Virus record (IMG/VR): IMGVR_UViG_3300033183_000354
Span: 64,001-128,000 of that record
Origin: a virus
DNA length: 64,000 nucleotides
Direction: 5' to 3' (one strand)
The notes beneath the pieces are model-generated. The model was given only the letters and a program-made list of their open reading frames with translations. It made no database searches and was not told where the DNA came from. Made by a program: the position numbers and the translations under genes. Below, in pieces: positions 1 to 64,000 of the stretch (position 1 is its first letter; each line of letters starts with the position of its first letter).

Positions 1-67
1 AATAAAATTACTTTAGCTCAAGACTATATTAGTACCGTAAAAGACTATTGTAAAAGCGAGGACTAAA

Positions 68-376
68 ATGAAAAGCTTTAAGACATTTGCTGAAGAAAAA
101 GATTCTCGCTTGAAGTCGGCTGGTGTTTCTGGTTATAATAAACCAAAGCGTACGCCTGGCCATCCTGAGAAAAGTCATATCGTTGTCGCTAAAGATGGTA
201 ATAAAGTAAAGACTATTCGATTTGGGCAACAAGGCGCTGAAACTGCTGGAGATCCAAAAAAGGGAGAGTCAGCGCGTATGAAGGCAAAACGAAAGTCATT
301 TAAAGCTCGTCACGGTCGTAACATCGCAAAAGGTAAAATGTCAGCAGCCTACTGGGCGGATAAGGTAAAATGGTAA
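68..376 (+). CDS. Basic conserved phage protein, probable internal head protein
   Basis: SD (gagga); N-terminus MKSFKTFAEE resembles the T4 capsid targeting sequence; KTIRFGQQG...SAAYWADKVKW motif seen in T4-like phages. Confidence 0.6.
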   Translation: MKSFKTFAEEKDSRLKSAGVSGYNKPKRTPGHPEKSHIVVAKDGNKVKTIRFGQQGAETAGDPKKGESARMKAKRKSFKARHGRNIAKGKMSAAYWADKVKW

Positions 377-654
377 TGATTGAATCAACTAATACTCGCC
401 TCGATAGAATTGAAGAGAAGCTAGATAGACTGGCCGAAGCAATGATTGCGCTTGCTCGTGCTGAAGAAAAAATCGCGTCTCTGCATGAAAATCAAAACAA
501 TCATTTCGAAAGATTAAATCGATTCTCGGCGAAATTAGATGAGATTGAAAAGAAAGTAAACGATAATAATCGTACTGTACAACTTATACATAAATTATTC
601 TGGGTGGTTGTGGTATCGGCCGCCGGAGCTATAGCAACTAACTTATGGATGTAG
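370..654 (+). CDS. Coiled-coil protein with C-terminal TM helix
   Basis: Heptad pattern followed by hydrophobic LFWVVVVSAAGAIA. Confidence 0.6.
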   Translation: MVMIESTNTRLDRIEEKLDRLAEAMIALARAEEKIASLHENQNNHFERLNRFSAKLDEIEKKVNDNNRTVQLIHKLFWVVVVSAAGAIATNLWM

Positions 655-1787
655 AGGAACAAATGGATCCAGTAAACAAAAAAGAACTGAAAGGCACCCA
701 CGCCCAGAGAAAAGATAAAGACATTAATAACGATGGGAAAGTGGACAGAACAGATAAATATTTGCATGCTCGTCGTAAGGCTATTACTAAAAACATTAGT
801 AAAAAGAAAGACGAAACAGCAAGCATGAACCCAAAGCTTTCAATAAACAGAGAAAAAGGTAGTGAGATGGAACAGAAAGAGTCAACGATTCGCGAAAAGC
901 TGATGGCTGTTCTCGAAGGTGATCGCAGTAAACATTATAAAGGTGCTACTGCTCCTGAAGATATGGATAATAATCTAAAAGGTGCTGGCGCTAAAAAGAT
1001 GAAAGCAGATATTCAAGGTAATGCTGCTAATCCTGATCTCGAGAAGCAATCACATGACGATGCTGCAAAGGCTGGTCGCGTAACAAAGGATGCGAAGAAG
1101 CGTTCAAATGATAATCCAAAGGGCGATAAGAAGATCATTAATCCACCAGAAGATATCACTAAAAAGGGTCAAGGCGCATCTGAAGTAAAAGAATCCCGTG
1201 ATAAATTGGCTGGTATTAAAGCAGCTTATGCATCGATGTATGAAACAGTGTCTTCTGGTAACGCTCAGCATAACCTTGAAGATGATGAGAGAAAAGCCCA
1301 TGCTGATTATATGAAAAAGAAACACGGAGTTACTACAAAGTTTCATGGCTCTGATGAATTAAGTTATCATGGTCCTAAAGCAAATGTAAAGAAAGCTCTA
1401 GGAACCCATTATGGTGGGGACCACGATCACGCTAAAGAAGAACACCCTCATATTTTCAAAGAAGGTGTTATTGGTGATTTCCTTGCTAAAAGGGAGATAA
1501 AAACTTCTCTTAAAAAACAGCACGATTTTCATACTGATCGGATAAAGCATCATAATAATGAATCAGATAAGAAAGAGAAGGCTAAGAGTAAAGCTTTCCA
1601 GAGTTATCATAAAGATAAAGCTGATGCTCACAGAATAGCTAGAGATCATATAGCAAATGCATTAGCTGCTCATAACAAAGGAGACCATAAAGCTCGTAAT
1701 GCTCACATTGCAAATTGGAAAAGTCATACCAAAAAAAGTGAGATCGCGCGTGATCCATCTCAGGCGAGTTATGGGGCACGAGGGTAA
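645..1787 (+). CDS. Charged His/Lys-rich probable head core/internal protein
   Basis: 380 aa, highly charged; DINNDGKVD EF-hand-like loop; several x-x-E|G/S motifs resembling gp21 cleavage sites. Confidence 0.55.
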   Translation: MDVEEQMDPVNKKELKGTHAQRKDKDINNDGKVDRTDKYLHARRKAITKNISKKKDETASMNPKLSINREKGSEMEQKESTIREKLMAVLEGDRSKHYKGATAPEDMDNNLKGAGAKKMKADIQGNAANPDLEKQSHDDAAKAGRVTKDAKKRSNDNPKGDKKIINPPEDITKKGQGASEVKESRDKLAGIKAAYASMYETVSSGNAQHNLEDDERKAHADYMKKKHGVTTKFHGSDELSYHGPKANVKKALGTHYGGDHDHAKEEHPHIFKEGVIGDFLAKREIKTSLKKQHDFHTDRIKHHNNESDKKEKAKSKAFQSYHKDKADAHRIARDHIANALAAHNKGDHKARNAHIANWKSHTKKSEIARDPSQASYGARG

Positions 1788-1792
1788 GACAC

Positions 1793-1870
1793 ATGGCAAG
1801 CAGAATCAAACCAGTTAAAAACGGTGTACTTACCTCTCGCGGGTGGGTACACGAGCGTACGGGCGAATGA
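1793..1870 (+). pseudogene. Truncated 25-codon ORF (MASRIKPVKNGVLTSRGWVHERTGE*)
   Basis: GWVH..TGE resembles the start of a longer T4-like late protein as I recall it; stops abruptly at TGA 1868-1870. Confidence 0.4.
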
Positions 1871-1946
1871 CGGCTTGGAAAAATCATAGCGCAAAGGCTC
1901 GTATCCTTATTTCAAAGGGATAGAGACAAGTATAATAAATACCTAT

Positions 1947-2312
1947 ATGATGAACATTGAACTGACCGAAGATAATCTCTTCTTGTACGCCGCAAAGCAT
2001 TATTATAATCCTCAATTTTCTGATATCGAGGAGTTTTATGATGATTTGAAAAGGTTTAAATATATCAAGAGACTTGTAAATCGTTACTTAGAAAACGGTG
2101 AACTCGCTGAAAGACTTATATTAAATCACCTTATAGTAGTTTTTAATTCGTTTGGAGTTGAAGCAACTTTAAATATATTGGAACTAAAACTTGATGATAA
2201 ACATTGGTCAATCGTAAAACCATTTTTGATCTTCCTTAAATATATTCGAAATGATCAATATACTGGAATCTCGATGGACCAACAAGTTGTAGAAACTTTG
2301 AGGAAGATATAG
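1947..2312 (+). CDS. Conserved T4-like hypothetical protein
   Basis: YAAKHYYNPQ..EEFYDDLKRFKYIKRL..ERLILNH motif; late-promoter-like AATAAATA upstream. Confidence 0.75.
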   Translation: MMNIELTEDNLFLYAAKHYYNPQFSDIEEFYDDLKRFKYIKRLVNRYLENGELAERLILNHLIVVFNSFGVEATLNILELKLDDKHWSIVKPFLIFLKYIRNDQYTGISMDQQVVETLRKI

Positions 2313-2783
2313 ATGTCAAAGGGTAGAACTTTCGCGCAGACTTTAGGAAGAGCAATTAGTAGTGGTTCGATAACCAGTACTGGTTCAATTAGTGGTGCGG
2401 GTGGTGATGCTCAATATAGCGTCTCATCTGCAACTGCTGTAACTGTCAATACTAGTACGCCTACTGCAATATGTAGTACAAGTATTACAGTCACTGATAG
2501 ACCAATCTTACTCGTTGCGACTGGTGACGCAAATCCTAATCAAAGTGGCGGATGGCAATATTACCAAATTTATAGAGATTCTACTGCCATTGGTAAAAAG
2601 ATTATTAATGAAAATGGCGGCGGTACTTCTAAAAACTGTCCATGGGCGTTAACACATATAGATGCACCATCTGCAGGCACATATACGTATACTGTAAAAG
2701 CTTATCAAGGTTCTGGATCTATGACATATGGTGAAACAGGAGATGTGCAAGCGCCTACTATTACTGCAGTGGAAATTATATAA
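2313..2783 (+). CDS. Tail-fibre-tip-like beta protein, paralog 1
   Basis: Ser/Thr/Gly-rich; ends IDAPSAGTYTYTVK...ITAVEI. Confidence 0.6.
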   Translation: MSKGRTFAQTLGRAISSGSITSTGSISGAGGDAQYSVSSATAVTVNTSTPTAICSTSITVTDRPILLVATGDANPNQSGGWQYYQIYRDSTAIGKKIINENGGGTSKNCPWALTHIDAPSAGTYTYTVKAYQGSGSMTYGETGDVQAPTITAVEII

Positions 2784-3250
2784 TGTCAAGATCAAGGACA
2801 TTAGCTAAAAACTTTAGTAAAGCAATTGCGGCTGGCAATATTTCTTCTACAGGAACTATAGCAGCCGCCAGTAATGCTCAATATGGTGTATCATCTGCTA
2901 CAGCTATAACTGTTAATACTACTACTCCTACCACAATATGCAGTACAAGTATTACGGTTAGTAGTCGTCCCATATTAATAATAGCAACTGGCGATCAAAA
3001 TCCTAATCAAAATGGCGGATTCCACGCTTTAAGGTTATATCGTGATAGTACAGCAATTGGTAAATTAATATATAATGAAAATGAAGGATTCACTTCTAAA
3101 AATTGCCCATTTGCAATTTCAACTATTGATGAACCTACAGCTGGAACATATACATATTCTTTGAAAGCCTATCAAGGTTCTGGATCCATGACATACGGTG
3201 AAACAGGAGATGCGCAAGCACCTACGATCGTAGCAGTAGAAATTCTATGA
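2783..3250 (+). CDS. Tail-fibre-tip-like beta protein, paralog 2
   Basis: Full-length similarity to 2313..2783. Confidence 0.6.
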   Translation: MSRSRTLAKNFSKAIAAGNISSTGTIAAASNAQYGVSSATAITVNTTTPTTICSTSITVSSRPILIIATGDQNPNQNGGFHALRLYRDSTAIGKLIYNENEGFTSKNCPFAISTIDEPTAGTYTYSLKAYQGSGSMTYGETGDAQAPTIVAVEIL

Positions 3251-3257
3251 GGTTAAA

Positions 3258-3434
3258 ATGAGTTCAGTCGTTTCAAGAGCAATTACAAGACTACAGCCAA
3301 ATGCTGAATTTGTAATTCATGGTACAATTGATAGTGGATATACTATTGATTGGCATTCAGTAGATATTGATCAACCAAATGATTCTGATTTAAATGCCAG
3401 TATTATAGTAATTCAAACTGAGGATGAAGAATAA
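3258..3434 (+). CDS. Small XkdW-like fibre assembly chaperone (58 aa, not in ORF track)
   Basis: SD gaggt; MSSVVSRAITRLQPNAEFVIHG...IDWHSVDIDQP; AI..L.P.AEF.I...W...P pattern. Confidence 0.55.
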   Translation: MSSVVSRAITRLQPNAEFVIHGTIDSGYTIDWHSVDIDQPNDSDLNASIIVIQTEDEE

Positions 3435-3438
3435 TATA

Positions 3439-4026
3439 ATGGGATTATTAAAAAGAGCAGCAGATCTAACATACGCGTTTCGGTTCGTTCGCATGCTCGT
3501 TCTTGATTGGAAAGAATGGGATGCCTATAAACTAGGTATTATTGACGAAAACGGAAAACGAAAAAAAGAAGAGAAGCTAGATACAGATGAAAAAAAGTCT
3601 GCTTATACTCCTTTTATTAGGCTCTGCGCCAATATTAAAAGGCTGCTCAGCAAACTCCCGGGAGGAGGTAGCAAACTCGGGTCATTTGCCTCAGCTTTGT
3701 ATCTCATTAAGGAAAAATATTCCCTATCTGATAATAAGCTTAGAAAAATCCTGTCTGAAGCAGGATGTGACACATTAGATTTTTTGATCGAAGAAAATAA
3801 ATGGTTCGTACTAGAAGATAAACAACTTTCTCCGGGAATCTATCGTGTTTATAATCCTAAGCTACTTAATAGTTCATGTGAAGAGATGGTCTTCGCAAAG
3901 GATCAAGTTAGGGTTGAAGATAATGCTTATCCTATTGGTGATATCTTTGGGATTGATGTGTATAAAGCGACTCATGTGAATACGAATCAAAAGGTTTTCA
4001 TTACAGCTAGCGAGATTTACAAATGA
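3439..4026 (+). CDS. Conserved T4-like hypothetical protein
   Basis: MGLLKRAADLTYAFRF...AYKLGIIDENG motif; start moved to ATG 3439. Confidence 0.7.
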   Translation: MGLLKRAADLTYAFRFVRMLVLDWKEWDAYKLGIIDENGKRKKEEKLDTDEKKSAYTPFIRLCANIKRLLSKLPGGGSKLGSFASALYLIKEKYSLSDNKLRKILSEAGCDTLDFLIEENKWFVLEDKQLSPGIYRVYNPKLLNSSCEEMVFAKDQVRVEDNAYPIGDIFGIDVYKATHVNTNQKVFITASEIYK

Positions 4027-4832
4027 GATCAGAATGTATAGAAGAAGGGGTGAATGATCCCGCAATCTTTAAAGCTGTATTCCTCGCTGGTGGTCCTGGA
4101 TCTGGTAAATCATTTATCGTAGGTAAAACAGCACTTACTGCTCTTGGTATGAAAGTAATTAACTCGGATGATGCTTTTGAGCGTGGACTCAAGAATGCTG
4201 GTTTAGAGATGACTCCAGATAATATCTACTCACCAAAAGGTCAAGATATTCGTTCTCGCGCAAAAGCTCTTACAAAGAGTAAACAGCAAGGCTATATTGC
4301 TGGTCGTCTTGGAATGGTTATTGATGGAACAGGTAAAGATTATAATGAGATTATAAAACAAGCAACTGCTTTAAGAAAACTTGGTTATGATATAGCAATG
4401 ATTTTTGTTAATACCGACAAAGAAACCGCACTTAATCGTAATCGGATGAGAGCGCGTTCTCTTCCTGATACTGAAGTATCAAAGATGTGGAAAGATGTTC
4501 AAAAGAATTTGGGTAGGTTTCAGATCTTCTTTAAAAACTTTTTTATTATAGATAACTCTGAAGGTTCTGACTATAATAATCAAGTACTAGATGTTTATAG
4601 AAAAATGGCAGCTTGGACTAAAGTAACTCCTAAAAATAGAGCAGTTACTTCTTGGATGAAAGCACAAAAAATAAACGAGGAAATGACTACTACAGCGGCT
4701 ATTCCAAATCCTGCATTAACTGCTATGGGACCAAGAATTAAAACGATAAATGTAACTGATCGTCGTCGTAAGAAGGATAAAATCCCGGTTCTTTTAAAAC
4801 GATTTAGAAAATATATGGACGACAATGCTTAG
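4023..4832 (+). CDS. P-loop kinase, zeta-toxin/AAA_33-like
   Basis: AVFLAGGPGSGKS Walker A, INSDD, VIDGTG, ALNRNRMRAR lid. Confidence 0.75.
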   Translation: MRSECIEEGVNDPAIFKAVFLAGGPGSGKSFIVGKTALTALGMKVINSDDAFERGLKNAGLEMTPDNIYSPKGQDIRSRAKALTKSKQQGYIAGRLGMVIDGTGKDYNEIIKQATALRKLGYDIAMIFVNTDKETALNRNRMRARSLPDTEVSKMWKDVQKNLGRFQIFFKNFFIIDNSEGSDYNNQVLDVYRKMAAWTKVTPKNRAVTSWMKAQKINEEMTTTAAIPNPALTAMGPRIKTINVTDRRRKKDKIPVLLKRFRKYMDDNA

Positions 4833-5328
4833 AATTTATGTCCTCATCGTTGTTCTTGGTATCCTCGGCGGTGTAGGATATGGCGCTAAGTATTACTATG
4901 ATACTACACAGCAGACAATTGCTACACTCCGTGAAAATAATATAAAACTTGAAAGTGCAGTCGAAACTGCAGAAACAAGTCTTGCATTAGTACAAGATAG
5001 TATGCAAAAAATGTCTGAATTGAATACACAATTACAAGCAGATTTACAAAAGGCAGAAGCTTATGGTGATGAGCTTCGCGGTAAATTAAGTCGACTAAAT
5101 TTAGTTCAAGAGGCATTGAAAGATGCCGCACGATTAGAAGGAAAGATGAATGGCGCAACGGCAAAACTTTGGCGTGGCTTCATGGCTGATACTGGTAACC
5201 CTAATGAGTACGATCTTCCTGAGTGGTTGCAGCCGTTACCAACCAGAACCGGAGATCAAAGTGGTGACCAAAGTGGAACGAGTCCAGATACCGACGGTGT
5301 CGAGACCGAAACCGCTCCAGCTGAATGA
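4825..5328 (+). CDS. Inner-membrane spanin (Rz-like)
   Basis: N-terminal TM plus long coiled coil; overlapped by a lipoprotein ORF. Confidence 0.75.
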   Translation: MLRIYVLIVVLGILGGVGYGAKYYYDTTQQTIATLRENNIKLESAVETAETSLALVQDSMQKMSELNTQLQADLQKAEAYGDELRGKLSRLNLVQEALKDAARLEGKMNGATAKLWRGFMADTGNPNEYDLPEWLQPLPTRTGDQSGDQSGTSPDTDGVETETAPAE

Positions 5329-5578
5329 TACCCGTGTATTTGTAGTCAACGAAGAAAACTTTGATGCATTCGTAGAAGAATTCAAGTCTATCTATGGTGA
5401 AGTAGCTTTTGTTGCTTTGTCAATGCAAGACTACGAGAACCTTGCGTTAAACGTCGCAGATCTAAGAAGATATATTAATCAACAAACTGAGATTATAGTT
5501 TACTATGAAAAGGCAGTGACTGAAGAGCCAAAAGAGGAGAAAGCTCAAGATGGAACTGAACTTGGAGAAAGCCAATAA
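5150..5578 (+). CDS. Outer-membrane lipoprotein spanin (Rz1-like)
   Basis: Signal peptide with lipobox LSGC, Pro-rich mature N-terminus, out-of-frame overlap with the i-spanin. Confidence 0.75.
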   Translation: MAQRQNFGVASWLILVTLMSTIFLSGCSRYQPEPEIKVVTKVERVQIPTVSRPKPLQLNDTRVFVVNEENFDAFVEEFKSIYGEVAFVALSMQDYENLALNVADLRRYINQQTEIIVYYEKAVTEEPKEEKAQDGTELGESQ

Positions 5579-6266
5579 ATTTGCCAAAATGGCGTCTATT
5601 GCCTATCAAAGTCTAGAAGCTAAAATTTCATATGCAGGATTAGGATACGAAGATTCTATCTATCTAGATAGAGATGGTGCACAATGCCATCTCGTTTGGA
5701 AAGATGACGAAATGGTTGTGTGTTTTAGGGGTACTCAACCAGAAGAATTATCAGATGTTCTTGCAGACTTAAATGCACTTCCTAAAAAGAGTATGACAGA
5801 TGGTTGGGTTCACCGCGGATTTCGTGGAGAACTTGATAAACTTTGGCCAGAAGTAAAAGAATTTATTGAGAAGAATCCTGAAAAATCTCTCTTCATTTGT
5901 GGACATTCACTTGGTGCTGCAATGGCAACCATCTGTACATCTCGTATTGAAGAATTTAGAGATGTTGAAGAACTATACACATACGGATCTCCTCGTGCTG
6001 GGACTCGGTCGTTTGTAAAAGCAATCAGAACAACACACTGGAGGTTTGTAAACAATAATGATATCGTTACAAGAGTTCCTTTGGCTCTCATGGGGTACAA
6101 ACATCATGGCCAGCTTTGTTATATTAACCATTATGGCAAAATTCGGAAAATGACCGTATGGCAAAGGATTAAAGATAAATTTAGAGGATATAGAGACGGA
6201 TTACTTGACGGAGCACAAGACCACTCCATGACAAATTATGTTAATTACACAATTTCGGAGGGTTAA
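5550..6266 (+). CDS. Class 3 lipase (alpha/beta hydrolase)
   Basis: FRGT, VHRGF, GHSLGAA nucleophile, YGSPR, NNNDIVTRVP, C-terminal DH. Confidence 0.9.
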   Translation: MELNLEKANKFAKMASIAYQSLEAKISYAGLGYEDSIYLDRDGAQCHLVWKDDEMVVCFRGTQPEELSDVLADLNALPKKSMTDGWVHRGFRGELDKLWPEVKEFIEKNPEKSLFICGHSLGAAMATICTSRIEEFRDVEELYTYGSPRAGTRSFVKAIRTTHWRFVNNNDIVTRVPLALMGYKHHGQLCYINHYGKIRKMTVWQRIKDKFRGYRDGLLDGAQDHSMTNYVNYTISEG

Positions 6267-6737
6267 ATGCAACAGAACGAATACGACGTACACGTCATCA
6301 AAGTCGTGGACGGAGATACTGTAGACGTAGATATTGATCTTGGTTTTGGTATCTGTCTCAAAGACGAAAGAGTACGGATTATGGGTATTGATACACCTGA
6401 GTCTCGTACATCTGATAAAGTTGAAAAACTATTTGGACTTGCAGCAAAGATTAGGCTTTACGAATTACTTGAAAAGAATGCTAAACTTATCACCACCGAA
6501 GATAAGTCTGGTGAAGATATGAAGGGTAAGTTTGGTCGTATCCTTGGTGATTTTAGAGCTGCTGATGGCAGATTAGTCACCGAGATCCTTATCGAAGAAG
6601 GACACTGTGTACCTTATCATGGTGAAAGTAAGGATGATGTTCAAGCCCAACATATGGCTAACAGAGAAAGATTGTTAGCTGAAGGCGTCGTATCTCGTGA
6701 AGAGTATGATGCTGCAGTTAAAGAAATGGAGGACTAA
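6267..6737 (+). CDS. Thermonuclease (SNase-like)
   Basis: VVDGDTVDVDIDLGF, RIMGIDTPESR, GKFGRILG. Confidence 0.9.
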   Translation: MQQNEYDVHVIKVVDGDTVDVDIDLGFGICLKDERVRIMGIDTPESRTSDKVEKLFGLAAKIRLYELLEKNAKLITTEDKSGEDMKGKFGRILGDFRAADGRLVTEILIEEGHCVPYHGESKDDVQAQHMANRERLLAEGVVSREEYDAAVKEMED

Positions 6738-6902
6738 ATGATTAAAAGATGGATTAATGCAAGGATGAGAGAACGCACTACCCTTGATGGCGCTCTTCTT
6801 GTTGCTCTAGGGTTTATGGTATTATTCTTAGCACCACTTGCAAAGATTGCTGCTGGTATTGCAATTGCCTACGGTGCCTGGACAATCTGGAAGTCAGAAT
6901 AA
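6738..6902 (+). CDS. Small 2-TM membrane protein, holin candidate (54 aa, not in ORF track)
   Basis: SD ggagg; MIKRWINARMRERTTLDGALLVALGFMVLFLAPLAKIAAGIAIAYGAWTIWKSE. Confidence 0.55.
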   Translation: MIKRWINARMRERTTLDGALLVALGFMVLFLAPLAKIAAGIAIAYGAWTIWKSE

Positions 6903-7183
6903 TGATCGAGAGAATGTTTGCAGATACATTATGGATATATACAGCTATAGCCGGTTCTCTGTTAGGCGCAGCATTTCTTGCTTACTTTAAAGACACGAGA
7001 GCCGGCTTATGGTGTTATGCTAAGTTAGACCAGACACTTGATTATCTAGTTGAGAGATGGGGATGGACTTGGTTTGAACAACCTACAGACGCATGGAGAA
7101 AGAAGTATCCATACGTCACAAAGAAAATTGATGAACTTGAAAAACGAATTGAGGAATTAGAAAATGAGAGAAAAATTGATTAA
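6902..7183 (+). CDS. Membrane protein
   Basis: N-terminal TM, coupled TAATG junction. Confidence 0.6.
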   Translation: MIERMFADTLWIYTAIAGSLLGAAFLAYFKDTRAGLWCYAKLDQTLDYLVERWGWTWFEQPTDAWRKKYPYVTKKIDELEKRIEELENERKID

Positions 7184-7364
7184 AGCATTTATTAGTCATG
7201 CACAAGGACATATCGATAAGCATGTCGCAAACGTAGAAGTATATCTTGCCAATCCTGCTGGTATTGGCGAGCACTCCGATATTATGGAAGCAATCGAGAT
7301 TGAAATGAAGCAGATTGCAGATTATGATGATCAATTAGAAATGATGAAAAAATATTTCTCATAA
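7164..7364 (+). CDS. Conserved small hypothetical protein
   Basis: KHVANVEVYLANPAGIGEHSD motif, SD gagga. Confidence 0.7.
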   Translation: MREKLIKAFISHAQGHIDKHVANVEVYLANPAGIGEHSDIMEAIEIEMKQIADYDDQLEMMKKYFS

Positions 7365-7381
7365 TATTTGTTAAAATACGG

Positions 7382-7410
7382 TTTACAAGAACCGCGTTTT
7401 GATATATAAT
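7382..7410 (+). promoter_or_regulatory. Sigma70-type early/middle promoter of nrdJ
   Basis: TTTACA-17 bp-TATAAT. Confidence 0.75.
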
Positions 7411-7449
7411 ACTATCATATAAAAAAATCATGTCAAAAGAGGTAGTAGA

Positions 7450-9666
7450 ATGGCAACAGCAATTGTTGACACAAGGAAGTTTTTGTCTGAGACGAAATTC
7501 TACGAAGGTTATTCACGTTATGTTGAAGACGAAGGTAGATACGAAACTTGGGACGAGGCAGTCGATCGTGTATTAGAAATGCACGAAGAAAACTATAAAG
7601 AAAAAAATAATGAATTAAAAGAATATTTTGAAGAAGCGAGACAAGCCTATAAAGAACAACGAGTCCTTGGTGCTCAACGTGCTTTGCAATTTGGCGGTGA
7701 ACAATTAATGAAGCATCAGATGCGCATGTACAACTGTACATCTTCTTATGCTGACCGACCAGATTTCTTTGGTGAACTATTCTATATTCTTCTTTGCGGT
7801 GCTGGGGCAGGTTTCTCTGTACAAAAGCATCACATCAAAAAACTACCAAAGATTCAAGCCCGTACTAAACAGGCTAAAGGTTATATCGTAGAAGACTCGA
7901 TTGAAGGTTGGGCGTCTGCACTTGACGTACTTATGTCATCCTACTTTGTAGGCGGTGGTAAACATCCGGATTACGAAGGCCGCCGAGTTTTCTTTGACTT
8001 ATCACAAATTCGTCCAAAGGGTGCTAAGATTTCTGGAGGGTTTAAGGCACCAGGACCTGAAGGATTGCGTCGTTCACTCGACAAGATCGAACATCTACTC
8101 CAAGGTATTGTATTAGACCAAAAAGAACCAGTCTCGATTAAACCAATTAATGTATATGATATTGCTATGCATGCAGCCGATGCAGTTTTGTCTGGTGGTG
8201 TACGTCGTTCAGCAACTATTTGTCTTTTCTCGCCAGACGATGAAGAGATGATGAATGCTAAGACTGGTAACTGGTTTATGGAAAATCCACAAAGAGGTCG
8301 CTCAAATAACTCTGCAGTGATCGTAAGAGATAAGACCACGCCAGAACAGTTTGGTAAGATCATGGAATCTGTCAAACAGTTTGGTGAACCAGGATTTGTC
8401 TTCGTTGAATCAACAGAACATACAACTAATCCATGTGTGGAGATCGGCATGTTCCCACAGATTGGACGTAAATCAGGTTGGCAAGGTTGTAACCTGACTG
8501 AGATCAACGGTGGCATGTGCAATACCGAGGAAGACTTTTATAAGGCATGCCGCGCAGCGTCTATCCTCGGTACCCTACAAGCTGGGTACACAGACTTTAA
8601 GTTCTTGTCTGACACATCAAAGAAAATTTTTGACCGTGAGGCATTGCTTGGAGTTTCAATTACAGGATGGATGAACAATCCGGATATTCTTTTTGATGAG
8701 AAAATTCTCGAAAAAGGAGCAAAGATTGTTAGAGAAGTTAATAAAAAAGTATCATCCATTATTGGTATTAATGCTGCTGCTCGCACTACTTGTGTTAAGC
8801 CAAGCGGTAATGCATCGGTTCTTTTACGAACCGCTTCTGGTATCCATGCAGAACATTCAGGTATGTATATCAGAAACGTGCAAATGAATAAAGAGTCTGA
8901 GATTACTCAGGCAATCATCAATACAAATCCTTATATGGTTGAAGACTCGGTTTGGTCATCAGGTGGTACAGATGTAGTTGTATCATTCCCTATCGTACCA
9001 AAAGAAGGGTCAATCTTTAAAGACGATCTACTTGGCGTTAAACACCTTGAACTCGTAAAGAAAGCCCAAAAACATTGGGTTAATGCTGGCACAAATGAAG
9101 AACTTTGTGCTGATAAAGGCGTTCGTCATAACGTATCAAATACCATCATCGTTGATGATTGGGATGAAGTAGAAAAATATGTTTTCGAAAACAGACATTC
9201 ATTTGCTGGCATTTCATTCCTTGCTATGACTGGTGATAAAGATTACAACCAAGCCCCAAACACCGCAGTTATTACAGCAAAAGAAATGGTAAAGAAATAC
9301 AATGACGCTGCTATCTTTGCTTCTGGCATGGTAGTCGATGCGTTAAAGGTATTTCCTAATCTTTGGGATGCATGTGCTACTGCACAAGGTTATGGTATGG
9401 ACATCTCACTCGAATCTGCAGAAAACTCAGCAAGACAAGATTGGGTACGTCGATTCAATAACTTCGCAGAAAACTATCTTAAAGGTGATATTAAGAAAGC
9501 TGAATACTGCCTTAAGGATGCTTATCTACTTCATAAGTGGAATAAGATTCAAGCTAACCTAAAACCAATGGACTGGCAAGATGACTTAACCGAGAAGAAG
9601 TATACAGATGTTGATACTCTCGGTGCAGCAGCGTGTGCCAGCGGAGCATGTGAGATCGACTTTTAA
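7450..9666 (+). CDS. nrdJ: Class II (adenosylcobalamin-dependent) ribonucleotide reductase
   Basis: YNC, GGVRRSA, TNPCVEI, CNLTE, CVKPSGNAS, C-terminal ACASGACEI; no nrdB partner. Confidence 0.9.
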   Translation: MATAIVDTRKFLSETKFYEGYSRYVEDEGRYETWDEAVDRVLEMHEENYKEKNNELKEYFEEARQAYKEQRVLGAQRALQFGGEQLMKHQMRMYNCTSSYADRPDFFGELFYILLCGAGAGFSVQKHHIKKLPKIQARTKQAKGYIVEDSIEGWASALDVLMSSYFVGGGKHPDYEGRRVFFDLSQIRPKGAKISGGFKAPGPEGLRRSLDKIEHLLQGIVLDQKEPVSIKPINVYDIAMHAADAVLSGGVRRSATICLFSPDDEEMMNAKTGNWFMENPQRGRSNNSAVIVRDKTTPEQFGKIMESVKQFGEPGFVFVESTEHTTNPCVEIGMFPQIGRKSGWQGCNLTEINGGMCNTEEDFYKACRAASILGTLQAGYTDFKFLSDTSKKIFDREALLGVSITGWMNNPDILFDEKILEKGAKIVREVNKKVSSIIGINAAARTTCVKPSGNASVLLRTASGIHAEHSGMYIRNVQMNKESEITQAIINTNPYMVEDSVWSSGGTDVVVSFPIVPKEGSIFKDDLLGVKHLELVKKAQKHWVNAGTNEELCADKGVRHNVSNTIIVDDWDEVEKYVFENRHSFAGISFLAMTGDKDYNQAPNTAVITAKEMVKKYNDAAIFASGMVVDALKVFPNLWDACATAQGYGMDISLESAENSARQDWVRRFNNFAENYLKGDIKKAEYCLKDAYLLHKWNKIQANLKPMDWQDDLTEKKYTDVDTLGAAACASGACEIDF

Positions 9667-9824
9667 TGAAAGAATATACGGTTGAATGTGAAGAGTGCGA
9701 AAGCGTAACAGACGTTTTTGCATATAGTAAACCAGAATTCTGCCCGTGCTGTGGAAGGCGGGCAGAAGTCGAGTCACGTAGGCTTGATATCGACGACCAG
9801 GAGCTATTGCTCGAGGCCGAATAA
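9666..9824 (+). CDS. Small zinc-ribbon protein (52 aa, not in ORF track)
   Basis: MKEYTVECEECES...FCPCCG, two CxxC pairs. Confidence 0.7.
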   Translation: MKEYTVECEECESVTDVFAYSKPEFCPCCGRRAEVESRRLDIDDQELLLEAE

Positions 9825-9832
9825 ATACCTTT

Positions 9833-10234
9833 ATGTGGTATTATGAAGATAAAGAATATAGCGAGACGCCAGAAGAATATCAAGGGTTTGTTTATCAAAT
9901 CACCGAGATCGATACTGGTAAGAAGTATATCGGAAAGAAAAACTTCTGGCGTCCTAAAACCCTCCCTATTACTAAGACAAGAAAACGCCGAGTAAGGACT
10001 CGAGTAGAGTCTGATTGGCATACGTATTATGGATCTAATAAAGAGGTCCAACTCCTTGTCGAAGAAAAAGGCCATAATAATTATCATCGAGAAATCCTTC
10101 GACTTTGTAAGACAAAAGGAGAGATGTCATACTATGAGGCAAAGCTTCAGTTTGAGTATGATGTCTTGCTCTCTGACGAGTATTATAATGAGTTTATCGG
10201 ATGCAAAATACATTCAAAACATATAAAAAAGTAG
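9833..10234 (+). CDS. GIY-YIG endonuclease (endonuclease II-like)
   Basis: GFVYQIT...KKYIGKK, YYGS, REIL, YYN. Confidence 0.8.
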   Translation: MWYYEDKEYSETPEEYQGFVYQITEIDTGKKYIGKKNFWRPKTLPITKTRKRRVRTRVESDWHTYYGSNKEVQLLVEEKGHNNYHREILRLCKTKGEMSYYEAKLQFEYDVLLSDEYYNEFIGCKIHSKHIKK

Positions 10235-10263
10235 TTTACTTTTATAAAAAAATAGGGTATAAT
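10235..10263 (+). promoter_or_regulatory. Early promoter
   Basis: TTTACT-17-TATAAT, followed by SD GAGGAG. Confidence 0.7.
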
Positions 10264-10288
10264 AATCCTAACAATTGAGGAGTAAACT

Positions 10289-10501
10289 ATGACACATTCG
10301 ATTCAACTTGACATCTCAGCAGATTGCCCACATGTCGTTCTTCTTCAAGATACAAAGAACTATGATATTTCTATTAAACTCATTACTTTCATCGGCCCAG
10401 GTGGAGGAAATCCAGTCTATGAGTTTTTTGGCAAATACGAAAATCTCGTTAAATTTTGCAATGAATATGATTTTCCAACAGAATATATCGAAAAGGTTTA
10501 G
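10289..10501 (+). CDS. Hypothetical protein
   Basis: SD and promoter; GPGGGNPVYEF motif. Confidence 0.6.
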   Translation: MTHSIQLDISADCPHVVLLQDTKNYDISIKLITFIGPGGGNPVYEFFGKYENLVKFCNEYDFPTEYIEKV

Positions 10502-10503
10502 TT

Positions 10504-11355
10504 ATGATTTTAGTTGATTTTTCTGGCATTTGTCTTGCTAGTATCCTTATTAATAAAACACTTGACGAAGGTATGATTCGTCATATGACTCTCAACTCAT
10601 TGCGTATGTATAATAAGAAGTTCCGTGATGACTATGGTCAAATGGTTCTGGCTTGTGATGGTCCTAACAACTGGCGTCGCAATTGTTTTCCACAATATAA
10701 AGCAAGTCGTCGTACTGGTAGAGATAAATCCGACTTTGATTGGAACGAAGCATTTCGTATTATGCATACAATTAAAGATGAGATTCGCGAAAACTTTCCA
10801 TATAAAGTTATTCATCTTGAAGGCTGTGAGGCAGATGATGTTATCGCTACACTTACTGAACATACTCAAGAATTTGGCAACTACGAAGACGTTATGATTG
10901 TATCTTCTGATGGTGATTTCAAACAATTGCAGAAGTATGATAACGTAAAACAGTACTCGCCAATGCTCAAGAAGTTTGTAGTTGATGATAACCCACGTCT
11001 TAATCTTCTCGATAAAATCTTAAAGGGTGATGCCGGTGATGGTATACCTAATGTATTGTCAGATGATAATGTATTTGTAGAAGGTCTCAGACAAACACCT
11101 CTATCAAAGAAAAAGAAAGATGCAATCATCGAAGATCTAGCTGACGCAGATCTATTATATGCTGCTTCATGGTATCGTAACTATTGTCGTAATTCAAGAT
11201 TAATTGATCTTACTCATACGCCAAAAGATCTCAAAGAAAAAATTATAAATACCTATGAAGAGCAAGATCCATGGAATAACAAAGGCAAAGTATTTCCATA
11301 TCTTGTCGCTAATAGAATGAATCGCTTGATTGAAAGTGCAGAGGAATTTATTTAA
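10504..11355 (+). CDS. rnh: T4-type RNase H / 5'-3' exonuclease
   Basis: ILVDFS, WRR..FPQYKASR, EADDVIA, SSDGDFKQL, GDAGDGIPN. Confidence 0.92.
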   Translation: MILVDFSGICLASILINKTLDEGMIRHMTLNSLRMYNKKFRDDYGQMVLACDGPNNWRRNCFPQYKASRRTGRDKSDFDWNEAFRIMHTIKDEIRENFPYKVIHLEGCEADDVIATLTEHTQEFGNYEDVMIVSSDGDFKQLQKYDNVKQYSPMLKKFVVDDNPRLNLLDKILKGDAGDGIPNVLSDDNVFVEGLRQTPLSKKKKDAIIEDLADADLLYAASWYRNYCRNSRLIDLTHTPKDLKEKIINTYEEQDPWNNKGKVFPYLVANRMNRLIESAEEFI

Positions 11356-11356
11356 A

Positions 11357-11770
11357 ATGAAACAATATGTACATGAAGTCTTGGAAGAAGTTGCCAAGAA
11401 GCGAAGTAAAGAAGAAAAGATTAAAGTCCTAAAAGAGAATGAATCATGGGCTTTGAAAGACATTATCAAAGGATCAATGGATACACGCATTCATTGGATC
11501 CTTCCTCCAGGTGCTCCGCCATATACGGCGTCAGAGCCACATAATCATCCATCTAATCTCATGAGAGAAAATACAAAGTTTAAATATTTCGCGAAAGGTG
11601 GACCTGGCGAACAATTGCCTGCCTTTAAACGTGAAAATATTTTCATTGGCTTGATCGAAGGCGTGCATCCAAAAGATGCAGAGCTTGTTATTGCTATGAT
11701 TAATAAAGAGACGCCCAAAGGTCTGACAAGGCCGTTGGTAAAGGAGGCTTTTCCCGGCTTAATCGACTGA
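11357..11770 (+). CDS. Conserved T4-like hypothetical protein
   Basis: LPPGAPPY...KRENIFIGLIEGVHPKDAEL; usual neighbour of rnh. Confidence 0.7.
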   Translation: MKQYVHEVLEEVAKKRSKEEKIKVLKENESWALKDIIKGSMDTRIHWILPPGAPPYTASEPHNHPSNLMRENTKFKYFAKGGPGEQLPAFKRENIFIGLIEGVHPKDAELVIAMINKETPKGLTRPLVKEAFPGLID

Positions 11771-11800
11771 GGGTAAACATTAACCTCGGAGAAAGTACAC

Positions 11801-11962
11801 ATGGTTTTAGCTCAGCTAGAAAGACTTAAGAAAGACGCAACCGAATTAGAAATCTACGCACGAAAACTCGAAAAGAAAGGGCAAGTAGATCGTATGAAGA
11901 AAATACTCAAAAAGCAAGATTTCTTGAAACGTCGAATCGCTGAGGCCCAATATTCAACTTAA
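11801..11962 (+). CDS. Small helical protein (53 aa, not in ORF track)
   Basis: SD ggag; MVLAQLERLKKDATELEIYARKLEKKG... Confidence 0.6.
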   Translation: MVLAQLERLKKDATELEIYARKLEKKGQVDRMKKILKKQDFLKRRIAEAQYST

Positions 11963-11977
11963 ACTAAAATATAGGAG

Positions 11978-12033
11978 TGTACATGCCCCTGTCGATTTGG
12001 TATAATAAGATTATCATTATTCGACAGGGGTAT
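11978..12033 (+). promoter_or_regulatory. Early promoter with SD-sequestering inverted repeat
   Basis: TGTACA-17-TATAAT; CCCCTGTCGA 11986-11995 / TCGACAGGGG 12021-12030. Confidence 0.75.
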
Positions 12034-12041
12034 ATTATATT

Positions 12042-12617
12042 ATGAATATTTTTATATTAGATAATTGTCCAATTGTTTCTGCTATGTGGCAGTGTGATAA
12101 GCATGTTCCCAAAATGATTGTCGAATCTGCTCAGATGCTATCAACTGCGCACCGTATGCTTGATGGTACTATGGAAAAGCGACCATCAAAGTCTGGTAAG
12201 ACTATGGTCAAGTATTACAAGCTTGACAATCAGTTCGAATCTCTACTATACAAAGCAGTGCATCACAAACATCCATGTACAGTATGGACTATGGAAAGTG
12301 CCGCTAACTATGACTGGCACTATCTACACTTCGCGGCGCTCTGTCAAGAATATACATTCCGCTATGGTAAGATTCACAAGACTGATCGCGAACTACGCGA
12401 AGTACTTGAAACAAAGCCACTGAATATACCATACCGCAACGGTGAAATGACACCTTTCAAACTAGCAATGAAATCGAATCCAGAATGCATTGCACTCGGT
12501 GATCCAGTCAAAGCATACCGTGCATTCTATCAGACCAAACAACATCGCTTCAATATGGTATGGACGAAGCGAAAAAAACCGGAGTGGTTTCAATATGCCG
12601 ACTTATACGCTGCGTAG
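12042..12617 (+). CDS. Pyrimidine-dimer DNA glycosylase (DenV-like family)
   Basis: MNIFILD..CDKHVPKMIVESAQMLSTAH, HPCTVW, EYTFRYGKIH. Confidence 0.75.
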   Translation: MNIFILDNCPIVSAMWQCDKHVPKMIVESAQMLSTAHRMLDGTMEKRPSKSGKTMVKYYKLDNQFESLLYKAVHHKHPCTVWTMESAANYDWHYLHFAALCQEYTFRYGKIHKTDRELREVLETKPLNIPYRNGEMTPFKLAMKSNPECIALGDPVKAYRAFYQTKQHRFNMVWTKRKKPEWFQYADLYAA

Positions 12618-12828
12618 TCTTAAGAATAATCATGAATGGGATGTCACATGTTCATTCGAAGAACTAAATACTATCATCGATGAGATGGAAGATGTAGTAA
12701 GGGTTATTAAACCTCCAAAGATTGTTACTGGAGTAGGTAACTTACATAGTAAAGTCCCTGATGGGTTTAGAGATAAATTAAAACAAATTAAAAGGGGCTC
12801 TGGTAGAGATAATACAATTAAGATATGA
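12595..12828 (+). CDS. FmdB-like small protein
   Basis: MPTYT... start, KVPDGFRDKLKQIK end, upstream of phoH. Confidence 0.6.
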   Translation: MPTYTLRSLKNNHEWDVTCSFEELNTIIDEMEDVVRVIKPPKIVTGVGNLHSKVPDGFRDKLKQIKRGSGRDNTIKI

Positions 12829-13016
12829 TTAATGCATTATGGTGGAGAATAAGATTTGCTCTTGCAGTTTCTTGGATACTCCGTGAAAGTTGGTGGCCAC
12901 ATAAGAAATTATATTTGATATTTGGTTGGCAGATATCCGGATATATGTATTTAAAATCTGATGATGCACCATATCAATCAGCTCTTGATGAAATGACTAG
13001 ATGGTATACTGAATGA
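12825..13016 (+). CDS. Hypothetical Trp-rich protein
   Basis: ATGA-coupled on both sides. Confidence 0.5.
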   Translation: MINALWWRIRFALAVSWILRESWWPHKKLYLIFGWQISGYMYLKSDDAPYQSALDEMTRWYTE

Positions 13017-13690
13017 AGCAATCTGCTGTTAAACTAGATGAACTCTTTGAATATGAGCCTTTAACTGAAAATCAAAAGAAGACCTTTGATGCTTGGGCTG
13101 ATGGAGAAAACTTAGCTCTTGTTGGGTCTGCTGGTACCGGTAAAACATTCTTAGCGATGTACCTTGCGCTCGAGACGATTACAGATAAACAAACACCATA
13201 CGAAAAGATTACTCTTTTTCGTTCTGTCGTACCTACTCGAGATATGGGCTATCTGCCTGGAACAATAGAAGAAAAGAAAGAAGTCTTTGAGACTCCTTAT
13301 AAGAGTATCATTTCAGAGATACTTGGAGGAGATCAGCCATATAAGAGGTTAATTACGACTCATCAGTTTGAGTTCATGACGACTTCTTTTATTCGTGGTT
13401 TAACGATCGATAACTCAATCATCATTGTTGATGAGATGCAAAACTTAAACTTTCATGAACTTGATTCAGTTATGACGCGTATAGGTAATAATTGTAAGAT
13501 CATCTTCTGTGGGGATTATCATCAGTCTGACTTTCGAGAGGGGCCTGAAAGAGAAGGTATCATGAAGTTCATGAGAGCGGTCGAACAGATGAAAAACTTT
13601 ACTGTCGTACAGTTTACTTGGTCAGACATCGTTCGTTCTGATTTTGTACGAGATTATATTATGACAAAAGAGATGTTAGGTATTAGATAA
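13013..13690 (+). CDS. phoH: PhoH family ATPase
   Basis: GSAGTGKT, GYLPG, FIRGLT, IVDEMQN, TRIG, GDYHQSD, DIVRS. Confidence 0.93.
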   Translation: MKQSAVKLDELFEYEPLTENQKKTFDAWADGENLALVGSAGTGKTFLAMYLALETITDKQTPYEKITLFRSVVPTRDMGYLPGTIEEKKEVFETPYKSIISEILGGDQPYKRLITTHQFEFMTTSFIRGLTIDNSIIIVDEMQNLNFHELDSVMTRIGNNCKIIFCGDYHQSDFREGPEREGIMKFMRAVEQMKNFTVVQFTWSDIVRSDFVRDYIMTKEMLGIR

Positions 13691-14361
13691 TGGGGTTTAT
13701 ACATGAAACAGTTGATCTTGGATATGATGACTTGGATACTGATACACGCGCAACAGGTAGGACTTATGTTGCTCCTGATGGTAGTCGGTTTCCTAGCATT
13801 ACAACAGTATTAAGTATTATTAATGAAGATGCCATCGCTGCGTGGAGGAAGCGAGTAGGGGAGGAAGAGGCAAATCGTATTGGCAATCGTGCCAGTAACC
13901 GTGGAACTCTAGTCCACTCTATTATTGAAAGGTATCTAAAAAATGAAGACATTGAAGACTATCTCCCACACATTAGACAAAGCCTCGAGAACCTACGTCC
14001 AATTCTTGATCGAAGGATTGGAACGATATATGGTCTTGAGACTGCTCTTTATTCTCATCACTTGGGTCTTGCTGGCCGATGCGATTGTGTTGCTGACTTC
14101 GATGGCGTACCGTCTATTGTAGACTTTAAAACGTCGAAGAGGGTGAAGAAGCACGAGAACATCTCGAACTACTTTGCACAAATGTCTGGGTATGCCGTTA
14201 TGTGGGAAGAACGTACCGGCATACCTATTACCAATACAGTGATAATCATGGACGTCGATGATAATGAACCATTGGTATTCAAAGAGCATCGCGATAACTA
14301 TATCAAGCTGCTTATTGATACGAAAAAAGAATATGATCGTCGGCAACTATTTCACAAGTAG
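13690..14361 (+). CDS. PD-(D/E)XK exonuclease (Cas4-like phage exonuclease)
   Basis: PSITTVL, RGTLVH, AGRCDC, VDFKTS, Q..GYA. Confidence 0.85.
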   Translation: MGFIHETVDLGYDDLDTDTRATGRTYVAPDGSRFPSITTVLSIINEDAIAAWRKRVGEEEANRIGNRASNRGTLVHSIIERYLKNEDIEDYLPHIRQSLENLRPILDRRIGTIYGLETALYSHHLGLAGRCDCVADFDGVPSIVDFKTSKRVKKHENISNYFAQMSGYAVMWEERTGIPITNTVIIMDVDDNEPLVFKEHRDNYIKLLIDTKKEYDRRQLFHK

Positions 14362-14381
14362 TTGATTTCAAACAAAAACAA

Positions 14382-14456
14382 AATGCGTTTTTTTGTTTAC
14401 AAGCTATCTTTTTTATGGTAAGATAGGACCATAATAAAAGAGGAGCTAATATTATG
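14382..14456 (+). repeat. Early promoter/stem-loop/SD cassette, copy 1
   Basis: Near-identical to 24001-24075; TTTACA(14396)-17-TAAGAT, SD GAGGAG. Confidence 0.85.
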
Positions 14457-14780
14457 GATACATTCACAGTCTATCAAGCCAATCTGGATCGCTTTATCGA
14501 AGATGGTAACTTCATCGACGCAGATAAAGAAAAGCTTTGGTTCGACATTTCACGTGGTAAAGTAACCAACAACGATGTCGTTCGTCATTATTGGCCAGTT
14601 TGCACAATTGAAGCTAAAGATCTTAACGAAGTTTTTCACATCGGTAACGTTGGTCCTGAAGATCGCATTCGTCGTTATAACGACACTAGAATGCATTCGA
14701 TCTCAGTTGGTGATGTTATCAGCAACGTGTTTACCGGTAAACGGTATGTAGTAAAACCATTTGGATTCGAGGAGCTTTAA
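14454..14780 (+). CDS. YodL-like domain protein
   Basis: LNEVFHIGN...MHSISVGDVI...VKPFGF. Confidence 0.65.
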   Translation: MDTFTVYQANLDRFIEDGNFIDADKEKLWFDISRGKVTNNDVVRHYWPVCTIEAKDLNEVFHIGNVGPEDRIRRYNDTRMHSISVGDVISNVFTGKRYVVKPFGFEEL

Positions 14781-14781
14781 T

Positions 14782-15333
14782 ATGACTGTATATCTTGACA
14801 TGGATGGCGTAATCGCCGACTTCTTCGGTGGAGTAGAAAAACTTTACAACGTTGATCATTGGAAATCAATCCAACATCGCGATGGGATCTTTGTAGAACT
14901 CCGTAATACAGACTTCTTTAATACGCTTGGTACATTTAGATTCCATCCTGAAATGGGTATCAATGACAAATTTGGTTATTGCCTTTCGCAACAAATCATT
15001 GATCGCGTAAAAGAAGTCTCAAACGGCGATTGGGGTATTTGCTCTTCACCCCTTCGCGGTGATATCATGAACTCAGCTTACTGGAAACGTGTATGGCTTG
15101 AACGTCATGGATTTATGCCAGAAGTTGAAAAGTGTATCTTCACTAGTAATAAACATAAATACGCAATGAACGATATCATGCGTAAACCAAATATCCTCAT
15201 CGATGATAAACCAGAAAATATTAAACGATGGGAAGAAGCTGGAGGTATCGGTATTCGCTTTCAGTGCAATCAAGACGATATTGAAGAATACCTGTTTATT
15301 GAACTGGAGAAAGCACTTGAAATCGCTCGCTGA
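14782..15333 (+). CDS. HAD-family 5'(3')-deoxyribonucleotidase
   Basis: YLDMDGVIADF, ICSSP, KRVWL, ILIDD; SD gaggag. Confidence 0.85.
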   Translation: MTVYLDMDGVIADFFGGVEKLYNVDHWKSIQHRDGIFVELRNTDFFNTLGTFRFHPEMGINDKFGYCLSQQIIDRVKEVSNGDWGICSSPLRGDIMNSAYWKRVWLERHGFMPEVEKCIFTSNKHKYAMNDIMRKPNILIDDKPENIKRWEEAGGIGIRFQCNQDDIEEYLFIELEKALEIAR

Positions 15334-15340
15334 ACTTATC

Positions 15341-15538
15341 ATGCTCAGACATGAGTTTGAGTTAATTACTTCTAATTATAATATGCCCGAAGGAAGTGAT
15401 ATAAATACACTCGAGTGGTTTATTGAAAACGGACACCGTTCCAATTCGCTTCGTAATGGATTTGATGATGCTAAAGCAATTGCTATCACAATCATTACGG
15501 AGCATAACGAATGGCTGAAGAAGAAAAGAAACGTGTAA
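15341..15538 (+). CDS. Hypothetical protein
   Basis: Fills the gap; WF..NG.RSNSLR motif; start uncertain. Confidence 0.5.
   Translation: MLRHEFELITSNYNMPEGSDINTLEWFIENGHRSNSLRNGFDDAKAIAITIITEHNEWLKKKRNV
15400..15407 (+). promoter_or_regulatory. T4 late promoter heading the EF-hand gene and glycan cluster
   Basis: Exact TATAAATA. Confidence 0.6.
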
Positions 15539-15855
15539 CTGTAGACGCTGATGCGGTCGAAGGTGCAGATACTAATGGAGACGGACACATCTCTAAAGAA
15601 GAGATGGAGATGCATTTGGAGTTTAAACGTAAAGCGTTAGAAGATGCTGATGCACAGCGAGATGCTATTCGAAAGATGGCATGGTTCTCGCTTTTCGGTT
15701 TGCTTGTATATCCTATTGGCATCGCGATCACTTCTGCTTTTGGCATGGATCAAGCATCTGAACTTATTGCAGATATTGCGCCTACATACTTTGCTTCTAT
15801 TGCAGTATTAGTTTCAGCATTCTTTGGAGCCGACGCTATCGCTAAAAAGAAGTAA
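15511..15855 (+). CDS. EF-hand plus 2-TM membrane protein
   Basis: DTNGDGHISKEE canonical EF loop; two hydrophobic helices. Confidence 0.75.
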   Translation: MAEEEKKRVTVDADAVEGADTNGDGHISKEEMEMHLEFKRKALEDADAQRDAIRKMAWFSLFGLLVYPIGIAITSAFGMDQASELIADIAPTYFASIAVLVSAFFGADAIAKKK

Positions 15856-15879
15856 TATATAATCTAAAGTGAGTTTGTT

Positions 15880-16665
15880 ATGAAAAGATTGATTTACCAA
15901 GTTTACGTTGGACGACGTTCTAAGTTATACGACCTTTGTGTCGATTCAGTAGGTCAATATTGTAAAGAACACAATATCGACCACGTCGTCCAACGAACCC
16001 CTATCCTAAGAATCAAACCTGACGTCTTCGCTACGAATCGAAGTAAAGAGTCGTATGAGAAGCATGGCGGTTATCTTCCTATCTTCGAAAAAGAAAACGC
16101 ATTTACGTACTGGCCAAAGTATGATCAAATTGCAATTGTGGATGCCGATATTTGGATTCGACCAGATTCTCCTAACATCTTTGATGAACTACCAATTGAA
16201 TATGATTTTGGCGGAGTGGTTGAGCGTGAGATGCCGATCACTGACCAATATCGTCAAAAGATCCATAACTATTCTCGTATGCAGTATGGTTCTATTCGAC
16301 TTGATTGGAAATGGGATAAACAGTCGGGTGGCGAATTCTTTAATATGGGGATGATGGTCATGAATAAGAGTATAAGTAAATACTTGAAGGGTCAAACTCC
16401 TCATCAGTTCCTTAATCGACCTGAGTTTAAAGCATTTGTTGATGGTATGGGCGCTTGGAAGTGGTCAACAGACCAAACATTATTAAATACTTGGATTAAA
16501 CAAGAAAAGATGAAGGTAAAGCATCTTGATTGGAAATGGAACGGTCTTTTCAAAGGCATTAAAGATGATAAGGTCCGTGAAGCACACTTTGTACACTTTT
16601 TTCTTAAAGATAAACTCCCTAATCGGGGTGAAAATGTAGATGAACTTATGAGGTTAGTAAAATGA
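15880..16665 (+). CDS. GT-A fold glycosyltransferase (GT8/GT34-like)
   Basis: IVDAD DxD motif, FFNMG, DQTLLN, WKWN, FVHF. Confidence 0.85.
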   Translation: MKRLIYQVYVGRRSKLYDLCVDSVGQYCKEHNIDHVVQRTPILRIKPDVFATNRSKESYEKHGGYLPIFEKENAFTYWPKYDQIAIVDADIWIRPDSPNIFDELPIEYDFGGVVEREMPITDQYRQKIHNYSRMQYGSIRLDWKWDKQSGGEFFNMGMMVMNKSISKYLKGQTPHQFLNRPEFKAFVDGMGAWKWSTDQTLLNTWIKQEKMKVKHLDWKWNGLFKGIKDDKVREAHFVHFFLKDKLPNRGENVDELMRLVK

Positions 16666-17801
16666 AAATCGTAGTTGTAGGCGGTGATGGCTTTTGTGGT
16701 TGGCCGACTTCTCTTAAACTGGCAAAAGAAGGCCATGACGTTACCATCGTTGATAACTTCTCACGTAGAAAGATCGACGAAGAGTTAAATAGTAATTCTT
16801 TGACTAACATCGCTGACATTTGGGACCGTTTAGAAGCAGCAAAAGAACATGGTATGGCCATGAGTCTTTGGACTGCTGATGCTACAAACTATAATTCAGT
16901 CTTTGCTATCGTAGATGATATTAGGCCTGATGTAATCGTACACTTTGCTGAACAACGCGCTGCTCCATATTCAATGATTAGCAATAAGGAAAGACGTTAT
17001 ACAGTTGATAATAATATCACTGCTACTCACAATATCCTTAATGCTATCGTCGATATTGATCCTAATATCCATCTGGTACACCTCGGAACGATGGGCGTAT
17101 ATGGTTATTCGAAAGAGTTTGGTGATATCCCTGAAGGATACCTGAACGTGAGGATTAATTCTACTCAACAAGATACTGATATCCTTTATCCTACAAATCC
17201 TGGCAGTGTCTATCATATGACTAAGTCACTTGATCAAATTATGTTCCAATTCTACAACAAAAATTGGGGCTTGAAAATCACTGACTTGCATCAAGGTATT
17301 GTTTGGGGTACACAGACCGAAGAGACTGAACTTGATGAAAGACTCGTTAATCGATTTGACTATGATGGCATCTACGGTACAGTGCTTAATCGATTTATCT
17401 CTCAAGCTGCTACCGGTAATGACATTACTGTGTATGGTGTAGGTGGTCAGGCAAGAGCTTTTATACATATTCAAGACACTGCACGTTGTATCAAACTTGC
17501 ATGTGAAAATCCACCAGAAGGTGGCAAGGTAAGGATCTTTAATCAGGTATCTGAAGTACGAACAGTTAAAGAACTAGCCGAGATCGTGGTAAATTCTTAT
17601 GGTGGTAATATCACTTATGTTGATAATCCAAGAAAAGAATTGGCCGAAAATGAACTGACAGTGAGCAATGAAGGCTTAAAGAGTCTTGGATTTGAACCTA
17701 TCACGCTGTCACAAAGCTTAGTAGATGACGTTAAGTTTATTGCCGAAAAGATGAAAGATAATCTAAAGAAGGAAAACATCTTAACGTCACCTAAATGGTA
17801 A
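16662..17801 (+). CDS. sqdB: UDP-sulfoquinovose synthase
   Basis: GGDGFCGWPT, HFAEQRAAPYSM, HLGTMGVYG, PGSVYHMTK, DLHQGIVWG, RFDYDG.YGTVLNRF, NPRKE. Confidence 0.93.
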   Translation: MKIVVVGGDGFCGWPTSLKLAKEGHDVTIVDNFSRRKIDEELNSNSLTNIADIWDRLEAAKEHGMAMSLWTADATNYNSVFAIVDDIRPDVIVHFAEQRAAPYSMISNKERRYTVDNNITATHNILNAIVDIDPNIHLVHLGTMGVYGYSKEFGDIPEGYLNVRINSTQQDTDILYPTNPGSVYHMTKSLDQIMFQFYNKNWGLKITDLHQGIVWGTQTEETELDERLVNRFDYDGIYGTVLNRFISQAATGNDITVYGVGGQARAFIHIQDTARCIKLACENPPEGGKVRIFNQVSEVRTVKELAEIVVNSYGGNITYVDNPRKELAENELTVSNEGLKSLGFEPITLSQSLVDDVKFIAEKMKDNLKKENILTSPKW

Positions 17802-17802
17802 A

Positions 17803-18477
17803 ATGAAAAATATTATATTACAACATTATACTGGTGAACTTGGTGAACTTGAAAAACAGAGCGTAGAAAATATCAAGAAATATGCTCATCGTTTTGGGGT
17901 CGACTATCAGCTCGTGACCGGTCAAGTATTCAACGAAAAGTTCACCACTCCAATTCAAAAGCTTTATATGCTTGATAAGGTATGGGATGACTACGATACT
18001 GTAGTTATGCTTGATATCGATATGTTTGCTCCAAAGGATCTTGAAGAAAATGTATTTGAAGTAGAAGGTATTGGTCTTCACGAAGATACTCAAAAAAGAT
18101 TGCATAATAATCTTTGTCGAACATATCCACATCTTGCAAGTAAGATGTATCCATATTGGGGAGGAGCTATCTATAAATTAGATAGAGCAGCACGTCAACA
18201 GCTGAGATTACCTCTTCAGTCCAACACGGGTTGGATGCAAAATTATAATAGACGATATCACTTCGGCGATGAAGGTATCATGCATACTCTTGCGCTTAAG
18301 TCAGACTTTAAGACTGATAAACCATATATGCATAAGAAGTGGTGTCAGTGTAGTTTTCTTCCGGAGCCAGAAAAAGCAGGCTTTATCCATATTCGCACAA
18401 AAGTAACTCCTCGAGGCCCGAAGAGAGAAAAGATCGATAACCTTAAATCGTTACAACAGAGAAATATCATCGAATGA
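17803..18477 (+). CDS. GT-A glycosyltransferase
   Basis: MLDID, DEG, FIH; paralogous to 15880. Confidence 0.75.
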   Translation: MKNIILQHYTGELGELEKQSVENIKKYAHRFGVDYQLVTGQVFNEKFTTPIQKLYMLDKVWDDYDTVVMLDIDMFAPKDLEENVFEVEGIGLHEDTQKRLHNNLCRTYPHLASKMYPYWGGAIYKLDRAARQQLRLPLQSNTGWMQNYNRRYHFGDEGIMHTLALKSDFKTDKPYMHKKWCQCSFLPEPEKAGFIHIRTKVTPRGPKREKIDNLKSLQQRNIIE

Positions 18478-19328
18478 AGATCTTAGTTACCGGCGCCACC
18501 GGATATATTGGCTCACACTTTGTTAAGACAGCAGCTGAACATGGTCATTCTGTAGTCGCTACAGATTATAATCACAAGCAAAATGATATTAGTCAATATG
18601 TTACTGAGATCATTGATTGGGATTTTCGTCGACCTGCTGGTATGAGACGATCATTTGATAAAGTCGTACATATTGGCGCGATGGGTAAGGTACCACTCTC
18701 TGTCAAAAATCCATGGCTTTATTATGAGACAAATGTTGTAGGCACAAAGAACGTGATCGACTTTGCGGACTGTGATCACTTTGTCTATTGCTCAACTGGT
18801 TCTGCTTTTAGTCCTGAAGCTTCTCCATATGCTGCTACTAAGTATGGCGGGGAATTGATAACAAAACAATTCAAAGAAAAACATAGCATCGTAAGGTTTT
18901 ATAATGTTTGTGGCAATAATGGATTTAATAAGTATGATGATGAATATTCCCATTTAATTAGAAAAGCAGCTGCTGTTGCAAATGGCAAGTTTGATACGCT
19001 TGAGATCTTTGGCACAGACTATGATACTCGAGATGGTACGTGTATTAGAAACTATACACACGTAACTGATATCGTTGATTCATTAGAACGAGTAGTTGAT
19101 AATGAGCCTACAGACATCATCGATTGTCTTGGTTCACCTGAAGGCGTAACAGTAAGAGAAGTAATCGATACGATGTGTAATGTTTCAAAAAAGAACTTAC
19201 ATGTAGTAGAAAGAGATAGAAGAGCCGGAGATATTCCAGTCTCAACTGTACCAGATAAATCAATACATTTTATGCAAACTAAGTCTGTTGCCGATATGTG
19301 TCTAGATGCATTGGATCATGAAGTATGA
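18474..19328 (+). CDS. galE: NAD-dependent epimerase, UDP-glucose 4-epimerase-like
   Basis: TGATGYIG, YAATK, FGTDYDTRDGTCIRNYTHV, RRAGD. Confidence 0.8.
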   Translation: MKILVTGATGYIGSHFVKTAAEHGHSVVATDYNHKQNDISQYVTEIIDWDFRRPAGMRRSFDKVVHIGAMGKVPLSVKNPWLYYETNVVGTKNVIDFADCDHFVYCSTGSAFSPEASPYAATKYGGELITKQFKEKHSIVRFYNVCGNNGFNKYDDEYSHLIRKAAAVANGKFDTLEIFGTDYDTRDGTCIRNYTHVTDIVDSLERVVDNEPTDIIDCLGSPEGVTVREVIDTMCNVSKKNLHVVERDRRAGDIPVSTVPDKSIHFMQTKSVADMCLDALDHEV

Positions 19329-20119
19329 AGAAATATTTAATTTACCAATATTGGATAGGTCCAACCATGGAGAAGTGTGCCGAATATGGCATTGAAACCA
19401 TGAAAGCGTATGCTAAAAAGATTGGCGCCGAATATCGATTCGAAAGAAATCCTACTTTCTTTAATAATATTTGTTCTCAACCTGCAGCCTTTAATTCATT
19501 TCAACCTGTCTTCAATGAAGAGTATCATGAGTATGATGCTGTACTAACACTTGACACTGACATCTTTCCAGTTGATGGCATCGAAGAGAATATCTTTGAG
19601 TCGGATCTTGGAGAGATGAATATTTGTGAAGAAGTGCATATGCCAGCGCTAAAGAAGAAGACTGGTACGTATGACATCCAAGAGAAATGGTCACAAGAAG
19701 TGGAACGATTCTATGACATTGAAATGCCTAAAAATAAAGATGGATTATACAAGATTTATAATGGCGGCTTAGCAATCTATACAAAAGATGGTATGAAGAA
19801 AGGCAAGGAGCTGATGCAACCTATTCAGCCTTTCATGGATCACTTTAGATCAAAGTTTAGTCGTAAACTCTTTTGGAGGGATCAGGCTTATGTACATGCT
19901 ATGTTCGTAAAAAGTGGTTTACAATCGAAAGAACTTGATGTAAAATGGAATACACAAATACACTATGAACCAAATACAAAAGGACCTAAAAGGCCAGTTA
20001 TAGATATTAGAAATAAAGATACTCGCTTCGTTCATCTACAACTATCTGGTTCAAGTGATTGGGATAAACAAAGGATTTGGGAAGCGGTCAATTTACCGCC
20101 AACTATGTGGAACAACTAA
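19325..20119 (+). CDS. GT-A glycosyltransferase
   Basis: LIYQY N-terminus, LDTD, YNGG, DQ, KWN, FVH. Confidence 0.8.
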   Translation: MKKYLIYQYWIGPTMEKCAEYGIETMKAYAKKIGAEYRFERNPTFFNNICSQPAAFNSFQPVFNEEYHEYDAVLTLDTDIFPVDGIEENIFESDLGEMNICEEVHMPALKKKTGTYDIQEKWSQEVERFYDIEMPKNKDGLYKIYNGGLAIYTKDGMKKGKELMQPIQPFMDHFRSKFSRKLFWRDQAYVHAMFVKSGLQSKELDVKWNTQIHYEPNTKGPKRPVIDIRNKDTRFVHLQLSGSSDWDKQRIWEAVNLPPTMWNN

Positions 20120-20847
20120 TGACTTTATGGAATGAAATTAAATCAAATATAGCAAATGACTTTAAGAGTAAGCAAAAAAACTTCTTAAAGTCAAATGCAG
20201 TGAAGAAGACGATGCATTTTCATAACCCAAAATTATGCAGTCGTTTATACGAACGTGTCAAAAAAGATCCACGGATTAGTCAAATTAAAGATCCTCAAAT
20301 TGGATCTCCTACACTTTATAAATTAGGCCTATCACAATCAACTCTTCGAAGTTTTTATTATTATAAGCTTTTTGAAGATACATTTGGAACTGAGATCGAT
20401 CATATTACAGACTTTGGAGCAGGTTATGGTAATAACTGCAGAGTATGGCATGATTTAGGGTTTAATGGTGAATATTATCTCGTTGACTTGCCTGAAGTCA
20501 CTGAGCTTCAACAATACTATACTTCAAAGACTGTTAAAGGTAATCTACGCTTTATGTCGGCCGAGACTCTCAAACAACCTTCAACTCGAAATGGATTATT
20601 CTTCGCTACATTTAGTTTGGATGAAACTCCTTATGAAGTAAGGGATATGATGGAAGAGAAGCTACGTAATTATCGTTATATCTTTATTCATTATAATGAT
20701 TCATTTCCTGTATATGGCCGCGACCAAGAAGAAATAGATAATGTAAAGTATTTTAAAGATCTTCAGAAGCGATTGTTTAAATATAATTTTTATGATATTA
20801 AAGATGAGATGCAGATGAAAAACTATATGATAGGTGTTAAGAAATGA
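20119..20847 (+). CDS. Putative sugar O-methyltransferase
   Basis: DFGAGYG SAM motif, VDLPEV..LQ.YY, ATFSLDETP. Confidence 0.75.
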   Translation: MTLWNEIKSNIANDFKSKQKNFLKSNAVKKTMHFHNPKLCSRLYERVKKDPRISQIKDPQIGSPTLYKLGLSQSTLRSFYYYKLFEDTFGTEIDHITDFGAGYGNNCRVWHDLGFNGEYYLVDLPEVTELQQYYTSKTVKGNLRFMSAETLKQPSTRNGLFFATFSLDETPYEVRDMMEEKLRNYRYIFIHYNDSFPVYGRDQEEIDNVKYFKDLQKRLFKYNFYDIKDEMQMKNYMIGVKK

Positions 20848-21419
20848 TCAATTCAGATTTATCACATGTAGAGACTCTAGTTGAATTTAATGAGTCTATT
20901 CGTGAACAACAAGAAGAAGCTCATGGTAAAGACTATTGTGCTATTCATGACGCAATTAAAAAGTATATGAAAGAATGTAAGAGTTATATGGAACTTGGTA
21001 CACATCAAGGCGGTACTGCTTCGACTGCTATGCTCTGTAATCCAGAATTTATTCAACTCGTTGATATTGACTTCTCTCGTTATAATAAATTCCTCGCACC
21101 TATCGCAAGAAAATACTGTAAAGAAAACGACATCAAGCTTTCAATCAAACAAGCTGACTCAACAGGCCTTGGTTCTACTGCTTGGGTCGATATGTTGGTC
21201 ATCGACTCTTATCATCATCCTCAGCATATGATAAAAGAATTAAATATGCATGCTGGTCACGTAAGTAAATATATCATCGCTCATGATACGAGCGTACTAC
21301 ATGGCAATCCTAATGATTCTCTTTATCGTGTTCTTAAAAACTTTGCGAGTGATGGTAAATGGGAAATCATTGAACACAATACAAATAATGTAGGTTATAC
21401 GGTATTGAAAAAACAATGA
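20844..21419 (+). CDS. Class I SAM methyltransferase (Methyltransf_24-like)
   Basis: ELGTHQGGT, LVIDSYH, IAHD, NNVG. Confidence 0.8.
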   Translation: MINSDLSHVETLVEFNESIREQQEEAHGKDYCAIHDAIKKYMKECKSYMELGTHQGGTASTAMLCNPEFIQLVDIDFSRYNKFLAPIARKYCKENDIKLSIKQADSTGLGSTAWVDMLVIDSYHHPQHMIKELNMHAGHVSKYIIAHDTSVLHGNPNDSLYRVLKNFASDGKWEIIEHNTNNVGYTVLKKQ

Positions 21420-22117
21420 AAGCATATGTAATCACGATAGAAGGTCACGGTATATCCGAAGAAGCCGCTGCTAATTGTGTCATTAGTAGTAAGTCAGTAA
21501 AGAATGACTTTGACGTTGAAGTCTTCAAAGCTGTTGTACCTTCTGAAGTTCCGGCTCTTATGCGAGACTTTAGAGTAAAATGGAACTATCCATGGGAAGG
21601 ACAAATATTTGACTTTAAGACTGGCCTTAAAAAGACTGCATATCCTACTAAAAATAGAGACGCAAGAATCGCATGTGCTCTGAGTCATTATTCTCTTTGG
21701 AGAGAATGTCTGCATAAGCATAAAGATATTCTTGTCCTTGAGCATGACGCTCGATTCAAACGTAAACTCGATACTGGATTAATAGATCGTAATAAGTATG
21801 TTATCATTGGCATTAATAACCCTCTCTTTGCGACGAGGAAATCAAAAGAATTTAAAGACAAAGTTGATCAATATCAAAAGCAGTATGAAGTCGTTCCTGC
21901 ACCGACTATTGATGATCATGATGTACCACAGGGATTAGCCGGAAACTCTGCATACATAATTAAACCAAAGGGCGCAGAGAAGATGATTAAGCTTGTTGAA
22001 GAACATGGCCTTTGGCCAAATGATGCACTAATGTGTAAACAGCTTGTACCATTACTTGGAGTAACGACCACATTTTACACAGAAGTACAAGGAACACCTT
22101 CAACTACATCGAGATAA
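21416..22117 (+). CDS. Glycosyltransferase family 25-like
   Basis: AYVI, ACALSHYSLW, VLEHDA, AYIIKPKGA, D. Confidence 0.85.
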   Translation: MKAYVITIEGHGISEEAAANCVISSKSVKNDFDVEVFKAVVPSEVPALMRDFRVKWNYPWEGQIFDFKTGLKKTAYPTKNRDARIACALSHYSLWRECLHKHKDILVLEHDARFKRKLDTGLIDRNKYVIIGINNPLFATRKSKEFKDKVDQYQKQYEVVPAPTIDDHDVPQGLAGNSAYIIKPKGAEKMIKLVEEHGLWPNDALMCKQLVPLLGVTTTFYTEVQGTPSTTSR

Positions 22118-22119
22118 AA

Positions 22120-22770
22120 ATGAAAGCATACGTAATTACGATTCAAGACAATGAAAGATCTGTGCAGGTAGCATCACGTTGCATGCAATCTGCAGAGAGA
22201 AATGGTATTGTAGTAAAACAATGGAAAGCTACAACTCCGATAGATATGCCTATCGATAAGCTTATCTTGGATGATGTAAAGATCACTGGATTACATGAAG
22301 CATATTCGCGAATCGCTAACTGTGCTGCAGCATTTCATTCTCATTATTCTTTATGGAAACACTGTGTCGAAACTGATGAAGAGCTATTGATTTTTGAACA
22401 CGATGCATATGTTATCGATCAGATTAAAACTAATCTTCCATATGAAAAGGCAATGTCAATCGGTAAGCCTTCTTATGGTAAGTTTAATATCCCTCCTCAT
22501 CTTGGCATTAATCCTCTTACGTCAAAAAGTTATTTCCCGGGTGCTCATGCATATTTTGTAAAACCAGCTGGAGCAAAAGAGTTTATTAAGCAAGCAAAGG
22601 TATTTGCTAGACCAACAGATGTATTCCTTAATACGCAATCATTTCCATGGTTACAAGAATATTATCCTTGGCCAGTAGAAGCGCGTGATAACTTTACAAC
22701 CATTCAAAACGAAAAGGGCTGTTACGCTAAACATAATTATGGTGAAGCTTATGACATTGAAGAAGTATGA
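22120..22770 (+). CDS. Glycosyltransferase family 25-like
   Basis: AFHSHYSLW, IFEHDA, GAHAYFVKPAGA; paralog of 21416. Confidence 0.85.
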   Translation: MKAYVITIQDNERSVQVASRCMQSAERNGIVVKQWKATTPIDMPIDKLILDDVKITGLHEAYSRIANCAAAFHSHYSLWKHCVETDEELLIFEHDAYVIDQIKTNLPYEKAMSIGKPSYGKFNIPPHLGINPLTSKSYFPGAHAYFVKPAGAKEFIKQAKVFARPTDVFLNTQSFPWLQEYYPWPVEARDNFTTIQNEKGCYAKHNYGEAYDIEEV

Positions 22771-23401
22771 TGAAGCGTTTTTGACAGGCTGTGATGAAGG
22801 CCATGCGTGGATGCTTCCATGGTTCGTTGAAAACTACAAAAAATATAACAAAACTCCTCTCGTCTTTGCTGATTTTGGGGTTTCTAAGGATACAATGGAG
22901 TTTGTGCAACAAAACTTCCATGCGATCCTTGATATGACGAAGACTAAAGAAAAAGGTTGGTTTAAGAAACCACGTTCAATGCTCTATGCGCCTTCACGTA
23001 AGACTGTATGGATTGATACTGACTGTGAAGTAAAAGCAAATATCGAAGACTTATTCAATATGCTTGAGCCTGGTAAACTTGCTATGGTCGAAGATAAACC
23101 ATGGTCAAAGAGAAGAGGAGATCTGTGGCATAACTCAGGAGTAGTGGGCTTTATAGATAAGCCTATAATCCTCCATCAATGGTGTCAAAATGTACACGAT
23201 GATCCTACTGTTGGAGATCAAGAGGTCTTACATAGTATGTTAAATCCTATTACCAAATTAACATACATTAAAGACTTACCAAATGAATATAATGTGATGA
23301 GACTGCAACTTGATCATGATGGATATAAAGGTGAAACGAAGATTATCCATTGGACAGGCGCAAAAGGGAAAGAGCGTATTAGGAGTATGATGAATGGCTA
23401 G
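22751..23401 (+). CDS. GT8-like glycosyltransferase
   Basis: WFKKP, WIDTD, NSGV, GDQEVL, LPNEYN, IIHWTG.KGK. Confidence 0.85.
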   Translation: MTLKKYDEAFLTGCDEGHAWMLPWFVENYKKYNKTPLVFADFGVSKDTMEFVQQNFHAILDMTKTKEKGWFKKPRSMLYAPSRKTVWIDTDCEVKANIEDLFNMLEPGKLAMVEDKPWSKRRGDLWHNSGVVGFIDKPIILHQWCQNVHDDPTVGDQEVLHSMLNPITKLTYIKDLPNEYNVMRLQLDHDGYKGETKIIHWTGAKGKERIRSMMNG

Positions 23402-24002
23402 AGTTGTTCATGTATTAGGTAATGGTGATTCAGCTTCTTTTTATAATGCTGAACCTCGTAAAGGATTAAAGCTTACCTGTAATTTGCCACCATTTGAAGT
23501 AAATGACGTATATGCTACTACGATCGTTGACTTTAAGATGATGAGAGCGATGGCTAAAGGTGAGATCATTGTTCCAGGTCAATGGGTCCTTGGTATGAGA
23601 CCAAAAATATTCCTCGATGGTAACCCTCAAGCCCATATGCGGTTTGCCCAACAGATTAAACAATTCTATTTGACTCTACCAAAGTATTGTCCTAACTATA
23701 CAGATTTAAGCTGTGGTCACTTTGCCGTACATTATGCAGCATCAACGTTTAAGCCTGATGAGATCCATATGTATGGATTTGATGCTATCTTTGACTTTAA
23801 TCTACGTAGCTCTTCAGATCTTTTTATGCATTCAGATCGTGAAAATATGAATAACAATCGCCTAGCTACTAACTGGAGACCAGTTTGGACTGGCATCTGG
23901 AATGAGTTCAAAGACGTCAAATTTGTACTCCATCATTTTCATAATGGTCTTAAGCCTAAACACGGTGATAACGTAGAGATTAAAGTTTATTCGAAAAAAT
24001 AA
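23394..24002 (+). CDS. Glycan-modification protein (GT29/MAF-like fold)
   Basis: VLGNGDS, CN, SCG..A, IHMYGFD pattern. Confidence 0.55.
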   Translation: MARVVHVLGNGDSASFYNAEPRKGLKLTCNLPPFEVNDVYATTIVDFKMMRAMAKGEIIVPGQWVLGMRPKIFLDGNPQAHMRFAQQIKQFYLTLPKYCPNYTDLSCGHFAVHYAASTFKPDEIHMYGFDAIFDFNLRSSSDLFMHSDRENMNNNRLATNWRPVWTGIWNEFKDVKFVLHHFHNGLKPKHGDNVEIKVYSKK

Positions 24003-24075
24003 TGCGTTTTTTTGTTTACAAGCTCCTCTTTTTATGGTAAGATAGGATCATAATAAAAGAGGAGTTAATATTATG
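24001..24075 (+). repeat. Early promoter/stem-loop/SD cassette, copy 2
   Basis: TTTACA(24015)-17-TAAGAT; CTCCTCTTTT 24023-24032 / AAAAGAGGAG 24055-24064. Confidence 0.85.
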
Positions 24076-24285
24076 TCACGTTTGAAAGACCTTATCATCG
24101 ACGCACAAGAACTAGCTTGTGAAAACTATAATCTCGATCGTCGAGATTTTCGTACAATAATCGAAAAAGAGTTTGCCGATCATCCATATCGTCCATTGAT
24201 GATCCAAGCAGCTTATCAATGCTACGATGAAATCCAAAATGAAATGTATGCATGGCACGAAGGAGCACTCCAAGGTGTCGCATAG
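24073..24285 (+). CDS. Early hypothetical protein
   Basis: Directly behind promoter and SD. Confidence 0.65.
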   Translation: MSRLKDLIIDAQELACENYNLDRRDFRTIIEKEFADHPYRPLMIQAAYQCYDEIQNEMYAWHEGALQGVA

Positions 24286-24475
24286 TTCTGATATCGTCAA
24301 TACCAAAAATCACTGGGCAGTAGGCATTCGCTGGCCAGTGATTGGTAGTCGCGGTGATAAATATACAGTGGAAATGACAGACTATGGCTTTGAATGTAAC
24401 TGTATATCATTCCGCAAGTGCAAACATATCAAACAAGTAGAGGCATTATTCGATGATCACAGTGAAGGGCGGTAG
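24227..24475 (+). CDS. SWIM zinc-finger protein
   Basis: GSRGDKYTV...CNC...CKH; start uncertain. Confidence 0.75.
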   Translation: MKSKMKCMHGTKEHSKVSHSSDIVNTKNHWAVGIRWPVIGSRGDKYTVEMTDYGFECNCISFRKCKHIKQVEALFDDHSEGR

Positions 24476-24869
24476 AGCCAAACAAAGGCAGATTGTTAAT
24501 CGTGCTGCAGAGTTTGCGTGGAATTATCTCATGCCACGAGTCAGAAACTGTTTCGTCGATATTCAACTGAAAAAAATTGAAGATGCTCAAGGCTATTGTC
24601 TTGAAGTTGATGATCGGATGTATGATCTTGAGATTGATAGTCGACTCGAAGGTGACGACTTATTGACTTGTGTTTTTCATGAGATGGTTCATGTGAAGCA
24701 AGGTGTTCGTGGAGAGTTGAAAGATAAAACTTATTTCGCGAAGATATGGAAGGGTGAAGAATATCTTAATTTTGTCTATGATGTTAATCACCCATGGGAA
24801 GAAGAAGCTTATCGTTTACAGGAGGTAATTTTAGAAGCATGGAAACGTACTCGTTCGGGATCCCCTTGA
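24453..24869 (+). CDS. Zincin-like metallopeptidase
   Basis: HEMVHVKQ and PWEEEA. Confidence 0.75.
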   Translation: MITVKGGRAKQRQIVNRAAEFAWNYLMPRVRNCFVDIQLKKIEDAQGYCLEVDDRMYDLEIDSRLEGDDLLTCVFHEMVHVKQGVRGELKDKTYFAKIWKGEEYLNFVYDVNHPWEEEAYRLQEVILEAWKRTRSGSP

Positions 24870-25111
24870 AACCGGTGGATCAAACTGACAAAGAAGCTGA
24901 ATACTACCGTGACATGGTAGTAAAACAAGGCGATCATATTGAACTGCTCAAGCAAAATGTTCATGAATTACAAGGTCAACTACAGCAAGCATATCGTCGA
25001 ATCGCTGAATTGAGAGAAGCACTCGATGTAGAAATTGGAGAAAAACAAAATGAAGAAAATCTTATTGTCGACTACACCCTTATTCCTACTCGCAACGACA
25101 GCATTCGCTGA
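24794..25111 (+). CDS. Coiled-coil hypothetical protein
   Basis: LQGQLQQAYRRIAEL heptads; start probably internal. Confidence 0.5.
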   Translation: MGRRSLSFTGGNFRSMETYSFGIPLKPVDQTDKEAEYYRDMVVKQGDHIELLKQNVHELQGQLQQAYRRIAELREALDVEIGEKQNEENLIVDYTLIPTRNDSIR

Positions 25112-25436
25112 GACTACTCAAGATCATTATAAAACTGTTATTGTTCAAAAGCCATATACAGTTGAAATCTGTACTCAAGGCAACAACAAGTCAGAAGTTC
25201 AAAACTTTCTAGAAGGAGCTATTGTAGGTGGTGCTATTGGCAATAACATTCCTGGTGAAAAGAATGGTGGAGCGCTCGGAGCATTCTTAGGTGGTGTACT
25301 CAATACTGAGAGAAACAAAGGACCTCAGTGTCGTACCGAAACACGATATGAGGAAGAGACAAAGACAATCTATTCTCATTCAACTGTTACCTTTACGCAT
25401 GAAGGTCGTCAATACTCACTGAGGTTTCAGAAATAA
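25050..25436 (+). CDS. Secreted glycine-zipper protein
   Basis: Signal peptide ..TAFA; GAIVGGAIG..GALGAFLGG; two Cys. Confidence 0.75.
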   Translation: MKKILLSTTPLFLLATTAFAETTQDHYKTVIVQKPYTVEICTQGNNKSEVQNFLEGAIVGGAIGNNIPGEKNGGALGAFLGGVLNTERNKGPQCRTETRYEEETKTIYSHSTVTFTHEGRQYSLRFQK

Positions 25437-25684
25437 TGTACACCGTCTACTCAAAAGCAGGATGCATCTTTTGCGATGCAGCAATGGATCTAATGGATCG
25501 CCATCACATTCAATACAAAGAAATCAAAGTTCATCTAGACGAAGGTGCTCGAGCTCTATTCAAGCAGAGAAAATGGACAACTGTTCCTCAGATTATTGAT
25601 GATAACGGCATCCATATTGGTGGCTATGAGGACTTTAAAAAAAGTCTGATTGTTGAAAACCCAGCCGAGGTAAATTCATTTTAA
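25436..25684 (+). CDS. Glutaredoxin
   Basis: CIFC, TVPQI, HIGGY. Confidence 0.88.
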   Translation: MYTVYSKAGCIFCDAAMDLMDRHHIQYKEIKVHLDEGARALFKQRKWTTVPQIIDDNGIHIGGYEDFKKSLIVENPAEVNSF

Positions 25685-25691
25685 TTGAAAA

Positions 25692-25735
25692 AAGTGCATT
25701 TTTTAGTGTACATTTACTGAGAGTTGTAGTATAAT
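25692..25735 (+). promoter_or_regulatory. Early promoter
   Basis: AAGTGCATTTTTTAG upstream element, TGTACA-17-TATAAT, SD GAGGAG. Confidence 0.75.
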
Positions 25736-25765
25736 ATATACATGATTGAAAAAGAGGAGCTAATC

Positions 25766-26065
25766 ATGTCTTACATTATGGAAAAAAATCTCGTCGATTA
25801 CATCAACGCTCAGCGCGCTGAGGCCGAAGAGTTCTCAAAGCAGCCTGGCTGTTGGATGGGTAAGATGGTCGATCCCGCTGATATCGAATACTGGAGCCAG
25901 CGTGTTCCTTCCGGTACTCTCAAAGAGTTCCAGCGTATCCAACTCATCGAGGATGCGTACTATATCACCGCTGATCATGTCAGCAAGTCGTATGCTCGGT
26001 CTCTCGAGTTTCATAAGTGGACCGATGAGAAGATTGAGGCTCATATAGAAAGGATGTGTGCATGA
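25766..26065 (+). CDS. Early hypothetical protein
   Basis: SD-preceded ATG. Confidence 0.6.
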   Translation: MSYIMEKNLVDYINAQRAEAEEFSKQPGCWMGKMVDPADIEYWSQRVPSGTLKEFQRIQLIEDAYYITADHVSKSYARSLEFHKWTDEKIEAHIERMCA

Positions 26066-26280
26066 TGGAGTACGCAGGTTCAGGATCTCCCTTTGTTCGA
26101 GGCGGTATGGATAGCTATTATCGCAGACCTCGCTGTCCTCACTATCACATGAATGGTATTAATGAATACGGCAATCCGTGTATTAATAGAGTCTATGATC
26201 TGACCGAAGAACAGATCAAAGAATATCATGCTGGTTATGATGAGAACGAAGAGCGCGGTGACTATAAGGATTGGGGTTAA
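26062..26280 (+). CDS. Hypothetical protein
   Basis: RGGMDSYYRRPRCPHY...EYHAGY..GDYKDWG motif. Confidence 0.6.
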   Translation: MMEYAGSGSPFVRGGMDSYYRRPRCPHYHMNGINEYGNPCINRVYDLTEEQIKEYHAGYDENEERGDYKDWG

Positions 26281-26380
26281 TCATGAAAATCATTATAGGT
26301 ATTCTCATGATATTACTATTAGGTTATAATGATTGGGAATTATTAGATATATTACAACGACATGTAGTAGAGTTTTTAAA

Positions 26381-26548
26381 ATGACATCACAAGAATTCGA
26401 ATTATTTGAACGTCGCATTGATAACTGTTTTCGTGCAGCAGATCTTGCTAATGATCCAGATTTTAAGAAACTTTGGTATCAAACTGCAATGGCTCTGCTA
26501 CGTAAAATGAATTATAGAATGAATGGCTCCGTAGCTCAGCTGGATTAG
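26381..26548 (+). CDS. Small hypothetical protein running into tRNA-Arg
   Basis: RRIDNC..AA...FKKLWYQTA..LLRK; stop lies inside the tRNA. Confidence 0.45.
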   Translation: MTSQEFELFERRIDNCFRAADLANDPDFKKLWYQTAMALLRKMNYRMNGSVAQLD

Positions 26549-26602
26549 AGCAATTGCCTTCTAAGCAATGGGTCGGGGGTTCGAGTCCTCCCGGAGTCGC
26601 CA
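26525..26602 (+). tRNA. tRNA-Arg(TCT)
   Basis: Cloverleaf; ATTGC-CT TCT AA-GCAAT; TTCGA; encoded CCA. Confidence 0.95.
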
Positions 26603-26607
26603 ATATT

Positions 26608-26697
26608 GGAGGGCTGGCAGAGTCTGGCTTAATGCACCTGGTTTGAAACCAGGAGATGGGCAACCATCCGGGGGTTCGAATCCCTCGCCCTCCGCCA
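26608..26697 (+). tRNA. tRNA-Ser(TGA)
   Basis: CCTGG-TT TGA AA-CCAGG, long variable arm, CCA. Confidence 0.95.
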
Positions 26698-26700
26698 TAT

Positions 26701-26785
26701 GCGGGCGTGGTGGAATAGGTAGACACACAGGACTTAAAATCCTGAGGCTTAGGCCGTGAGAGTTCGAGTCTCTCCGTCCGTACCA
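26701..26785 (+). tRNA. tRNA-Leu(TAA)
   Basis: CAGGA-CT TAA AA-TCCTG, variable arm, CCA. Confidence 0.95.
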
Positions 26786-26803
26786 AATTATATGAGGTGT
26801 TAT

Positions 26804-27085
26804 ATGTTAGGTAAAGATTTTTGGGAAGATTTAGATATTGATGCTGCTGAATTTAATGTTCAGATTGAAGTATCTGCAAAAGCATTAATTGATGAATGGG
26901 GTTCTAAGTTGACTGAAGCTGATCTTCTAAAACTAAATGCATATGTACATGCTCAAGATAAATCGATCGAAGGATCTATTGCAGCATCTGCGCTTGAATA
27001 CTACTTAACTAAAGATTATAATCCACAGTTTATCCATTACTATGAGTCAAAGAAAAAAGCTCCGTGGTGGAAATTCTGGAAATAA
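26804..27085 (+). CDS. Hypothetical protein
   Basis: SD gaggt before ATG; PWWKFWK C-terminal membrane-targeting-like tail. Confidence 0.6.
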   Translation: MLGKDFWEDLDIDAAEFNVQIEVSAKALIDEWGSKLTEADLLKLNAYVHAQDKSIEGSIAASALEYYLTKDYNPQFIHYYESKKKAPWWKFWK

Positions 27086-27093
27086 ATAGTAGT

Positions 27094-27252
27094 ATGAGAA
27101 AATTAAACGTTACACTTGGCGATATTGTCGTCATTCTTCCTTTTGCTTGGGTTATATCACAGTCATTACTGTATATGAATTTTTTTTGGGCAATAGGTGC
27201 TTTATTTTTATTTGACGTTTATGCTGCCAATAGGAGGAGATGGAATGTCTGA
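27094..27252 (+). CDS. Small membrane protein
   Basis: Two hydrophobic segments. Confidence 0.5.
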   Translation: MRKLNVTLGDIVVILPFAWVISQSLLYMNFFWAIGALFLFDVYAANRRRWNV

Positions 27253-27508
27253 TGATATTTTTGATTTTGGTTTTACTGCTGTAGATGAGACAGAACTAAA
27301 AGCAGTTCAAGATGTTGCTGCCAAAGCAGAATCTTTGGGTGCTAATGCACTAAACACTCAAGAAAAACTTGATAAACTATATAATGCCATCACACCTCTG
27401 CTTAACAACCTTAAGAAGAATCCAGAAAAAGAATATATCCTTTGGCCTAATCGTATTGAAAAGGTTGAGGCATTCGAGGATTATTTGTATAAGATTTACT
27501 CAAAATGA
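27245..27508 (+). CDS. Conserved T4-like hypothetical protein
   Basis: DFGFTAVDE...PLLNNLKKNPEKEYILWPNR. Confidence 0.7.
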   Translation: MSDDIFDFGFTAVDETELKAVQDVAAKAESLGANALNTQEKLDKLYNAITPLLNNLKKNPEKEYILWPNRIEKVEAFEDYLYKIYSK

Positions 27509-28476
27509 CTTTTTACGACGACCAAATTATCCTAAATAAAAAGATAGAGAATTTTCTTTCCTCTGATTTAATTCAAGAAATAAAAGATAATTTCTTAGAA
27601 TGTGAAGAATTAATTAAAGAAGAATATGATAGAGATGAAAAATATGATGGATTAAATGAATTTTATTTCACATATACTGGAGAATATTTTTTAAATGATC
27701 ATGCTCTATTAAAAAATAGGTCTAACTTTGATCAAATGGTTTTAGTGCCAGAACACATGCATATTAAGGTTAGAGAAAAATTATCTAAAATGTTTTTCGC
27801 TGATATTTTTGATGAAATTAAAGAACATATAGAAAACACGATCGGCTTAGGATACGTTGAACGATTAGCATTCATGAATATGCCAAGTGATTTTCAAATT
27901 CACACAGATAGTTTAGATGTAAAAAATAGATTTATAAAACGACCAAATAATTGGGATGATTTAAAAAAAGAAGATTATCATCCAGACAACGTAACTAATT
28001 GGCCGATTTATCAAGGGTTAATTAATATTGACGCACCTTCTAATAACGGAACTATAATTTTTGATCAATGGTTTCCATATTCAGTTTATTGGTCTCCGCA
28101 AAATACTTCTAAAGAAACTGATGGAACCAGAAGCGCTAAGAAAGATATTATATTTTTTTATTCTGACGATCAACCACATAGATTTGAAGAAAGCATTAGA
28201 AATTTTACTGGCCAAGAAATATCAGAAAAAGATTTCAATTTATTAATTGAAAAATCTCCAAGACCAGATAGAGTTAAAAAAGATGAATACTATGGATTAT
28301 CGATTGATTCATTAATGACTTTCGATACTCCAGGAACTCTTAATATGTGGGACAGTAAAAAGTTTCATAAAACGATACCGTTTAAGCACCATGGTAAAAA
28401 TCAAAATAGATTAGTTTTACAATTTATTGCAATGAAAAAACCATTATTTTATAAAACAGGGCATACTATATTTTAG
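27505..28476 (+). CDS. 2OG-Fe(II) oxygenase-like protein, paralog A
   Basis: IHTD...GTIIFDQ...WDSKKFH...R.VLQF (HxD..H..R). Confidence 0.55.
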   Translation: MTFYDDQIILNKKIENFLSSDLIQEIKDNFLECEELIKEEYDRDEKYDGLNEFYFTYTGEYFLNDHALLKNRSNFDQMVLVPEHMHIKVREKLSKMFFADIFDEIKEHIENTIGLGYVERLAFMNMPSDFQIHTDSLDVKNRFIKRPNNWDDLKKEDYHPDNVTNWPIYQGLINIDAPSNNGTIIFDQWFPYSVYWSPQNTSKETDGTRSAKKDIIFFYSDDQPHRFEESIRNFTGQEISEKDFNLLIEKSPRPDRVKKDEYYGLSIDSLMTFDTPGTLNMWDSKKFHKTIPFKHHGKNQNRLVLQFIAMKKPLFYKTGHTIF

Positions 28477-29422
28477 ATCTACAAACAAATTGTAAAACTT
28501 TTCTACTTGTTTGATCTTCAAATTTATATGGCATCTGACAATGATATCGTCGACTATCCCATAGACTAGTAGTTCCAGGTTTATCAAAAAAGAAAAGTTT
28601 TTCTAAGCTGAGTCCATAACCTTGATCTCTATTAAATTTCCCATTATCTACTAAATTATTGGTTATCATATTGAAATCATCATCAGAAAATGGTTTGTAT
28701 GTAAAATTTTTTATAGTGTGACCAAATCGCGTTGGTGAATCATCTTTATAAAATGTAATAAAGGGATATCCACATATAGTATTTTTATATCCCGAATATT
28801 CTTTATCAAATGCAAGATACGTTGTAAAAGGAAACATCTGATCAAATAGGATTGTTCCATGAGTCGTAGGAGCATTAATATTAATTAATCCTTGGTATAT
28901 GTTCATTCTATTGATATAATCGTCTTGCATATAATCTTTTTGAATTAGACTATCCCAATCATCTGGTCTATCCATATATTTGTCTTTTACTGCTAATCTA
29001 TCAGTATGAATTTCAAATGAGGATTTCATATTCATGAATTCAAACCAAGCTATTTTAATATTAGAATCATTTAATCGAGTAAGTATTTTTTCTTTGTATT
29101 CAAAAATTTTATCATTTAAATCTTTTAATTCAATTGCTGCATATTCCTTAAAATCTTCTATTAACTCTAAACGTTCTAACTTTGAATAAAATAAGACTTC
29201 ATTAATAGTAAAATCCATTATAATTCCAGTCTCTTTTTCATCATCAAAATGGTGGAATATTGAATGTAATCTTAATTGAGAAATGGGTCGAGTACTTCCC
29301 CAATAATCTTGGGCGATTCTTTCGGCATACTGGTCAAAGATAGATTCGAGTTCTGCTGCTTCTTCGACAGAGAAAAAATCTTTATCTTGAATAGTAGGAT
29401 AAATATAATCGTTATCTAACAT
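28466..29422 (-). CDS. 2OG-Fe(II) oxygenase-like protein, paralog B
   Basis: IHTD...GTILFDQ...WDSRRYH...RKVLQF. Confidence 0.55.
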   Translation of the reverse strand: MLDNDYIYPTIQDKDFFSVEEAAELESIFDQYAERIAQDYWGSTRPISQLRLHSIFHHFDDEKETGIIMDFTINEVLFYSKLERLELIEDFKEYAAIELKDLNDKIFEYKEKILTRLNDSNIKIAWFEFMNMKSSFEIHTDRLAVKDKYMDRPDDWDSLIQKDYMQDDYINRMNIYQGLININAPTTHGTILFDQMFPFTTYLAFDKEYSGYKNTICGYPFITFYKDDSPTRFGHTIKNFTYKPFSDDDFNMITNNLVDNGKFNRDQGYGLSLEKLFFFDKPGTTSLWDSRRYHCQMPYKFEDQTSRKVLQFVCRSKI

Positions 29423-29427
29423 AGGAA

Positions 29428-29435
29428 TATTTATA
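29428..29435 (-). promoter_or_regulatory. T4 late promoter for 28466..29422
   Basis: TATTTATA on + strand = TATAAATA on - strand, 5 nt before the start codon. Confidence 0.65.
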
Positions 29436-30076
29436 TGGCATTTTTAGTACATCCACTTCCACCTATTCCAGTCTATGTAAAAAAAGAATATCTGTATGAT
29501 CTAGAAAGGGGTCACGGTGAATATACACCTGGCATCTGGATCGCAGTTAAATCAATACAATATAAAGCACTTTATTTCGAAACCCTATTAACAGATTATG
29601 GAGCACTATATGATAAACTCCCTTTGGTAGCGTTTGTTCATAGCCTTGATCATAGCGACCTTCCTCTCGATGTTCTTCAGCTTTGGGATTGTTTTGATTA
29701 TGACATTACTGTAGTTCAAAAACCACTATTAAGCAGATGTGAATTCTTTGGAAAGGATCGCAAGATGCATTCGGGTGAGTATATGTTTACTATTGATAAC
29801 GCTCATCGAGATCATGCATATCTTGATACTAACTTTAGTGAACACGATCCTGAACATAAGTCATTCAATATCATTAAGTTAGATAGTGGTCAGTTTGCTG
29901 CTCAACCAAACAATAGAGTCATCTTTAGAGACTCAAGCCTTACACCTGAGAAGTTACTGATGCCAGATTTTAAAGTCTGTACTCAGAACTATGCAGTAGA
30001 GACTGAACCAAAATGGTCAGTTGGCCACACAGACGAATGGCAATACAAGACTGAAGATGAAAAAAATCACATCTAA
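29435..30076 (+). CDS. Conserved marine-phage hypothetical protein
   Basis: VKKEYLYD..GHGE, GALYDKLP, LQLWDCF, EHKSFN, GQFAAQPNNR. Confidence 0.75.
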   Translation: MAFLVHPLPPIPVYVKKEYLYDLERGHGEYTPGIWIAVKSIQYKALYFETLLTDYGALYDKLPLVAFVHSLDHSDLPLDVLQLWDCFDYDITVVQKPLLSRCEFFGKDRKMHSGEYMFTIDNAHRDHAYLDTNFSEHDPEHKSFNIIKLDSGQFAAQPNNRVIFRDSSLTPEKLLMPDFKVCTQNYAVETEPKWSVGHTDEWQYKTEDEKNHI

Positions 30077-30096
30077 TTGTTTTTATTAGATAAAAT

Positions 30097-30139
30097 AATG
30101 CGTTTTTTTGTGTACATTGCCTAAAGATTGTAGTAGTAT
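30097..30139 (+). promoter_or_regulatory. Early promoter
   Basis: AATGCGTTTTTTTG element, TGTACA-17-TAGTAT, SD GAGGAG downstream. Confidence 0.75.
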
Positions 30140-30166
30140 AGTCCTATAATCAAAGAGGAGTTTATT

Positions 30167-30403
30167 ATGATTATTAAACCTGAAGATCGTCTGGCTTATA
30201 TCAAAAAAGCTGCAGCCAAGTTTAACAAAAAAGTTAAGCGGAATGCTCGTGTTCGCGACTATACCACTCCTGTCGAAGATCGTAGCACTGACGACTCTGT
30301 TAACATCAACGCTTGGACTGATGCCGAAAAGTATGTCGACGAATATTATGGCGATCGCGTACGTGGTCAAACTGCATACGAATCATATGAAGGATGGAAC
30401 TAA
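30167..30403 (+). CDS. Early hypothetical protein
   Basis: Promoter and SD. Confidence 0.65.
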   Translation: MIIKPEDRLAYIKKAAAKFNKKVKRNARVRDYTTPVEDRSTDDSVNINAWTDAEKYVDEYYGDRVRGQTAYESYEGWN

Positions 30404-30555
30404 TGTTTGAAGTATTTCTCACAAATTTTGGCTTTACTCACAGCTCTCATAAAACTTTAGAAGATGCGATTAAGGCTGCCAAGAATACTGGTTTTCAGTG
30501 TCACATCTTTAAGAGTACAGATCCTTTCACTATCTTAAAGACGGTATGGAACTAA
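30403..30555 (+). CDS. Small hypothetical protein (50 aa, not in ORF track)
   Basis: MFEVFLTNFG...TLEDAIKAAKNTGFQC; TAATG coupling at both ends. Confidence 0.6.
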   Translation: MFEVFLTNFGFTHSSHKTLEDAIKAAKNTGFQCHIFKSTDPFTILKTVWN

Positions 30556-30914
30556 TGACTATGCATCTTGTTCATGGTATGTCTACCACATCAACTCGAA
30601 AGCGTAAGACCAAGCGTACTCCTGGCTGGCAGAAAGCCGAAGCTAAACACAATGCTTGGCTGCGTAAGATGGGTGTGCATCCTGATCAGCTCAAAACAAA
30701 GGAGAAATCAAGTGGCGCGAGTATTCCGAATTATGCAGAGACACGCTTCAGCATCCCGACGTCGGACGTCGTTACACCCATCGCAGGAAAGCGAAAGGCA
30801 CAAGAGTATTCAGGAGACTACATCGTCGGGCTCGCAACAATGCACAAATCAAACACAGTTCCAGTGGGTAGATCCGATTCCCCAGAAATATATGCACAAA
30901 TGAGGCGAAATTAA
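30555..30914 (+). CDS. Conserved basic hypothetical protein
   Basis: YSGDYIVGLATMHKSNTVPV...AQMRRN motif. Confidence 0.7.
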   Translation: MTMHLVHGMSTTSTRKRKTKRTPGWQKAEAKHNAWLRKMGVHPDQLKTKEKSSGASIPNYAETRFSIPTSDVVTPIAGKRKAQEYSGDYIVGLATMHKSNTVPVGRSDSPEIYAQMRRN

Positions 30915-30917
30915 TGG

Positions 30918-30946
30918 TTTACTTTTGTGGAAAACTGTAGTAGAAT
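30918..30946 (+). promoter_or_regulatory. Early promoter
   Basis: TTTACT-17-TAGAAT. Confidence 0.7.
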
Positions 30947-30954
30947 ATATCTAC

Positions 30955-31185
30955 AATAAAAAATTGTCGAACGAGTATAAACGTGGTTAAGCCTGTAAAC
31001 GACATTAAAATTAAGACGCAGGTGGGAATGAAGAGCCCTCATAAGAAAGACTCAACTGGGAATGGTCCGTTCGTCCAGTCTAAAAATTAAGGAACGCGCG
31101 AGTTACGAGGCCCCCGGGCTCGAAAATAGAATGAAAAAGACCGTCCTAGGAATCGGTTTGGGGTCCCATATTATTATTGAGGAGC
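30955..31185 (+). ncRNA. Putative structured RNA / long leader
   Basis: ~240 nt without a long ORF, GC-richer than flanks, several stems. Confidence 0.4.
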
Positions 31186-31192
31186 AAACATA

Positions 31193-32317
31193 ATGGCATT
31201 ACAAAAACGTAAGAAGAAAACAGTTCGCGCTCGTGCGCGTACAGGGATAGCTGCAGCACCTATCGATAAGGGCTTTGAGGCTGTTAAAGATTATTTCCAT
31301 ATGGAGATCGATCGTAAAGACATCTCAGCTCAAATCAAGACTTATATCAAGAAAACATTGAATAAGTCAGATCAGCGCGCCGCGCTTGCCTGTCCTGAAT
31401 ATAAGTTTGTTCTCGGATATTTAGGTGCCACAGCATTTTGGAATAATCAAGGGTTGACTCAATGTGATAAATCAAAGTCATATACAGCACACTTAGATGC
31501 TAAGATTGCTGATCTAGTAGTACTTGGTAAGACCATCTTAGCAGAGAAAAAGGCTGAAGCAAAGACAGAAAGTAACGTAATAACACTTTCTCCAGCACAA
31601 CGCCTTCAGAATAAGATTAGTAATACTATTATGCAAGATCTACTTAATCTCGAAGATCAGTGGATCGAAGGTAAGAAGACTACAATTGATGTTTATCTTC
31701 TCTTTAAGAAATACAGTTTGGCTGGATCGGCTACATTGCCAGTCCGCCAGGTGATTGAGGGATGGTTGCTAGATTATGAAGATGCATACCATAAGCGTTG
31801 TGACCAAGCCGTCGAGGGCTATTCACATGTGAAAAGACCTGAACTCAATCGCCGCATTAAAGCGTGTCAAGACATGCTCCTCGATCTTGACCGCATTAAG
31901 TCCGCAGCGAAGGCTACTCGTAAAACTCGAGTCAAACAGCCTAAAGCTGCGGACAAACAAATCTCGAAGGTTAAATACAAGACCGAAGATACTACATATA
32001 AACTAGTATCAATCCCACCAATTCAAATGGTCGGTAAGATTCGATTGTATACCTTCAATACGAAGACTCGTACTCTTACAGAGTATGTAACACAAAGTAC
32101 AAATGGGTTTGAAATCTCAGGTAGTACTATCAAGAACATTGATACTGTTAATAGTCGTCAAGTTCGTCTTCGTAAACCAGATGAGTTTCTTCCGCTTGTG
32201 CTAACAAAAACTGTAAGACAGGTTGACGCCGAGTGGAAGAAGCTCACTACTAAAACAAGTGTGCCAAACGGTCGTATTAATGCAGATACTATTCTATTGA
32301 GGGTATTAGACAAATGA
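31193..32317 (+). CDS. Conserved T4-like hypothetical protein
   Basis: EGYSH, FNTKTR, GSTI, LRKP, NGRINADTILL. Confidence 0.75.
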   Translation: MALQKRKKKTVRARARTGIAAAPIDKGFEAVKDYFHMEIDRKDISAQIKTYIKKTLNKSDQRAALACPEYKFVLGYLGATAFWNNQGLTQCDKSKSYTAHLDAKIADLVVLGKTILAEKKAEAKTESNVITLSPAQRLQNKISNTIMQDLLNLEDQWIEGKKTTIDVYLLFKKYSLAGSATLPVRQVIEGWLLDYEDAYHKRCDQAVEGYSHVKRPELNRRIKACQDMLLDLDRIKSAAKATRKTRVKQPKAADKQISKVKYKTEDTTYKLVSIPPIQMVGKIRLYTFNTKTRTLTEYVTQSTNGFEISGSTIKNIDTVNSRQVRLRKPDEFLPLVLTKTVRQVDAEWKKLTTKTSVPNGRINADTILLRVLDK

Positions 32318-32580
32318 TTAAAGTAGATTATGAAGAAGAAGTGATGATGCTTCGCAAGAAGGTTAGAGCCTATGAGGATACAAACTCTCAGGCATCAGAT
32401 GAACTCGTTGTAAAATCCTTGAAGAAATACTATGATATTTGTAGTATACCTGACAAGGTTGATTTGTCAGACGACATCATCGAACCAGATGAAGAACTGC
32501 TTAAGGCAATTAATCGAGTTCTTGCTGATTATATGCCCCAGGATGACTATGATAGGTGGAAAAATGAAAACAATCTCTGA
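32314..32580 (+). CDS. Hypothetical protein
   Basis: Coupled ORF. Confidence 0.55.
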   Translation: MIKVDYEEEVMMLRKKVRAYEDTNSQASDELVVKSLKKYYDICSIPDKVDLSDDIIEPDEELLKAINRVLADYMPQDDYDRWKNENNL

Positions 32581-32785
32581 CGAAGAATATGAGTTATTTC
32601 AAAAACTAAAAACTATTGTAAAGCACTCTAATCCAGAACGCTCTGGTGTATTTTTCATCTGCGGTGCTGGAGGTGAACGAGACAACATGGGTTTACCAGA
32701 AAGAATCAATGTTTGTCCTGCGTATGGGTTAGATGGAATGGCACAGTATACAAAGTCGAAAGACTATTCAGCACCAGGGTGGTAA
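32564..32785 (+). CDS. Hypothetical protein
   Basis: GVFFICG..G..D..GLPE.I.VCPAYGLD motif. Confidence 0.6.
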   Translation: MKTISDEEYELFQKLKTIVKHSNPERSGVFFICGAGGERDNMGLPERINVCPAYGLDGMAQYTKSKDYSAPGW

Positions 32786-32787
32786 AA

Positions 32788-33117
32788 ATGACTGAATATA
32801 AACCAGACAACTGGGTGATTATCAAAATGAAAGGTGATGATCCACACTATCGAGTACTTGCCGGCTGGTCGGGTGGTTATTTGGATGGTGATAGTTGGCG
32901 TATAAACAGCGGTATTACTCGTCACGAATTTGATGGAGATTACTGGTATTTCTATGGATCTTCTGGAAGTTGTTATAAATGCCATGTTGATAGTTATCAT
33001 TTGAGAATGAACAATGCACACGTCTGGGGACAATTACAAGAACTGCATGGCGTTAAAGTAGAGATGCTTGAAAATCTAGCATGGACTAAAAAAGATTGGG
33101 ATTGGATAATTAAATGA
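32788..33117 (+). CDS. Conserved phage hypothetical protein
   Basis: YKPDNWVI...GWSGGYLDGDSWRINSGI...GSSGSCYKC. Confidence 0.7.
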   Translation: MTEYKPDNWVIIKMKGDDPHYRVLAGWSGGYLDGDSWRINSGITRHEFDGDYWYFYGSSGSCYKCHVDSYHLRMNNAHVWGQLQELHGVKVEMLENLAWTKKDWDWIIK

Positions 33118-33434
33118 GTAATGATTATGTAGTTGTAACAACAATCAGTCAGTTTAGACACCGATATGTGATGCATAAGGATGATCTACAAAAACTGAAT
33201 CCTGATATTCCTGTCAATCCCATTGAATGGGCTTGTGATACAGTCACTTCAGAAGAAGCAGAAGAGTTTTCTCAGTATTGGTTAGGTGAGACTATTATCG
33301 ATACTACCACAATGACAAAAGATGAAATGTTGGAACTGTTTGATCAAGATAACGACTATCTGAAAGATTGGACACATGAGTATAAAATTGAGTGGGTTAG
33401 GAAGAATCTAAAAGGAAAAGATGACCATGACTAA
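33114..33434 (+). CDS. Hypothetical protein
   Basis: FRHRY, WACDTV, EFSQ.WLGE. Confidence 0.65.
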   Translation: MSNDYVVVTTISQFRHRYVMHKDDLQKLNPDIPVNPIEWACDTVTSEEAEEFSQYWLGETIIDTTTMTKDEMLELFDQDNDYLKDWTHEYKIEWVRKNLKGKDDHD

Positions 33435-33609
33435 GGTATTAATGTGTGATCCACCGAGTGGGTGGAAGTATGGATTTCCAAAGCCAATGCCTAGAGATGT
33501 CAAAGATGTCAAAGCGTGGTTGGTAGAGAATGGTTATCCACAAAGAGAAATTGATCAGTGTGGTGATCATTTCTGGGTAAGACATTGGGAGACGGAACTT
33601 GACAATTGA
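33421..33609 (+). CDS. Hypothetical protein
   Basis: DPPSGWKYGFPK motif. Confidence 0.6.
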   Translation: MTMTKVLMCDPPSGWKYGFPKPMPRDVKDVKAWLVENGYPQREIDQCGDHFWVRHWETELDN

Positions 33610-33841
33610 AGAAAACTTTTTAACTAAATCTAAATTTACTAAGCTTATTGAAGCAACAGTAGTTGAGACACGACTATCGTATATGGATACGATCTTACAT
33701 CTTTGTGAAGAAAACAACATTGATCCAGAAGATGTAAAGAAATTCATCTCGCCTATCATCAAAGATAAGCTAGAGGCAGAGGCAATGGCCTTAAACTTTT
33801 TGCCAAAACAAAATACATTAGACTCGTCTTTATTTGAATAG
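33599..33841 (+). CDS. 33: Late transcription co-activator gp33
   Basis: SYMDTILHLCEENNID...ISPIIKDKLEAEAMALNFL; TTG start. Confidence 0.85.
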   Translation: MTIEENFLTKSKFTKLIEATVVETRLSYMDTILHLCEENNIDPEDVKKFISPIIKDKLEAEAMALNFLPKQNTLDSSLFE

Positions 33842-33856
33842 TACGTATATATACTA

Positions 33857-33885
33857 TGTACAATACAGTCGATACGATGTATAAT
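33857..33885 (+). promoter_or_regulatory. Promoter of gene 32
   Basis: TGTACA-17-TATAAT. Confidence 0.7.
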
Positions 33886-33923
33886 ACTACAGTTAATATT
33901 ACAGCACATACAAGGATACAAAC

Positions 33924-34838
33924 ATGTCATTCGAAAATCTAAAACGCAATCGCGACCAAATCTCCAAACTTGTTCAAGCAGCCGAAGCCACCAACGGAGG
34001 TGGTGAAAAGAAGTCGTATGTCGATGAACGAATTTGGAAACCTACAGTAGACAAAGCGGGTAACGGCTATGCAGTCATTCGATTCCTCCCAGCAGCAGAA
34101 GGCCAAGAACTCCCATGGGTTCGATACTGGGATCATGGATTCAAAGGACCAACCGGTCAGTGGTATATCGAAAACAGCCTTACTTCTATTGGTCAACCTG
34201 ATCCAGTTGGTGAACTCAACTCAAAGTTGTGGAATTCTGGGTTCGAGGAAGACAAAGAAAAAGCCCGAGCACAAAAGCGTCGACTCCACTATGTAACTAA
34301 TATCCTCGTTCTTCAGGATCCAAGTGCTCCTCAAAACGAAGGTAAAGTATTCCTCTATAAGTTTGGTAAAAAGATCTTTGATAAGATCATGGACTCTATG
34401 CAACCAGACTTTGCAGATGAAACACCAGTCAATCCATTTGACTTTTGGTCAGGTGCAGACTTTAAGTTGAAGATCCGTCAAGTAGAAGGATATCGTAATT
34501 ATGATAAGTCGGAGTTTGCAGGAACATCTTCTCTCTATGATGGAGATGAATCCAAGTTGGAAACAGTCTATAACCAACTACATGATCTCAGTGAGTTCAC
34601 CGATCCAAAGAACTACAAAACGTATGACGAGCTCAAAGCAAAGTTGATGCGTGTTCTCGGTGAAGAGGCCACAGCAGGTTCATATACGATTAAGCAAGAA
34701 GCGATGATCAATGAACCGGCACCAATGCTTGAACCTCGTTCAGCTGAACCAGTAACGGCAGATCAATTGTCTGCTAGCTCACTCGAAGATGACGATGATA
34801 CCATGTCATATTTCGCTCGGTTAGCTAGTGACGAATAA
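33924..34838 (+). CDS. 32: Single-stranded DNA-binding protein gp32
   Basis: DERIWKP..DKAGNGYAVIRFLP, WYIEN, FGKKIFDKI, NYDKSEF, acidic tail. Confidence 0.95.
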   Translation: MSFENLKRNRDQISKLVQAAEATNGGGEKKSYVDERIWKPTVDKAGNGYAVIRFLPAAEGQELPWVRYWDHGFKGPTGQWYIENSLTSIGQPDPVGELNSKLWNSGFEEDKEKARAQKRRLHYVTNILVLQDPSAPQNEGKVFLYKFGKKIFDKIMDSMQPDFADETPVNPFDFWSGADFKLKIRQVEGYRNYDKSEFAGTSSLYDGDESKLETVYNQLHDLSEFTDPKNYKTYDELKAKLMRVLGEEATAGSYTIKQEAMINEPAPMLEPRSAEPVTADQLSASSLEDDDDTMSYFARLASDE

Positions 34839-34942
34839 TATATATAATTCTGCATCCACATTTTATTTCGTGGCTCTGCTGAATAAAGGGGTTGGCCGCC
34901 AGAAATAAGCTCGTACAGATCAACGGTTAGTCTGTCAAATAA

Positions 34943-35018
34943 GCATGTGGATGATCTAATAGGTAAGATGCTGGGATAACTCGGCAATGGGAGTTCGAAT
35001 CTCTCTCCACATACTCCA
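34943..35018 (+). ncRNA. tRNA-like RNA lacking a normal anticodon loop
   Basis: ATGTGGA/TCCACAT acceptor, ATCT/AGAT D-stem, GGGAG-TTCGAAT-CTCTC T-arm, 4-nt loop in the anticodon arm, 3' CCA. Confidence 0.75.
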
Positions 35019-35021
35019 TAA

Positions 35022-35187
35022 AGCGTCCTCGAACCGGGCGCTAGGATATGTCTGATTATGCTATGTAGGGTCGATATATCTGACAGGGAAGTAACCCGTT
35101 TTAGATCGATAGCTATCTCTATATTGGGTGGCGGTATAGAGCGATATATCAAATGCCTTCTGCAGAGCGGTAGGTATAGGCCACCCC
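35022..35187 (+). ncRNA. Putative pseudoknotted structured RNA
   Basis: CTCTATA/TATAGAG hairpin whose loop GGGTGGC is complementary to GCCACCC 35180-35186. Confidence 0.5.
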
Positions 35188-35254
35188 AAATTTTGTTTAT
35201 TTTAAGTCATAGATTGTTACTCATAGTACTAATTGAATGACTATAATAAACCTT

Positions 35255-35328
35255 GCGGGTATAGTATAATGGTATTACAATCGCCTTCCAAGCCAAAGAC
35301 CTCGGTTCGATTCCGGGTACCCGCTCCA
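35255..35328 (+). tRNA. tRNA-Gly(TCC), mismatched anticodon stem
   Basis: GCGGGTA/TACCCGC, CT TCC AA loop, TTCGATT, TCCA end. Confidence 0.85.
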
Positions 35329-35404
35329 GTTTAGGTCAGCCAACCGATTAGGCCTAGTCGCTGAGTAAGCCTCGGACAAAAGTTGGTGCAACTGAAAGGA
35401 GAGA

Positions 35405-35453
35405 GACTACTTCGGTAGTCGGGGATTAGGAGACTTCGGTCTCCTAATTCTTT
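35405..35453. terminator. Tandem C-UUCG-G hairpins, probable bidirectional terminator
   Basis: GACTAC-TTCG-GTAGTC and ATTAGGAGAC-TTCG-GTCTCCTAAT between convergent units. Confidence 0.85.
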
Positions 35454-37287
35454 ATGGGCCTTGATCCCAAATCATCTCGCTAGGATTAAATGAACTCACA
35501 TCACCGCGTGGAAGAAAGGTGTTATTTTCATTTTGAATAGAAACGTTATCACCTACTTGACCTACAGCTACAGTTCCTCTTGATACAGGTACATTATTAT
35601 TTGTTGAAGCAGTAATTTGAGCTGCGCCAGACGCGACACCACTATCAACTTGAGGCTTGCTTATGGCTTGTCGCGGCTTGGGTGCCGGTGTATAACTCTC
35701 ATCAAATGTATTAGTGTCAGGCAATGTTGATGCAACGCGGGCCGCTTCTCTTAATTTTAGTTCTTCATCTGTCTTTCCAATGAGCCATGCTGCAACTTTT
35801 CTTCCGGCATAATCACCACCAAAATAACCAGCTAGTGTTCCAATGACACCACCAATGAGTGTTCCCGGTCCAGGGAATGCACTACCAATAGCACCTCCAA
35901 GTAATCCGAATCCAATCGTTCCAAGTGTTCCTCCAATAAGAGGACCTAATTGTTCAATCTTTTCATCCATGCTTAGACTATCATCCATCATAATTGATGC
36001 TGCCAGCGCGCTATCGAGTGCAGCAAAGAGTAACGCTGAACCCGGAATCCCACGTAAGCCTTTAATCCGTGGAAACTTTTGCCACCATTTGGCTCCAGTA
36101 CCAACTGGCTTCATCTTCTTTAAGTCTGCTTCACTTAATACTTGACTAGTCGCTTTACCATCTGCACCGGCGATCGCATAGTTGCCTTTAGCAGTCTTTA
36201 CAACGTTCTTACCGTCTAATGTACCATAGACTCGAGGAGCTGATGGCATCCTAGTATTTGCTGCCCTTTGAGCATCAATTTCTGCTGCAGTAGGACCTCT
36301 ACGTACCATATTAGATACGCCCTTTGCAGCTAAAGCTGCGCCACCAGCGACAGCAGCCCCTCCAACAATATCTTCGGTTGTAATTTCTCCTGATCCATCA
36401 TCACCTACTATACCATCAAAAAATTTATCATATACGTATGTTCCAGCTGCAACTGCAGCTGCTATTGCAAGAAGCCTTCCTCCTTTGCGCGTGCCAGCAA
36501 ATAGTGCAATATTTTTTAAACCTCTCATAAATGGACCAGGGGCAATGAGCAATGCCATACCAGCAAGAAGACCTGCAGTTTCTTTAAAGTTTGATGTTAA
36601 TGTATCCCAGTCTCCTGTGATAAGAGCATTTATACCATCTAACCCTTTACCTACACCTTCTTGGAGTGCTACCATTACCTTTGTTAAATCTGGCAACTTA
36701 ATTCCAAGATCATCTAATTTCTTTTTTAAGTTTTCTCCAAGTTCACCAAGCTTGTTCATATTCTCGTCAGTGGCAAGAGCACCGACTGCAACACCAATGA
36801 GACCGAATCTCTTGCCTAGAAGCGAACCAAATGAACCACCAAGTGTCGCTCTTTCGGCCGCATCGCCGAGTTCTTTTTTTCCAGTTTGACTTGTTACCCA
36901 ATCTCCAATCTCATCTGCAAAGACTACACCAAGAGCAGCAGGAATACCTTTCTTTGCAAACGTACCAAATAGTGATTTACCAAAGGCAAGGAGTCCACCG
37001 CCGGTTAATAATCCAGTCGGTAACGTCGTAAATTTATCAAACTTATCTCCAAGAGATGAAGCTCCACGACCAATAGCTCCACCCGCTGCGCCTACACTTA
37101 CACCAATCTTTTGCATCAGAGATTGTTTCATCTCTCTTTGTTCTTCAAGCTCATCGCCTTTCTTTGTTTCCATATAAGAAACAAAGCGATCAATAGCACC
37201 ACTCGTTTTAGCAGTGTTATCGCTCACTTGCGTAAGGATTTTACCTTGAGATAAAAGAGTATCGTTGAGTGCAGCTAAACTAGACAT
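35452..37287 (-). CDS. Tape-measure-like protein (gp29 equivalent)
   Basis: 611 aa, helical Gly/Ala-rich with hydrophobic GGxxG segments; follows gp26/gp51. Confidence 0.65.
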   Translation of the reverse strand: MSSLAALNDTLLSQGKILTQVSDNTAKTSGAIDRFVSYMETKKGDELEEQREMKQSLMQKIGVSVGAAGGAIGRGASSLGDKFDKFTTLPTGLLTGGGLLAFGKSLFGTFAKKGIPAALGVVFADEIGDWVTSQTGKKELGDAAERATLGGSFGSLLGKRFGLIGVAVGALATDENMNKLGELGENLKKKLDDLGIKLPDLTKVMVALQEGVGKGLDGINALITGDWDTLTSNFKETAGLLAGMALLIAPGPFMRGLKNIALFAGTRKGGRLLAIAAAVAAGTYVYDKFFDGIVGDDGSGEITTEDIVGGAAVAGGAALAAKGVSNMVRRGPTAAEIDAQRAANTRMPSAPRVYGTLDGKNVVKTAKGNYAIAGADGKATSQVLSEADLKKMKPVGTGAKWWQKFPRIKGLRGIPGSALLFAALDSALAASIMMDDSLSMDEKIEQLGPLIGGTLGTIGFGLLGGAIGSAFPGPGTLIGGVIGTLAGYFGGDYAGRKVAAWLIGKTDEELKLREAARVASTLPDTNTFDESYTPAPKPRQAISKPQVDSGVASGAAQITASTNNNVPVSRGTVAVGQVGDNVSIQNENNTFLPRGDVSSFNPSEMIWDQGP

Positions 37288-37409
37288 TATTGATTTGCTC
37301 TTTCGTTCTGTTCTTTTATAAATTCATTTAATAATGCAATATAAATTTCTCTCTCCCACGGTATCATATTATCCAGCTCAGTTAGAGAATAACTAAAATG
37401 TTGCATCAT
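37287..37409 (-). CDS. 51: Baseplate hub assembly protein gp51-like (frame open up to 37469; not in ORF track)
   Basis: MMQHFSYSLTELDNMIPWEREIYIALL motif. Confidence 0.8.
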   Translation of the reverse strand: MMQHFSYSLTELDNMIPWEREIYIALLNEFIKEQNERANQ

Positions 37410-37459
37410 TGTAAAATTAGTTCTATAAAAGTTCTCTAACGTTTCATGAGAGAGATTAA

Positions 37460-38176
37460 TTAAAAAAAATCCTGTAAGCCCTTTAATTCTATTTTATTGT
37501 GTTGATTGCAGCTTTTACAATCATACTCAATCGTGTGTGTCAATATAGGCATACTATCAACAAAGGTCGTGATCCTATTCAACTGTTCATTTGTAAGTGA
37601 ACTCATGAACCTTTCAACCTCTTCACGAGGCTCATCTTTAATCATGATGTTTTCTTCTTCTGTCTGCACAGAATGAATACATGCTACGACCGTCTCGAAT
37701 AAAACATCGACTACACGAGAATCATCACTAAAGATCTTTTCATTGTTGATCATATCTTCATATGTAGGATACTTCATCTTAACACTAACCGTATCATTAA
37801 GAGGAATAGTCGAAGACGCGATATCATCAACATTTATTTCAATTTGAGAAAGATCAATTGATACACTATTTTCATGTTCACAATTGCTGCAGCGTGATGA
37901 TATGTTAGACGTTTCACCGACAGATTTAGATCTCACTTTTGTAAACATATAGTCAACATCAAAAGTTGAGAGGTCTTTGACATTAATATCAGAAACACAA
38001 GACTGTAAACAACTTAACATTGAATTTAAAATTTGTTTTGAATCTTGAGATTCCAATGCAATCAAAAGATTCTTTTGTTCCTTCACTAGAAATGGCCTAA
38101 ACTTAACTGTCTTCTTTGTTGAAGGAATAACCATTTCATAGATTGGATTATCATTATTTAACTTTGGTAAAGCCAT
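37460..38176 (-). CDS. 26: Baseplate hub assembly protein gp26-like
   Basis: MALPKL, FRPFLVKE, RSKSVGE, two CxxC, GLQDFF. Confidence 0.85.
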   Translation of the reverse strand: MALPKLNNDNPIYEMVIPSTKKTVKFRPFLVKEQKNLLIALESQDSKQILNSMLSCLQSCVSDINVKDLSTFDVDYMFTKVRSKSVGETSNISSRCSNCEHENSVSIDLSQIEINVDDIASSTIPLNDTVSVKMKYPTYEDMINNEKIFSDDSRVVDVLFETVVACIHSVQTEEENIMIKDEPREEVERFMSSLTNEQLNRITTFVDSMPILTHTIEYDCKSCNQHNKIELKGLQDFF

Positions 38177-38421
38177 TATGCAGATCTCCTACGCCATACG
38201 TCATTGGCATTCACACGAATAAATCTTTTATTCGTTTCATTCTTATTTGGATTTTCGATAGTCAGCATTACATTCTTGCCTTTTAGCCAAGCTGCATATT
38301 TAGCTGTCATCTGTTCTGTGCTACCAACCCATTCTCTACGAGATGCTTTAACCAATTGACGATCAATTGGACTACGTTCACCCTTCGAGGTATATTTCGT
38401 TCTTTGTCTTTTCTTTCCCAT
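38176..38421 (-). CDS. Conserved basic hypothetical protein
   Basis: YTSKGER...AWLKGKNVMLTIENPNKNETNKRFIRV. Confidence 0.7.
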   Translation of the reverse strand: MGKKRQRTKYTSKGERSPIDRQLVKASRREWVGSTEQMTAKYAAWLKGKNVMLTIENPNKNETNKRFIRVNANDVWRRRSA

Positions 38422-38426
38422 TCACT

Positions 38427-39029
38427 TCACCCTAAATTTAATGATGCTGTTATAAAGTCTTGCGGGTTTTCATCAACCAGCCAGTTTGTATATGAAATTT
38501 CTACAGTTAACTGTACTAGACCATCAAGTTCATTTGTTAATTCAACTGCATTAATAGTCGTTGGAAATGCATCGATTAGTTTTACAGAATAAACTGTACC
38601 CTGACCAATGCCAATATTTGCTCTTAATGGGCCAATAGATTTGCTAAAGCCAGTAAGAGGTTTTCTTAATTGATGAATTGTAACATCTTCTACATATTCA
38701 TTCTTATATGATAAATCATAAATGCCTTCATTAATGATACTTGATCTCCAAGTATCAAAATATTTTTTTACGCCATAATCATTCATTAGATAAAATGTCA
38801 TTACCACATCAGTAACAGCATAACCATATGCCACCTTTTGGAATTCCATTCCAATCCTACGATCAGTAGTTAAGATTTGTTTACCTGGTAAAGCAACACT
38901 AGAACATAGAACATTCATTTCTCTCCCATCAACTCCAAAACGAGAAGGAAGGTTTACCAAGAAATTATTTGGACGAGCAAAGCCTAATTTTGCTGACGCA
39001 ATGGATTTAATATCGTCTATCGTTGCCAT
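38427..39029 (-). CDS. Tail tube-like / tube initiator (gp54-like)
   Basis: ARPNNF.V, CSSVALPG, DAFPTTI, ISYTNW. Confidence 0.75.
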   Translation of the reverse strand: MATIDDIKSIASAKLGFARPNNFLVNLPSRFGVDGREMNVLCSSVALPGKQILTTDRRIGMEFQKVAYGYAVTDVVMTFYLMNDYGVKKYFDTWRSSIINEGIYDLSYKNEYVEDVTIHQLRKPLTGFSKSIGPLRANIGIGQGTVYSVKLIDAFPTTINAVELTNELDGLVQLTVEISYTNWLVDENPQDFITASLNLG

Positions 39030-39613
39030 TAGATCATAGCCCTCGAATCTTTATAAACCTTTGCGCCACTTGCCTTACGCCAATCTGCAGTCGGTAAGAA
39101 CGTCGCTATCTCCCATTCGGGAGCAGATACTAAAGCAAAACGACTACGGACATGACTTGTTAAGTATCTCTTATAACAAGGTTTAAAATGCCTAAACTTC
39201 TGTGAACCTTTCAATAGCTTATAAGATAAATCAAACTTTGTCTTCTCATCATAGTTTTTATTCGTCGTAATGTCAAGTAGCGCATCGAGGAACTTAGCCC
39301 TTAATATTGGCGGCAAATAATGGATATTAAGACCATAAAACCCACCTTCTGCTCGCTCTACCGGAATCACGAGAGGAAACGCATCATAATAAGGTAACGT
39401 GTCCTTTGTCTTCGGGTCATAGAAGAACATGTACATATTACCAGGAGAAAACTGATTTCTCAGTTTGATCTCATCTTCTTGCATCAATTGATTACGATTG
39501 ATTCTCTGCATCTGCTGAGCCTTTTTACGAAACCAATCGCGCGACTCTTTCGTACGCGGATTAATACCTGCACGAAAGGCTTCAAGTTCTAGCTTTTGAA
39601 ATAGATTCGACAT
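39029..39613 (-). CDS. 2: DNA end protector gp2
   Basis: FFYDPKTKDTLPYYDAFPL, GLNIHYLPP, KRYL. Confidence 0.9.
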   Translation of the reverse strand: MSNLFQKLELEAFRAGINPRTKESRDWFRKKAQQMQRINRNQLMQEDEIKLRNQFSPGNMYMFFYDPKTKDTLPYYDAFPLVIPVERAEGGFYGLNIHYLPPILRAKFLDALLDITTNKNYDEKTKFDLSYKLLKGSQKFRHFKPCYKRYLTSHVRSRFALVSAPEWEIATFLPTADWRKASGAKVYKDSRAMI

Positions 39614-39618
39614 AATTC

Positions 39619-39626
39619 TATTTATA
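39619..39626 (-). promoter_or_regulatory. T4 late promoter for the gene 2 operon
   Basis: TATAAATA on - strand. Confidence 0.75.
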
Positions 39627-39627
39627 A

Positions 39628-40134
39628 TTATTTCTTACGTTTTTTACGAGAGTAAGGTGCAAGCTTTTTTAATGGTTTCTTAATTTTTCCAGGCATAGCT
39701 TTAGGTAATAGCTTCATCTTTCGAAGCGTATCTTCTGTCCATATCTGAAATTCCCAACCTCTATCCTTTGCATATTCATTTGCAGCTTCCCATTTATTCA
39801 TATTCTTAATATAAGTTAAGCTCTCATTAATATATCTCTTCGTACGTTTTTCTCCGATAGGAGGTGCAGTCTCTTTTGCAGGTTTAATCTCAACAAGGAC
39901 AGTTTTATGATTTGTAAAAGTAATTTTTATATCTACAAAATATCGATGATATTTCTTATCAACCTCATAATAGTATGGTATGACTGTCTCTTCTGAGCTC
40001 CATTCTTTTATGTCAGGATTATTATCACACCATTCAAATACTTTCTTTTCCCATGAAGAACGATAGATGACGTTTGTAAAGTCACCTTTGTACTTCTTTG
40101 TATTGATTACTTTGTATCGTCCGGAATATACCAT
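39628..40134 (-). CDS. 4: Head completion nuclease gp4
   Basis: KYKGD..YRSSWE, WSSE, HRYFVD, EIKP, KWEAA. Confidence 0.9.
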   Translation of the reverse strand: MVYSGRYKVINTKKYKGDFTNVIYRSSWEKKVFEWCDNNPDIKEWSSEETVIPYYYEVDKKYHRYFVDIKITFTNHKTVLVEIKPAKETAPPIGEKRTKRYINESLTYIKNMNKWEAANEYAKDRGWEFQIWTEDTLRKMKLLPKAMPGKIKKPLKKLAPYSRKKRKK

Positions 40135-40141
40135 TTTTGAA

Positions 40142-40149
40142 TATAAATA
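40142..40149 (+). promoter_or_regulatory. T4 late promoter for the baseplate operon
   Basis: Exact TATAAATA. Confidence 0.75.
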
Positions 40150-40185
40150 AGAAAGAATTATTTAATCTATATATAGGATCTTTTC

Positions 40186-41280
40186 ATGGCTTACGAAAGA
40201 GAACGAGTATTGATATCACAAGGCGGAGAGAATCAAAGCCGATTGGTTGCGACTGAATATGCGTCAACGAGTACTCAGCCAACTGCGGCCGATAATGGTG
40301 AAATACCAGATATTCCGGCCAATTTACAGTTTCCTCTTATCGATGATCCTGCCTATGCCGGAAAGATTTCATTTGAAGTCTATAAAGTAAAACCTATCGA
40401 TATTAATGGTCGACCTCTTTATGAGTCAAAGATCTTCGATAATGTAAGAAAATATATTCCAGGTAGTGGAACTAAAAATTCTGCAACAGCCGATGACGGA
40501 TTTGCATTTGCTCAAGAAAAAGAAATTGCAGATAAGACAAAAGAAAATGCTAATATTGTAGCAGATGCTATTATTAATGGGATGGAAACAGAAGATCTTA
40601 ATAAAAAAGTGACATTATTTTTTCCTCTTTCAATCAATGTCGATGATGGAGTAGAATACACTAATGGTAATTTAGGAGTACTTGGTGCTGGTGTTCTACA
40701 AGGATTAAAAGAAGGAAACCCTATCGGGAAGGCAATTGGTGGTTCAATAACTGAAAGTTTAGGCAATTTATTTGATTTTGCTCTTGGATCAGCTAATCAA
40801 GAAGCTGCACAATTTGCGGCATCGAGACTTGCTAAGTTTGGTGCACAGAGTATTAACACTGCTGCAGCAATCGCAACTCAAGTAACTGTTAATCCAAATA
40901 GTCGTACTGTATTTGATAATGTACGAATTAGAGATTTTGCTTTTACTTTTAAATTAATTCCTAAATCTGCTGCAGAAGCAAGAGAAATCGCCAATATCGT
41001 AAAATTCTTTAGACATGAATTATATCCTGAAGTAAAAGATGTAGGCGGTTTACCGATTGCATATGAGTTTCCAAATGTATTTAAGATTCGCTTCTTACAT
41101 CGTGGTCTTGATGCTCGTATCCCTAAACTTGAATTCTGTTATTTAGTAGGCGTATCTTCATCGTATAACCCAACGAGTGCTACATTCTTCAAAGATGGTC
41201 ATCCAAATGAGATTGATATGACTTTAAGGTTTAGAGAAATGAGAGCTCTTCATAAGAAAGACGTAAGGGAAGGTAAATAA
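40186..41280 (+). CDS. 48: Baseplate tail-tube cap gp48
   Basis: VNPN...RDFAFTFKLIPKSAAEA, YEFP, LRFREM. Confidence 0.85.
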   Translation: MAYERERVLISQGGENQSRLVATEYASTSTQPTAADNGEIPDIPANLQFPLIDDPAYAGKISFEVYKVKPIDINGRPLYESKIFDNVRKYIPGSGTKNSATADDGFAFAQEKEIADKTKENANIVADAIINGMETEDLNKKVTLFFPLSINVDDGVEYTNGNLGVLGAGVLQGLKEGNPIGKAIGGSITESLGNLFDFALGSANQEAAQFAASRLAKFGAQSINTAAAIATQVTVNPNSRTVFDNVRIRDFAFTFKLIPKSAAEAREIANIVKFFRHELYPEVKDVGGLPIAYEFPNVFKIRFLHRGLDARIPKLEFCYLVGVSSSYNPTSATFFKDGHPNEIDMTLRFREMRALHKKDVREGK

Positions 41281-42017
41281 TGCAGTACTTTAAAAACTTT
41301 GATGATGTACTCTATAAATTTGGCGATGAACAATCTACTGTCGCCTTTCAAGATATTACGACTTATATCGATGTCGTAGATCAAATTAAGGATGCAACTT
41401 CTTTTTACACTTATTATAATATCCAAGAGTTTGAAAGACCTGACATACTTTCGATTAAGCTTTATGACACACCACTTTATTATTGGACTTTTTTCTTAAT
41501 GAATGATAAGCTAAGGCAACAAGGTTGGCCTCTTACAAATGAAGAACTTGATCGAATAATTAAAAAACAATATCCTCACCGTGTAATTACGACAAGAAAT
41601 AATTTAACTGGCATCTTTAAGATAGGCCAAACTGTAACCGGTTCAAGTTCAGGTGCAACCGGTACAATCGCACATCGTCATCTCGATCTTGGTCAAATTA
41701 TGCTCGATGATGCAAATGGTACCTTTATTGATGGTGAACAGATTCAATCAATTGCTGTAGGTGAATTTGAAGATACAGTACAATCAATCAATATTGTATC
41801 TTCAGAAGAAGAATATAATGCAGCACATCATTATGAAGATGTAAATGGTAAGATCGTTGACATTGATCCGTATGTGGGTCCTGGTGCACAATTAACTGAA
41901 ATTACTAATTATCAAAATTATTATAATATTAATCAAGACTTACACCAGATTCGTGTTATCAAGCCAAGTCTTATTGATACAGTAGTATCGAACTATAAAA
42001 AAGCATTGAAACAATAA
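41280..42017 (+). CDS. 53: Baseplate wedge gp53
   Basis: YFKNF, ERPDILSIKLY, YWTFFLMN, WP. Confidence 0.88.
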   Translation: MQYFKNFDDVLYKFGDEQSTVAFQDITTYIDVVDQIKDATSFYTYYNIQEFERPDILSIKLYDTPLYYWTFFLMNDKLRQQGWPLTNEELDRIIKKQYPHRVITTRNNLTGIFKIGQTVTGSSSGATGTIAHRHLDLGQIMLDDANGTFIDGEQIQSIAVGEFEDTVQSINIVSSEEEYNAAHHYEDVNGKIVDIDPYVGPGAQLTEITNYQNYYNINQDLHQIRVIKPSLIDTVVSNYKKALKQ

Positions 42018-42018
42018 T

Positions 42019-43404
42019 ATGACGACTAATCAAACTAATAATGGTCTAAATGTTGCAGATGATTTCGAAATCATTGAAGCACTTCTCATTACCGAGAGGG
42101 CGGGCGGACTAACATATGACGTCTCGAGAATCATTACAGATTTTGAGATCTATGAGCATATCGATAAACCATTCTTAACAGCGCGTATAGCGATGATTGA
42201 TGGTAATTCAATTATGGAAGCTTCTGATATTCAGGGCGGTGAAAAGATTAGGATTCGATTCCAATCTGTTGAAACAAAGAAAGAGTCAACTTCTATTGTA
42301 AAAACATTTATTATCGATAAGGTTATTAAAACTACTCGAGCGAATGAAAGAACTGATGTCGTCTATTTTAGTTGTTATGAAGACGTGATGCTAAAATCAA
42401 GCCTCATAAATGTGAATAAACATTATAAAGGTAATATGGGAGGCATCGTCTCAAAGATATTATTTGAACACCTCAATAAAAGTACTATCGTTTCGAATGA
42501 TCTCTTTCAATCAGATATTCAATTAATTGTACCAAATATGCATCCTATCGAAGCTGCATCATGGGTTAAAAATAGAATTACGAGTAAAGATGGATTTCCA
42601 TTTTATCTCTATAAGACTTTAAATAGCGATGACTTTCATCTCATTGATTTAGGTACTTTGATTAAGAGAGAACCGATTAATAAGAGAGCACCATTCCTAT
42701 ATTCAAGAGGAGCTGCACAAGCTTCATTAGAACAAAGGCATTTGATTATTAAACACTATAAGCATGAAAATACAGATGACATTATGACTTTAGTGCGAAA
42801 AGGTTATGTAGGCGCGACTTACAATTTTATCGATACATTAAAAGGAATTAATCGTAAAGTTGATTTTGATGTGGCAAGTGATGTGTTTTATAATATAGCC
42901 GATAAAGATTATCTCGGCACATCTCCAAGATTTAATTATGCACCAGATCAAAAGATGGATGATATAAAATTAAGCTCTTATCGATCAACTAATTATAGCG
43001 TGATCACTGGTAATGGTGCGCATACATATGATAATTATAGTATTAAGTCATTAGATGAAGAAGACTATCAGTCATCATATAAAAAGCGTATTGTATCACA
43101 TGCGCTTAAGAACTTTATGACAAAAACCCCTATATCCGTTGTAGTTCCGGGTCGACCTTTTATGAGAGGTGACGGTGACTATACTATTGGTAATGTCGTA
43201 CGACTGATCTTTCTAGAATCAACAAATGATGATCAGAATGAAAAGCGAATTGATACAAAGAAGTCAGGTGATTATGTTCTTTATTCTACTAAACATAGCT
43301 TTTCTGTAGCTAGTCCAAATCGAATAGATAGCACATTGTTATGCGCCAAGCTTTCTTCATTTGATGTTGGTGTTTCTATTGGAGACTTGCTCAATGTTTC
43401 ATAA
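42019..43404 (+). CDS. Baseplate hub protein (gp27-like)
   Basis: IYEHIDKPFLT, IVPN, SGDY; position between gp53 and gp5. Confidence 0.65.
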   Translation: MTTNQTNNGLNVADDFEIIEALLITERAGGLTYDVSRIITDFEIYEHIDKPFLTARIAMIDGNSIMEASDIQGGEKIRIRFQSVETKKESTSIVKTFIIDKVIKTTRANERTDVVYFSCYEDVMLKSSLINVNKHYKGNMGGIVSKILFEHLNKSTIVSNDLFQSDIQLIVPNMHPIEAASWVKNRITSKDGFPFYLYKTLNSDDFHLIDLGTLIKREPINKRAPFLYSRGAAQASLEQRHLIIKHYKHENTDDIMTLVRKGYVGATYNFIDTLKGINRKVDFDVASDVFYNIADKDYLGTSPRFNYAPDQKMDDIKLSSYRSTNYSVITGNGAHTYDNYSIKSLDEEDYQSSYKKRIVSHALKNFMTKTPISVVVPGRPFMRGDGDYTIGNVVRLIFLESTNDDQNEKRIDTKKSGDYVLYSTKHSFSVASPNRIDSTLLCAKLSSFDVGVSIGDLLNVS

Positions 43405-44185
43405 GTTTTATGGAGACGAGACGAGATGGTTTATCGGTGTAGTCGTTGATAACAATGATCCATTAAACCTTGGAAGAGTCAAAGTGCGTATTCACGGTAT
43501 TCATAGTGATAATAAAGAAGAGATCCCAGATTGGGCGTTGCCATGGGCTCAGGTTCTTATACCTGTTACAGAAGAAGGTACTACGGGCTATGGCTATAAT
43601 CCTTATATTATTCCAACTGCGCAAGTCTTTGGTATTTTCTTAGATGGTAAGAGTTCACAGTTACCTCTTATTCTCGGATCTATTCCAAAAATTGAACAAG
43701 GATATGAATCAAGTCAAACAGATGAAGATTTAGAAGGAGCTACTCTTGAAGAAAAAGCATTCCTTTATCTTATATCAGATGATCAGCATGCATATACGCC
43801 TATACAAGCTGCCGGCATATTAGGTAATTTGATTCATGAATCTGGTTTAAATCCTCGTCAAGTATCTAAAGTACCAGGAGAAGATTCATATGGTATCGCA
43901 CAATGGAATCCAGCAGTTGGTAGAAAACAAGAGTTATTTGAGTGGTGTAAATTAAATAAGCTTGATCCTTCATCATTGATCGGTCAATTAAAGTTTATTA
44001 AATATGATCTTGATAAAAATAGTGATCAATATCGTATTGATAAAACACTTGGTGATTTGCAGAATGCTACAACTATTGAAACTGCATGTAAGATCTTTGA
44101 AAAGAGATATGAACGACCAAAGGCCGGAAGTACACAAGCCAGATTAGATGAAGCAATAAAAATTTATGAAAGGCTAGCAGTATAA
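43394..44185 (+). CDS. gp5 N-terminal OB fold fused to tail lysozyme (Phage_lysozyme2-like)
   Basis: WFIGVV..NDPLNLGRVKVRIHG, LPWA; AAGILGNLIHESG, YGIAQWN, YERP. Confidence 0.85.
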   Translation: MFHKFYGDETRWFIGVVVDNNDPLNLGRVKVRIHGIHSDNKEEIPDWALPWAQVLIPVTEEGTTGYGYNPYIIPTAQVFGIFLDGKSSQLPLILGSIPKIEQGYESSQTDEDLEGATLEEKAFLYLISDDQHAYTPIQAAGILGNLIHESGLNPRQVSKVPGEDSYGIAQWNPAVGRKQELFEWCKLNKLDPSSLIGQLKFIKYDLDKNSDQYRIDKTLGDLQNATTIETACKIFEKRYERPKAGSTQARLDEAIKIYERLAV

Positions 44186-46203
44186 TGGCTCAAAAGATTG
44201 CCTATAATACAAATATTATTATCCTTGACCATGATCCAATTAAGGTCACGTCTGTACGTGCAAGAAATAAAACGTCACAATTCTATACTACTGTCCAAAA
44301 CTATAATATTACTGGTAGAAAAATTACCTTAAATAAAAAATATCAAAATGTAATAGTTGATTATGATTATGATTTAGGTAAAGATCCAGAAGCAGTAACT
44401 AATTATGTTGCCTTTTCTGATAAGTATTTTAATGAAGAACTTAGTAGTCTTATTAAAAGAAGTGCTAGTGATCAGTTATCAGAAAAGACTACATCTGCAC
44501 AAAAGAAAAGAGCTGCAGTCGAAGGTACCACATTAGGTACATCTGTTAAAAAAACTTCGAGTGGTTTTACTTCAATCACCTCAAACTTTTCAGAAGTAGA
44601 GACTGCAACAGATGAAGTAGTCGTAGCATTATTAAGCGGTGATGCAACAGGCGTTAAGGTCGTAAAAGAATTATCTACTGATGAAGCTAATGAGATAACA
44701 ACTCTAACAGGTAAATCATCGAGCGGTGGTTTATTGAATACAGTTGTAGTAAGTGGTAATGCAGAAGGTATTGAAGAAGCTCTTGTAAATGTAATAGGTA
44801 CGCCAAAGAGTGCCACAAAAGCAACATTAAGATCAGTATCTCCACATGCAGATGAAGTTGATACTGCAATTGAAGAGCCTATTGCAAATAATATTGCGAA
44901 TGAATCTGAGAAGATTGCTACTCGTACAGTTAATCTATTAAATGAACCATTTAAATCTGTTGATCCAGTAACTGGTCAAAAAGGATTTGGCTCTCTTGGT
45001 TTAGATTTTGGTAATATACTTGGTGCTATTTTAGGTAAATCAATGTCATTGCCTCAAGTAAGAGCATTTGGTCAAGAAATACCAAGCTTGCCTGCAGGAT
45101 TTAAACTACCAACTGGTTTAACTGCACCTCCTGCAATTATCGATAAAACGTCTTCTACTAATATTAGAAACAATTTAAGAAACCTTGCACCATTATCTGC
45201 AGCAGTTCAAAACTCAAATGCTACATATGTAATTGGTCAAAATAATACTAAGTTTACATATCCTCTGCCAAGTACATATGAGTTTAAGACGATCGGTGGT
45301 TATGAAGAACTTGAAAGAGAACTTAGACTTTCGAAACGAGATATTACTACAGCTATCGTACGTTGGTCATTGACATATACTGATCAGTGGCTTGATGCAA
45401 ATGATATGCACAAAGAACATACTACTTTAATGGTAGATGCACTCGGTGGAACTGAAAAAGCAAAACGTGTATCTCAAACTGTAGGTATTCAATGGCATTA
45501 TGTGATTCGGCGCGATGGTGTTATTCAAAGAGGAAGACCTATCGAAAAGAAGACTTATAGCGGAGTAGATGGAATTGATAACCATTCTATTCATATTGGG
45601 TTTATTGCAGGATATAATGGACCTGCAGGATGGGAACATTCAAAGGTAAGTGCAGATTCAATTAATGATGCTCAATGGGAAGCTTTTGATTCATTCATTA
45701 AAGCCTTTTATTCAGCTATTCCGGGTGGTCAGATATATCCGTATAGTAAATTTAATACGCAATCTCGAGCACCTGGTTTTGATGTAGAACTTTATATTAG
45801 TGGTAAATATGGTAAATCTAATATTGAAACTGCAAGTGTTCTTTCTTCTGAAGAAGTTAATTCAAAGCCTGCAGCGGTAGTAGTTAGTCCTTCTCGCTCA
45901 CCGCATGCAGACTTTCCGGCGCTTATACCTGATACAGGACCTGCAACTTCGAGCCTTTCTCCAGGCGAATATAATCAAAAGTCAAGGCAGGCGAATATCT
46001 TAAGTAGAGAATTAAAAGCTTTATTAAAAGATATAAAAGAAAAATATGGTAGACAAATACCAAACAAAGTACAAACAGACATTGATCTAAAAACTGCTGA
46101 CTTAAATAAAATTGAAGATGAATTGTATGGACTTAGAAGAAACTTAAGAAATAATGGTTATGTTTGGGACGCTACTACACAAAGCTTTAAGAAGGATGCA
46201 TAA
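44185..46203 (+). CDS. Baseplate protein with amidase_2/PGRP-like domain
   Basis: WHYVIRRDGVIQRGRP, SIHIGFIAG, Q, PGFDV. Confidence 0.7.
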   Translation: MAQKIAYNTNIIILDHDPIKVTSVRARNKTSQFYTTVQNYNITGRKITLNKKYQNVIVDYDYDLGKDPEAVTNYVAFSDKYFNEELSSLIKRSASDQLSEKTTSAQKKRAAVEGTTLGTSVKKTSSGFTSITSNFSEVETATDEVVVALLSGDATGVKVVKELSTDEANEITTLTGKSSSGGLLNTVVVSGNAEGIEEALVNVIGTPKSATKATLRSVSPHADEVDTAIEEPIANNIANESEKIATRTVNLLNEPFKSVDPVTGQKGFGSLGLDFGNILGAILGKSMSLPQVRAFGQEIPSLPAGFKLPTGLTAPPAIIDKTSSTNIRNNLRNLAPLSAAVQNSNATYVIGQNNTKFTYPLPSTYEFKTIGGYEELERELRLSKRDITTAIVRWSLTYTDQWLDANDMHKEHTTLMVDALGGTEKAKRVSQTVGIQWHYVIRRDGVIQRGRPIEKKTYSGVDGIDNHSIHIGFIAGYNGPAGWEHSKVSADSINDAQWEAFDSFIKAFYSAIPGGQIYPYSKFNTQSRAPGFDVELYISGKYGKSNIETASVLSSEEVNSKPAAVVVSPSRSPHADFPALIPDTGPATSSLSPGEYNQKSRQANILSRELKALLKDIKEKYGRQIPNKVQTDIDLKTADLNKIEDELYGLRRNLRNNGYVWDATTQSFKKDA

Positions 46204-47606
46204 TGGTTGATTTTACTGACGAATACTTTGACAATCAAAGAAAGAGTAAGGTATCTAAGACTCGAGGACGTGTAGAAGCAGATGCCTATAAGGATAACGA
46301 TAAACGCTATCCTTTGCCTACATATGAGAATCAATCTTCACTTAATAAAGCTACACGAGGCGGTAAAGAGAATAGAGCCTATATTGGCGGAGGCGATGTA
46401 GTAGTTGATCTCAATCTAAAACCTACTATGCCGTCTCGCTCACCTAAAAATCATGTTAAGCAAACAATTACCGGACATATATTTGAAGTCGATGATACAA
46501 AAGGCAATGAACGTATCTTATATAAGCATGCAACAGGATCAGCAATTGAAATGCAGGCTGATGGAACTGTCATCGTTAGTTCGCTCTTCAATACTGTACG
46601 TTTTACTGGTGGAGATGAAAAAGTAATTATCGAAGGTGATGGTACAATCTCTTATAATGGTAATTTAACGCTTGACGTAACAGGCGATTTTAATCTAAAA
46701 GTTGGACAAAACTTCAATATAGATGTTGGAGGTGACGTAGTACAGACTGTTGACGGCGGCGTTAAACATACAGTTGAAAAGAATTTCAAACAAATTATCA
46801 AACAAAACTATAGTGATTATGTCCTTGGTGTACGTACCGAAGAGACTTTAAATGATCGATATATTATTACTAAAGGATTATTTGATAACTATGCACAAAA
46901 TGATATCAAGCAATTTGCTGGTAATGATATCATTACAACAGCACAAAAGACATTTACTGCTTCATCAAAAAATATTAATATTATGGCAAGAGATCTTACT
47001 GTGATTGGTGATAGTGGTACAATGGGTGGTGAGAATATTATCGCATATAACTATAATATGTACACAGGTCATTCAATTGAAGCCGGTGATACTATAACTA
47101 CACCAGTTGTATATGGCGATTTACAAGGTACAGCCACAAAAGCTATAGACGCAGATACAGCTCATAGTCAATCATATGGCGATTTCCATGGTGATGTCGG
47201 TTCTTCTCCAGGGTATACAGCAGATAATACCTCTGTCGATACAACTGCAACTTTATTGCCAAACAGTACACGTCTCACAAATACATTATATAAATCTGAT
47301 CTTGGCATAAGAAAAGTATCGATCGATCCAGGTGATAAGATGAAGAATCAAATCGATCGATCAGCAAAATATGGTGGTATTGCTACACGAAAACTTACGA
47401 CAGCAGAAGTTAGATCAAAGATGCGAGATCCAATTACTGCAACAAATAAAGCATTTATTGGTTCTATGCTTTCTGAAGGCGTATTGTCTGCACAATATAT
47501 TAATTCGATTCCACCTCGAATTGGAAGAAAAGTTGGTGCTGAACCTACACCAAGAAGAAATAGCGAACCAATTGGTTATAGAAAAGATACTGGAAGGTTT
47601 GTATAA
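46203..47606 (+). CDS. gp5 C-terminal spike (beta-helix) protein
   Basis: GHIFEVDDTKGNERI..HATG, VxG repeats. Confidence 0.8.
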   Translation: MVDFTDEYFDNQRKSKVSKTRGRVEADAYKDNDKRYPLPTYENQSSLNKATRGGKENRAYIGGGDVVVDLNLKPTMPSRSPKNHVKQTITGHIFEVDDTKGNERILYKHATGSAIEMQADGTVIVSSLFNTVRFTGGDEKVIIEGDGTISYNGNLTLDVTGDFNLKVGQNFNIDVGGDVVQTVDGGVKHTVEKNFKQIIKQNYSDYVLGVRTEETLNDRYIITKGLFDNYAQNDIKQFAGNDIITTAQKTFTASSKNINIMARDLTVIGDSGTMGGENIIAYNYNMYTGHSIEAGDTITTPVVYGDLQGTATKAIDADTAHSQSYGDFHGDVGSSPGYTADNTSVDTTATLLPNSTRLTNTLYKSDLGIRKVSIDPGDKMKNQIDRSAKYGGIATRKLTTAEVRSKMRDPITATNKAFIGSMLSEGVLSAQYINSIPPRIGRKVGAEPTPRRNSEPIGYRKDTGRFV

Positions 47607-48241
47607 TGGCTATTACGAAAAATTATATTCCAGATCCATCATATAACCCTGAATTTCAAACTGAAATTACTGCGAGGACAAAATTGGCTCCTGGTATTAG
47701 TATGGCAAAGTTTTTAGCTGGCTATGGAGATAAGTCAAATCTTAATCATATTGCAACAAGACAAGAAAAACTTAAGTTGGCTAAACAATATTATCTTCAT
47801 GCTCAAGCAGTCTTGACAGTATCTCAAAATATGAGTGACTTCGAAGAATATCGCTTAATAGTAGCAGAAGGTTTATATAAACCTGGACCAAGTGAAGTCT
47901 TACAAAAAGGAAGTATTAATGAGAGTCTACAAAAAGGACTTGCTGTAGTATATGAGCTTAGAGATAATAGAGGCAATAATGCTCTTGATAAAACATTCGA
48001 TCTTGCGGTTCATTGGAAAGATACACTTAATTTTAATAAACTAATCCTCGATTATGATACGTATGATCCAAATGGAAGTTTAAACGCTCAAATCATTTTG
48101 ATTATGCCTCAAATATTTGATCCATGGAAAGTAACTTATGATAATATTATTGAAACGAGATTTAATAACTATGTCCAAGCTACAAATGAATTAATTGAAA
48201 TTTTACTTCCTAAAGAAGAAAGTACTGCTAAAGTTTATTAA
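47606..48241 (+). CDS. Baseplate-associated hypothetical protein
   Basis: Coupled between gp5C and gp25. Confidence 0.6.
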   Translation: MAITKNYIPDPSYNPEFQTEITARTKLAPGISMAKFLAGYGDKSNLNHIATRQEKLKLAKQYYLHAQAVLTVSQNMSDFEEYRLIVAEGLYKPGPSEVLQKGSINESLQKGLAVVYELRDNRGNNALDKTFDLAVHWKDTLNFNKLILDYDTYDPNGSLNAQIILIMPQIFDPWKVTYDNIIETRFNNYVQATNELIEILLPKEESTAKVY

Positions 48242-48274
48242 TAAATAGGATAGATACATTCTTAAGAGAAAAAA

Positions 48275-48718
48275 ATGGCTAAACGAGCATTTGCAGTAGA
48301 AGATGGTAACTTACAGATAAAATCTGTGACAGTTGCAAAAGAAAGGGTTTATAAAGATATAGACCTGACATTTGCGCGTAAACCTTCTGGTGATATTTAC
48401 AAGAAGACTGATGCTGCAGCAGTGAAACAAGCAGTAAAAAACGTCTTACTTACTAATAAGTATGAAAAGCCATTTGCTCCATCTTATGGTGCTAACTTAA
48501 ATGCACTTCTTTTTGAACTTGAATCAGAATTTGAAGATGATAAGATAAGAGATGTCATTAAACAAACTATAAGAAAATATGAACCAAGGGCTCGAGTTGC
48601 TGGCGTAAAGACAAAGATTAACCCAAATAATAATGCTGTTACAGTTACAGTTAATTTTCAAATCGTAAGCACTTCAGAAGAATTTACACTCGATCTAACA
48701 CTAGCGAGGCTGAGATAA
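48275..48718 (+). CDS. 25: Baseplate wedge gp25
   Basis: YKDIDLTF, AVKQAVKN, EKPF, YEPR, LARLR. Confidence 0.92.
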   Translation: MAKRAFAVEDGNLQIKSVTVAKERVYKDIDLTFARKPSGDIYKKTDAAAVKQAVKNVLLTNKYEKPFAPSYGANLNALLFELESEFEDDKIRDVIKQTIRKYEPRARVAGVKTKINPNNNAVTVTVNFQIVSTSEEFTLDLTLARLR

Positions 48719-50551
48719 ATGGCGACCACAATTAAATCAACTGATCTAGATTTTGATACGATCAAAGCAAGGTTGAAAGATTATTTAAAGTCAACCGGAG
48801 AGTTTTCTGATTATAATTTTGAAGCCTCAGGTATCTCAAACGTATTAGACGTATTGGCATATAATACTCATTTTAATGGGTTGACTGCTAACTTTGCTTT
48901 GAATGAATCATTCCTTAATACTGCTCAATTAAGAAGCTCAGTTGTATCTCATGCCGAAGCTTTAGGCTATGTACCAAGATCTTATACTTCAGCAAAAGCA
49001 TTAATCAATATTTCTATTACTATTTCTGCTGTTACTAGACCAGTTACGGTTACATTACCACGTGATACAAAGTTCACATCTGAAGTCAATGGTATCACTT
49101 ATACTTATCAGACTCTTTCTAATTATACTGCAACTGATGATGGTTCAGGCGTTTATCAGTTTACAACTTCTGAAGGCATAGAATCAATTCCCATTTATGA
49201 AGGTTCATTAAAGACTAAAACTTTCTTTGTTGGAGAAACCGAAGAAGAACAGATTTATGTGCTATCAGATATTACGATGGATACGCAAACACTTGAAGTA
49301 AAAGTATATGAATCTTCTTCAAGTAGTACTTATGAATCTTATACTAATTTAAGAGATGCGAGTCGTATTACTACTACCTCAACTCATTATCAAATTAAAG
49401 AAGTGCCAAATGGTAACTATGAACTTTTATTTGGGGATGGAGTTACGACTGGTAAGAAACCGAGCGCAGGTAATAAGATTGTAGTTACATATCTATCAAC
49501 TGCAGCAGGCGCATCAAATGGTGCAACTACTTTTACTCCTTCATCTACGTTTACAGTTGATGGCACTGATTATAATCTTGGAGTTACTACTGTATCTGAG
49601 TCAGCAGGTGGAGCATTTAAAGAAACTATTGATTCTATTCGTCGTAATGCTCCGATTGGATTTGCTACTCAACAAAGACTTGTGACTGCAGAAGATTATC
49701 GTGCACAGATCTTATCAAAATATGGAAACTATATTGATGATGTTATCTCTTGGGGTGGAGCAGATAATGATCCTCCTCGTTACGGTGCAGTATACGTATC
49801 ACTTGACTTTAAAGATGATATTTCATCTGATGTGCAGACTGAAGTAAAAAATGCAATTGTTAACGATCTTACTTCAAATATCTCGATTATGTCAATCGAT
49901 ACTCTTTTCTCTGATGCTATTACTACGTATCTCGAATTAAATACATTCTTTAACTTAGATCCTGATTTAACTTCTTCTACGCCTCGAGCAGTTGAAAATG
50001 ATGTATCAGAATTAGTCATTGATTACTTTAATAATAATCTGAAAAGCTTTAATAAAGTATTTAGAAGATCTCAATTATTGGCTACTATCGATGATTTCGA
50101 TGTTGCTATTCTTAACTCTCGAATGGATGTGAAGGTACAACAAAGGTTTACGCCTTCATTAAGTCAATCACTATCATATGATGTTAAGTTTCCAGTAACA
50201 TTAGCAAATCCAGATGATGAGTTTTACCGTATTACTTCGAATCGTTTTACTTATAATGGTGTAGCTTGCTTGATTCGTAATAAATTAAAATCAAATAAAC
50301 TTGAAATCGCTGATATCGATGGCAATATTCAAGTAGATAATATTGGTTCATATTCTCCAGATAATGGTACTGTTAATATTGTTGGATTTAAACCTTCTTC
50401 TATTGAAGGCAGTTCGCAAATAAAAATCTCTGCTACTCCTTCAAATCAAAGTACAATTAGACCTTTAAGAAATTATATCATCGACTTAGATCAAGAGCTT
50501 TCGATTGCGTCAGCTCAGATTGATTATCAAGAAACAAGAATTAATCTCTAA
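48719..50551 (+). CDS. 6: Baseplate wedge gp6
   Basis: LDFDTIK, DYNFEASG, LAYNTH, RLVTAEDY, WGG. Confidence 0.93.
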   Translation: MATTIKSTDLDFDTIKARLKDYLKSTGEFSDYNFEASGISNVLDVLAYNTHFNGLTANFALNESFLNTAQLRSSVVSHAEALGYVPRSYTSAKALINISITISAVTRPVTVTLPRDTKFTSEVNGITYTYQTLSNYTATDDGSGVYQFTTSEGIESIPIYEGSLKTKTFFVGETEEEQIYVLSDITMDTQTLEVKVYESSSSSTYESYTNLRDASRITTTSTHYQIKEVPNGNYELLFGDGVTTGKKPSAGNKIVVTYLSTAAGASNGATTFTPSSTFTVDGTDYNLGVTTVSESAGGAFKETIDSIRRNAPIGFATQQRLVTAEDYRAQILSKYGNYIDDVISWGGADNDPPRYGAVYVSLDFKDDISSDVQTEVKNAIVNDLTSNISIMSIDTLFSDAITTYLELNTFFNLDPDLTSSTPRAVENDVSELVIDYFNNNLKSFNKVFRRSQLLATIDDFDVAILNSRMDVKVQQRFTPSLSQSLSYDVKFPVTLANPDDEFYRITSNRFTYNGVACLIRNKLKSNKLEIADIDGNIQVDNIGSYSPDNGTVNIVGFKPSSIEGSSQIKISATPSNQSTIRPLRNYIIDLDQELSIASAQIDYQETRINL

Positions 50552-51492
50552 TGGCACATAAAATATCTGATTATAATCGTAGAGAAATAAACTTAATCCA
50601 AAGACGGATTAAAGAAGTTTTGCCTGAATATTTTACGGCAGAATATCCTGACTTGATTAAGTTTCTCGAAGCGTATTATGATTTTATGAATCAAGATACA
50701 ACAGCAAATAACCACGATATTGATATTCATCAACTTTATCGTGTAAGAGATATTCCTGAAACTGAACTATCGAATCTTAATCAAATCATTAAAGAGTTAA
50801 GTGCTGGCCTTGAGAATGGTGAAGCATTTACTGATGCTAGGTTTACAGCAAGAAGATTTGCTGATTTCTATAGATCAAAGGGTTCTCGTAATTCAATCGA
50901 AGAATTCTTTCGTGCCTTTTTTCAACAAGAAGTTGAAGTTGAATATCCTAAAAAACAAATGTTTATTGTAGGTGAATCAGAAATTGGTTTCGATTCTCTT
51001 AAATTTATTCAAGATTATGCTTTATATCAAACGTTCTCTATTCTTATTAAGAGCGGATTAGGTACGAGAACATGGGATAAACTATATAAAAAATATGTAC
51101 ATCCGGCTGGATGGTATTTTCAAGGGCAAGTAGTAAATGAAGGGGTAGCTGATTTTGGTATTGGTAATATGCCATTATCACTTAAAGATTCTGGAATTGG
51201 TCCTGTTCTTGTCGGTGAAGCTATTCTTACTACAACTGCTCCATTTATTCAAGATGTAGCATTTGTAGAAAATGATACGATTATTACTGGTATCGATAAT
51301 AATCTTATCTCACGTTATCAGTCATTGACTGCAACTCAACTTCAAAATAACTTCAATGATATTACTGATCTTATTTCACCGAATGCACCTACATTTGATG
51401 ATAGTGCTACAGAAGGTGAAGCCGATATGGCTGGAACAGTTTACACAATGGATGGTGCGAGATATACTGATAGTAATAACGCATATCTTTAG
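50551..51492 (+). CDS. Baseplate wedge gp7-like
   Basis: FLEAYY, FYRSKGS..S..FFR, YQTFS, VHPAG. Confidence 0.75.
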   Translation: MAHKISDYNRREINLIQRRIKEVLPEYFTAEYPDLIKFLEAYYDFMNQDTTANNHDIDIHQLYRVRDIPETELSNLNQIIKELSAGLENGEAFTDARFTARRFADFYRSKGSRNSIEEFFRAFFQQEVEVEYPKKQMFIVGESEIGFDSLKFIQDYALYQTFSILIKSGLGTRTWDKLYKKYVHPAGWYFQGQVVNEGVADFGIGNMPLSLKDSGIGPVLVGEAILTTTAPFIQDVAFVENDTIITGIDNNLISRYQSLTATQLQNNFNDITDLISPNAPTFDDSATEGEADMAGTVYTMDGARYTDSNNAYL

Positions 51493-51512
51493 TAAAGAGC
51501 ATAAACTTTCAT

Positions 51513-51520
51513 TATAAATA
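51513..51520 (+). promoter_or_regulatory. T4 late promoter
   Basis: Exact TATAAATA. Confidence 0.75.
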
Positions 51521-51547
51521 CCTTTAATCACGGTGTAAGGGATTAAG

Positions 51548-52549
51548 ATGACTAGACAGAATATTGCAATTGGATCTTCGGCGAATGATGGTACTGGTGA
51601 TACCCTCAGAGCAGCAGGTCAAAAAATTAATCAAAACTTCGTAGAGATCTATCAACGTCTTGGCGGAGATAGCGATGTTTTTTCGACTCAAATTAGTTTT
51701 ACTGGTTCTGCAATTGTCTGGGAAGGAACCAGCGCTGATAGTTGGGAAACAAATCTTATTGTAGCAGATCCTACTGCTGATAGGACTATAACTATCCCTG
51801 ATGCTACTGGAACGATCGTATTAAATAGTGCGACTCAAACTCTTACAAATAAGACTTTGACTACACCTACTTTAACGACTCCAAAGATCAATGATACTTC
51901 GGCAGATCATACATATAATATTGCGGTCAGTGAATTGGCTGCTAATAGAACAATAACACTTCCTCTCTTAACAGGAAATGATACGTTTGTTTTTGCTGAT
52001 CATACTCAGACATTAACAAATAAAACTTTGACTACGCCGACTCTAAATTCGCCGACAATTGGCACATTAATCAACGATGCAAATGGCGCTGAGATTATTA
52101 AACTAACGGCTACATCTTCTGCGGTCAATGAAATTACAATTGCGAACGCGGCCGCAGGTTCTGGTCCTACTATTTCTGCTACTGGTACTGGTACAAATAT
52201 AAACCTAAACTTAAGCGCTAAAGGCACAGGTGCTGTCGAAACAAATAAGTTTGCTTTTAATCATGAAAATCAGGTTTCAAATGGAGCAGTATCTGCCGAG
52301 AGATCTTTCATCATCTTTAGCAAAGCAACTGCTTTAGCTGCTACACTTGCAGATGGTACGGTTACAGGTGAATTTAAATTAATGGTAAATGCTAATACTG
52401 GTTTAGTTACAGTTACTCCTTCTAATTTTGCACAAGGCACTTCTTTCTCAATTGCACAAAACGGTTCATGTCAAGTTATTTGGGACGGTAGCAATTGGTT
52501 CATGATTGGATCTGCTGATTCGTCTGACACATATATAACTATTACTTAA
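51548..52549 (+). CDS. gp9/gp10-like baseplate-fibre protein
   Basis: IGSSANDGTGDTLRAAGQKIN N-terminus; QTLTNKTL repeats. Confidence 0.75.
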   Translation: MTRQNIAIGSSANDGTGDTLRAAGQKINQNFVEIYQRLGGDSDVFSTQISFTGSAIVWEGTSADSWETNLIVADPTADRTITIPDATGTIVLNSATQTLTNKTLTTPTLTTPKINDTSADHTYNIAVSELAANRTITLPLLTGNDTFVFADHTQTLTNKTLTTPTLNSPTIGTLINDANGAEIIKLTATSSAVNEITIANAAAGSGPTISATGTGTNINLNLSAKGTGAVETNKFAFNHENQVSNGAVSAERSFIIFSKATALAATLADGTVTGEFKLMVNANTGLVTVTPSNFAQGTSFSIAQNGSCQVIWDGSNWFMIGSADSSDTYITIT

Positions 52550-52559
52550 GAGATAAACG

Positions 52560-53933
52560 ATGACAGCAATTATTACAGACGCACTCAAAAAACAACTGCT
52601 CGATACCGTATATAACGAGTTTACTGCTGGAAGCACTAAATACTATATTGGTGTTGGCAGATCCGAGCAATGGGATAGCGCTGAAACAGTACCTACTCCT
52701 ACAAACTCTTTAAGAACACAACGTAATGCTCGTTTATCATTACAGGCAATTAAACTTGCAACTGATGCATCTTATGTAATTCCTCGTTATAACTGGACTT
52801 CTGGTACAATTTATAGTGGCTATGATGATGCATTTAATAGATATCCTACTAATTCATATTACGTATTAACAGAAGATAATCACATTTATATTTGTCTTCA
52901 ACAAGGTAAATCTTCGACAGGTATTTCTGTTGCATCAACTGTTAAACCTACTGGTACAACTACTACTCCATTTAGAACTTCAGATGGTTATGTTTGGAAG
53001 TTTTTATATGCACTAAGTGGTGTAACTTCTGCTAGATTTTTGTCGGCTAACTATATGCCAGTTCAGTTTATTAATGATTCTTCAGGCTCAGAGGCAATTG
53101 GTATTATCTCTCAACAGCAAGCGACTATTCAAGAAGCAGCATCTGAAGGTCAAATTATTGGTATTCGAGTTTCTAATGGTGGCACTGGTTATACATCTGC
53201 TCCTACTGTAACTATTTCCGGTGATGGTGCCGGCGCAAGTGCTACTGCTTACGTAAGTGGTGGTTCTATTACAAAGATTGAACTTGATTCAAGTGGCGAT
53301 AGCGGCATGACGATGGGTCATAGTTATAAATATGCGGGTATTTCATTTAGCGGCGGTGGTGGTAGTGGTGCTGTGGCACGTGCTATTATTGGTCCTACTG
53401 GTGGTATTGGTGCAAATCCAATTAATGATCTTCGTTCTACTGCGATTATGTTTAATACAAAACCTGCAGGTGCAGAAGGCAATGACTTTATTGTCGATCA
53501 AGACTTTAGACAAATTGTTCTTATGAAAGCACCAACAGATTATAATGATTCTGCATATACAGATACGACAGGCAAAGTCCTTCGTTATCTTAAACTTACT
53601 TCAGCTGGTGACGCATCAAACTTTATCGTAGATCGTACTATTACAGGTGGTACTTCTACTGCAAAAGCAATCATTGATCAAGTTGATAGTGATAATATCT
53701 ACGCTCACCAAACTGAAGATACTGGATTTATTAGCTTCCAAGAAGGCGAAGCAGTATCTGCACCTGGAGCAACTGGTACACTCGTTGCTGCTGGCTATGA
53801 TGGAGATACAGATGCATTTACAAATGATGATGTTAATAAGTTTTCTGGGGACATATTATACATAGAAAATAGAGCGCCAGTACTTCGAGCAGCTGATCAG
53901 ACTGAAGATATTAAAGTCATCATTTCACTTTAA
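52560..53933 (+). CDS. 8: Baseplate wedge gp8
   Basis: IPRYNWTSGT, YICL, STVKPT, DGYVWKFLY, GDILYIENR. Confidence 0.88.
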   Translation: MTAIITDALKKQLLDTVYNEFTAGSTKYYIGVGRSEQWDSAETVPTPTNSLRTQRNARLSLQAIKLATDASYVIPRYNWTSGTIYSGYDDAFNRYPTNSYYVLTEDNHIYICLQQGKSSTGISVASTVKPTGTTTTPFRTSDGYVWKFLYALSGVTSARFLSANYMPVQFINDSSGSEAIGIISQQQATIQEAASEGQIIGIRVSNGGTGYTSAPTVTISGDGAGASATAYVSGGSITKIELDSSGDSGMTMGHSYKYAGISFSGGGGSGAVARAIIGPTGGIGANPINDLRSTAIMFNTKPAGAEGNDFIVDQDFRQIVLMKAPTDYNDSAYTDTTGKVLRYLKLTSAGDASNFIVDRTITGGTSTAKAIIDQVDSDNIYAHQTEDTGFISFQEGEAVSAPGATGTLVAAGYDGDTDAFTNDDVNKFSGDILYIENRAPVLRAADQTEDIKVIISL

Positions 53934-53943
53934 GGTATAGAGA

Positions 53944-56900
53944 ATGGCAACCGTACTAACTAAATCTACTTTTTCTAATACATATAAAGATGATTTTGCT
54001 GATAGTGACAATTATTACAGAATCCTTTTTAATAGTGGTAAAGCACTGCAAGCGAGAGAGCTTACGCAGATGCAAACTATTATTCAAAAACAAATTGAAA
54101 GATTTGGGAGTAATATTTTTAAAGAAGGTGGAGTCGTAAAACCTGGCGGCACAAACCTTAATCAAAAGTATGAATACATCAAATTAAATACTACGTCTAA
54201 TACACTACCTACTGATACTTCAACTCTTATTGGTACACTCTTTACGGGTCAAACTTCTGGTGTTATCGCAAAAGTAATTCAAGTTGTATCTGCTACAGGT
54301 TCTGATCCAGCTACACTTTACGTACAATATACTAATACCGCATCCTCAACGGCTGATACCTCTTCACCTATTCGAATGGAAGCAGGCGAAGATATTAATA
54401 ATGGTTCAATTACTCTTACTGTACAAACGACAAATACAACAGCAAATAGAGCAGTCGGTACTGGTACTATTGTTTCAATTGGTTCAGGCATTTATTATAC
54501 AAAAGGTTTTTTTGTATATACTGAAAATCAATCGAAAATTGTTTCTAAATATTCTGATGCCCCTAACGTTGATGTTGGATTTAAGATCGTAGAAGATGTC
54601 GTCACTATTGCTGATAATACCGCATTATACGATAATCAAGGATCGACTCCTAATTTATCTTCCCCAGGCGCTGATAGATATCGTATTCGTCTTCTTATCT
54701 CTACTCGTGATGAAATTGATTCTGATCAAAATTTTATTCATATCGCTACTGTTAAAAATGGCGTAATCTTTGCAACAGCAAAAGAAACTGATGCATATGA
54801 TATTCCTAATGATATGATTGCTCAGAGGATCTTTGAAAACTCTGGTAACTATATTGTTAATCCATTTACCGTTAAATTCAATGAAGATTCAGATAATACA
54901 AAACTACAGCTTGAAGTAAGTGATGGTGTAGCTGTTGTTGACGGCTATAGAGCTGAAAGATATTTCCCAACGGTTATTCGACTTGATAAGCCAACTACTA
55001 CTATTACCAAAAATAACGAAGTTGTAGCAGCTGACTTTGGTAACTATGTTATTGTAAATCCAGCAAATGCTTCTGGTTTACCAAACTTAAATACGTGGGA
55101 ACAGCTTAATCTACGTAGCGCTACTAATTACGGTGGATCTACGATTGGTACTGCAAGAGTAAAAGCTGTAACCGAAGATGGTGCAAACTATCGTTACCAT
55201 CTTTTTGATATTCAAATGAATTCTGGTCAAGCTTTTAGAAATGTTAAAAGTGTTGGTACAAGTATAACGAGTTATTTTAATCCAACTCTTGAAAATAGCA
55301 AAGCTGTACTAAAGGATCCTCTTAAGAATTCATCTCTCTTTGCGCTTCCTATTTCTCGACCTTCTTCAATTAGTGATATTTCTTTGGTAGTACAAAGAAG
55401 ATTTGCTACTACTACGAATGCAAGTGGTGAAGCATCACTGACTCTTACTGCTACTGGTGAAACTTTCTCTAATGTTGGTGACTGGATTTATGCTAATGCT
55501 GATAGCGACTTATATACTGGTTCAGTAAGTGTAAGTGGCGCAGGTACAGCAGCTGCTAGCATTAGCGGTCTTCCTGTAAGTTCTTCTAATCTCGAGATCT
55601 TAGCTTATGTTAATAAAGCTGCTGCCACTCCAAGATCTAAAACATTAACAACTCGTACAATAAACGCTACTGTTGATTCTGATGGCAATGGATTTAAGTA
55701 TATTAATCTTGGTAAAGCCGATATCTATGATGTATCAGAAATTGTGAATGCTGCCGATAGTTCAATAAGCTATGCTAATCGATTTGTTCTTGATAATGGA
55801 CAAAGAGATAATTATTATGGACTAGGTAAACTAGTATTAAAAGGTGGAAACGCGGCGCCAAGTGGCAATGTTTATGCAAGCTTTAGACATTTTGCACATG
55901 GTACTTCAGGCGATTTCTTTGCTGTTAACTCTTATACTGGTCAAGTTACATATAAAAACATTCCGTCTTATAGATTAAATGATGGAACTACGATTAATTT
56001 AAGAGATTACTTAGACTTTAGATCAGTACAAGATGCAAATGGCGCATATTCAAGTACTGCGACTGGGGCTCGAGTCAATCAACTTCCACAGCCTACTGAT
56101 ACTATTCAGTTCGATGCGGCTTATTATCTTCCAGTTGCTGGTAAGTTGACAATTGACACAGAAGGCATGCTAGATTTTGTCAAAGGCTCTCCTGAATTAA
56201 TTCCACGTCCACCTGAAAAGGCTGATCAATCTCTTGGTCTTTATAATATTTGGATGGGCGGCAATACTCTTGATGATTCTGATGTTCTTTTACAGCGCAT
56301 TGAACATAAACGCTTTACAATGGCTGACATTGGTCAACTTGAGACACGAATCGATAAGCTTGAAGAATTAGCTTCTCTTAGCATGCTTGAAATGGATACG
56401 AAGAATTTCCAAGTTCTTGACTCTGCTGGTCTTGATAGAACAAAATCAGGTTTCTTTGTAGATAACTTCTCTACACATATTTTATCTGACGTTGAAAATC
56501 CAGACTATTCGGCTGCACTTGATCCTTCTCGTCAAGAGTTAAGACCTGCATTTAGTGAAGATAATATTAAATTAATATATGATTCGGCTTCTTCGACCAA
56601 TACTATTAAGAAGGGTGATAATGTTTATATCAAGTATGACGAAGCAACTTATATTAATCAAAGTCTTGCAAGTCAGGCCATTCAAATTAACCCATTCTCT
56701 GTAGTTGTTCATGAAGGTATCATAACGCTTTCTCCAGCATCAGATGAATGGAGAGATACCAAGCGTAAAGCTGCTAAAACTATTGATGGTGGTACTAAAC
56801 TTAATACACAGCAAGCTTATATGTGGAATAACTGGGAATGGAACTGGGGAGGTCGACCTCTTGATCAGTTGAGTGTTGGTGCGACTACTAACGTTAAGAA

Positions 56901-58068
56901 GACTTCTACTTCTACACAAAATATTACTAATGTGAATAAAGTGGTAAGTGAAGAAACAGTAAGAGAATTAGTCGCAGACCGAGTCATCGATGTTGCGGTT
57001 ATTCCTTTCATGAGATCACGTAAGATCTACTTTAAAGCACAAGGCTTAAGACCGAATTCGAAAGTATTTGCTTTCTTCGATAATGTATCGGTAGCAGATT
57101 GGGTAAGATCAGAATCGTTTGCTTATTATTCAGATGATACTACAGATTATGGTAACCTATATGCTAATGCTACTGCACATCCTGATGGAGCGACTACACT
57201 TCAAACTGATGCAAATGGTGAAGTTTCTGGCACATTCTTTATTCCAAATTCTTCTACTCGTCGTTTTAGAACAGGTAGAAAAGAATTTAAGATCCTTGAC
57301 ATTAGTGTCAATAAAGATAATCAAGCTCTTGCTGTAGCACGAGCATCATATACAAGTAAAGGGTATTTAGATACGTATCAGAAGGAATTCTTATCTACAC
57401 GTATTCTTAATGTCGAAGGGATTAAAACTGTTACCAATAAAGCTCAAAAGTACAATTATGGCGGTGGCGGTGAAGGCGGCGGCGGAGGTTTCCAAGGTGG
57501 TATAGGAACTACTATTGGAAATCATACCTCGGTTCCTGGAAAGAATAATACATTTAGTAATGATCCATATGGCATTGGCCATTCAGGTGAATTTGGCGGA
57601 GGTACCGGTACCGGCTGTTTCTTAGCCGGTACAATGATTACTATGGAAGATGGTACTCAAAAGGCAGTTGAAACAATTGAACTTGGAGAAAATGTTGCAA
57701 TTGGCGGGTTTGTATTTGCTAAAGGTTCATTCCTCGTTGACGATCTATATGACTATAAAGGCATTAAAGTATCTGGCTCTCATATGGTACATGAAGATGG
57801 AGTATGGGTCAGAGTCGAAGATTCGAAGTATGGTGTTCCAGAGCATGAAGAAACTGTGGTGGTATATAACTTCGGTACTGAAAATAGAAGATTACTTATC
57901 GAAGGTATTACATTTACAGATTACTTCGAAGCTGATGGTAAAGCATTTCTTGAAGCAATGGGTGATGCATACTTTGATAAGTGGAGAGAAATCTCAGAAG
58001 ATTATCATAATGAAATTGGAGTAAAAATTGTTAATGATGAAAGCCAGAAAATGGAACTTAGACAATGA
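53944..58068 (+). CDS. Large VrlC-like (DUF4815-like) virion protein, N-part, with C-terminal Hint domain
   Basis: LQARELTQMQ, PGADR, SGNY, GFFVDNF, FMRSR; Gly-rich linker, then G|CFLAGTMITM. Confidence 0.8.
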   Translation: MATVLTKSTFSNTYKDDFADSDNYYRILFNSGKALQARELTQMQTIIQKQIERFGSNIFKEGGVVKPGGTNLNQKYEYIKLNTTSNTLPTDTSTLIGTLFTGQTSGVIAKVIQVVSATGSDPATLYVQYTNTASSTADTSSPIRMEAGEDINNGSITLTVQTTNTTANRAVGTGTIVSIGSGIYYTKGFFVYTENQSKIVSKYSDAPNVDVGFKIVEDVVTIADNTALYDNQGSTPNLSSPGADRYRIRLLISTRDEIDSDQNFIHIATVKNGVIFATAKETDAYDIPNDMIAQRIFENSGNYIVNPFTVKFNEDSDNTKLQLEVSDGVAVVDGYRAERYFPTVIRLDKPTTTITKNNEVVAADFGNYVIVNPANASGLPNLNTWEQLNLRSATNYGGSTIGTARVKAVTEDGANYRYHLFDIQMNSGQAFRNVKSVGTSITSYFNPTLENSKAVLKDPLKNSSLFALPISRPSSISDISLVVQRRFATTTNASGEASLTLTATGETFSNVGDWIYANADSDLYTGSVSVSGAGTAAASISGLPVSSSNLEILAYVNKAAATPRSKTLTTRTINATVDSDGNGFKYINLGKADIYDVSEIVNAADSSISYANRFVLDNGQRDNYYGLGKLVLKGGNAAPSGNVYASFRHFAHGTSGDFFAVNSYTGQVTYKNIPSYRLNDGTTINLRDYLDFRSVQDANGAYSSTATGARVNQLPQPTDTIQFDAAYYLPVAGKLTIDTEGMLDFVKGSPELIPRPPEKADQSLGLYNIWMGGNTLDDSDVLLQRIEHKRFTMADIGQLETRIDKLEELASLSMLEMDTKNFQVLDSAGLDRTKSGFFVDNFSTHILSDVENPDYSAALDPSRQELRPAFSEDNIKLIYDSASSTNTIKKGDNVYIKYDEATYINQSLASQAIQINPFSVVVHEGIITLSPASDEWRDTKRKAAKTIDGGTKLNTQQAYMWNNWEWNWGGRPLDQLSVGATTNVKKTSTSTQNITNVNKVVSEETVRELVADRVIDVAVIPFMRSRKIYFKAQGLRPNSKVFAFFDNVSVADWVRSESFAYYSDDTTDYGNLYANATAHPDGATTLQTDANGEVSGTFFIPNSSTRRFRTGRKEFKILDISVNKDNQALAVARASYTSKGYLDTYQKEFLSTRILNVEGIKTVTNKAQKYNYGGGGEGGGGGFQGGIGTTIGNHTSVPGKNNTFSNDPYGIGHSGEFGGGTGTGCFLAGTMITMEDGTQKAVETIELGENVAIGGFVFAKGSFLVDDLYDYKGIKVSGSHMVHEDGVWVRVEDSKYGVPEHEETVVVYNFGTENRRLLIEGITFTDYFEADGKAFLEAMGDAYFDKWREISEDYHNEIGVKIVNDESQKMELRQ

Positions 58069-58498
58069 TTATGAGACACTAAAAAAGTGGTGGGAAGATT
58101 GGGAATTTGGTGTAGTTCCACTTGAGGTTTTACCTCCACTTGGTATCATGATTGAGAATAATGAAGGTCCAATTTGTGCGGCCGGATTATATGTAGGCAC
58201 TGGTACAAAGTTTTGTATTATGGAATGGCTTATTAAAGATAAGCATAGTTCATTGAAAGAATCACATAGAGCGATTCAACTTTGTATTAATGAAGTAATA
58301 AAATTAGCTAAAGATAACGATTGTACGCTAATGTATACGGTAACAGGTGATGATTCATTGATGAAGAGATATACACGCTTACACGGAATGAAACTAACAG
58401 AGAATAATGTGAGAACGTTTATTAAAGATTTAAATAATTCTTATACTGATTTTGAGTTTGTACAAGATGATGAACAGTGGGAAAAGGATCAAGAGTAG
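58034..58498 (+). CDS. GNAT-fold-like protein
   Basis: KARKW...DYETLKKWW, ICAAGLY, IMEW; resembles phage acetyltransferase-like proteins. Confidence 0.55.
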   Translation: MMKARKWNLDNDYETLKKWWEDWEFGVVPLEVLPPLGIMIENNEGPICAAGLYVGTGTKFCIMEWLIKDKHSSLKESHRAIQLCINEVIKLAKDNDCTLMYTVTGDDSLMKRYTRLHGMKLTENNVRTFIKDLNNSYTDFEFVQDDEQWEKDQE

Positions 58499-58506
58499 AG
58501 GTATAA

Positions 58507-60075
58507 ATGGCAACTTCACTTGGATATAAATTAAACAAAAATCCAATCGCTCAATCATTTTTTGTTGATACGACGAGTGGGATTTTTGCTACGAAGATTG
58601 ATGTCTTCTTTGCTCAAAGGGATACGTCTTTCCCTGTTACTCTGCAATTAAGGCCGATGGTGAATGGATATCCTTCGTCGCAAACGATTATCCCTGGATC
58701 AACAGTAGTAATTCCTGGCAGTTCTATTAACGTATCAGCCGATGCGTCATCTGCTACTAGTTTTACATTCCCTGAACCAATCTATTTGAAAGGTTTAACA
58801 GATTATGCTATTGTAATTACAGTAAATTCTCCAGATTACAAGATTTATATTGCAGAAACTAATCAATTCCTTCTTGGCTCGACAGAAAAAAGAGTGGATC
58901 GTCAACCGACTCTTGGAAGTCTTTTCTATTCTCAAAACTCAGTTACATTTACGGCCGCTCAAAATCAAGATTTGACATTTAAATTATATCAAGCTAAATT
59001 TAAACATAATTCAGCAGCTGCAGTCTTTCATAATACTGATGTACCTCAGTCACTTTTGGCAAATAACCCAATTCAAACTACTGCAGGCAGTTCTACAGTA
59101 AAAGTATCACATTATAATCATGGCCTATACGTTGGTAATACAGTTACAATTGCAGGCGTTGATTCTGATGGCGTAGGTGGTCTTACTTATTCACAGCTAA
59201 CTGGTAATAAAACAGTAACTGCAATTGATTATAGTGGATTTGAATTCAGTGCAGGAGCAACTGCAGATTCAGATGTTACTGGTGGTGGAATAAACGTAAA
59301 AACGACAAAAAATATTCCATATTCAATTATGTATCCTCATATGCAAACTTTACAGCCATTCTCAACAGCTATAGAAGCGGTTGCTCGAGGTACGACTGGT
59401 AAATCATTTGCTGGTACTGAGACGGCTTTCCAAAAGAGTACTGATTATAGCGTTATTAAATTAAATCAAAATAACGAAGCAAATGAAATGTACACGATTG
59501 CTAATACTGCAACAGAAACTGCAGAATTAGGCGCAGGAGTCAGATCATTTGATATGGCTGTTAATATGTTTAGTATTGACTCAAACGTATCTCCTATTCT
59601 CGATTTGCAGAGAAGTTCTCTTAGCGGTATTTCATATGTAATTGATAAACAAGATTCTGCTGCTACTGCAGGATTTAATGTGCCTCTTAACTTCGTAAAT
59701 GAAACTTCTGCGAATGGTGGCAGTTCTCCTTCGAAACATATTACAAAGACTATTACGCTAGTCGAAGATGCAGTTGGCATTAAAGTGTTATTTGCTGCTA
59801 ATAGACCTTCGACTTCTGATATCCAACTTTATTATAGAGTTTCAAGTGGCGATGAACTAATTACTGAAAAGACATGGGCATTAGCGACCGAAGAAACAAG
59901 CAATCCAGCAGATGAAAATAGAACAATCTTTAGAGAATATCAATACTTGATCGGTGGTCAAGGTGGTAATCTTCCAGCATTTACTCAAATGCAATTGAAG
60001 TTTGTATTTAGATCTACCAATAATGCACGTGTTCCTGTAATGAAAGATTTGAGAGTAATCGCGCTGAGCGTATAA
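58507..60075 (+). CDS. VrlC-like virion protein, C-part
   Basis: PIAQSFFV, LRPMVNGYP, GSLFYSQN, DLTFKL, DLRVIAL. Confidence 0.8.
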   Translation: MATSLGYKLNKNPIAQSFFVDTTSGIFATKIDVFFAQRDTSFPVTLQLRPMVNGYPSSQTIIPGSTVVIPGSSINVSADASSATSFTFPEPIYLKGLTDYAIVITVNSPDYKIYIAETNQFLLGSTEKRVDRQPTLGSLFYSQNSVTFTAAQNQDLTFKLYQAKFKHNSAAAVFHNTDVPQSLLANNPIQTTAGSSTVKVSHYNHGLYVGNTVTIAGVDSDGVGGLTYSQLTGNKTVTAIDYSGFEFSAGATADSDVTGGGINVKTTKNIPYSIMYPHMQTLQPFSTAIEAVARGTTGKSFAGTETAFQKSTDYSVIKLNQNNEANEMYTIANTATETAELGAGVRSFDMAVNMFSIDSNVSPILDLQRSSLSGISYVIDKQDSAATAGFNVPLNFVNETSANGGSSPSKHITKTITLVEDAVGIKVLFAANRPSTSDIQLYYRVSSGDELITEKTWALATEETSNPADENRTIFREYQYLIGGQGGNLPAFTQMQLKFVFRSTNNARVPVMKDLRVIALSV

Positions 60076-60284
60076 TGTTTAATGAATATAAAAAAGTTGA
60101 AGGTGAACCTGGTTATATTAGGCATGAACAAACAGGTGTGGTGTTGAATATAAATAGTAGTGAAGCGAATAGTGCTAGAGAAAGAAAAAAATTAAGAAGA
60201 CAAAAAGAGCAGGAACTTGAAGAATTAAAGAATGAAGTAAGTGAGATCAAAGAATTGCTTCTTAAATTAGTAGAGAAACAGTAA
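60075..60284 (+). CDS. Small conserved coiled-coil protein
   Basis: KVEG..GY.R..TG.V.N...LKNEVSEIKELL. Confidence 0.7.
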   Translation: MFNEYKKVEGEPGYIRHEQTGVVLNINSSEANSARERKKLRRQKEQELEELKNEVSEIKELLLKLVEKQ

Positions 60285-62110
60285 TGGCAAAACCTATCAT
60301 TAATTACTCTGATACGATTACCGGTTGGATAGATAAGAACAACTTATTGACAAATGATGTCGGGGATCTTGCTAATCTTAATACTACGGTTGATTCTGAT
60401 ATCGTAGGTGCATTAAATGGTATCGATTCTGATATTGGCGCTGTATCTTCTCTGAATACATCAAATAAAACGCTTGTAGGAGCTATTAATGAGAACCACG
60501 GTCAACTTGATCAAGTTGATTCAGATCTTGGTGCTCGGACTTCGCTAACTACCACTGATAAGACAGACGTCGTTTCGGCTATTAATGAATTAGATGCTGA
60601 ACTTGGTACTATTACAGCTGGTGCCATGGGTACTACTGCTTCTACTGTAGGAGGAGCTATTTCTGAACTTGAAGTTGAGATCGATACTCTAAATACAAAA
60701 GTAGAACCTAGTCAAGCTTTGACTACTACCGCTACTACTCTTTCAGATGCTATTAATGAGCATGAGACCGATATCTCTACTATCAACGATACAATTGGCA
60801 GTGGCGGACTTAATACAACTGCTCAAACGCTGATCGGTGCTATTAACGAACATGACGCTGAGATTGGTGCTGCTTCATTAAATACGAGTGCTACTACGCT
60901 TCGTGGAGCTATTAATGAACATGAAGCTGATATTGGTAATATGACATTTACTGGTCTTTCAGCGACTAATATTTCAGCTGCTATTCGTGAAACTGTGACA
61001 GAACTTGGCGCAGTAACTTCATTAACAACTTCTGCTTCAACTGCAGTAACTGCTATTAATGAACTTGATGCTGAACTTGGTACTATTACTTCAGGCGCGA
61101 TGGGAACCACAGCTTCAACCGTTTCTGGCGCTATTGCTGAACTTGAAGCAGAGATTAATACACTTAATACATTTACTGATGTTGGGACATCGCTTAATAC
61201 CACTGCTACATCTTTAGCTGATGCTATTAATGAACATGAGACATTGATCAATAATTTAGACAGTGATATTGGTACAAGAACAAATCTAACGACTTCAACT
61301 ACTTCAAGTTTAGTAGGAGCTATTAATGATCTTCAATCTCAAATTGATGTTCTTGATAGTAGTACAAATAACTCAGTCGGCGATTTGAATGACTTAGATA
61401 CGACTGCTAAGACTAATGTCGTTGCTGCGATTAATGAAGTATATAATAGCATCGGTGCTGATATTGATGAAACGATTCAAGATGCAGTTGGATCAATGTT
61501 CTCAAGTAATACTGAAACTGGTATTGCCGTAACATATGATGATAATAATAATAAAACTAATTTTGTAGTTGATCAATCTTGGGTACGAGGTAGATTATCT
61601 GGTAGTTCAGGCATTTCATATAATTCTAGTACTGGTGCTATTAGCCATAGTGATACTTCTTCTGCCACTTCTGTAAATAATAGTGGTCAAACGTTTATTC
61701 AAGATATTACAGTTGATGCATTTGGTCACATTACAGCTATCGGTAGCGCCACTGCTTCTCACTATCAAGGTTGGGACTTATATACAGACGGCACGAGCCG
61801 CGGCTCAATCTCCAGTGAAGAGAACGTAAACTTTGCTGGTGGAAGCGGTATTAGTATCACATATAGTTCTAGTAATAATACGATGACGTTTGCGGCTACA
61901 TCTGATCCAGTTGTAACAGTTACTCTTACAGGTGATGTTACCGGTTCAGGATCAGCTACTCTCACCAATCTTGGTAACGGAACAGCTTCATTCTCTACAT
62001 CACTTGCAGCAAATACCGTTACTTCATCCGAACTCTCGGGTGCAACATCTCTTATCATTTATAACTCAGCCGGTACGGCAGTAAAGACGCTCTATGGCGC
62101 AGGATCTTAA
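60284..62110 (+). CDS. Fibritin-like segmented coiled-coil fibre protein
   Basis: Many TTAxTLxxAINE(H/L) repeats; late promoter TATAAATA at 60149. Confidence 0.7.
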   Translation: MAKPIINYSDTITGWIDKNNLLTNDVGDLANLNTTVDSDIVGALNGIDSDIGAVSSLNTSNKTLVGAINENHGQLDQVDSDLGARTSLTTTDKTDVVSAINELDAELGTITAGAMGTTASTVGGAISELEVEIDTLNTKVEPSQALTTTATTLSDAINEHETDISTINDTIGSGGLNTTAQTLIGAINEHDAEIGAASLNTSATTLRGAINEHEADIGNMTFTGLSATNISAAIRETVTELGAVTSLTTSASTAVTAINELDAELGTITSGAMGTTASTVSGAIAELEAEINTLNTFTDVGTSLNTTATSLADAINEHETLINNLDSDIGTRTNLTTSTTSSLVGAINDLQSQIDVLDSSTNNSVGDLNDLDTTAKTNVVAAINEVYNSIGADIDETIQDAVGSMFSSNTETGIAVTYDDNNNKTNFVVDQSWVRGRLSGSSGISYNSSTGAISHSDTSSATSVNNSGQTFIQDITVDAFGHITAIGSATASHYQGWDLYTDGTSRGSISSEENVNFAGGSGISITYSSSNNTMTFAATSDPVVTVTLTGDVTGSGSATLTNLGNGTASFSTSLAANTVTSSELSGATSLIIYNSAGTAVKTLYGAGS

Positions 62111-62112
62111 TT

Positions 62113-63042
62113 ATGGCAGTCAGAAGGCCACTTTATTATGATTCAGGCAATCTTCGTGAAATGTCTGATTCGATGCTCACAGCTATTCGACAGCGCTGTG
62201 TATATCTCTATGGTGGATCACCAGCAGTAGATCTTTCTGTAGTAGCAAGCAGTGGTTCTCTTGCATCAATAAGTGATACCAGAAAATCTGCTGGTGCATA
62301 TTCTACTCGAGTTGATGAATATCCAACAGAAGCAGAGACTGCGGAACCTGGTACAGTTACAGTCACTTATGATAAAATTAATTCTTCTACAGATTCTGTA
62401 AGTGCCATCACTGATACTAATAATAAGTTATATCCTATCTATAATAGTAGTGGTAATCTTAGAGCTATGACTGCTACGGATATTTTCGACACATTCATTA
62501 CGCAGGCAATTGATCTATTAGTTGATGGCAATGATAGAGACGGTACTTACCGAATTTATACTGGAACTTCTCTATCAAATCATACTCTTATTTCTGCTAC
62601 TCCGGTTTTCTCTGATACAAGAGCTAACACAGGAGCATATACTGCTGGTGGAATTCCAGAAGTAGAGGATCAGCCTACGACCATTACTAATTACTATCTG
62701 ATGAGAACGAATCAAGGTACAGCATATGGTACTCCATCAATAACAGCACCGCTTTATATCCGTACTGATAATAATTTACAAACATATACGAGTGGATCAT
62801 TTGATACAATTTTACAAAATGAAATGAGATATCATACAGCAAATACTGTAGGATCAAGAATTACATATAGTATTAATGGAACCGGCAATAACCGAGGATC
62901 TGCAATGGTAAATACGATTCTTAATGGTGGCGGAAATTATCAAACACGGTTTGTTAATGATAATGATTATCGTGCACAAGAATTCCCGGACGGTACGGCT
63001 GTTACGGCTAATACATATTATTTAAGGATTACGAGGTCTTAA
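62113..63042 (+). CDS. Virion structural protein
   Basis: Internal repeats PLY...GNLR/QxM; follows the fibre gene. Confidence 0.6.
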   Translation: MAVRRPLYYDSGNLREMSDSMLTAIRQRCVYLYGGSPAVDLSVVASSGSLASISDTRKSAGAYSTRVDEYPTEAETAEPGTVTVTYDKINSSTDSVSAITDTNNKLYPIYNSSGNLRAMTATDIFDTFITQAIDLLVDGNDRDGTYRIYTGTSLSNHTLISATPVFSDTRANTGAYTAGGIPEVEDQPTTITNYYLMRTNQGTAYGTPSITAPLYIRTDNNLQTYTSGSFDTILQNEMRYHTANTVGSRITYSINGTGNNRGSAMVNTILNGGGNYQTRFVNDNDYRAQEFPDGTAVTANTYYLRITRS

Positions 63043-63043
63043 A

Positions 63044-63526
63044 ATGGAAGGACATGAGTTTTTAACTGCGCATTTTTGTAATAACGAGAGAACGACCATC
63101 GAAGTCTATTGGGCAACCGAAGACGAGACTCGTGTTACTTATGTTGAGGCGAAAGATGGAGATCCTCAATACGAAGAAGTATTAAAGCATGTATCTATCG
63201 ATCAACTTCATGAGAACACTTATAAACATATTCGCGAACAAAATCAATTATTTGAAGAACAAGTAATCGCGATCGCTAAAGAACGTGGGATGATTTATGA
63301 TATTGATTCTATTAATACCGATATCTACAAAGCTATTGGATCAGCAATCTTTGCGCCATTTGATCCTGAGAAAGACAAAGAAAAACTTTTTATGTACAAG
63401 TTACAATTATTTGAAGTAGAATCAATTAAAAATTCAAAAGATAAAGAACTAAAAGCACAATTAAGAAAAGCTAAGAATCTATTGGAATCTACCAAAATTG
63501 CTATTCAGATTGTAGAAAATAATTAG
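63044..63526 (+). CDS. Hypothetical protein
   Basis: LF..KL.LFE...IKNS....K..LRKAK motif. Confidence 0.6.
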   Translation: MEGHEFLTAHFCNNERTTIEVYWATEDETRVTYVEAKDGDPQYEEVLKHVSIDQLHENTYKHIREQNQLFEEQVIAIAKERGMIYDIDSINTDIYKAIGSAIFAPFDPEKDKEKLFMYKLQLFEVESIKNSKDKELKAQLRKAKNLLESTKIAIQIVENN

Positions 63527-64000
63527 ACCACCAACCATTTATATTCATTAGTTCATGTGATTGATTAAAGAGGCAAACATTAACGTTTGTCTCTTTTTTA
63601 TTAGTTTGAACTGATGCATACAATTCATCCTCAAACATTTTAGGTCTGTAAACTGCCCATAACCATTGATCGATCCCTCTATCATACTCTTTCATAAATT
63701 CTTTTGAATTAGATTCGAAAAATTTAAATATAGATGATCGATCTCCATACCAGGAAATTATACTTGAGTTAATTGGATTAGTTTTATAAAATCCTCCTTC
63801 AACTCTCCAATGAGCATGACATACAGTTAAGTCTTTGCGAATAAATTTATTACAATCATCTTTGATTAAAACATCTAAATCAAAATATAAATTTTGGCCA
63901 TCTCTAAACTTATCAAACATTTGCAGTTTATCATATACACCTCCAAAGATAACCTCATCGATTACTTCAAATGAAGTATATTCAAGATTAGAATATTTGT
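63501..64000 (-). CDS. GT-A glycosyltransferase-like protein (5' end probably outside window)
   Basis: DKLQMF, LYFDLDV, INSSI, GIDQW; frame continues upstream of the 63920 ATG. Confidence 0.7.
   Translation of the reverse strand, partial: KYSNLEYTSFEVIDEVIFGGVYDKLQMFDKFRDGQNLYFDLDVLIKDDCNKFIRKDLTVCHAHWRVEGGFYKTNPINSSIISWYGDRSSIFKFFESNSKEFMKEYDRGIDQWLWAVYRPKMFEDELYASVQTNKKETNVNVCLFNQSHELMNINGWWSNYFLQSE

Follow-up and report, generated by a model that had tools for sequence, protein, structure and literature searches.

The window analysed here (64,000 nt, positions 64,001 to 128,000 of IMG/VR record IMGVR_UViG_3300033183_000354) carries an island of 11 plus-strand genes (15880–24002) which, judged by the enzymes it encodes, is quite likely to make UDP-sulfoquinovose (UDP-SQ) and a sulfoquinovose-containing glycoconjugate. 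The island comprises genes for a SqdB, a GalE-like epimerase, four GT8-like, two GT25 and one sialyltransferase/MAF-like glycosyltransferases and two sugar O-methyltransferases, and is best read as a self-contained, exchangeable glycan-building unit. The source phage is an uncultured marine T4-like phage of the pelagimyophage type, with C48C1, Melnitz, and HTVC008M as its nearest isolates. Sugar-transferase islands are known in pelagimyophages; the sulfoquinovose step was not previously known there. Taken as a whole, we propose a cytoplasmic pathway to a methylated, SQ-containing glycan with host lipid A-core or another envelope component as the acceptor, a tentative reading with somewhat less than an even chance of being right.

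Organization and expression of the island

According to the ORF calls, consecutive genes of the island overlap by 1–8 nt or are separated by at most 24 nt, and their products are predicted to be soluble, translationally coupled enzymes. The transcription unit is 14375–24075 (9.7 kb). The initial annotation had placed it at 15400–24002 and had seen no early-promoter cassette until 24001; such a cassette exists just upstream (14375..14456, plus strand). Together with a second one (23994..24075, plus strand), which ends the unit and opens the next, it forms a pair of 82-nt direct repeats (family D3), 90% identical, bracketing the island. The promoter of the first cassette, TTTACA-N17-TGgTAAGAT, was recognized by promoter scan as sigma70-type with an extended −10 element. 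The predicted fold of this cassette (−20.2 kcal/mol, z −3.25) contains a hairpin pairing the downstream Shine-Dalgarno sequence, and the stem of the second (−19.7 kcal/mol, z −3.7) base-pairs with the Shine-Dalgarno sequence AAGAGGAG. No plus-strand terminator was predicted between the two cassettes (14375–24075), and no cassette-to-cassette joint was found in four metagenome runs. Both cassettes resemble T4-type PeSL cassettes (Arbiol et al., 2010, PMC2839356; Comeau et al., 2014, PMC4122927), which are likewise short repeats that combine a stem-loop with a strong sigma70-like promoter and flank variable gene modules in hyperplastic regions. They differ in that their predicted stem takes in the −10 element and base-pairs with the ribosome-binding site downstream.

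Four plus-strand ORFs lie between the first cassette and the island. The first (14454..14780), of unknown function, had no family match in profile searches and no homologue in related SqdB loci. It is followed by an NT5C-like 5'(3')-deoxyribonucleotidase/HAD phosphatase (14761..15333; Pfam NT5C 30.5 bits, cut-off 24.8), found upstream of the island in 20 of 31 related loci with 52–68% identity, and by a small ORF of 65 aa (15341..15538) that is conserved in alignment and matched by tblastn in 21 of the 31 loci (47–77% identity). The fourth, g15511 (15511..15855), encodes the sole membrane protein of the unit, a small one in which a canonical EF-hand loop DTNGDGHISKEE (Pfam EF-hand_5 E 4.8e-5, sub-threshold) precedes two helices that the hydropathy profile shows as hydrophobic; it is 52–87% identical to its homologues in relatives.

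A T4-type late promoter, TATAAATA (15400..15407, plus strand), is located within the 65-aa ORF, 104 nt ahead of the next gene start. Most relatives have TATAAATA either at the same position, where the ATA Ile codon is invariant, or 30–40 nt before the g15511 homologue; four related loci have TATAGATA. Genome-wide, 17 of 28 copies of TATAAATA are found 6–63 nt upstream of gene starts. The motif is a genuine late signal in the source genome, as first annotated. Purely late timing was sustained only in part: the conserved TATAAATA supports it, whereas the early cassette 1 kb upstream, the lack of a predicted plus-strand terminator in between, and the location in an early, metabolic region do not. 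The cassette promoter probably drives expression early in infection, with TATAAATA adding to it late. The island is seated in an early, metabolic hyperplastic region of the genome, with RNR, PhoH, and NT5C genes as neighbours. Virion genes are elsewhere; the virion block lies ~11 kb downstream, its first identified gene being a tail-associated lysin (35452–37287).

Predicted UDP-sulfoquinovose synthase

The gene at 16662..17801 (plus strand), initially annotated as a clear sqdB, was supported in this assignment. Its product matched plant SQD1 (PDB 1qrr, E 4.4e-92, residues 2–379) with ~50% identity across the full length. It has in common with plant and cyanobacterial SQD1/SqdB and Sulfolobus Agl3 the GGDGxCGW motif for NAD binding and a catalytic Thr, Tyr-His, and Lys; the catalytic residues are retained across the viral clade, in which the SQD1-specific blocks EQRAAPYSM, TDLHQG, and NRFDYDG.YGTVLNRF are invariant or nearly so. 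Phage SqdBs form a single clade with an SH-aLRT of 100 and a stem branch of 0.86 substitutions per site; since this clade is single and strongly supported, SqdB has long been retained in phages. The nearest cellular SqdBs are those of Rhodobacterales.

The long stem, together with a score on the NCBIfam model NF041015 (UDP-sulfoquinovose synthase) of 373 bits, below the equivalog cut-off, and the lack of a PAPS reductase or other sulfite-supplying gene in the phage, could indicate changed chemistry, that is, a homologue producing another 6-modified or 4-keto UDP-sugar and hence no sulfoquinovose. The conserved catalytic residues and SQD1-specific blocks and the full-length identity to SQD1 make this decidedly improbable, and bona fide cyanobacterial SqdBs, used to calibrate the cut-off, score even lower than the phage enzyme. 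SAR11 bacteria are not known to carry out assimilatory sulfate reduction; if the host belonged to SAR11, it would be unclear where a phage without PAPS reductase obtains its sulfite.

SQD1/SqdB serves the SQDG pathway, and Agl3 of Sulfolobus provides SQ for N-glycans. A phosphorus-sparing role, in which SqdB and one GT8-like enzyme would make SQDG or another SQ-glycolipid replacing phospholipid while the other transferases act separately, is improbable. SqdB is the classical SQDG enzyme, its nearest cellular relatives come from Rhodobacterales, and Rhodobacter SqdD, the analogue required here, is a GT8 enzyme; the adjacent GT8-like gene g15880 is translationally coupled to sqdB, and a PhoH gene is located 2 kb upstream. 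However, g15880 is absent from 10 SqdB-bearing loci, the genome has no GT4-type SqdX/SQD2 partner, relatives of the phage transferases adjoin sqdB in not one of the 80 nearest cellular loci, and seven transferases with two methyltransferases far exceed what SQDG requires. In addition, two independent viral acquisitions of SqdB also sit amid transferases, methyltransferases, and sulfotransferases. These data favour the multi-sugar, methylated, sulfonated glycan of the initial annotation over SQDG alone. With a phage-encoded SqdB of its own clade and GT8-like, GT25, sialyltransferase-like, and O-methyltransferase partners, the logic is nearer to glycan use in Sulfolobus than to sulfolipid synthesis. 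A putative UDP-SQ synthase discussed with glycosylation is also borne by a Mu-like virus from the Cariaco Basin (PMC7785012); this is another virus type, represented by one contig obtained from euxinic water, for which no multi-transferase island was described.

Glycosyltransferases and tailoring enzymes

The gene content first read from the sequence (six glycosyltransferases, a GT29/MAF-like gene, a GalE-like epimerase, and two methyltransferases) was borne out by Pfam/NCBIfam, PDB, hhalign, and AF2/Foldseek. HMM and structure assignment of the transferases supported four GT8-like, two GT25, and one sialyltransferase/MAF-like enzymes, all on the plus strand. The GT8-like genes are three GT8/24/34-like paralogues and one more distant gene. 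Paralogue 1, the retaining GT-A glycosyltransferase g15880 (15880..16665), just missed the Pfam GT8 cut-off (23.7 bits, E 4.3e-5; cut-off 24.3). Its AF2 model (pLDDT 84) matched UGGT, XXYLT1, LARGE1, PBCV-1 A64R, and LgtC in Foldseek (E 2e-9 to 1e-6; about 1e-7 for A64R), as well as glycogenin, and 2,435 metagenomic relatives were found. Paralogue 2 (17803..18477), with a DxD motif, was linked to g15880 by hhalign (99.4%, E 5e-22) and to paralogue 3 by BLASTP (E 1.5e-9). The family of paralogue 3 (19325..20119) matched the GT8 domain of LARGE1 (profile E 1.4e-4) and the g15880 family (hhalign E 1.3e-48). Of the transferases, paralogue 3 accompanies SqdB most regularly in relatives; tblastn found it in 28 of the 31 loci, in 19 of them at full length (33–84% identity) and weakly in the remainder (24–29%). 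The second-lineage gene (22739..23401, the start moved to 22739 on checking) was assigned by Pfam GT8 (E 1.3e-4) and the motifs DxD, NSG, DQ, and HxxGxxK; it has a homologue in Pelagibacter phage HTVC008M (34% identity, E 7e-28).

Two GT25 enzymes of the LgtB/Lic2A/LpsA family (21416..22117 and 22120..22770) scored 57.1 and 48.2 bits with PF01755 (cut-off 24) and are paralogues (BLASTP E 1.7e-16). The last gene (23394..24002) encodes a candidate sialyltransferase (GT42/GT29) or MAF-like nucleotide-sugar transferase. Its AF2 model (pLDDT 86) matched CstII, PmST, ST8SiaIII, and Maf in Foldseek (prob 0.8–0.98, E 2e-3 to 7e-2), best the sialyltransferases CstII and PmST (prob 0.96–0.98, E about 2e-3), a weak but consistent match; MptE-like domains occur in 13% of the members of its atlas neighbour cluster.

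The GalE-like UDP-hexose 4-epimerase (18474..19328, plus strand) is short (284 aa) and scored 158.6 bits with TIGR01179, under the cut-off of 262; its top PDB matches were all UDP-glucose 4-epimerases (E 8e-29), and the YxxxK motif is present. It is accessory, occurring with 78–86% identity only in loci L017 and L019–L021. Both methyltransferases (plus strand) are accessory as well. The NanM-type sugar O-methyltransferase (20119..20847; TIGR04371 44.9 bits, cut-off 44), whose start was moved to an ATG overlapping the upstream stop, has a homologue only in L021 among the related loci. The other (20844..21419) is a class I SAM methyltransferase of the CmcI/Methyltransf_24-like, sugar O-methylating type; Pfam RMNT_CmcI was sub-threshold (E 0.0024), and in the atlas its neighbours by feature and by structure are clusters of CmcI/Methyltransf_24, some with GT2 or GT90 fusions.

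Conservation of the island

The island core was present in 29 of 31 SqdB-bearing IMG/VR contigs. Tailoring genes vary, and those of relatives include an FkbM methyltransferase, a B12 radical-SAM enzyme, extra epimerases, and nucleotidyltransferases. A constant core with variable tailoring genes is a pattern typical of surface-glycan loci. One related genome, G001, has retained the island and is collinear with the source genome over its whole length; G001 and G003 encode UDP-glucose dehydrogenase besides SqdB.

Among the closest known systems are the GT8-rich "LPS" islands of pelagimyophages and cyanomyophages (Zaragoza-Solas et al., 2020, PMC7029224), hypervariable clusters of GT8-type and nucleotide-sugar genes in T4-like marine myoviruses, which in pelagimyophages were read as modifying the host O-chain. 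HTVC008M, with its homologous GT8-like gene, has a related island in the same place beside RNR. Unlike these islands, for which sulfoquinovose is not mentioned in PMC7029224 ("sulfo" is absent), the island described here has SqdB as the donor gene in place of, or in G001 and G003 alongside, UDP-glucose dehydrogenase, and it is not part of the fibre-associated "host recognition cluster".

Candidate acceptors of the glycan

Glycosylation of phage DNA, with sugars placed on hydroxymethylcytosine or another modified base, is very improbable. The genome encodes a close homologue of the T4 gp42 dCMP hydroxymethylase (PDB 1b49, E 3e-70), the NT5C-like nucleotidase co-travels with the island, and phage sets of glycosyltransferase, epimerase, and nucleotide-sugar genes do build multi-sugar DNA glycans (bioRxiv 10.1101/2023.12.21.572611; PMC13326640). 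The GT8, GT25, and sialyltransferase-like enzymes nevertheless differ from the DNA-glycosylating families of those two papers. A Tet/JBP search, run without a positive control, gave no match, and the gp42 gene is accompanied by a modification island of its own, 45 kb from the sugar island. DNA glycosylation is unlikely because the island persists in relatives that have no ThyA homologue: G001 has no ThyA-family gene and only 1.75 kb in the syntenic gp42 slot, compared to 7.5 kb, and G002 likewise has no such gene.

Virion proteins, the acceptor initially favoured, are possible but on the unlikely side. Cytoplasmic transferases would attach O-linked sugars directly to proteins of the capsid, baseplate, or fibres, either ahead of assembly or in its course, so that particles carry a sulfonated, methylated coat. 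The conserved late promoter ahead of the island suits virion modification as well as it does an envelope acceptor. GT-A enzymes that are soluble do not require a lipid carrier, and the phage lacks a flippase. Structural matches of g15880 include enzymes directed at proteins or capsids, namely UGGT, glycogenin, and the capsid-glycosylating PBCV-1 A64R. Chloroviruses combine glycosyltransferase and methyltransferase domains for capsid glycans, and the CmcI-type methyltransferase has viral neighbours that carry a GT2 or GT90 fusion. Virion glycosylation in mycobacteriophages provides a precedent; like the PBCV-1 system (A64R and partners), that of the mycobacteriophage Che8 type uses cytoplasmic virus-encoded GT-A enzymes and sugar methyltransferases. 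The phage island differs in not being beside capsid genes: it is outside the structural block, between early-promoter cassettes and next to nucleotide-metabolism genes, and a virion-protein acceptor is only a candidate. A proteome scan revealed no collagen-like or strongly Ser/Thr-rich acceptor tracts; two large proteins outside the window barely reached the scan threshold (16 Ser/Thr in 30 residues). Nothing specific for virion proteins was found, and the transferase families and the absent flippase and initiating enzyme fit lipid A-core extension at least equally.

The preferred envelope acceptor is suggested by family habits and absent functions. The LgtC, LgtB, Lic2A, and CstII families assemble the lipo-oligosaccharide (LOS) outer core, acting on lipid A-core at the inner membrane face. 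In the island, GT25 is above cut-off and a GT8-like fold matches LgtC. The same three families (LgtC GT8; LgtB/Lic2A/LpsA GT25; CstII/Lst sialyltransferases) occur in LOS outer-core assembly of Neisseria, Haemophilus, and Campylobacter, where the enzymes are also soluble or peripheral, strain-variable, and without their own lipid-carrier initiating enzyme or flippase. The phage system differs in that its donors would include UDP-SQ, its products would be O-methylated, it is encoded by a lytic phage, and lipid A-core is only a candidate acceptor. The position beside RNR, PhoH, and NT5C, between early-promoter cassettes and away from the virion block, and the related HTVC008M island are consistent with an envelope acceptor. 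The phage encodes neither an initiating phosphoglycosyltransferase nor a flippase, a polymerase, or a ligase, so the acceptor must be cytoplasm-exposed; there are also no GT2 or GT4 enzymes and no proteins with more than two TM segments anywhere in the phage.

In the proposed pathway, SqdB would, by strong homology, convert host UDP-glucose and host sulfite to UDP-sulfoquinovose, and the GalE-like enzyme would supply a second UDP-hexose epimer. The four retaining GT8-like, two inverting GT25, and one sialyltransferase-like enzymes, presumably soluble and cytoplasmic, would add sugars sequentially, and the two O-methyltransferases would cap them, giving an anionic, partly methylated oligosaccharide. 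The glycan would grow on an acceptor at the cytoplasmic face, preferably newly forming host lipid A-core (LOS) or a comparable glycolipid of the envelope. A point against this acceptor is that new LOS has to surface within the latent period. Export of the modified glycolipid by the host would re-surface the infected cell, which, if true, might block superinfection or keep progeny from re-adsorbing to debris.

Predicted UDP-sulfoquinovose synthase and associated genes

The island at 15880–24002 consists of 11 genes on the + strand, whose stop and start codons overlap or nearly abut. Its clearest assignment is the gene at 16662–17801, a predicted UDP-sulfoquinovose synthase of the SQD1/SqdB/Agl3 type. 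In a phmmer search, the product matched Arabidopsis SQD1 (PDB 1qrr) over the full length (E 4.4e-92, residues 2–379 against 3–382). Catalytic Thr145, Tyr182, His183, and Lys186 (SQD1 numbering) were kept, the blocks LGTMGVYGY and SVYHMTK aligning with GTMGEYG and SFYHLSK of SQD1. These residues were conserved in eight of nine viral SqdB sequences, the exception being viral locus L032, where Ser replaces Thr. The N-terminal NAD-binding glycine motif GGDGFCGW was invariant across the viral SqdB clade, and further SQD1 blocks besides GTMG and YHxxK were retained by the phage protein and conserved through the clade. With the NCBIfam model NF041015 (UDP-sulfoquinovose synthase), phage SqdB scored 373 bits, below the 575-bit equivalog cut-off; since cyanobacterial and alphaproteobacterial homologues scored just 335–349 bits, this cut-off is uninformative for bacterial SqdBs.

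The initial annotation had listed the genes of the island correctly except for two start codons, which were corrected to 20119 and 22739. One phage-typical family includes the three paralogues at 15880, 17803, and 19325 (hhalign E 1e-48 and 5e-22). The best score of the island genes with the GT8 model PF01501 was 23.7 bits (22.0 bits for the gene at 22739), under the gathering score of 24.3, and we therefore term them GT8-like rather than certified GT8. The DxD motif was invariant in the GT8-like families. An AlphaFold model of 15880 (pLDDT 84) had a retaining GT-A fold, with UGGT (GT24), XXYLT1 and LARGE1 (GT8), PBCV-1 A64R, LgtC (GT8), and XXT1 (GT34) as the nearest Foldseek matches; E values, glycogenin included, were 2e-9 to 7e-6. 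The family profile of 19325 matched the GT8 domain of LARGE1. The gene at 22739–23401 represents a separate GT8-like line with the motifs DxD, NSG, DQ, and HxxGxxK and has a homologue in Pelagibacter phage HTVC008M. Paralogous GT25 enzymes are encoded at 21416 and 22120 (57.1 and 48.2 bits with PF01755, gathering score 24).

The model of 23394–24002 (pLDDT 86) resembled the sialyltransferases CstII, PmST, and ST8SiaIII as well as Maf transferase, with weak scores (Foldseek probability 0.96–0.98, yet E only 1.6e-3 to 1e-2 and TM 0.40–0.46). No match to it was found at the sequence level in Pfam or PDB; its family has an invariant GNGD motif of nucleotide-binding type, and its closest named Atlas cluster is partly MptE-like. 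The gene at 18474 encodes a short GalE-type epimerase. The product of 20119–20847 narrowly passed the NanM sugar O-methyltransferase model, and 20844–21419 encodes a CmcI/Methyltransf_24-type methyltransferase. Profile searches of PDB with the 17803, 15880, and 23394 families and with the 20844 methyltransferase gave nothing useful. In a metagenome contig from a related strain, 552 additional bases separated the GalE-like gene from the 19325 transferase (19328 region), which indicates gene-content microdiversity within the island.

Phage genome and distribution of the island

The window covers bases 64001–128000 of an IMG/VR virus record that is 152,719 bp long and has direct terminal repeats. 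Baseplate genes of gp5, gp6, and gp8 type identify the phage as a T4-like myovirus, and the closest isolates by gp6, Phage C48C1 (43%), Methylophilales phage Melnitz (34%), and Pelagibacter phage HTVC008M (33%), place it in a pelagimyophage-like marine group. Among 50,697 phage records, megablast detected no match to the island, and tblastn with SqdB as the query returned only generic epimerases (<28% identity). Several features were observed elsewhere in the genome. Two neighboring 155-aa ORFs at 2313–3250 form a tandem duplication (75–79% DNA identity over ~370 nt). The fibre-like gene at 60284–62110 contains eight 45-nt repeat units at 60476–61357, spaced 69–93 nt apart, with the protein motif ...T.A.T...GAINEHE... 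and nested within a 474-nt duplication. The − strand outside the window carries one more open frame of GT8-like type (Pfam E 6.7e-5), apart from the island and near the tail-fibre region (G000:C1:129379–129831 of the whole record).

SqdB was encoded by 31 IMG/VR contigs with 50–75% identity. In 29 of these the island core recurs, which consists of NT5C, a small ORF, the membrane protein gene at 15511, the family of GT8-like paralogues, the GT25 pair, and the genes at 22739 (GT8-like) and 23394. Just a few of the 31 contigs have the GalE-like gene and the methyltransferase pair; in others the inserted genes encode an FkbM methyltransferase, a B12 radical-SAM enzyme, different epimerases, an HAD-nucleotidyltransferase fusion, or a cytidylyltransferase-cupin protein. 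The 15880 family alone accounted for 2,435 clusters in metagenome protein sets, Tara included.

In the maximum-likelihood tree, 25 viral SqdBs and that of Paramylibacter ulvae formed one clade with a long stem (SH-aLRT 100). The SqdBs of viral loci L031 and L032 branched elsewhere, and according to this tree they are two independent viral acquisitions. In both loci (L031:7085–13028 and L032:7822–12403) SqdB stands beside a GT4 transferase and a sulfotransferase, and L031 additionally carries Methyltransf_24 and Methyltransf_23 methyltransferases. The nearest cellular SqdBs belong to Rhodobacterales (67% and about 58% identity). Next to them lie a GT2 enzyme and a BcsB-like protein in some loci and, in others, Stf0 sulfotransferases and a GT4-GT2 fusion. 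The P. ulvae gene (L033, 8001–13600), the sole cellular SqdB in the viral clade (67% identity), adjoins a pair of Stf0 sulfotransferases and a GT4-GT2 fusion of 895 aa; it may have passed from a phage into a bacterial sulfo-glycan locus. In numerous Rhodobacterales, as well as in a few Pseudomonadota outside this order (L034, L035, L038, L042, L045, L049, L062, L067, L084, and L095), sqdB is flanked by a ~850-aa protein, and a BcsB-like protein of ~520 aa and a GT2 synthase of ~611 aa come after it, as identified by Pfam in L035 and by ORF sizes in the other loci. The ~850-aa protein of L035 is a hybrid histidine kinase/response regulator (Pfam). The arrangement of sqdB with BcsB-like and GT2 genes suggests a sulfoquinovose-containing polymer rather than the sulfolipid SQDG.

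Boundaries and expression of the island

An 82-nt direct repeat occurs at 14375–14456 and 23994–24075, the copies being 90% identical and 9,619 nt apart. Both cassettes contain a sigma70-like promoter TTTACA-N17-TGgTAAGAT with an extended −10 TG and a hairpin (z −3.3 and −3.7) in which the −10 element is enclosed and the AAGAGGAG ribosome site for the following gene is base-paired. This architecture matches the PeSL (promoter-early stem-loop) cassettes of T4-type phages, in which variable modules are flanked by a short repeated unit carrying a stable stem-loop and a promoter of sigma70-like type; such cassettes mediate modular shuffling (PMC2839356, PMC4122927). A third, degenerate copy at 30090–30171 (65%) keeps the 5' part GCGTTTTTTTG...TGTACA and the AAGAGGAG ribosome site but lacks a stable hairpin (z about 0). 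DNA contigs of four marine metagenome runs, which were short and fragmented, contained no cassette-to-cassette deletion joint and covered the island with fragmented strain variants only. No + strand terminator was predicted between the two cassettes, so that the unit extends over 14375–24075 and would be fed by an early promoter.

The late-promoter motif TATAAATA was not over-represented as a word in the genome; of its 28 copies, 17 precede a same-strand start by 6–63 nt, and nearly all of the genome is coding. The copy at 15400 falls within a small conserved ORF. Relatives keep this 8-mer, with an invariant ATA codon among synonymous changes, and in relatives without the small ORF the motif lies 30–40 nt before the homologue of the 15511 gene. 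A variant motif, TATAGATA, was present in four loci. A late promoter at 15400 is thus credible from comparison of the sequences. The initial annotation had proposed late expression from this site; its promoter is credible, but the early-promoter cassette at 14375–14456 had been missed. With an early cassette promoter and a conserved late promoter, the island is probably expressed both early and late, and timing does not single out virions as the acceptor. Directly 3' of the late promoter, 15511–15855 encodes a conserved protein of 114 aa, in which two transmembrane helices come after a textbook EF-hand calcium loop (DTNGDGHISKEE). No other membrane protein is encoded in the unit; a membrane anchor for the transferases and a lysis-related function are candidate roles of this one.

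Possible acceptors of the sugars

All enzymes of the island are soluble, and no protein with more than two hydrophobic helices is encoded in the whole genome. GT2, GT4, and PAPS reductase, the last sought as a source of sulfite, were all absent from the phage genome. The acceptor must therefore be accessible on the cytoplasmic side, and the host, probably heterotrophic alphaproteobacterial cells, must supply the sulfite and UDP-glucose.

Synthesis of sulfolipid alone, the classical role of SqdB, is an unlikely function of the island. The SQDG synthase partner of SqdX/SQD2 type was missing both among the island genes and in the whole phage genome, where PF00534 (GT4) gave no match, while all 14 control genomes matched. 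The phage sqdB is flanked by GT8-like genes, and no phage transferases or their relatives were found beside sqdB in the 80 nearest cellular loci (tblastn, HMMs). ORFs 3' of alphaproteobacterial sqdB encode PAPS reductase, GT2, phosphoesterase, or epimerase, not SqdD.

Transfer of the sugars to phage DNA bases appears highly improbable. The genome does encode a close homologue of T4 dCMP hydroxymethylase (PDB 1b49, E 3e-70), its gene being followed by that for dCMP deaminase and by several of unknown function, and multi-sugar DNA glycans are now documented. However, the related phage genome G001 is collinear end to end and keeps the island without a ThyA-family gene, the syntenic slot being 1.75 kb there vs. 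7.5 kb here, and a second relative, G002, likewise keeps the island without any PF00303 match. The island is thus independent of hydroxymethylated bases. A search for Tet_JBP (5mYOX-type), run without a positive control, gave no match. The gp42-type hydroxymethylase and dCMP deaminase belong to a gp42 island outside the window (G000:C1:33400–40800; L114, L118), the unknown genes of which include a PALP-like 313-aa ORF and a 339-aa ORF. The 7.5-kb slot is missing in G001 and differs in content in a third relative, G003 (ugd-gp42-cd-...-epimerase). A faint 16-bit match of the 339-aa ORF to the N-terminal part of T4 beta-glucosyltransferase found no confirmation in PDB or Pfam.

Glycosylation of virions, the first choice of the initial annotation, is a serious rival, if a somewhat unlikely one. 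The conserved late promoter, the fold likeness of the 15880 model to A64R and UGGT, and the virus-typical pairing of glycosyltransferases with methyltransferases speak for it. No collagen-like acceptor tracts were found in the proteome, and Ser/Thr-rich tracts were limited to two borderline windows in two large proteins encoded outside the window. That the fibres, baseplate, or capsid of the phage itself carry an O-linked, O-methylated, sulfoquinovose-containing oligosaccharide is rather doubtful. If true, there would be no earlier example of a sulfonated glycan on a virus, or of protein-linked sulfoquinovose beyond Sulfolobales, and the widespread marine phage clade would supply the ocean with sulfoquinovose from a previously unrecognized, non-phototrophic source.

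Lipo-oligosaccharide outer cores are built by enzymes of GT8, GT25, and sialyltransferase type (LgtC, LgtB/Lic2A, and CstII, respectively). Such enzymes extend the lipid A-core at the inner membrane face and do not require a dedicated carrier, flippase, or polymerase. By analogy, we tentatively prefer a mechanism in which the island enzymes would remodel a host envelope glycolipid. This preference is based on the lipo-oligosaccharide-type toolkit, the genes missing from the phage, the position of the island, and the published reading of pelagimyophage GT8 genes, which agrees with host envelope modification (PMC7029224). The island adjoins RNR, PhoH, and NT5C, and HTVC008M has a related island at the same position, with UDP-glucose dehydrogenase, carbamoyltransferase, and methyltransferase.

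Significance of the SqdB island

Glycosyltransferase islands and PeSL cassettes are already known; the SqdB-centred island is a new form of such an island. A putative viral UDP-sulfoquinovose synthase was reported once, on a Mu-like virus (PMC7785012). No report of this enzyme in T4-like marine phages was found in the searchable literature, and SqdB and sulfoquinovose are unmentioned in the pelagimyophage paper (PMC7029224). A common marine T4-like clade carries its own UDP-sulfoquinovose synthase inside a multi-transferase island, which predicts that infected cells make sulfonated glycoconjugates. The anionic donor genes differ between phages, SqdB being present here and HTVC008M and C48C1 having UDP-glucose dehydrogenase and carbamoyltransferase, and phage glycan islands are predicted to diversify through exchange of the donor for the anionic sugar. 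The distribution of SqdB is not complementary to that of UDP-glucose dehydrogenase, since G001 and G003 have both. The nearest cellular sqdB genes adjoin sulfotransferases and polymerising GT2/BcsB-like genes, and sulfoquinovose-containing glycans are predicted in bacteria beyond lipids. The island offers a testable handle on the long-open purpose of the "LPS genes" of marine myophages.
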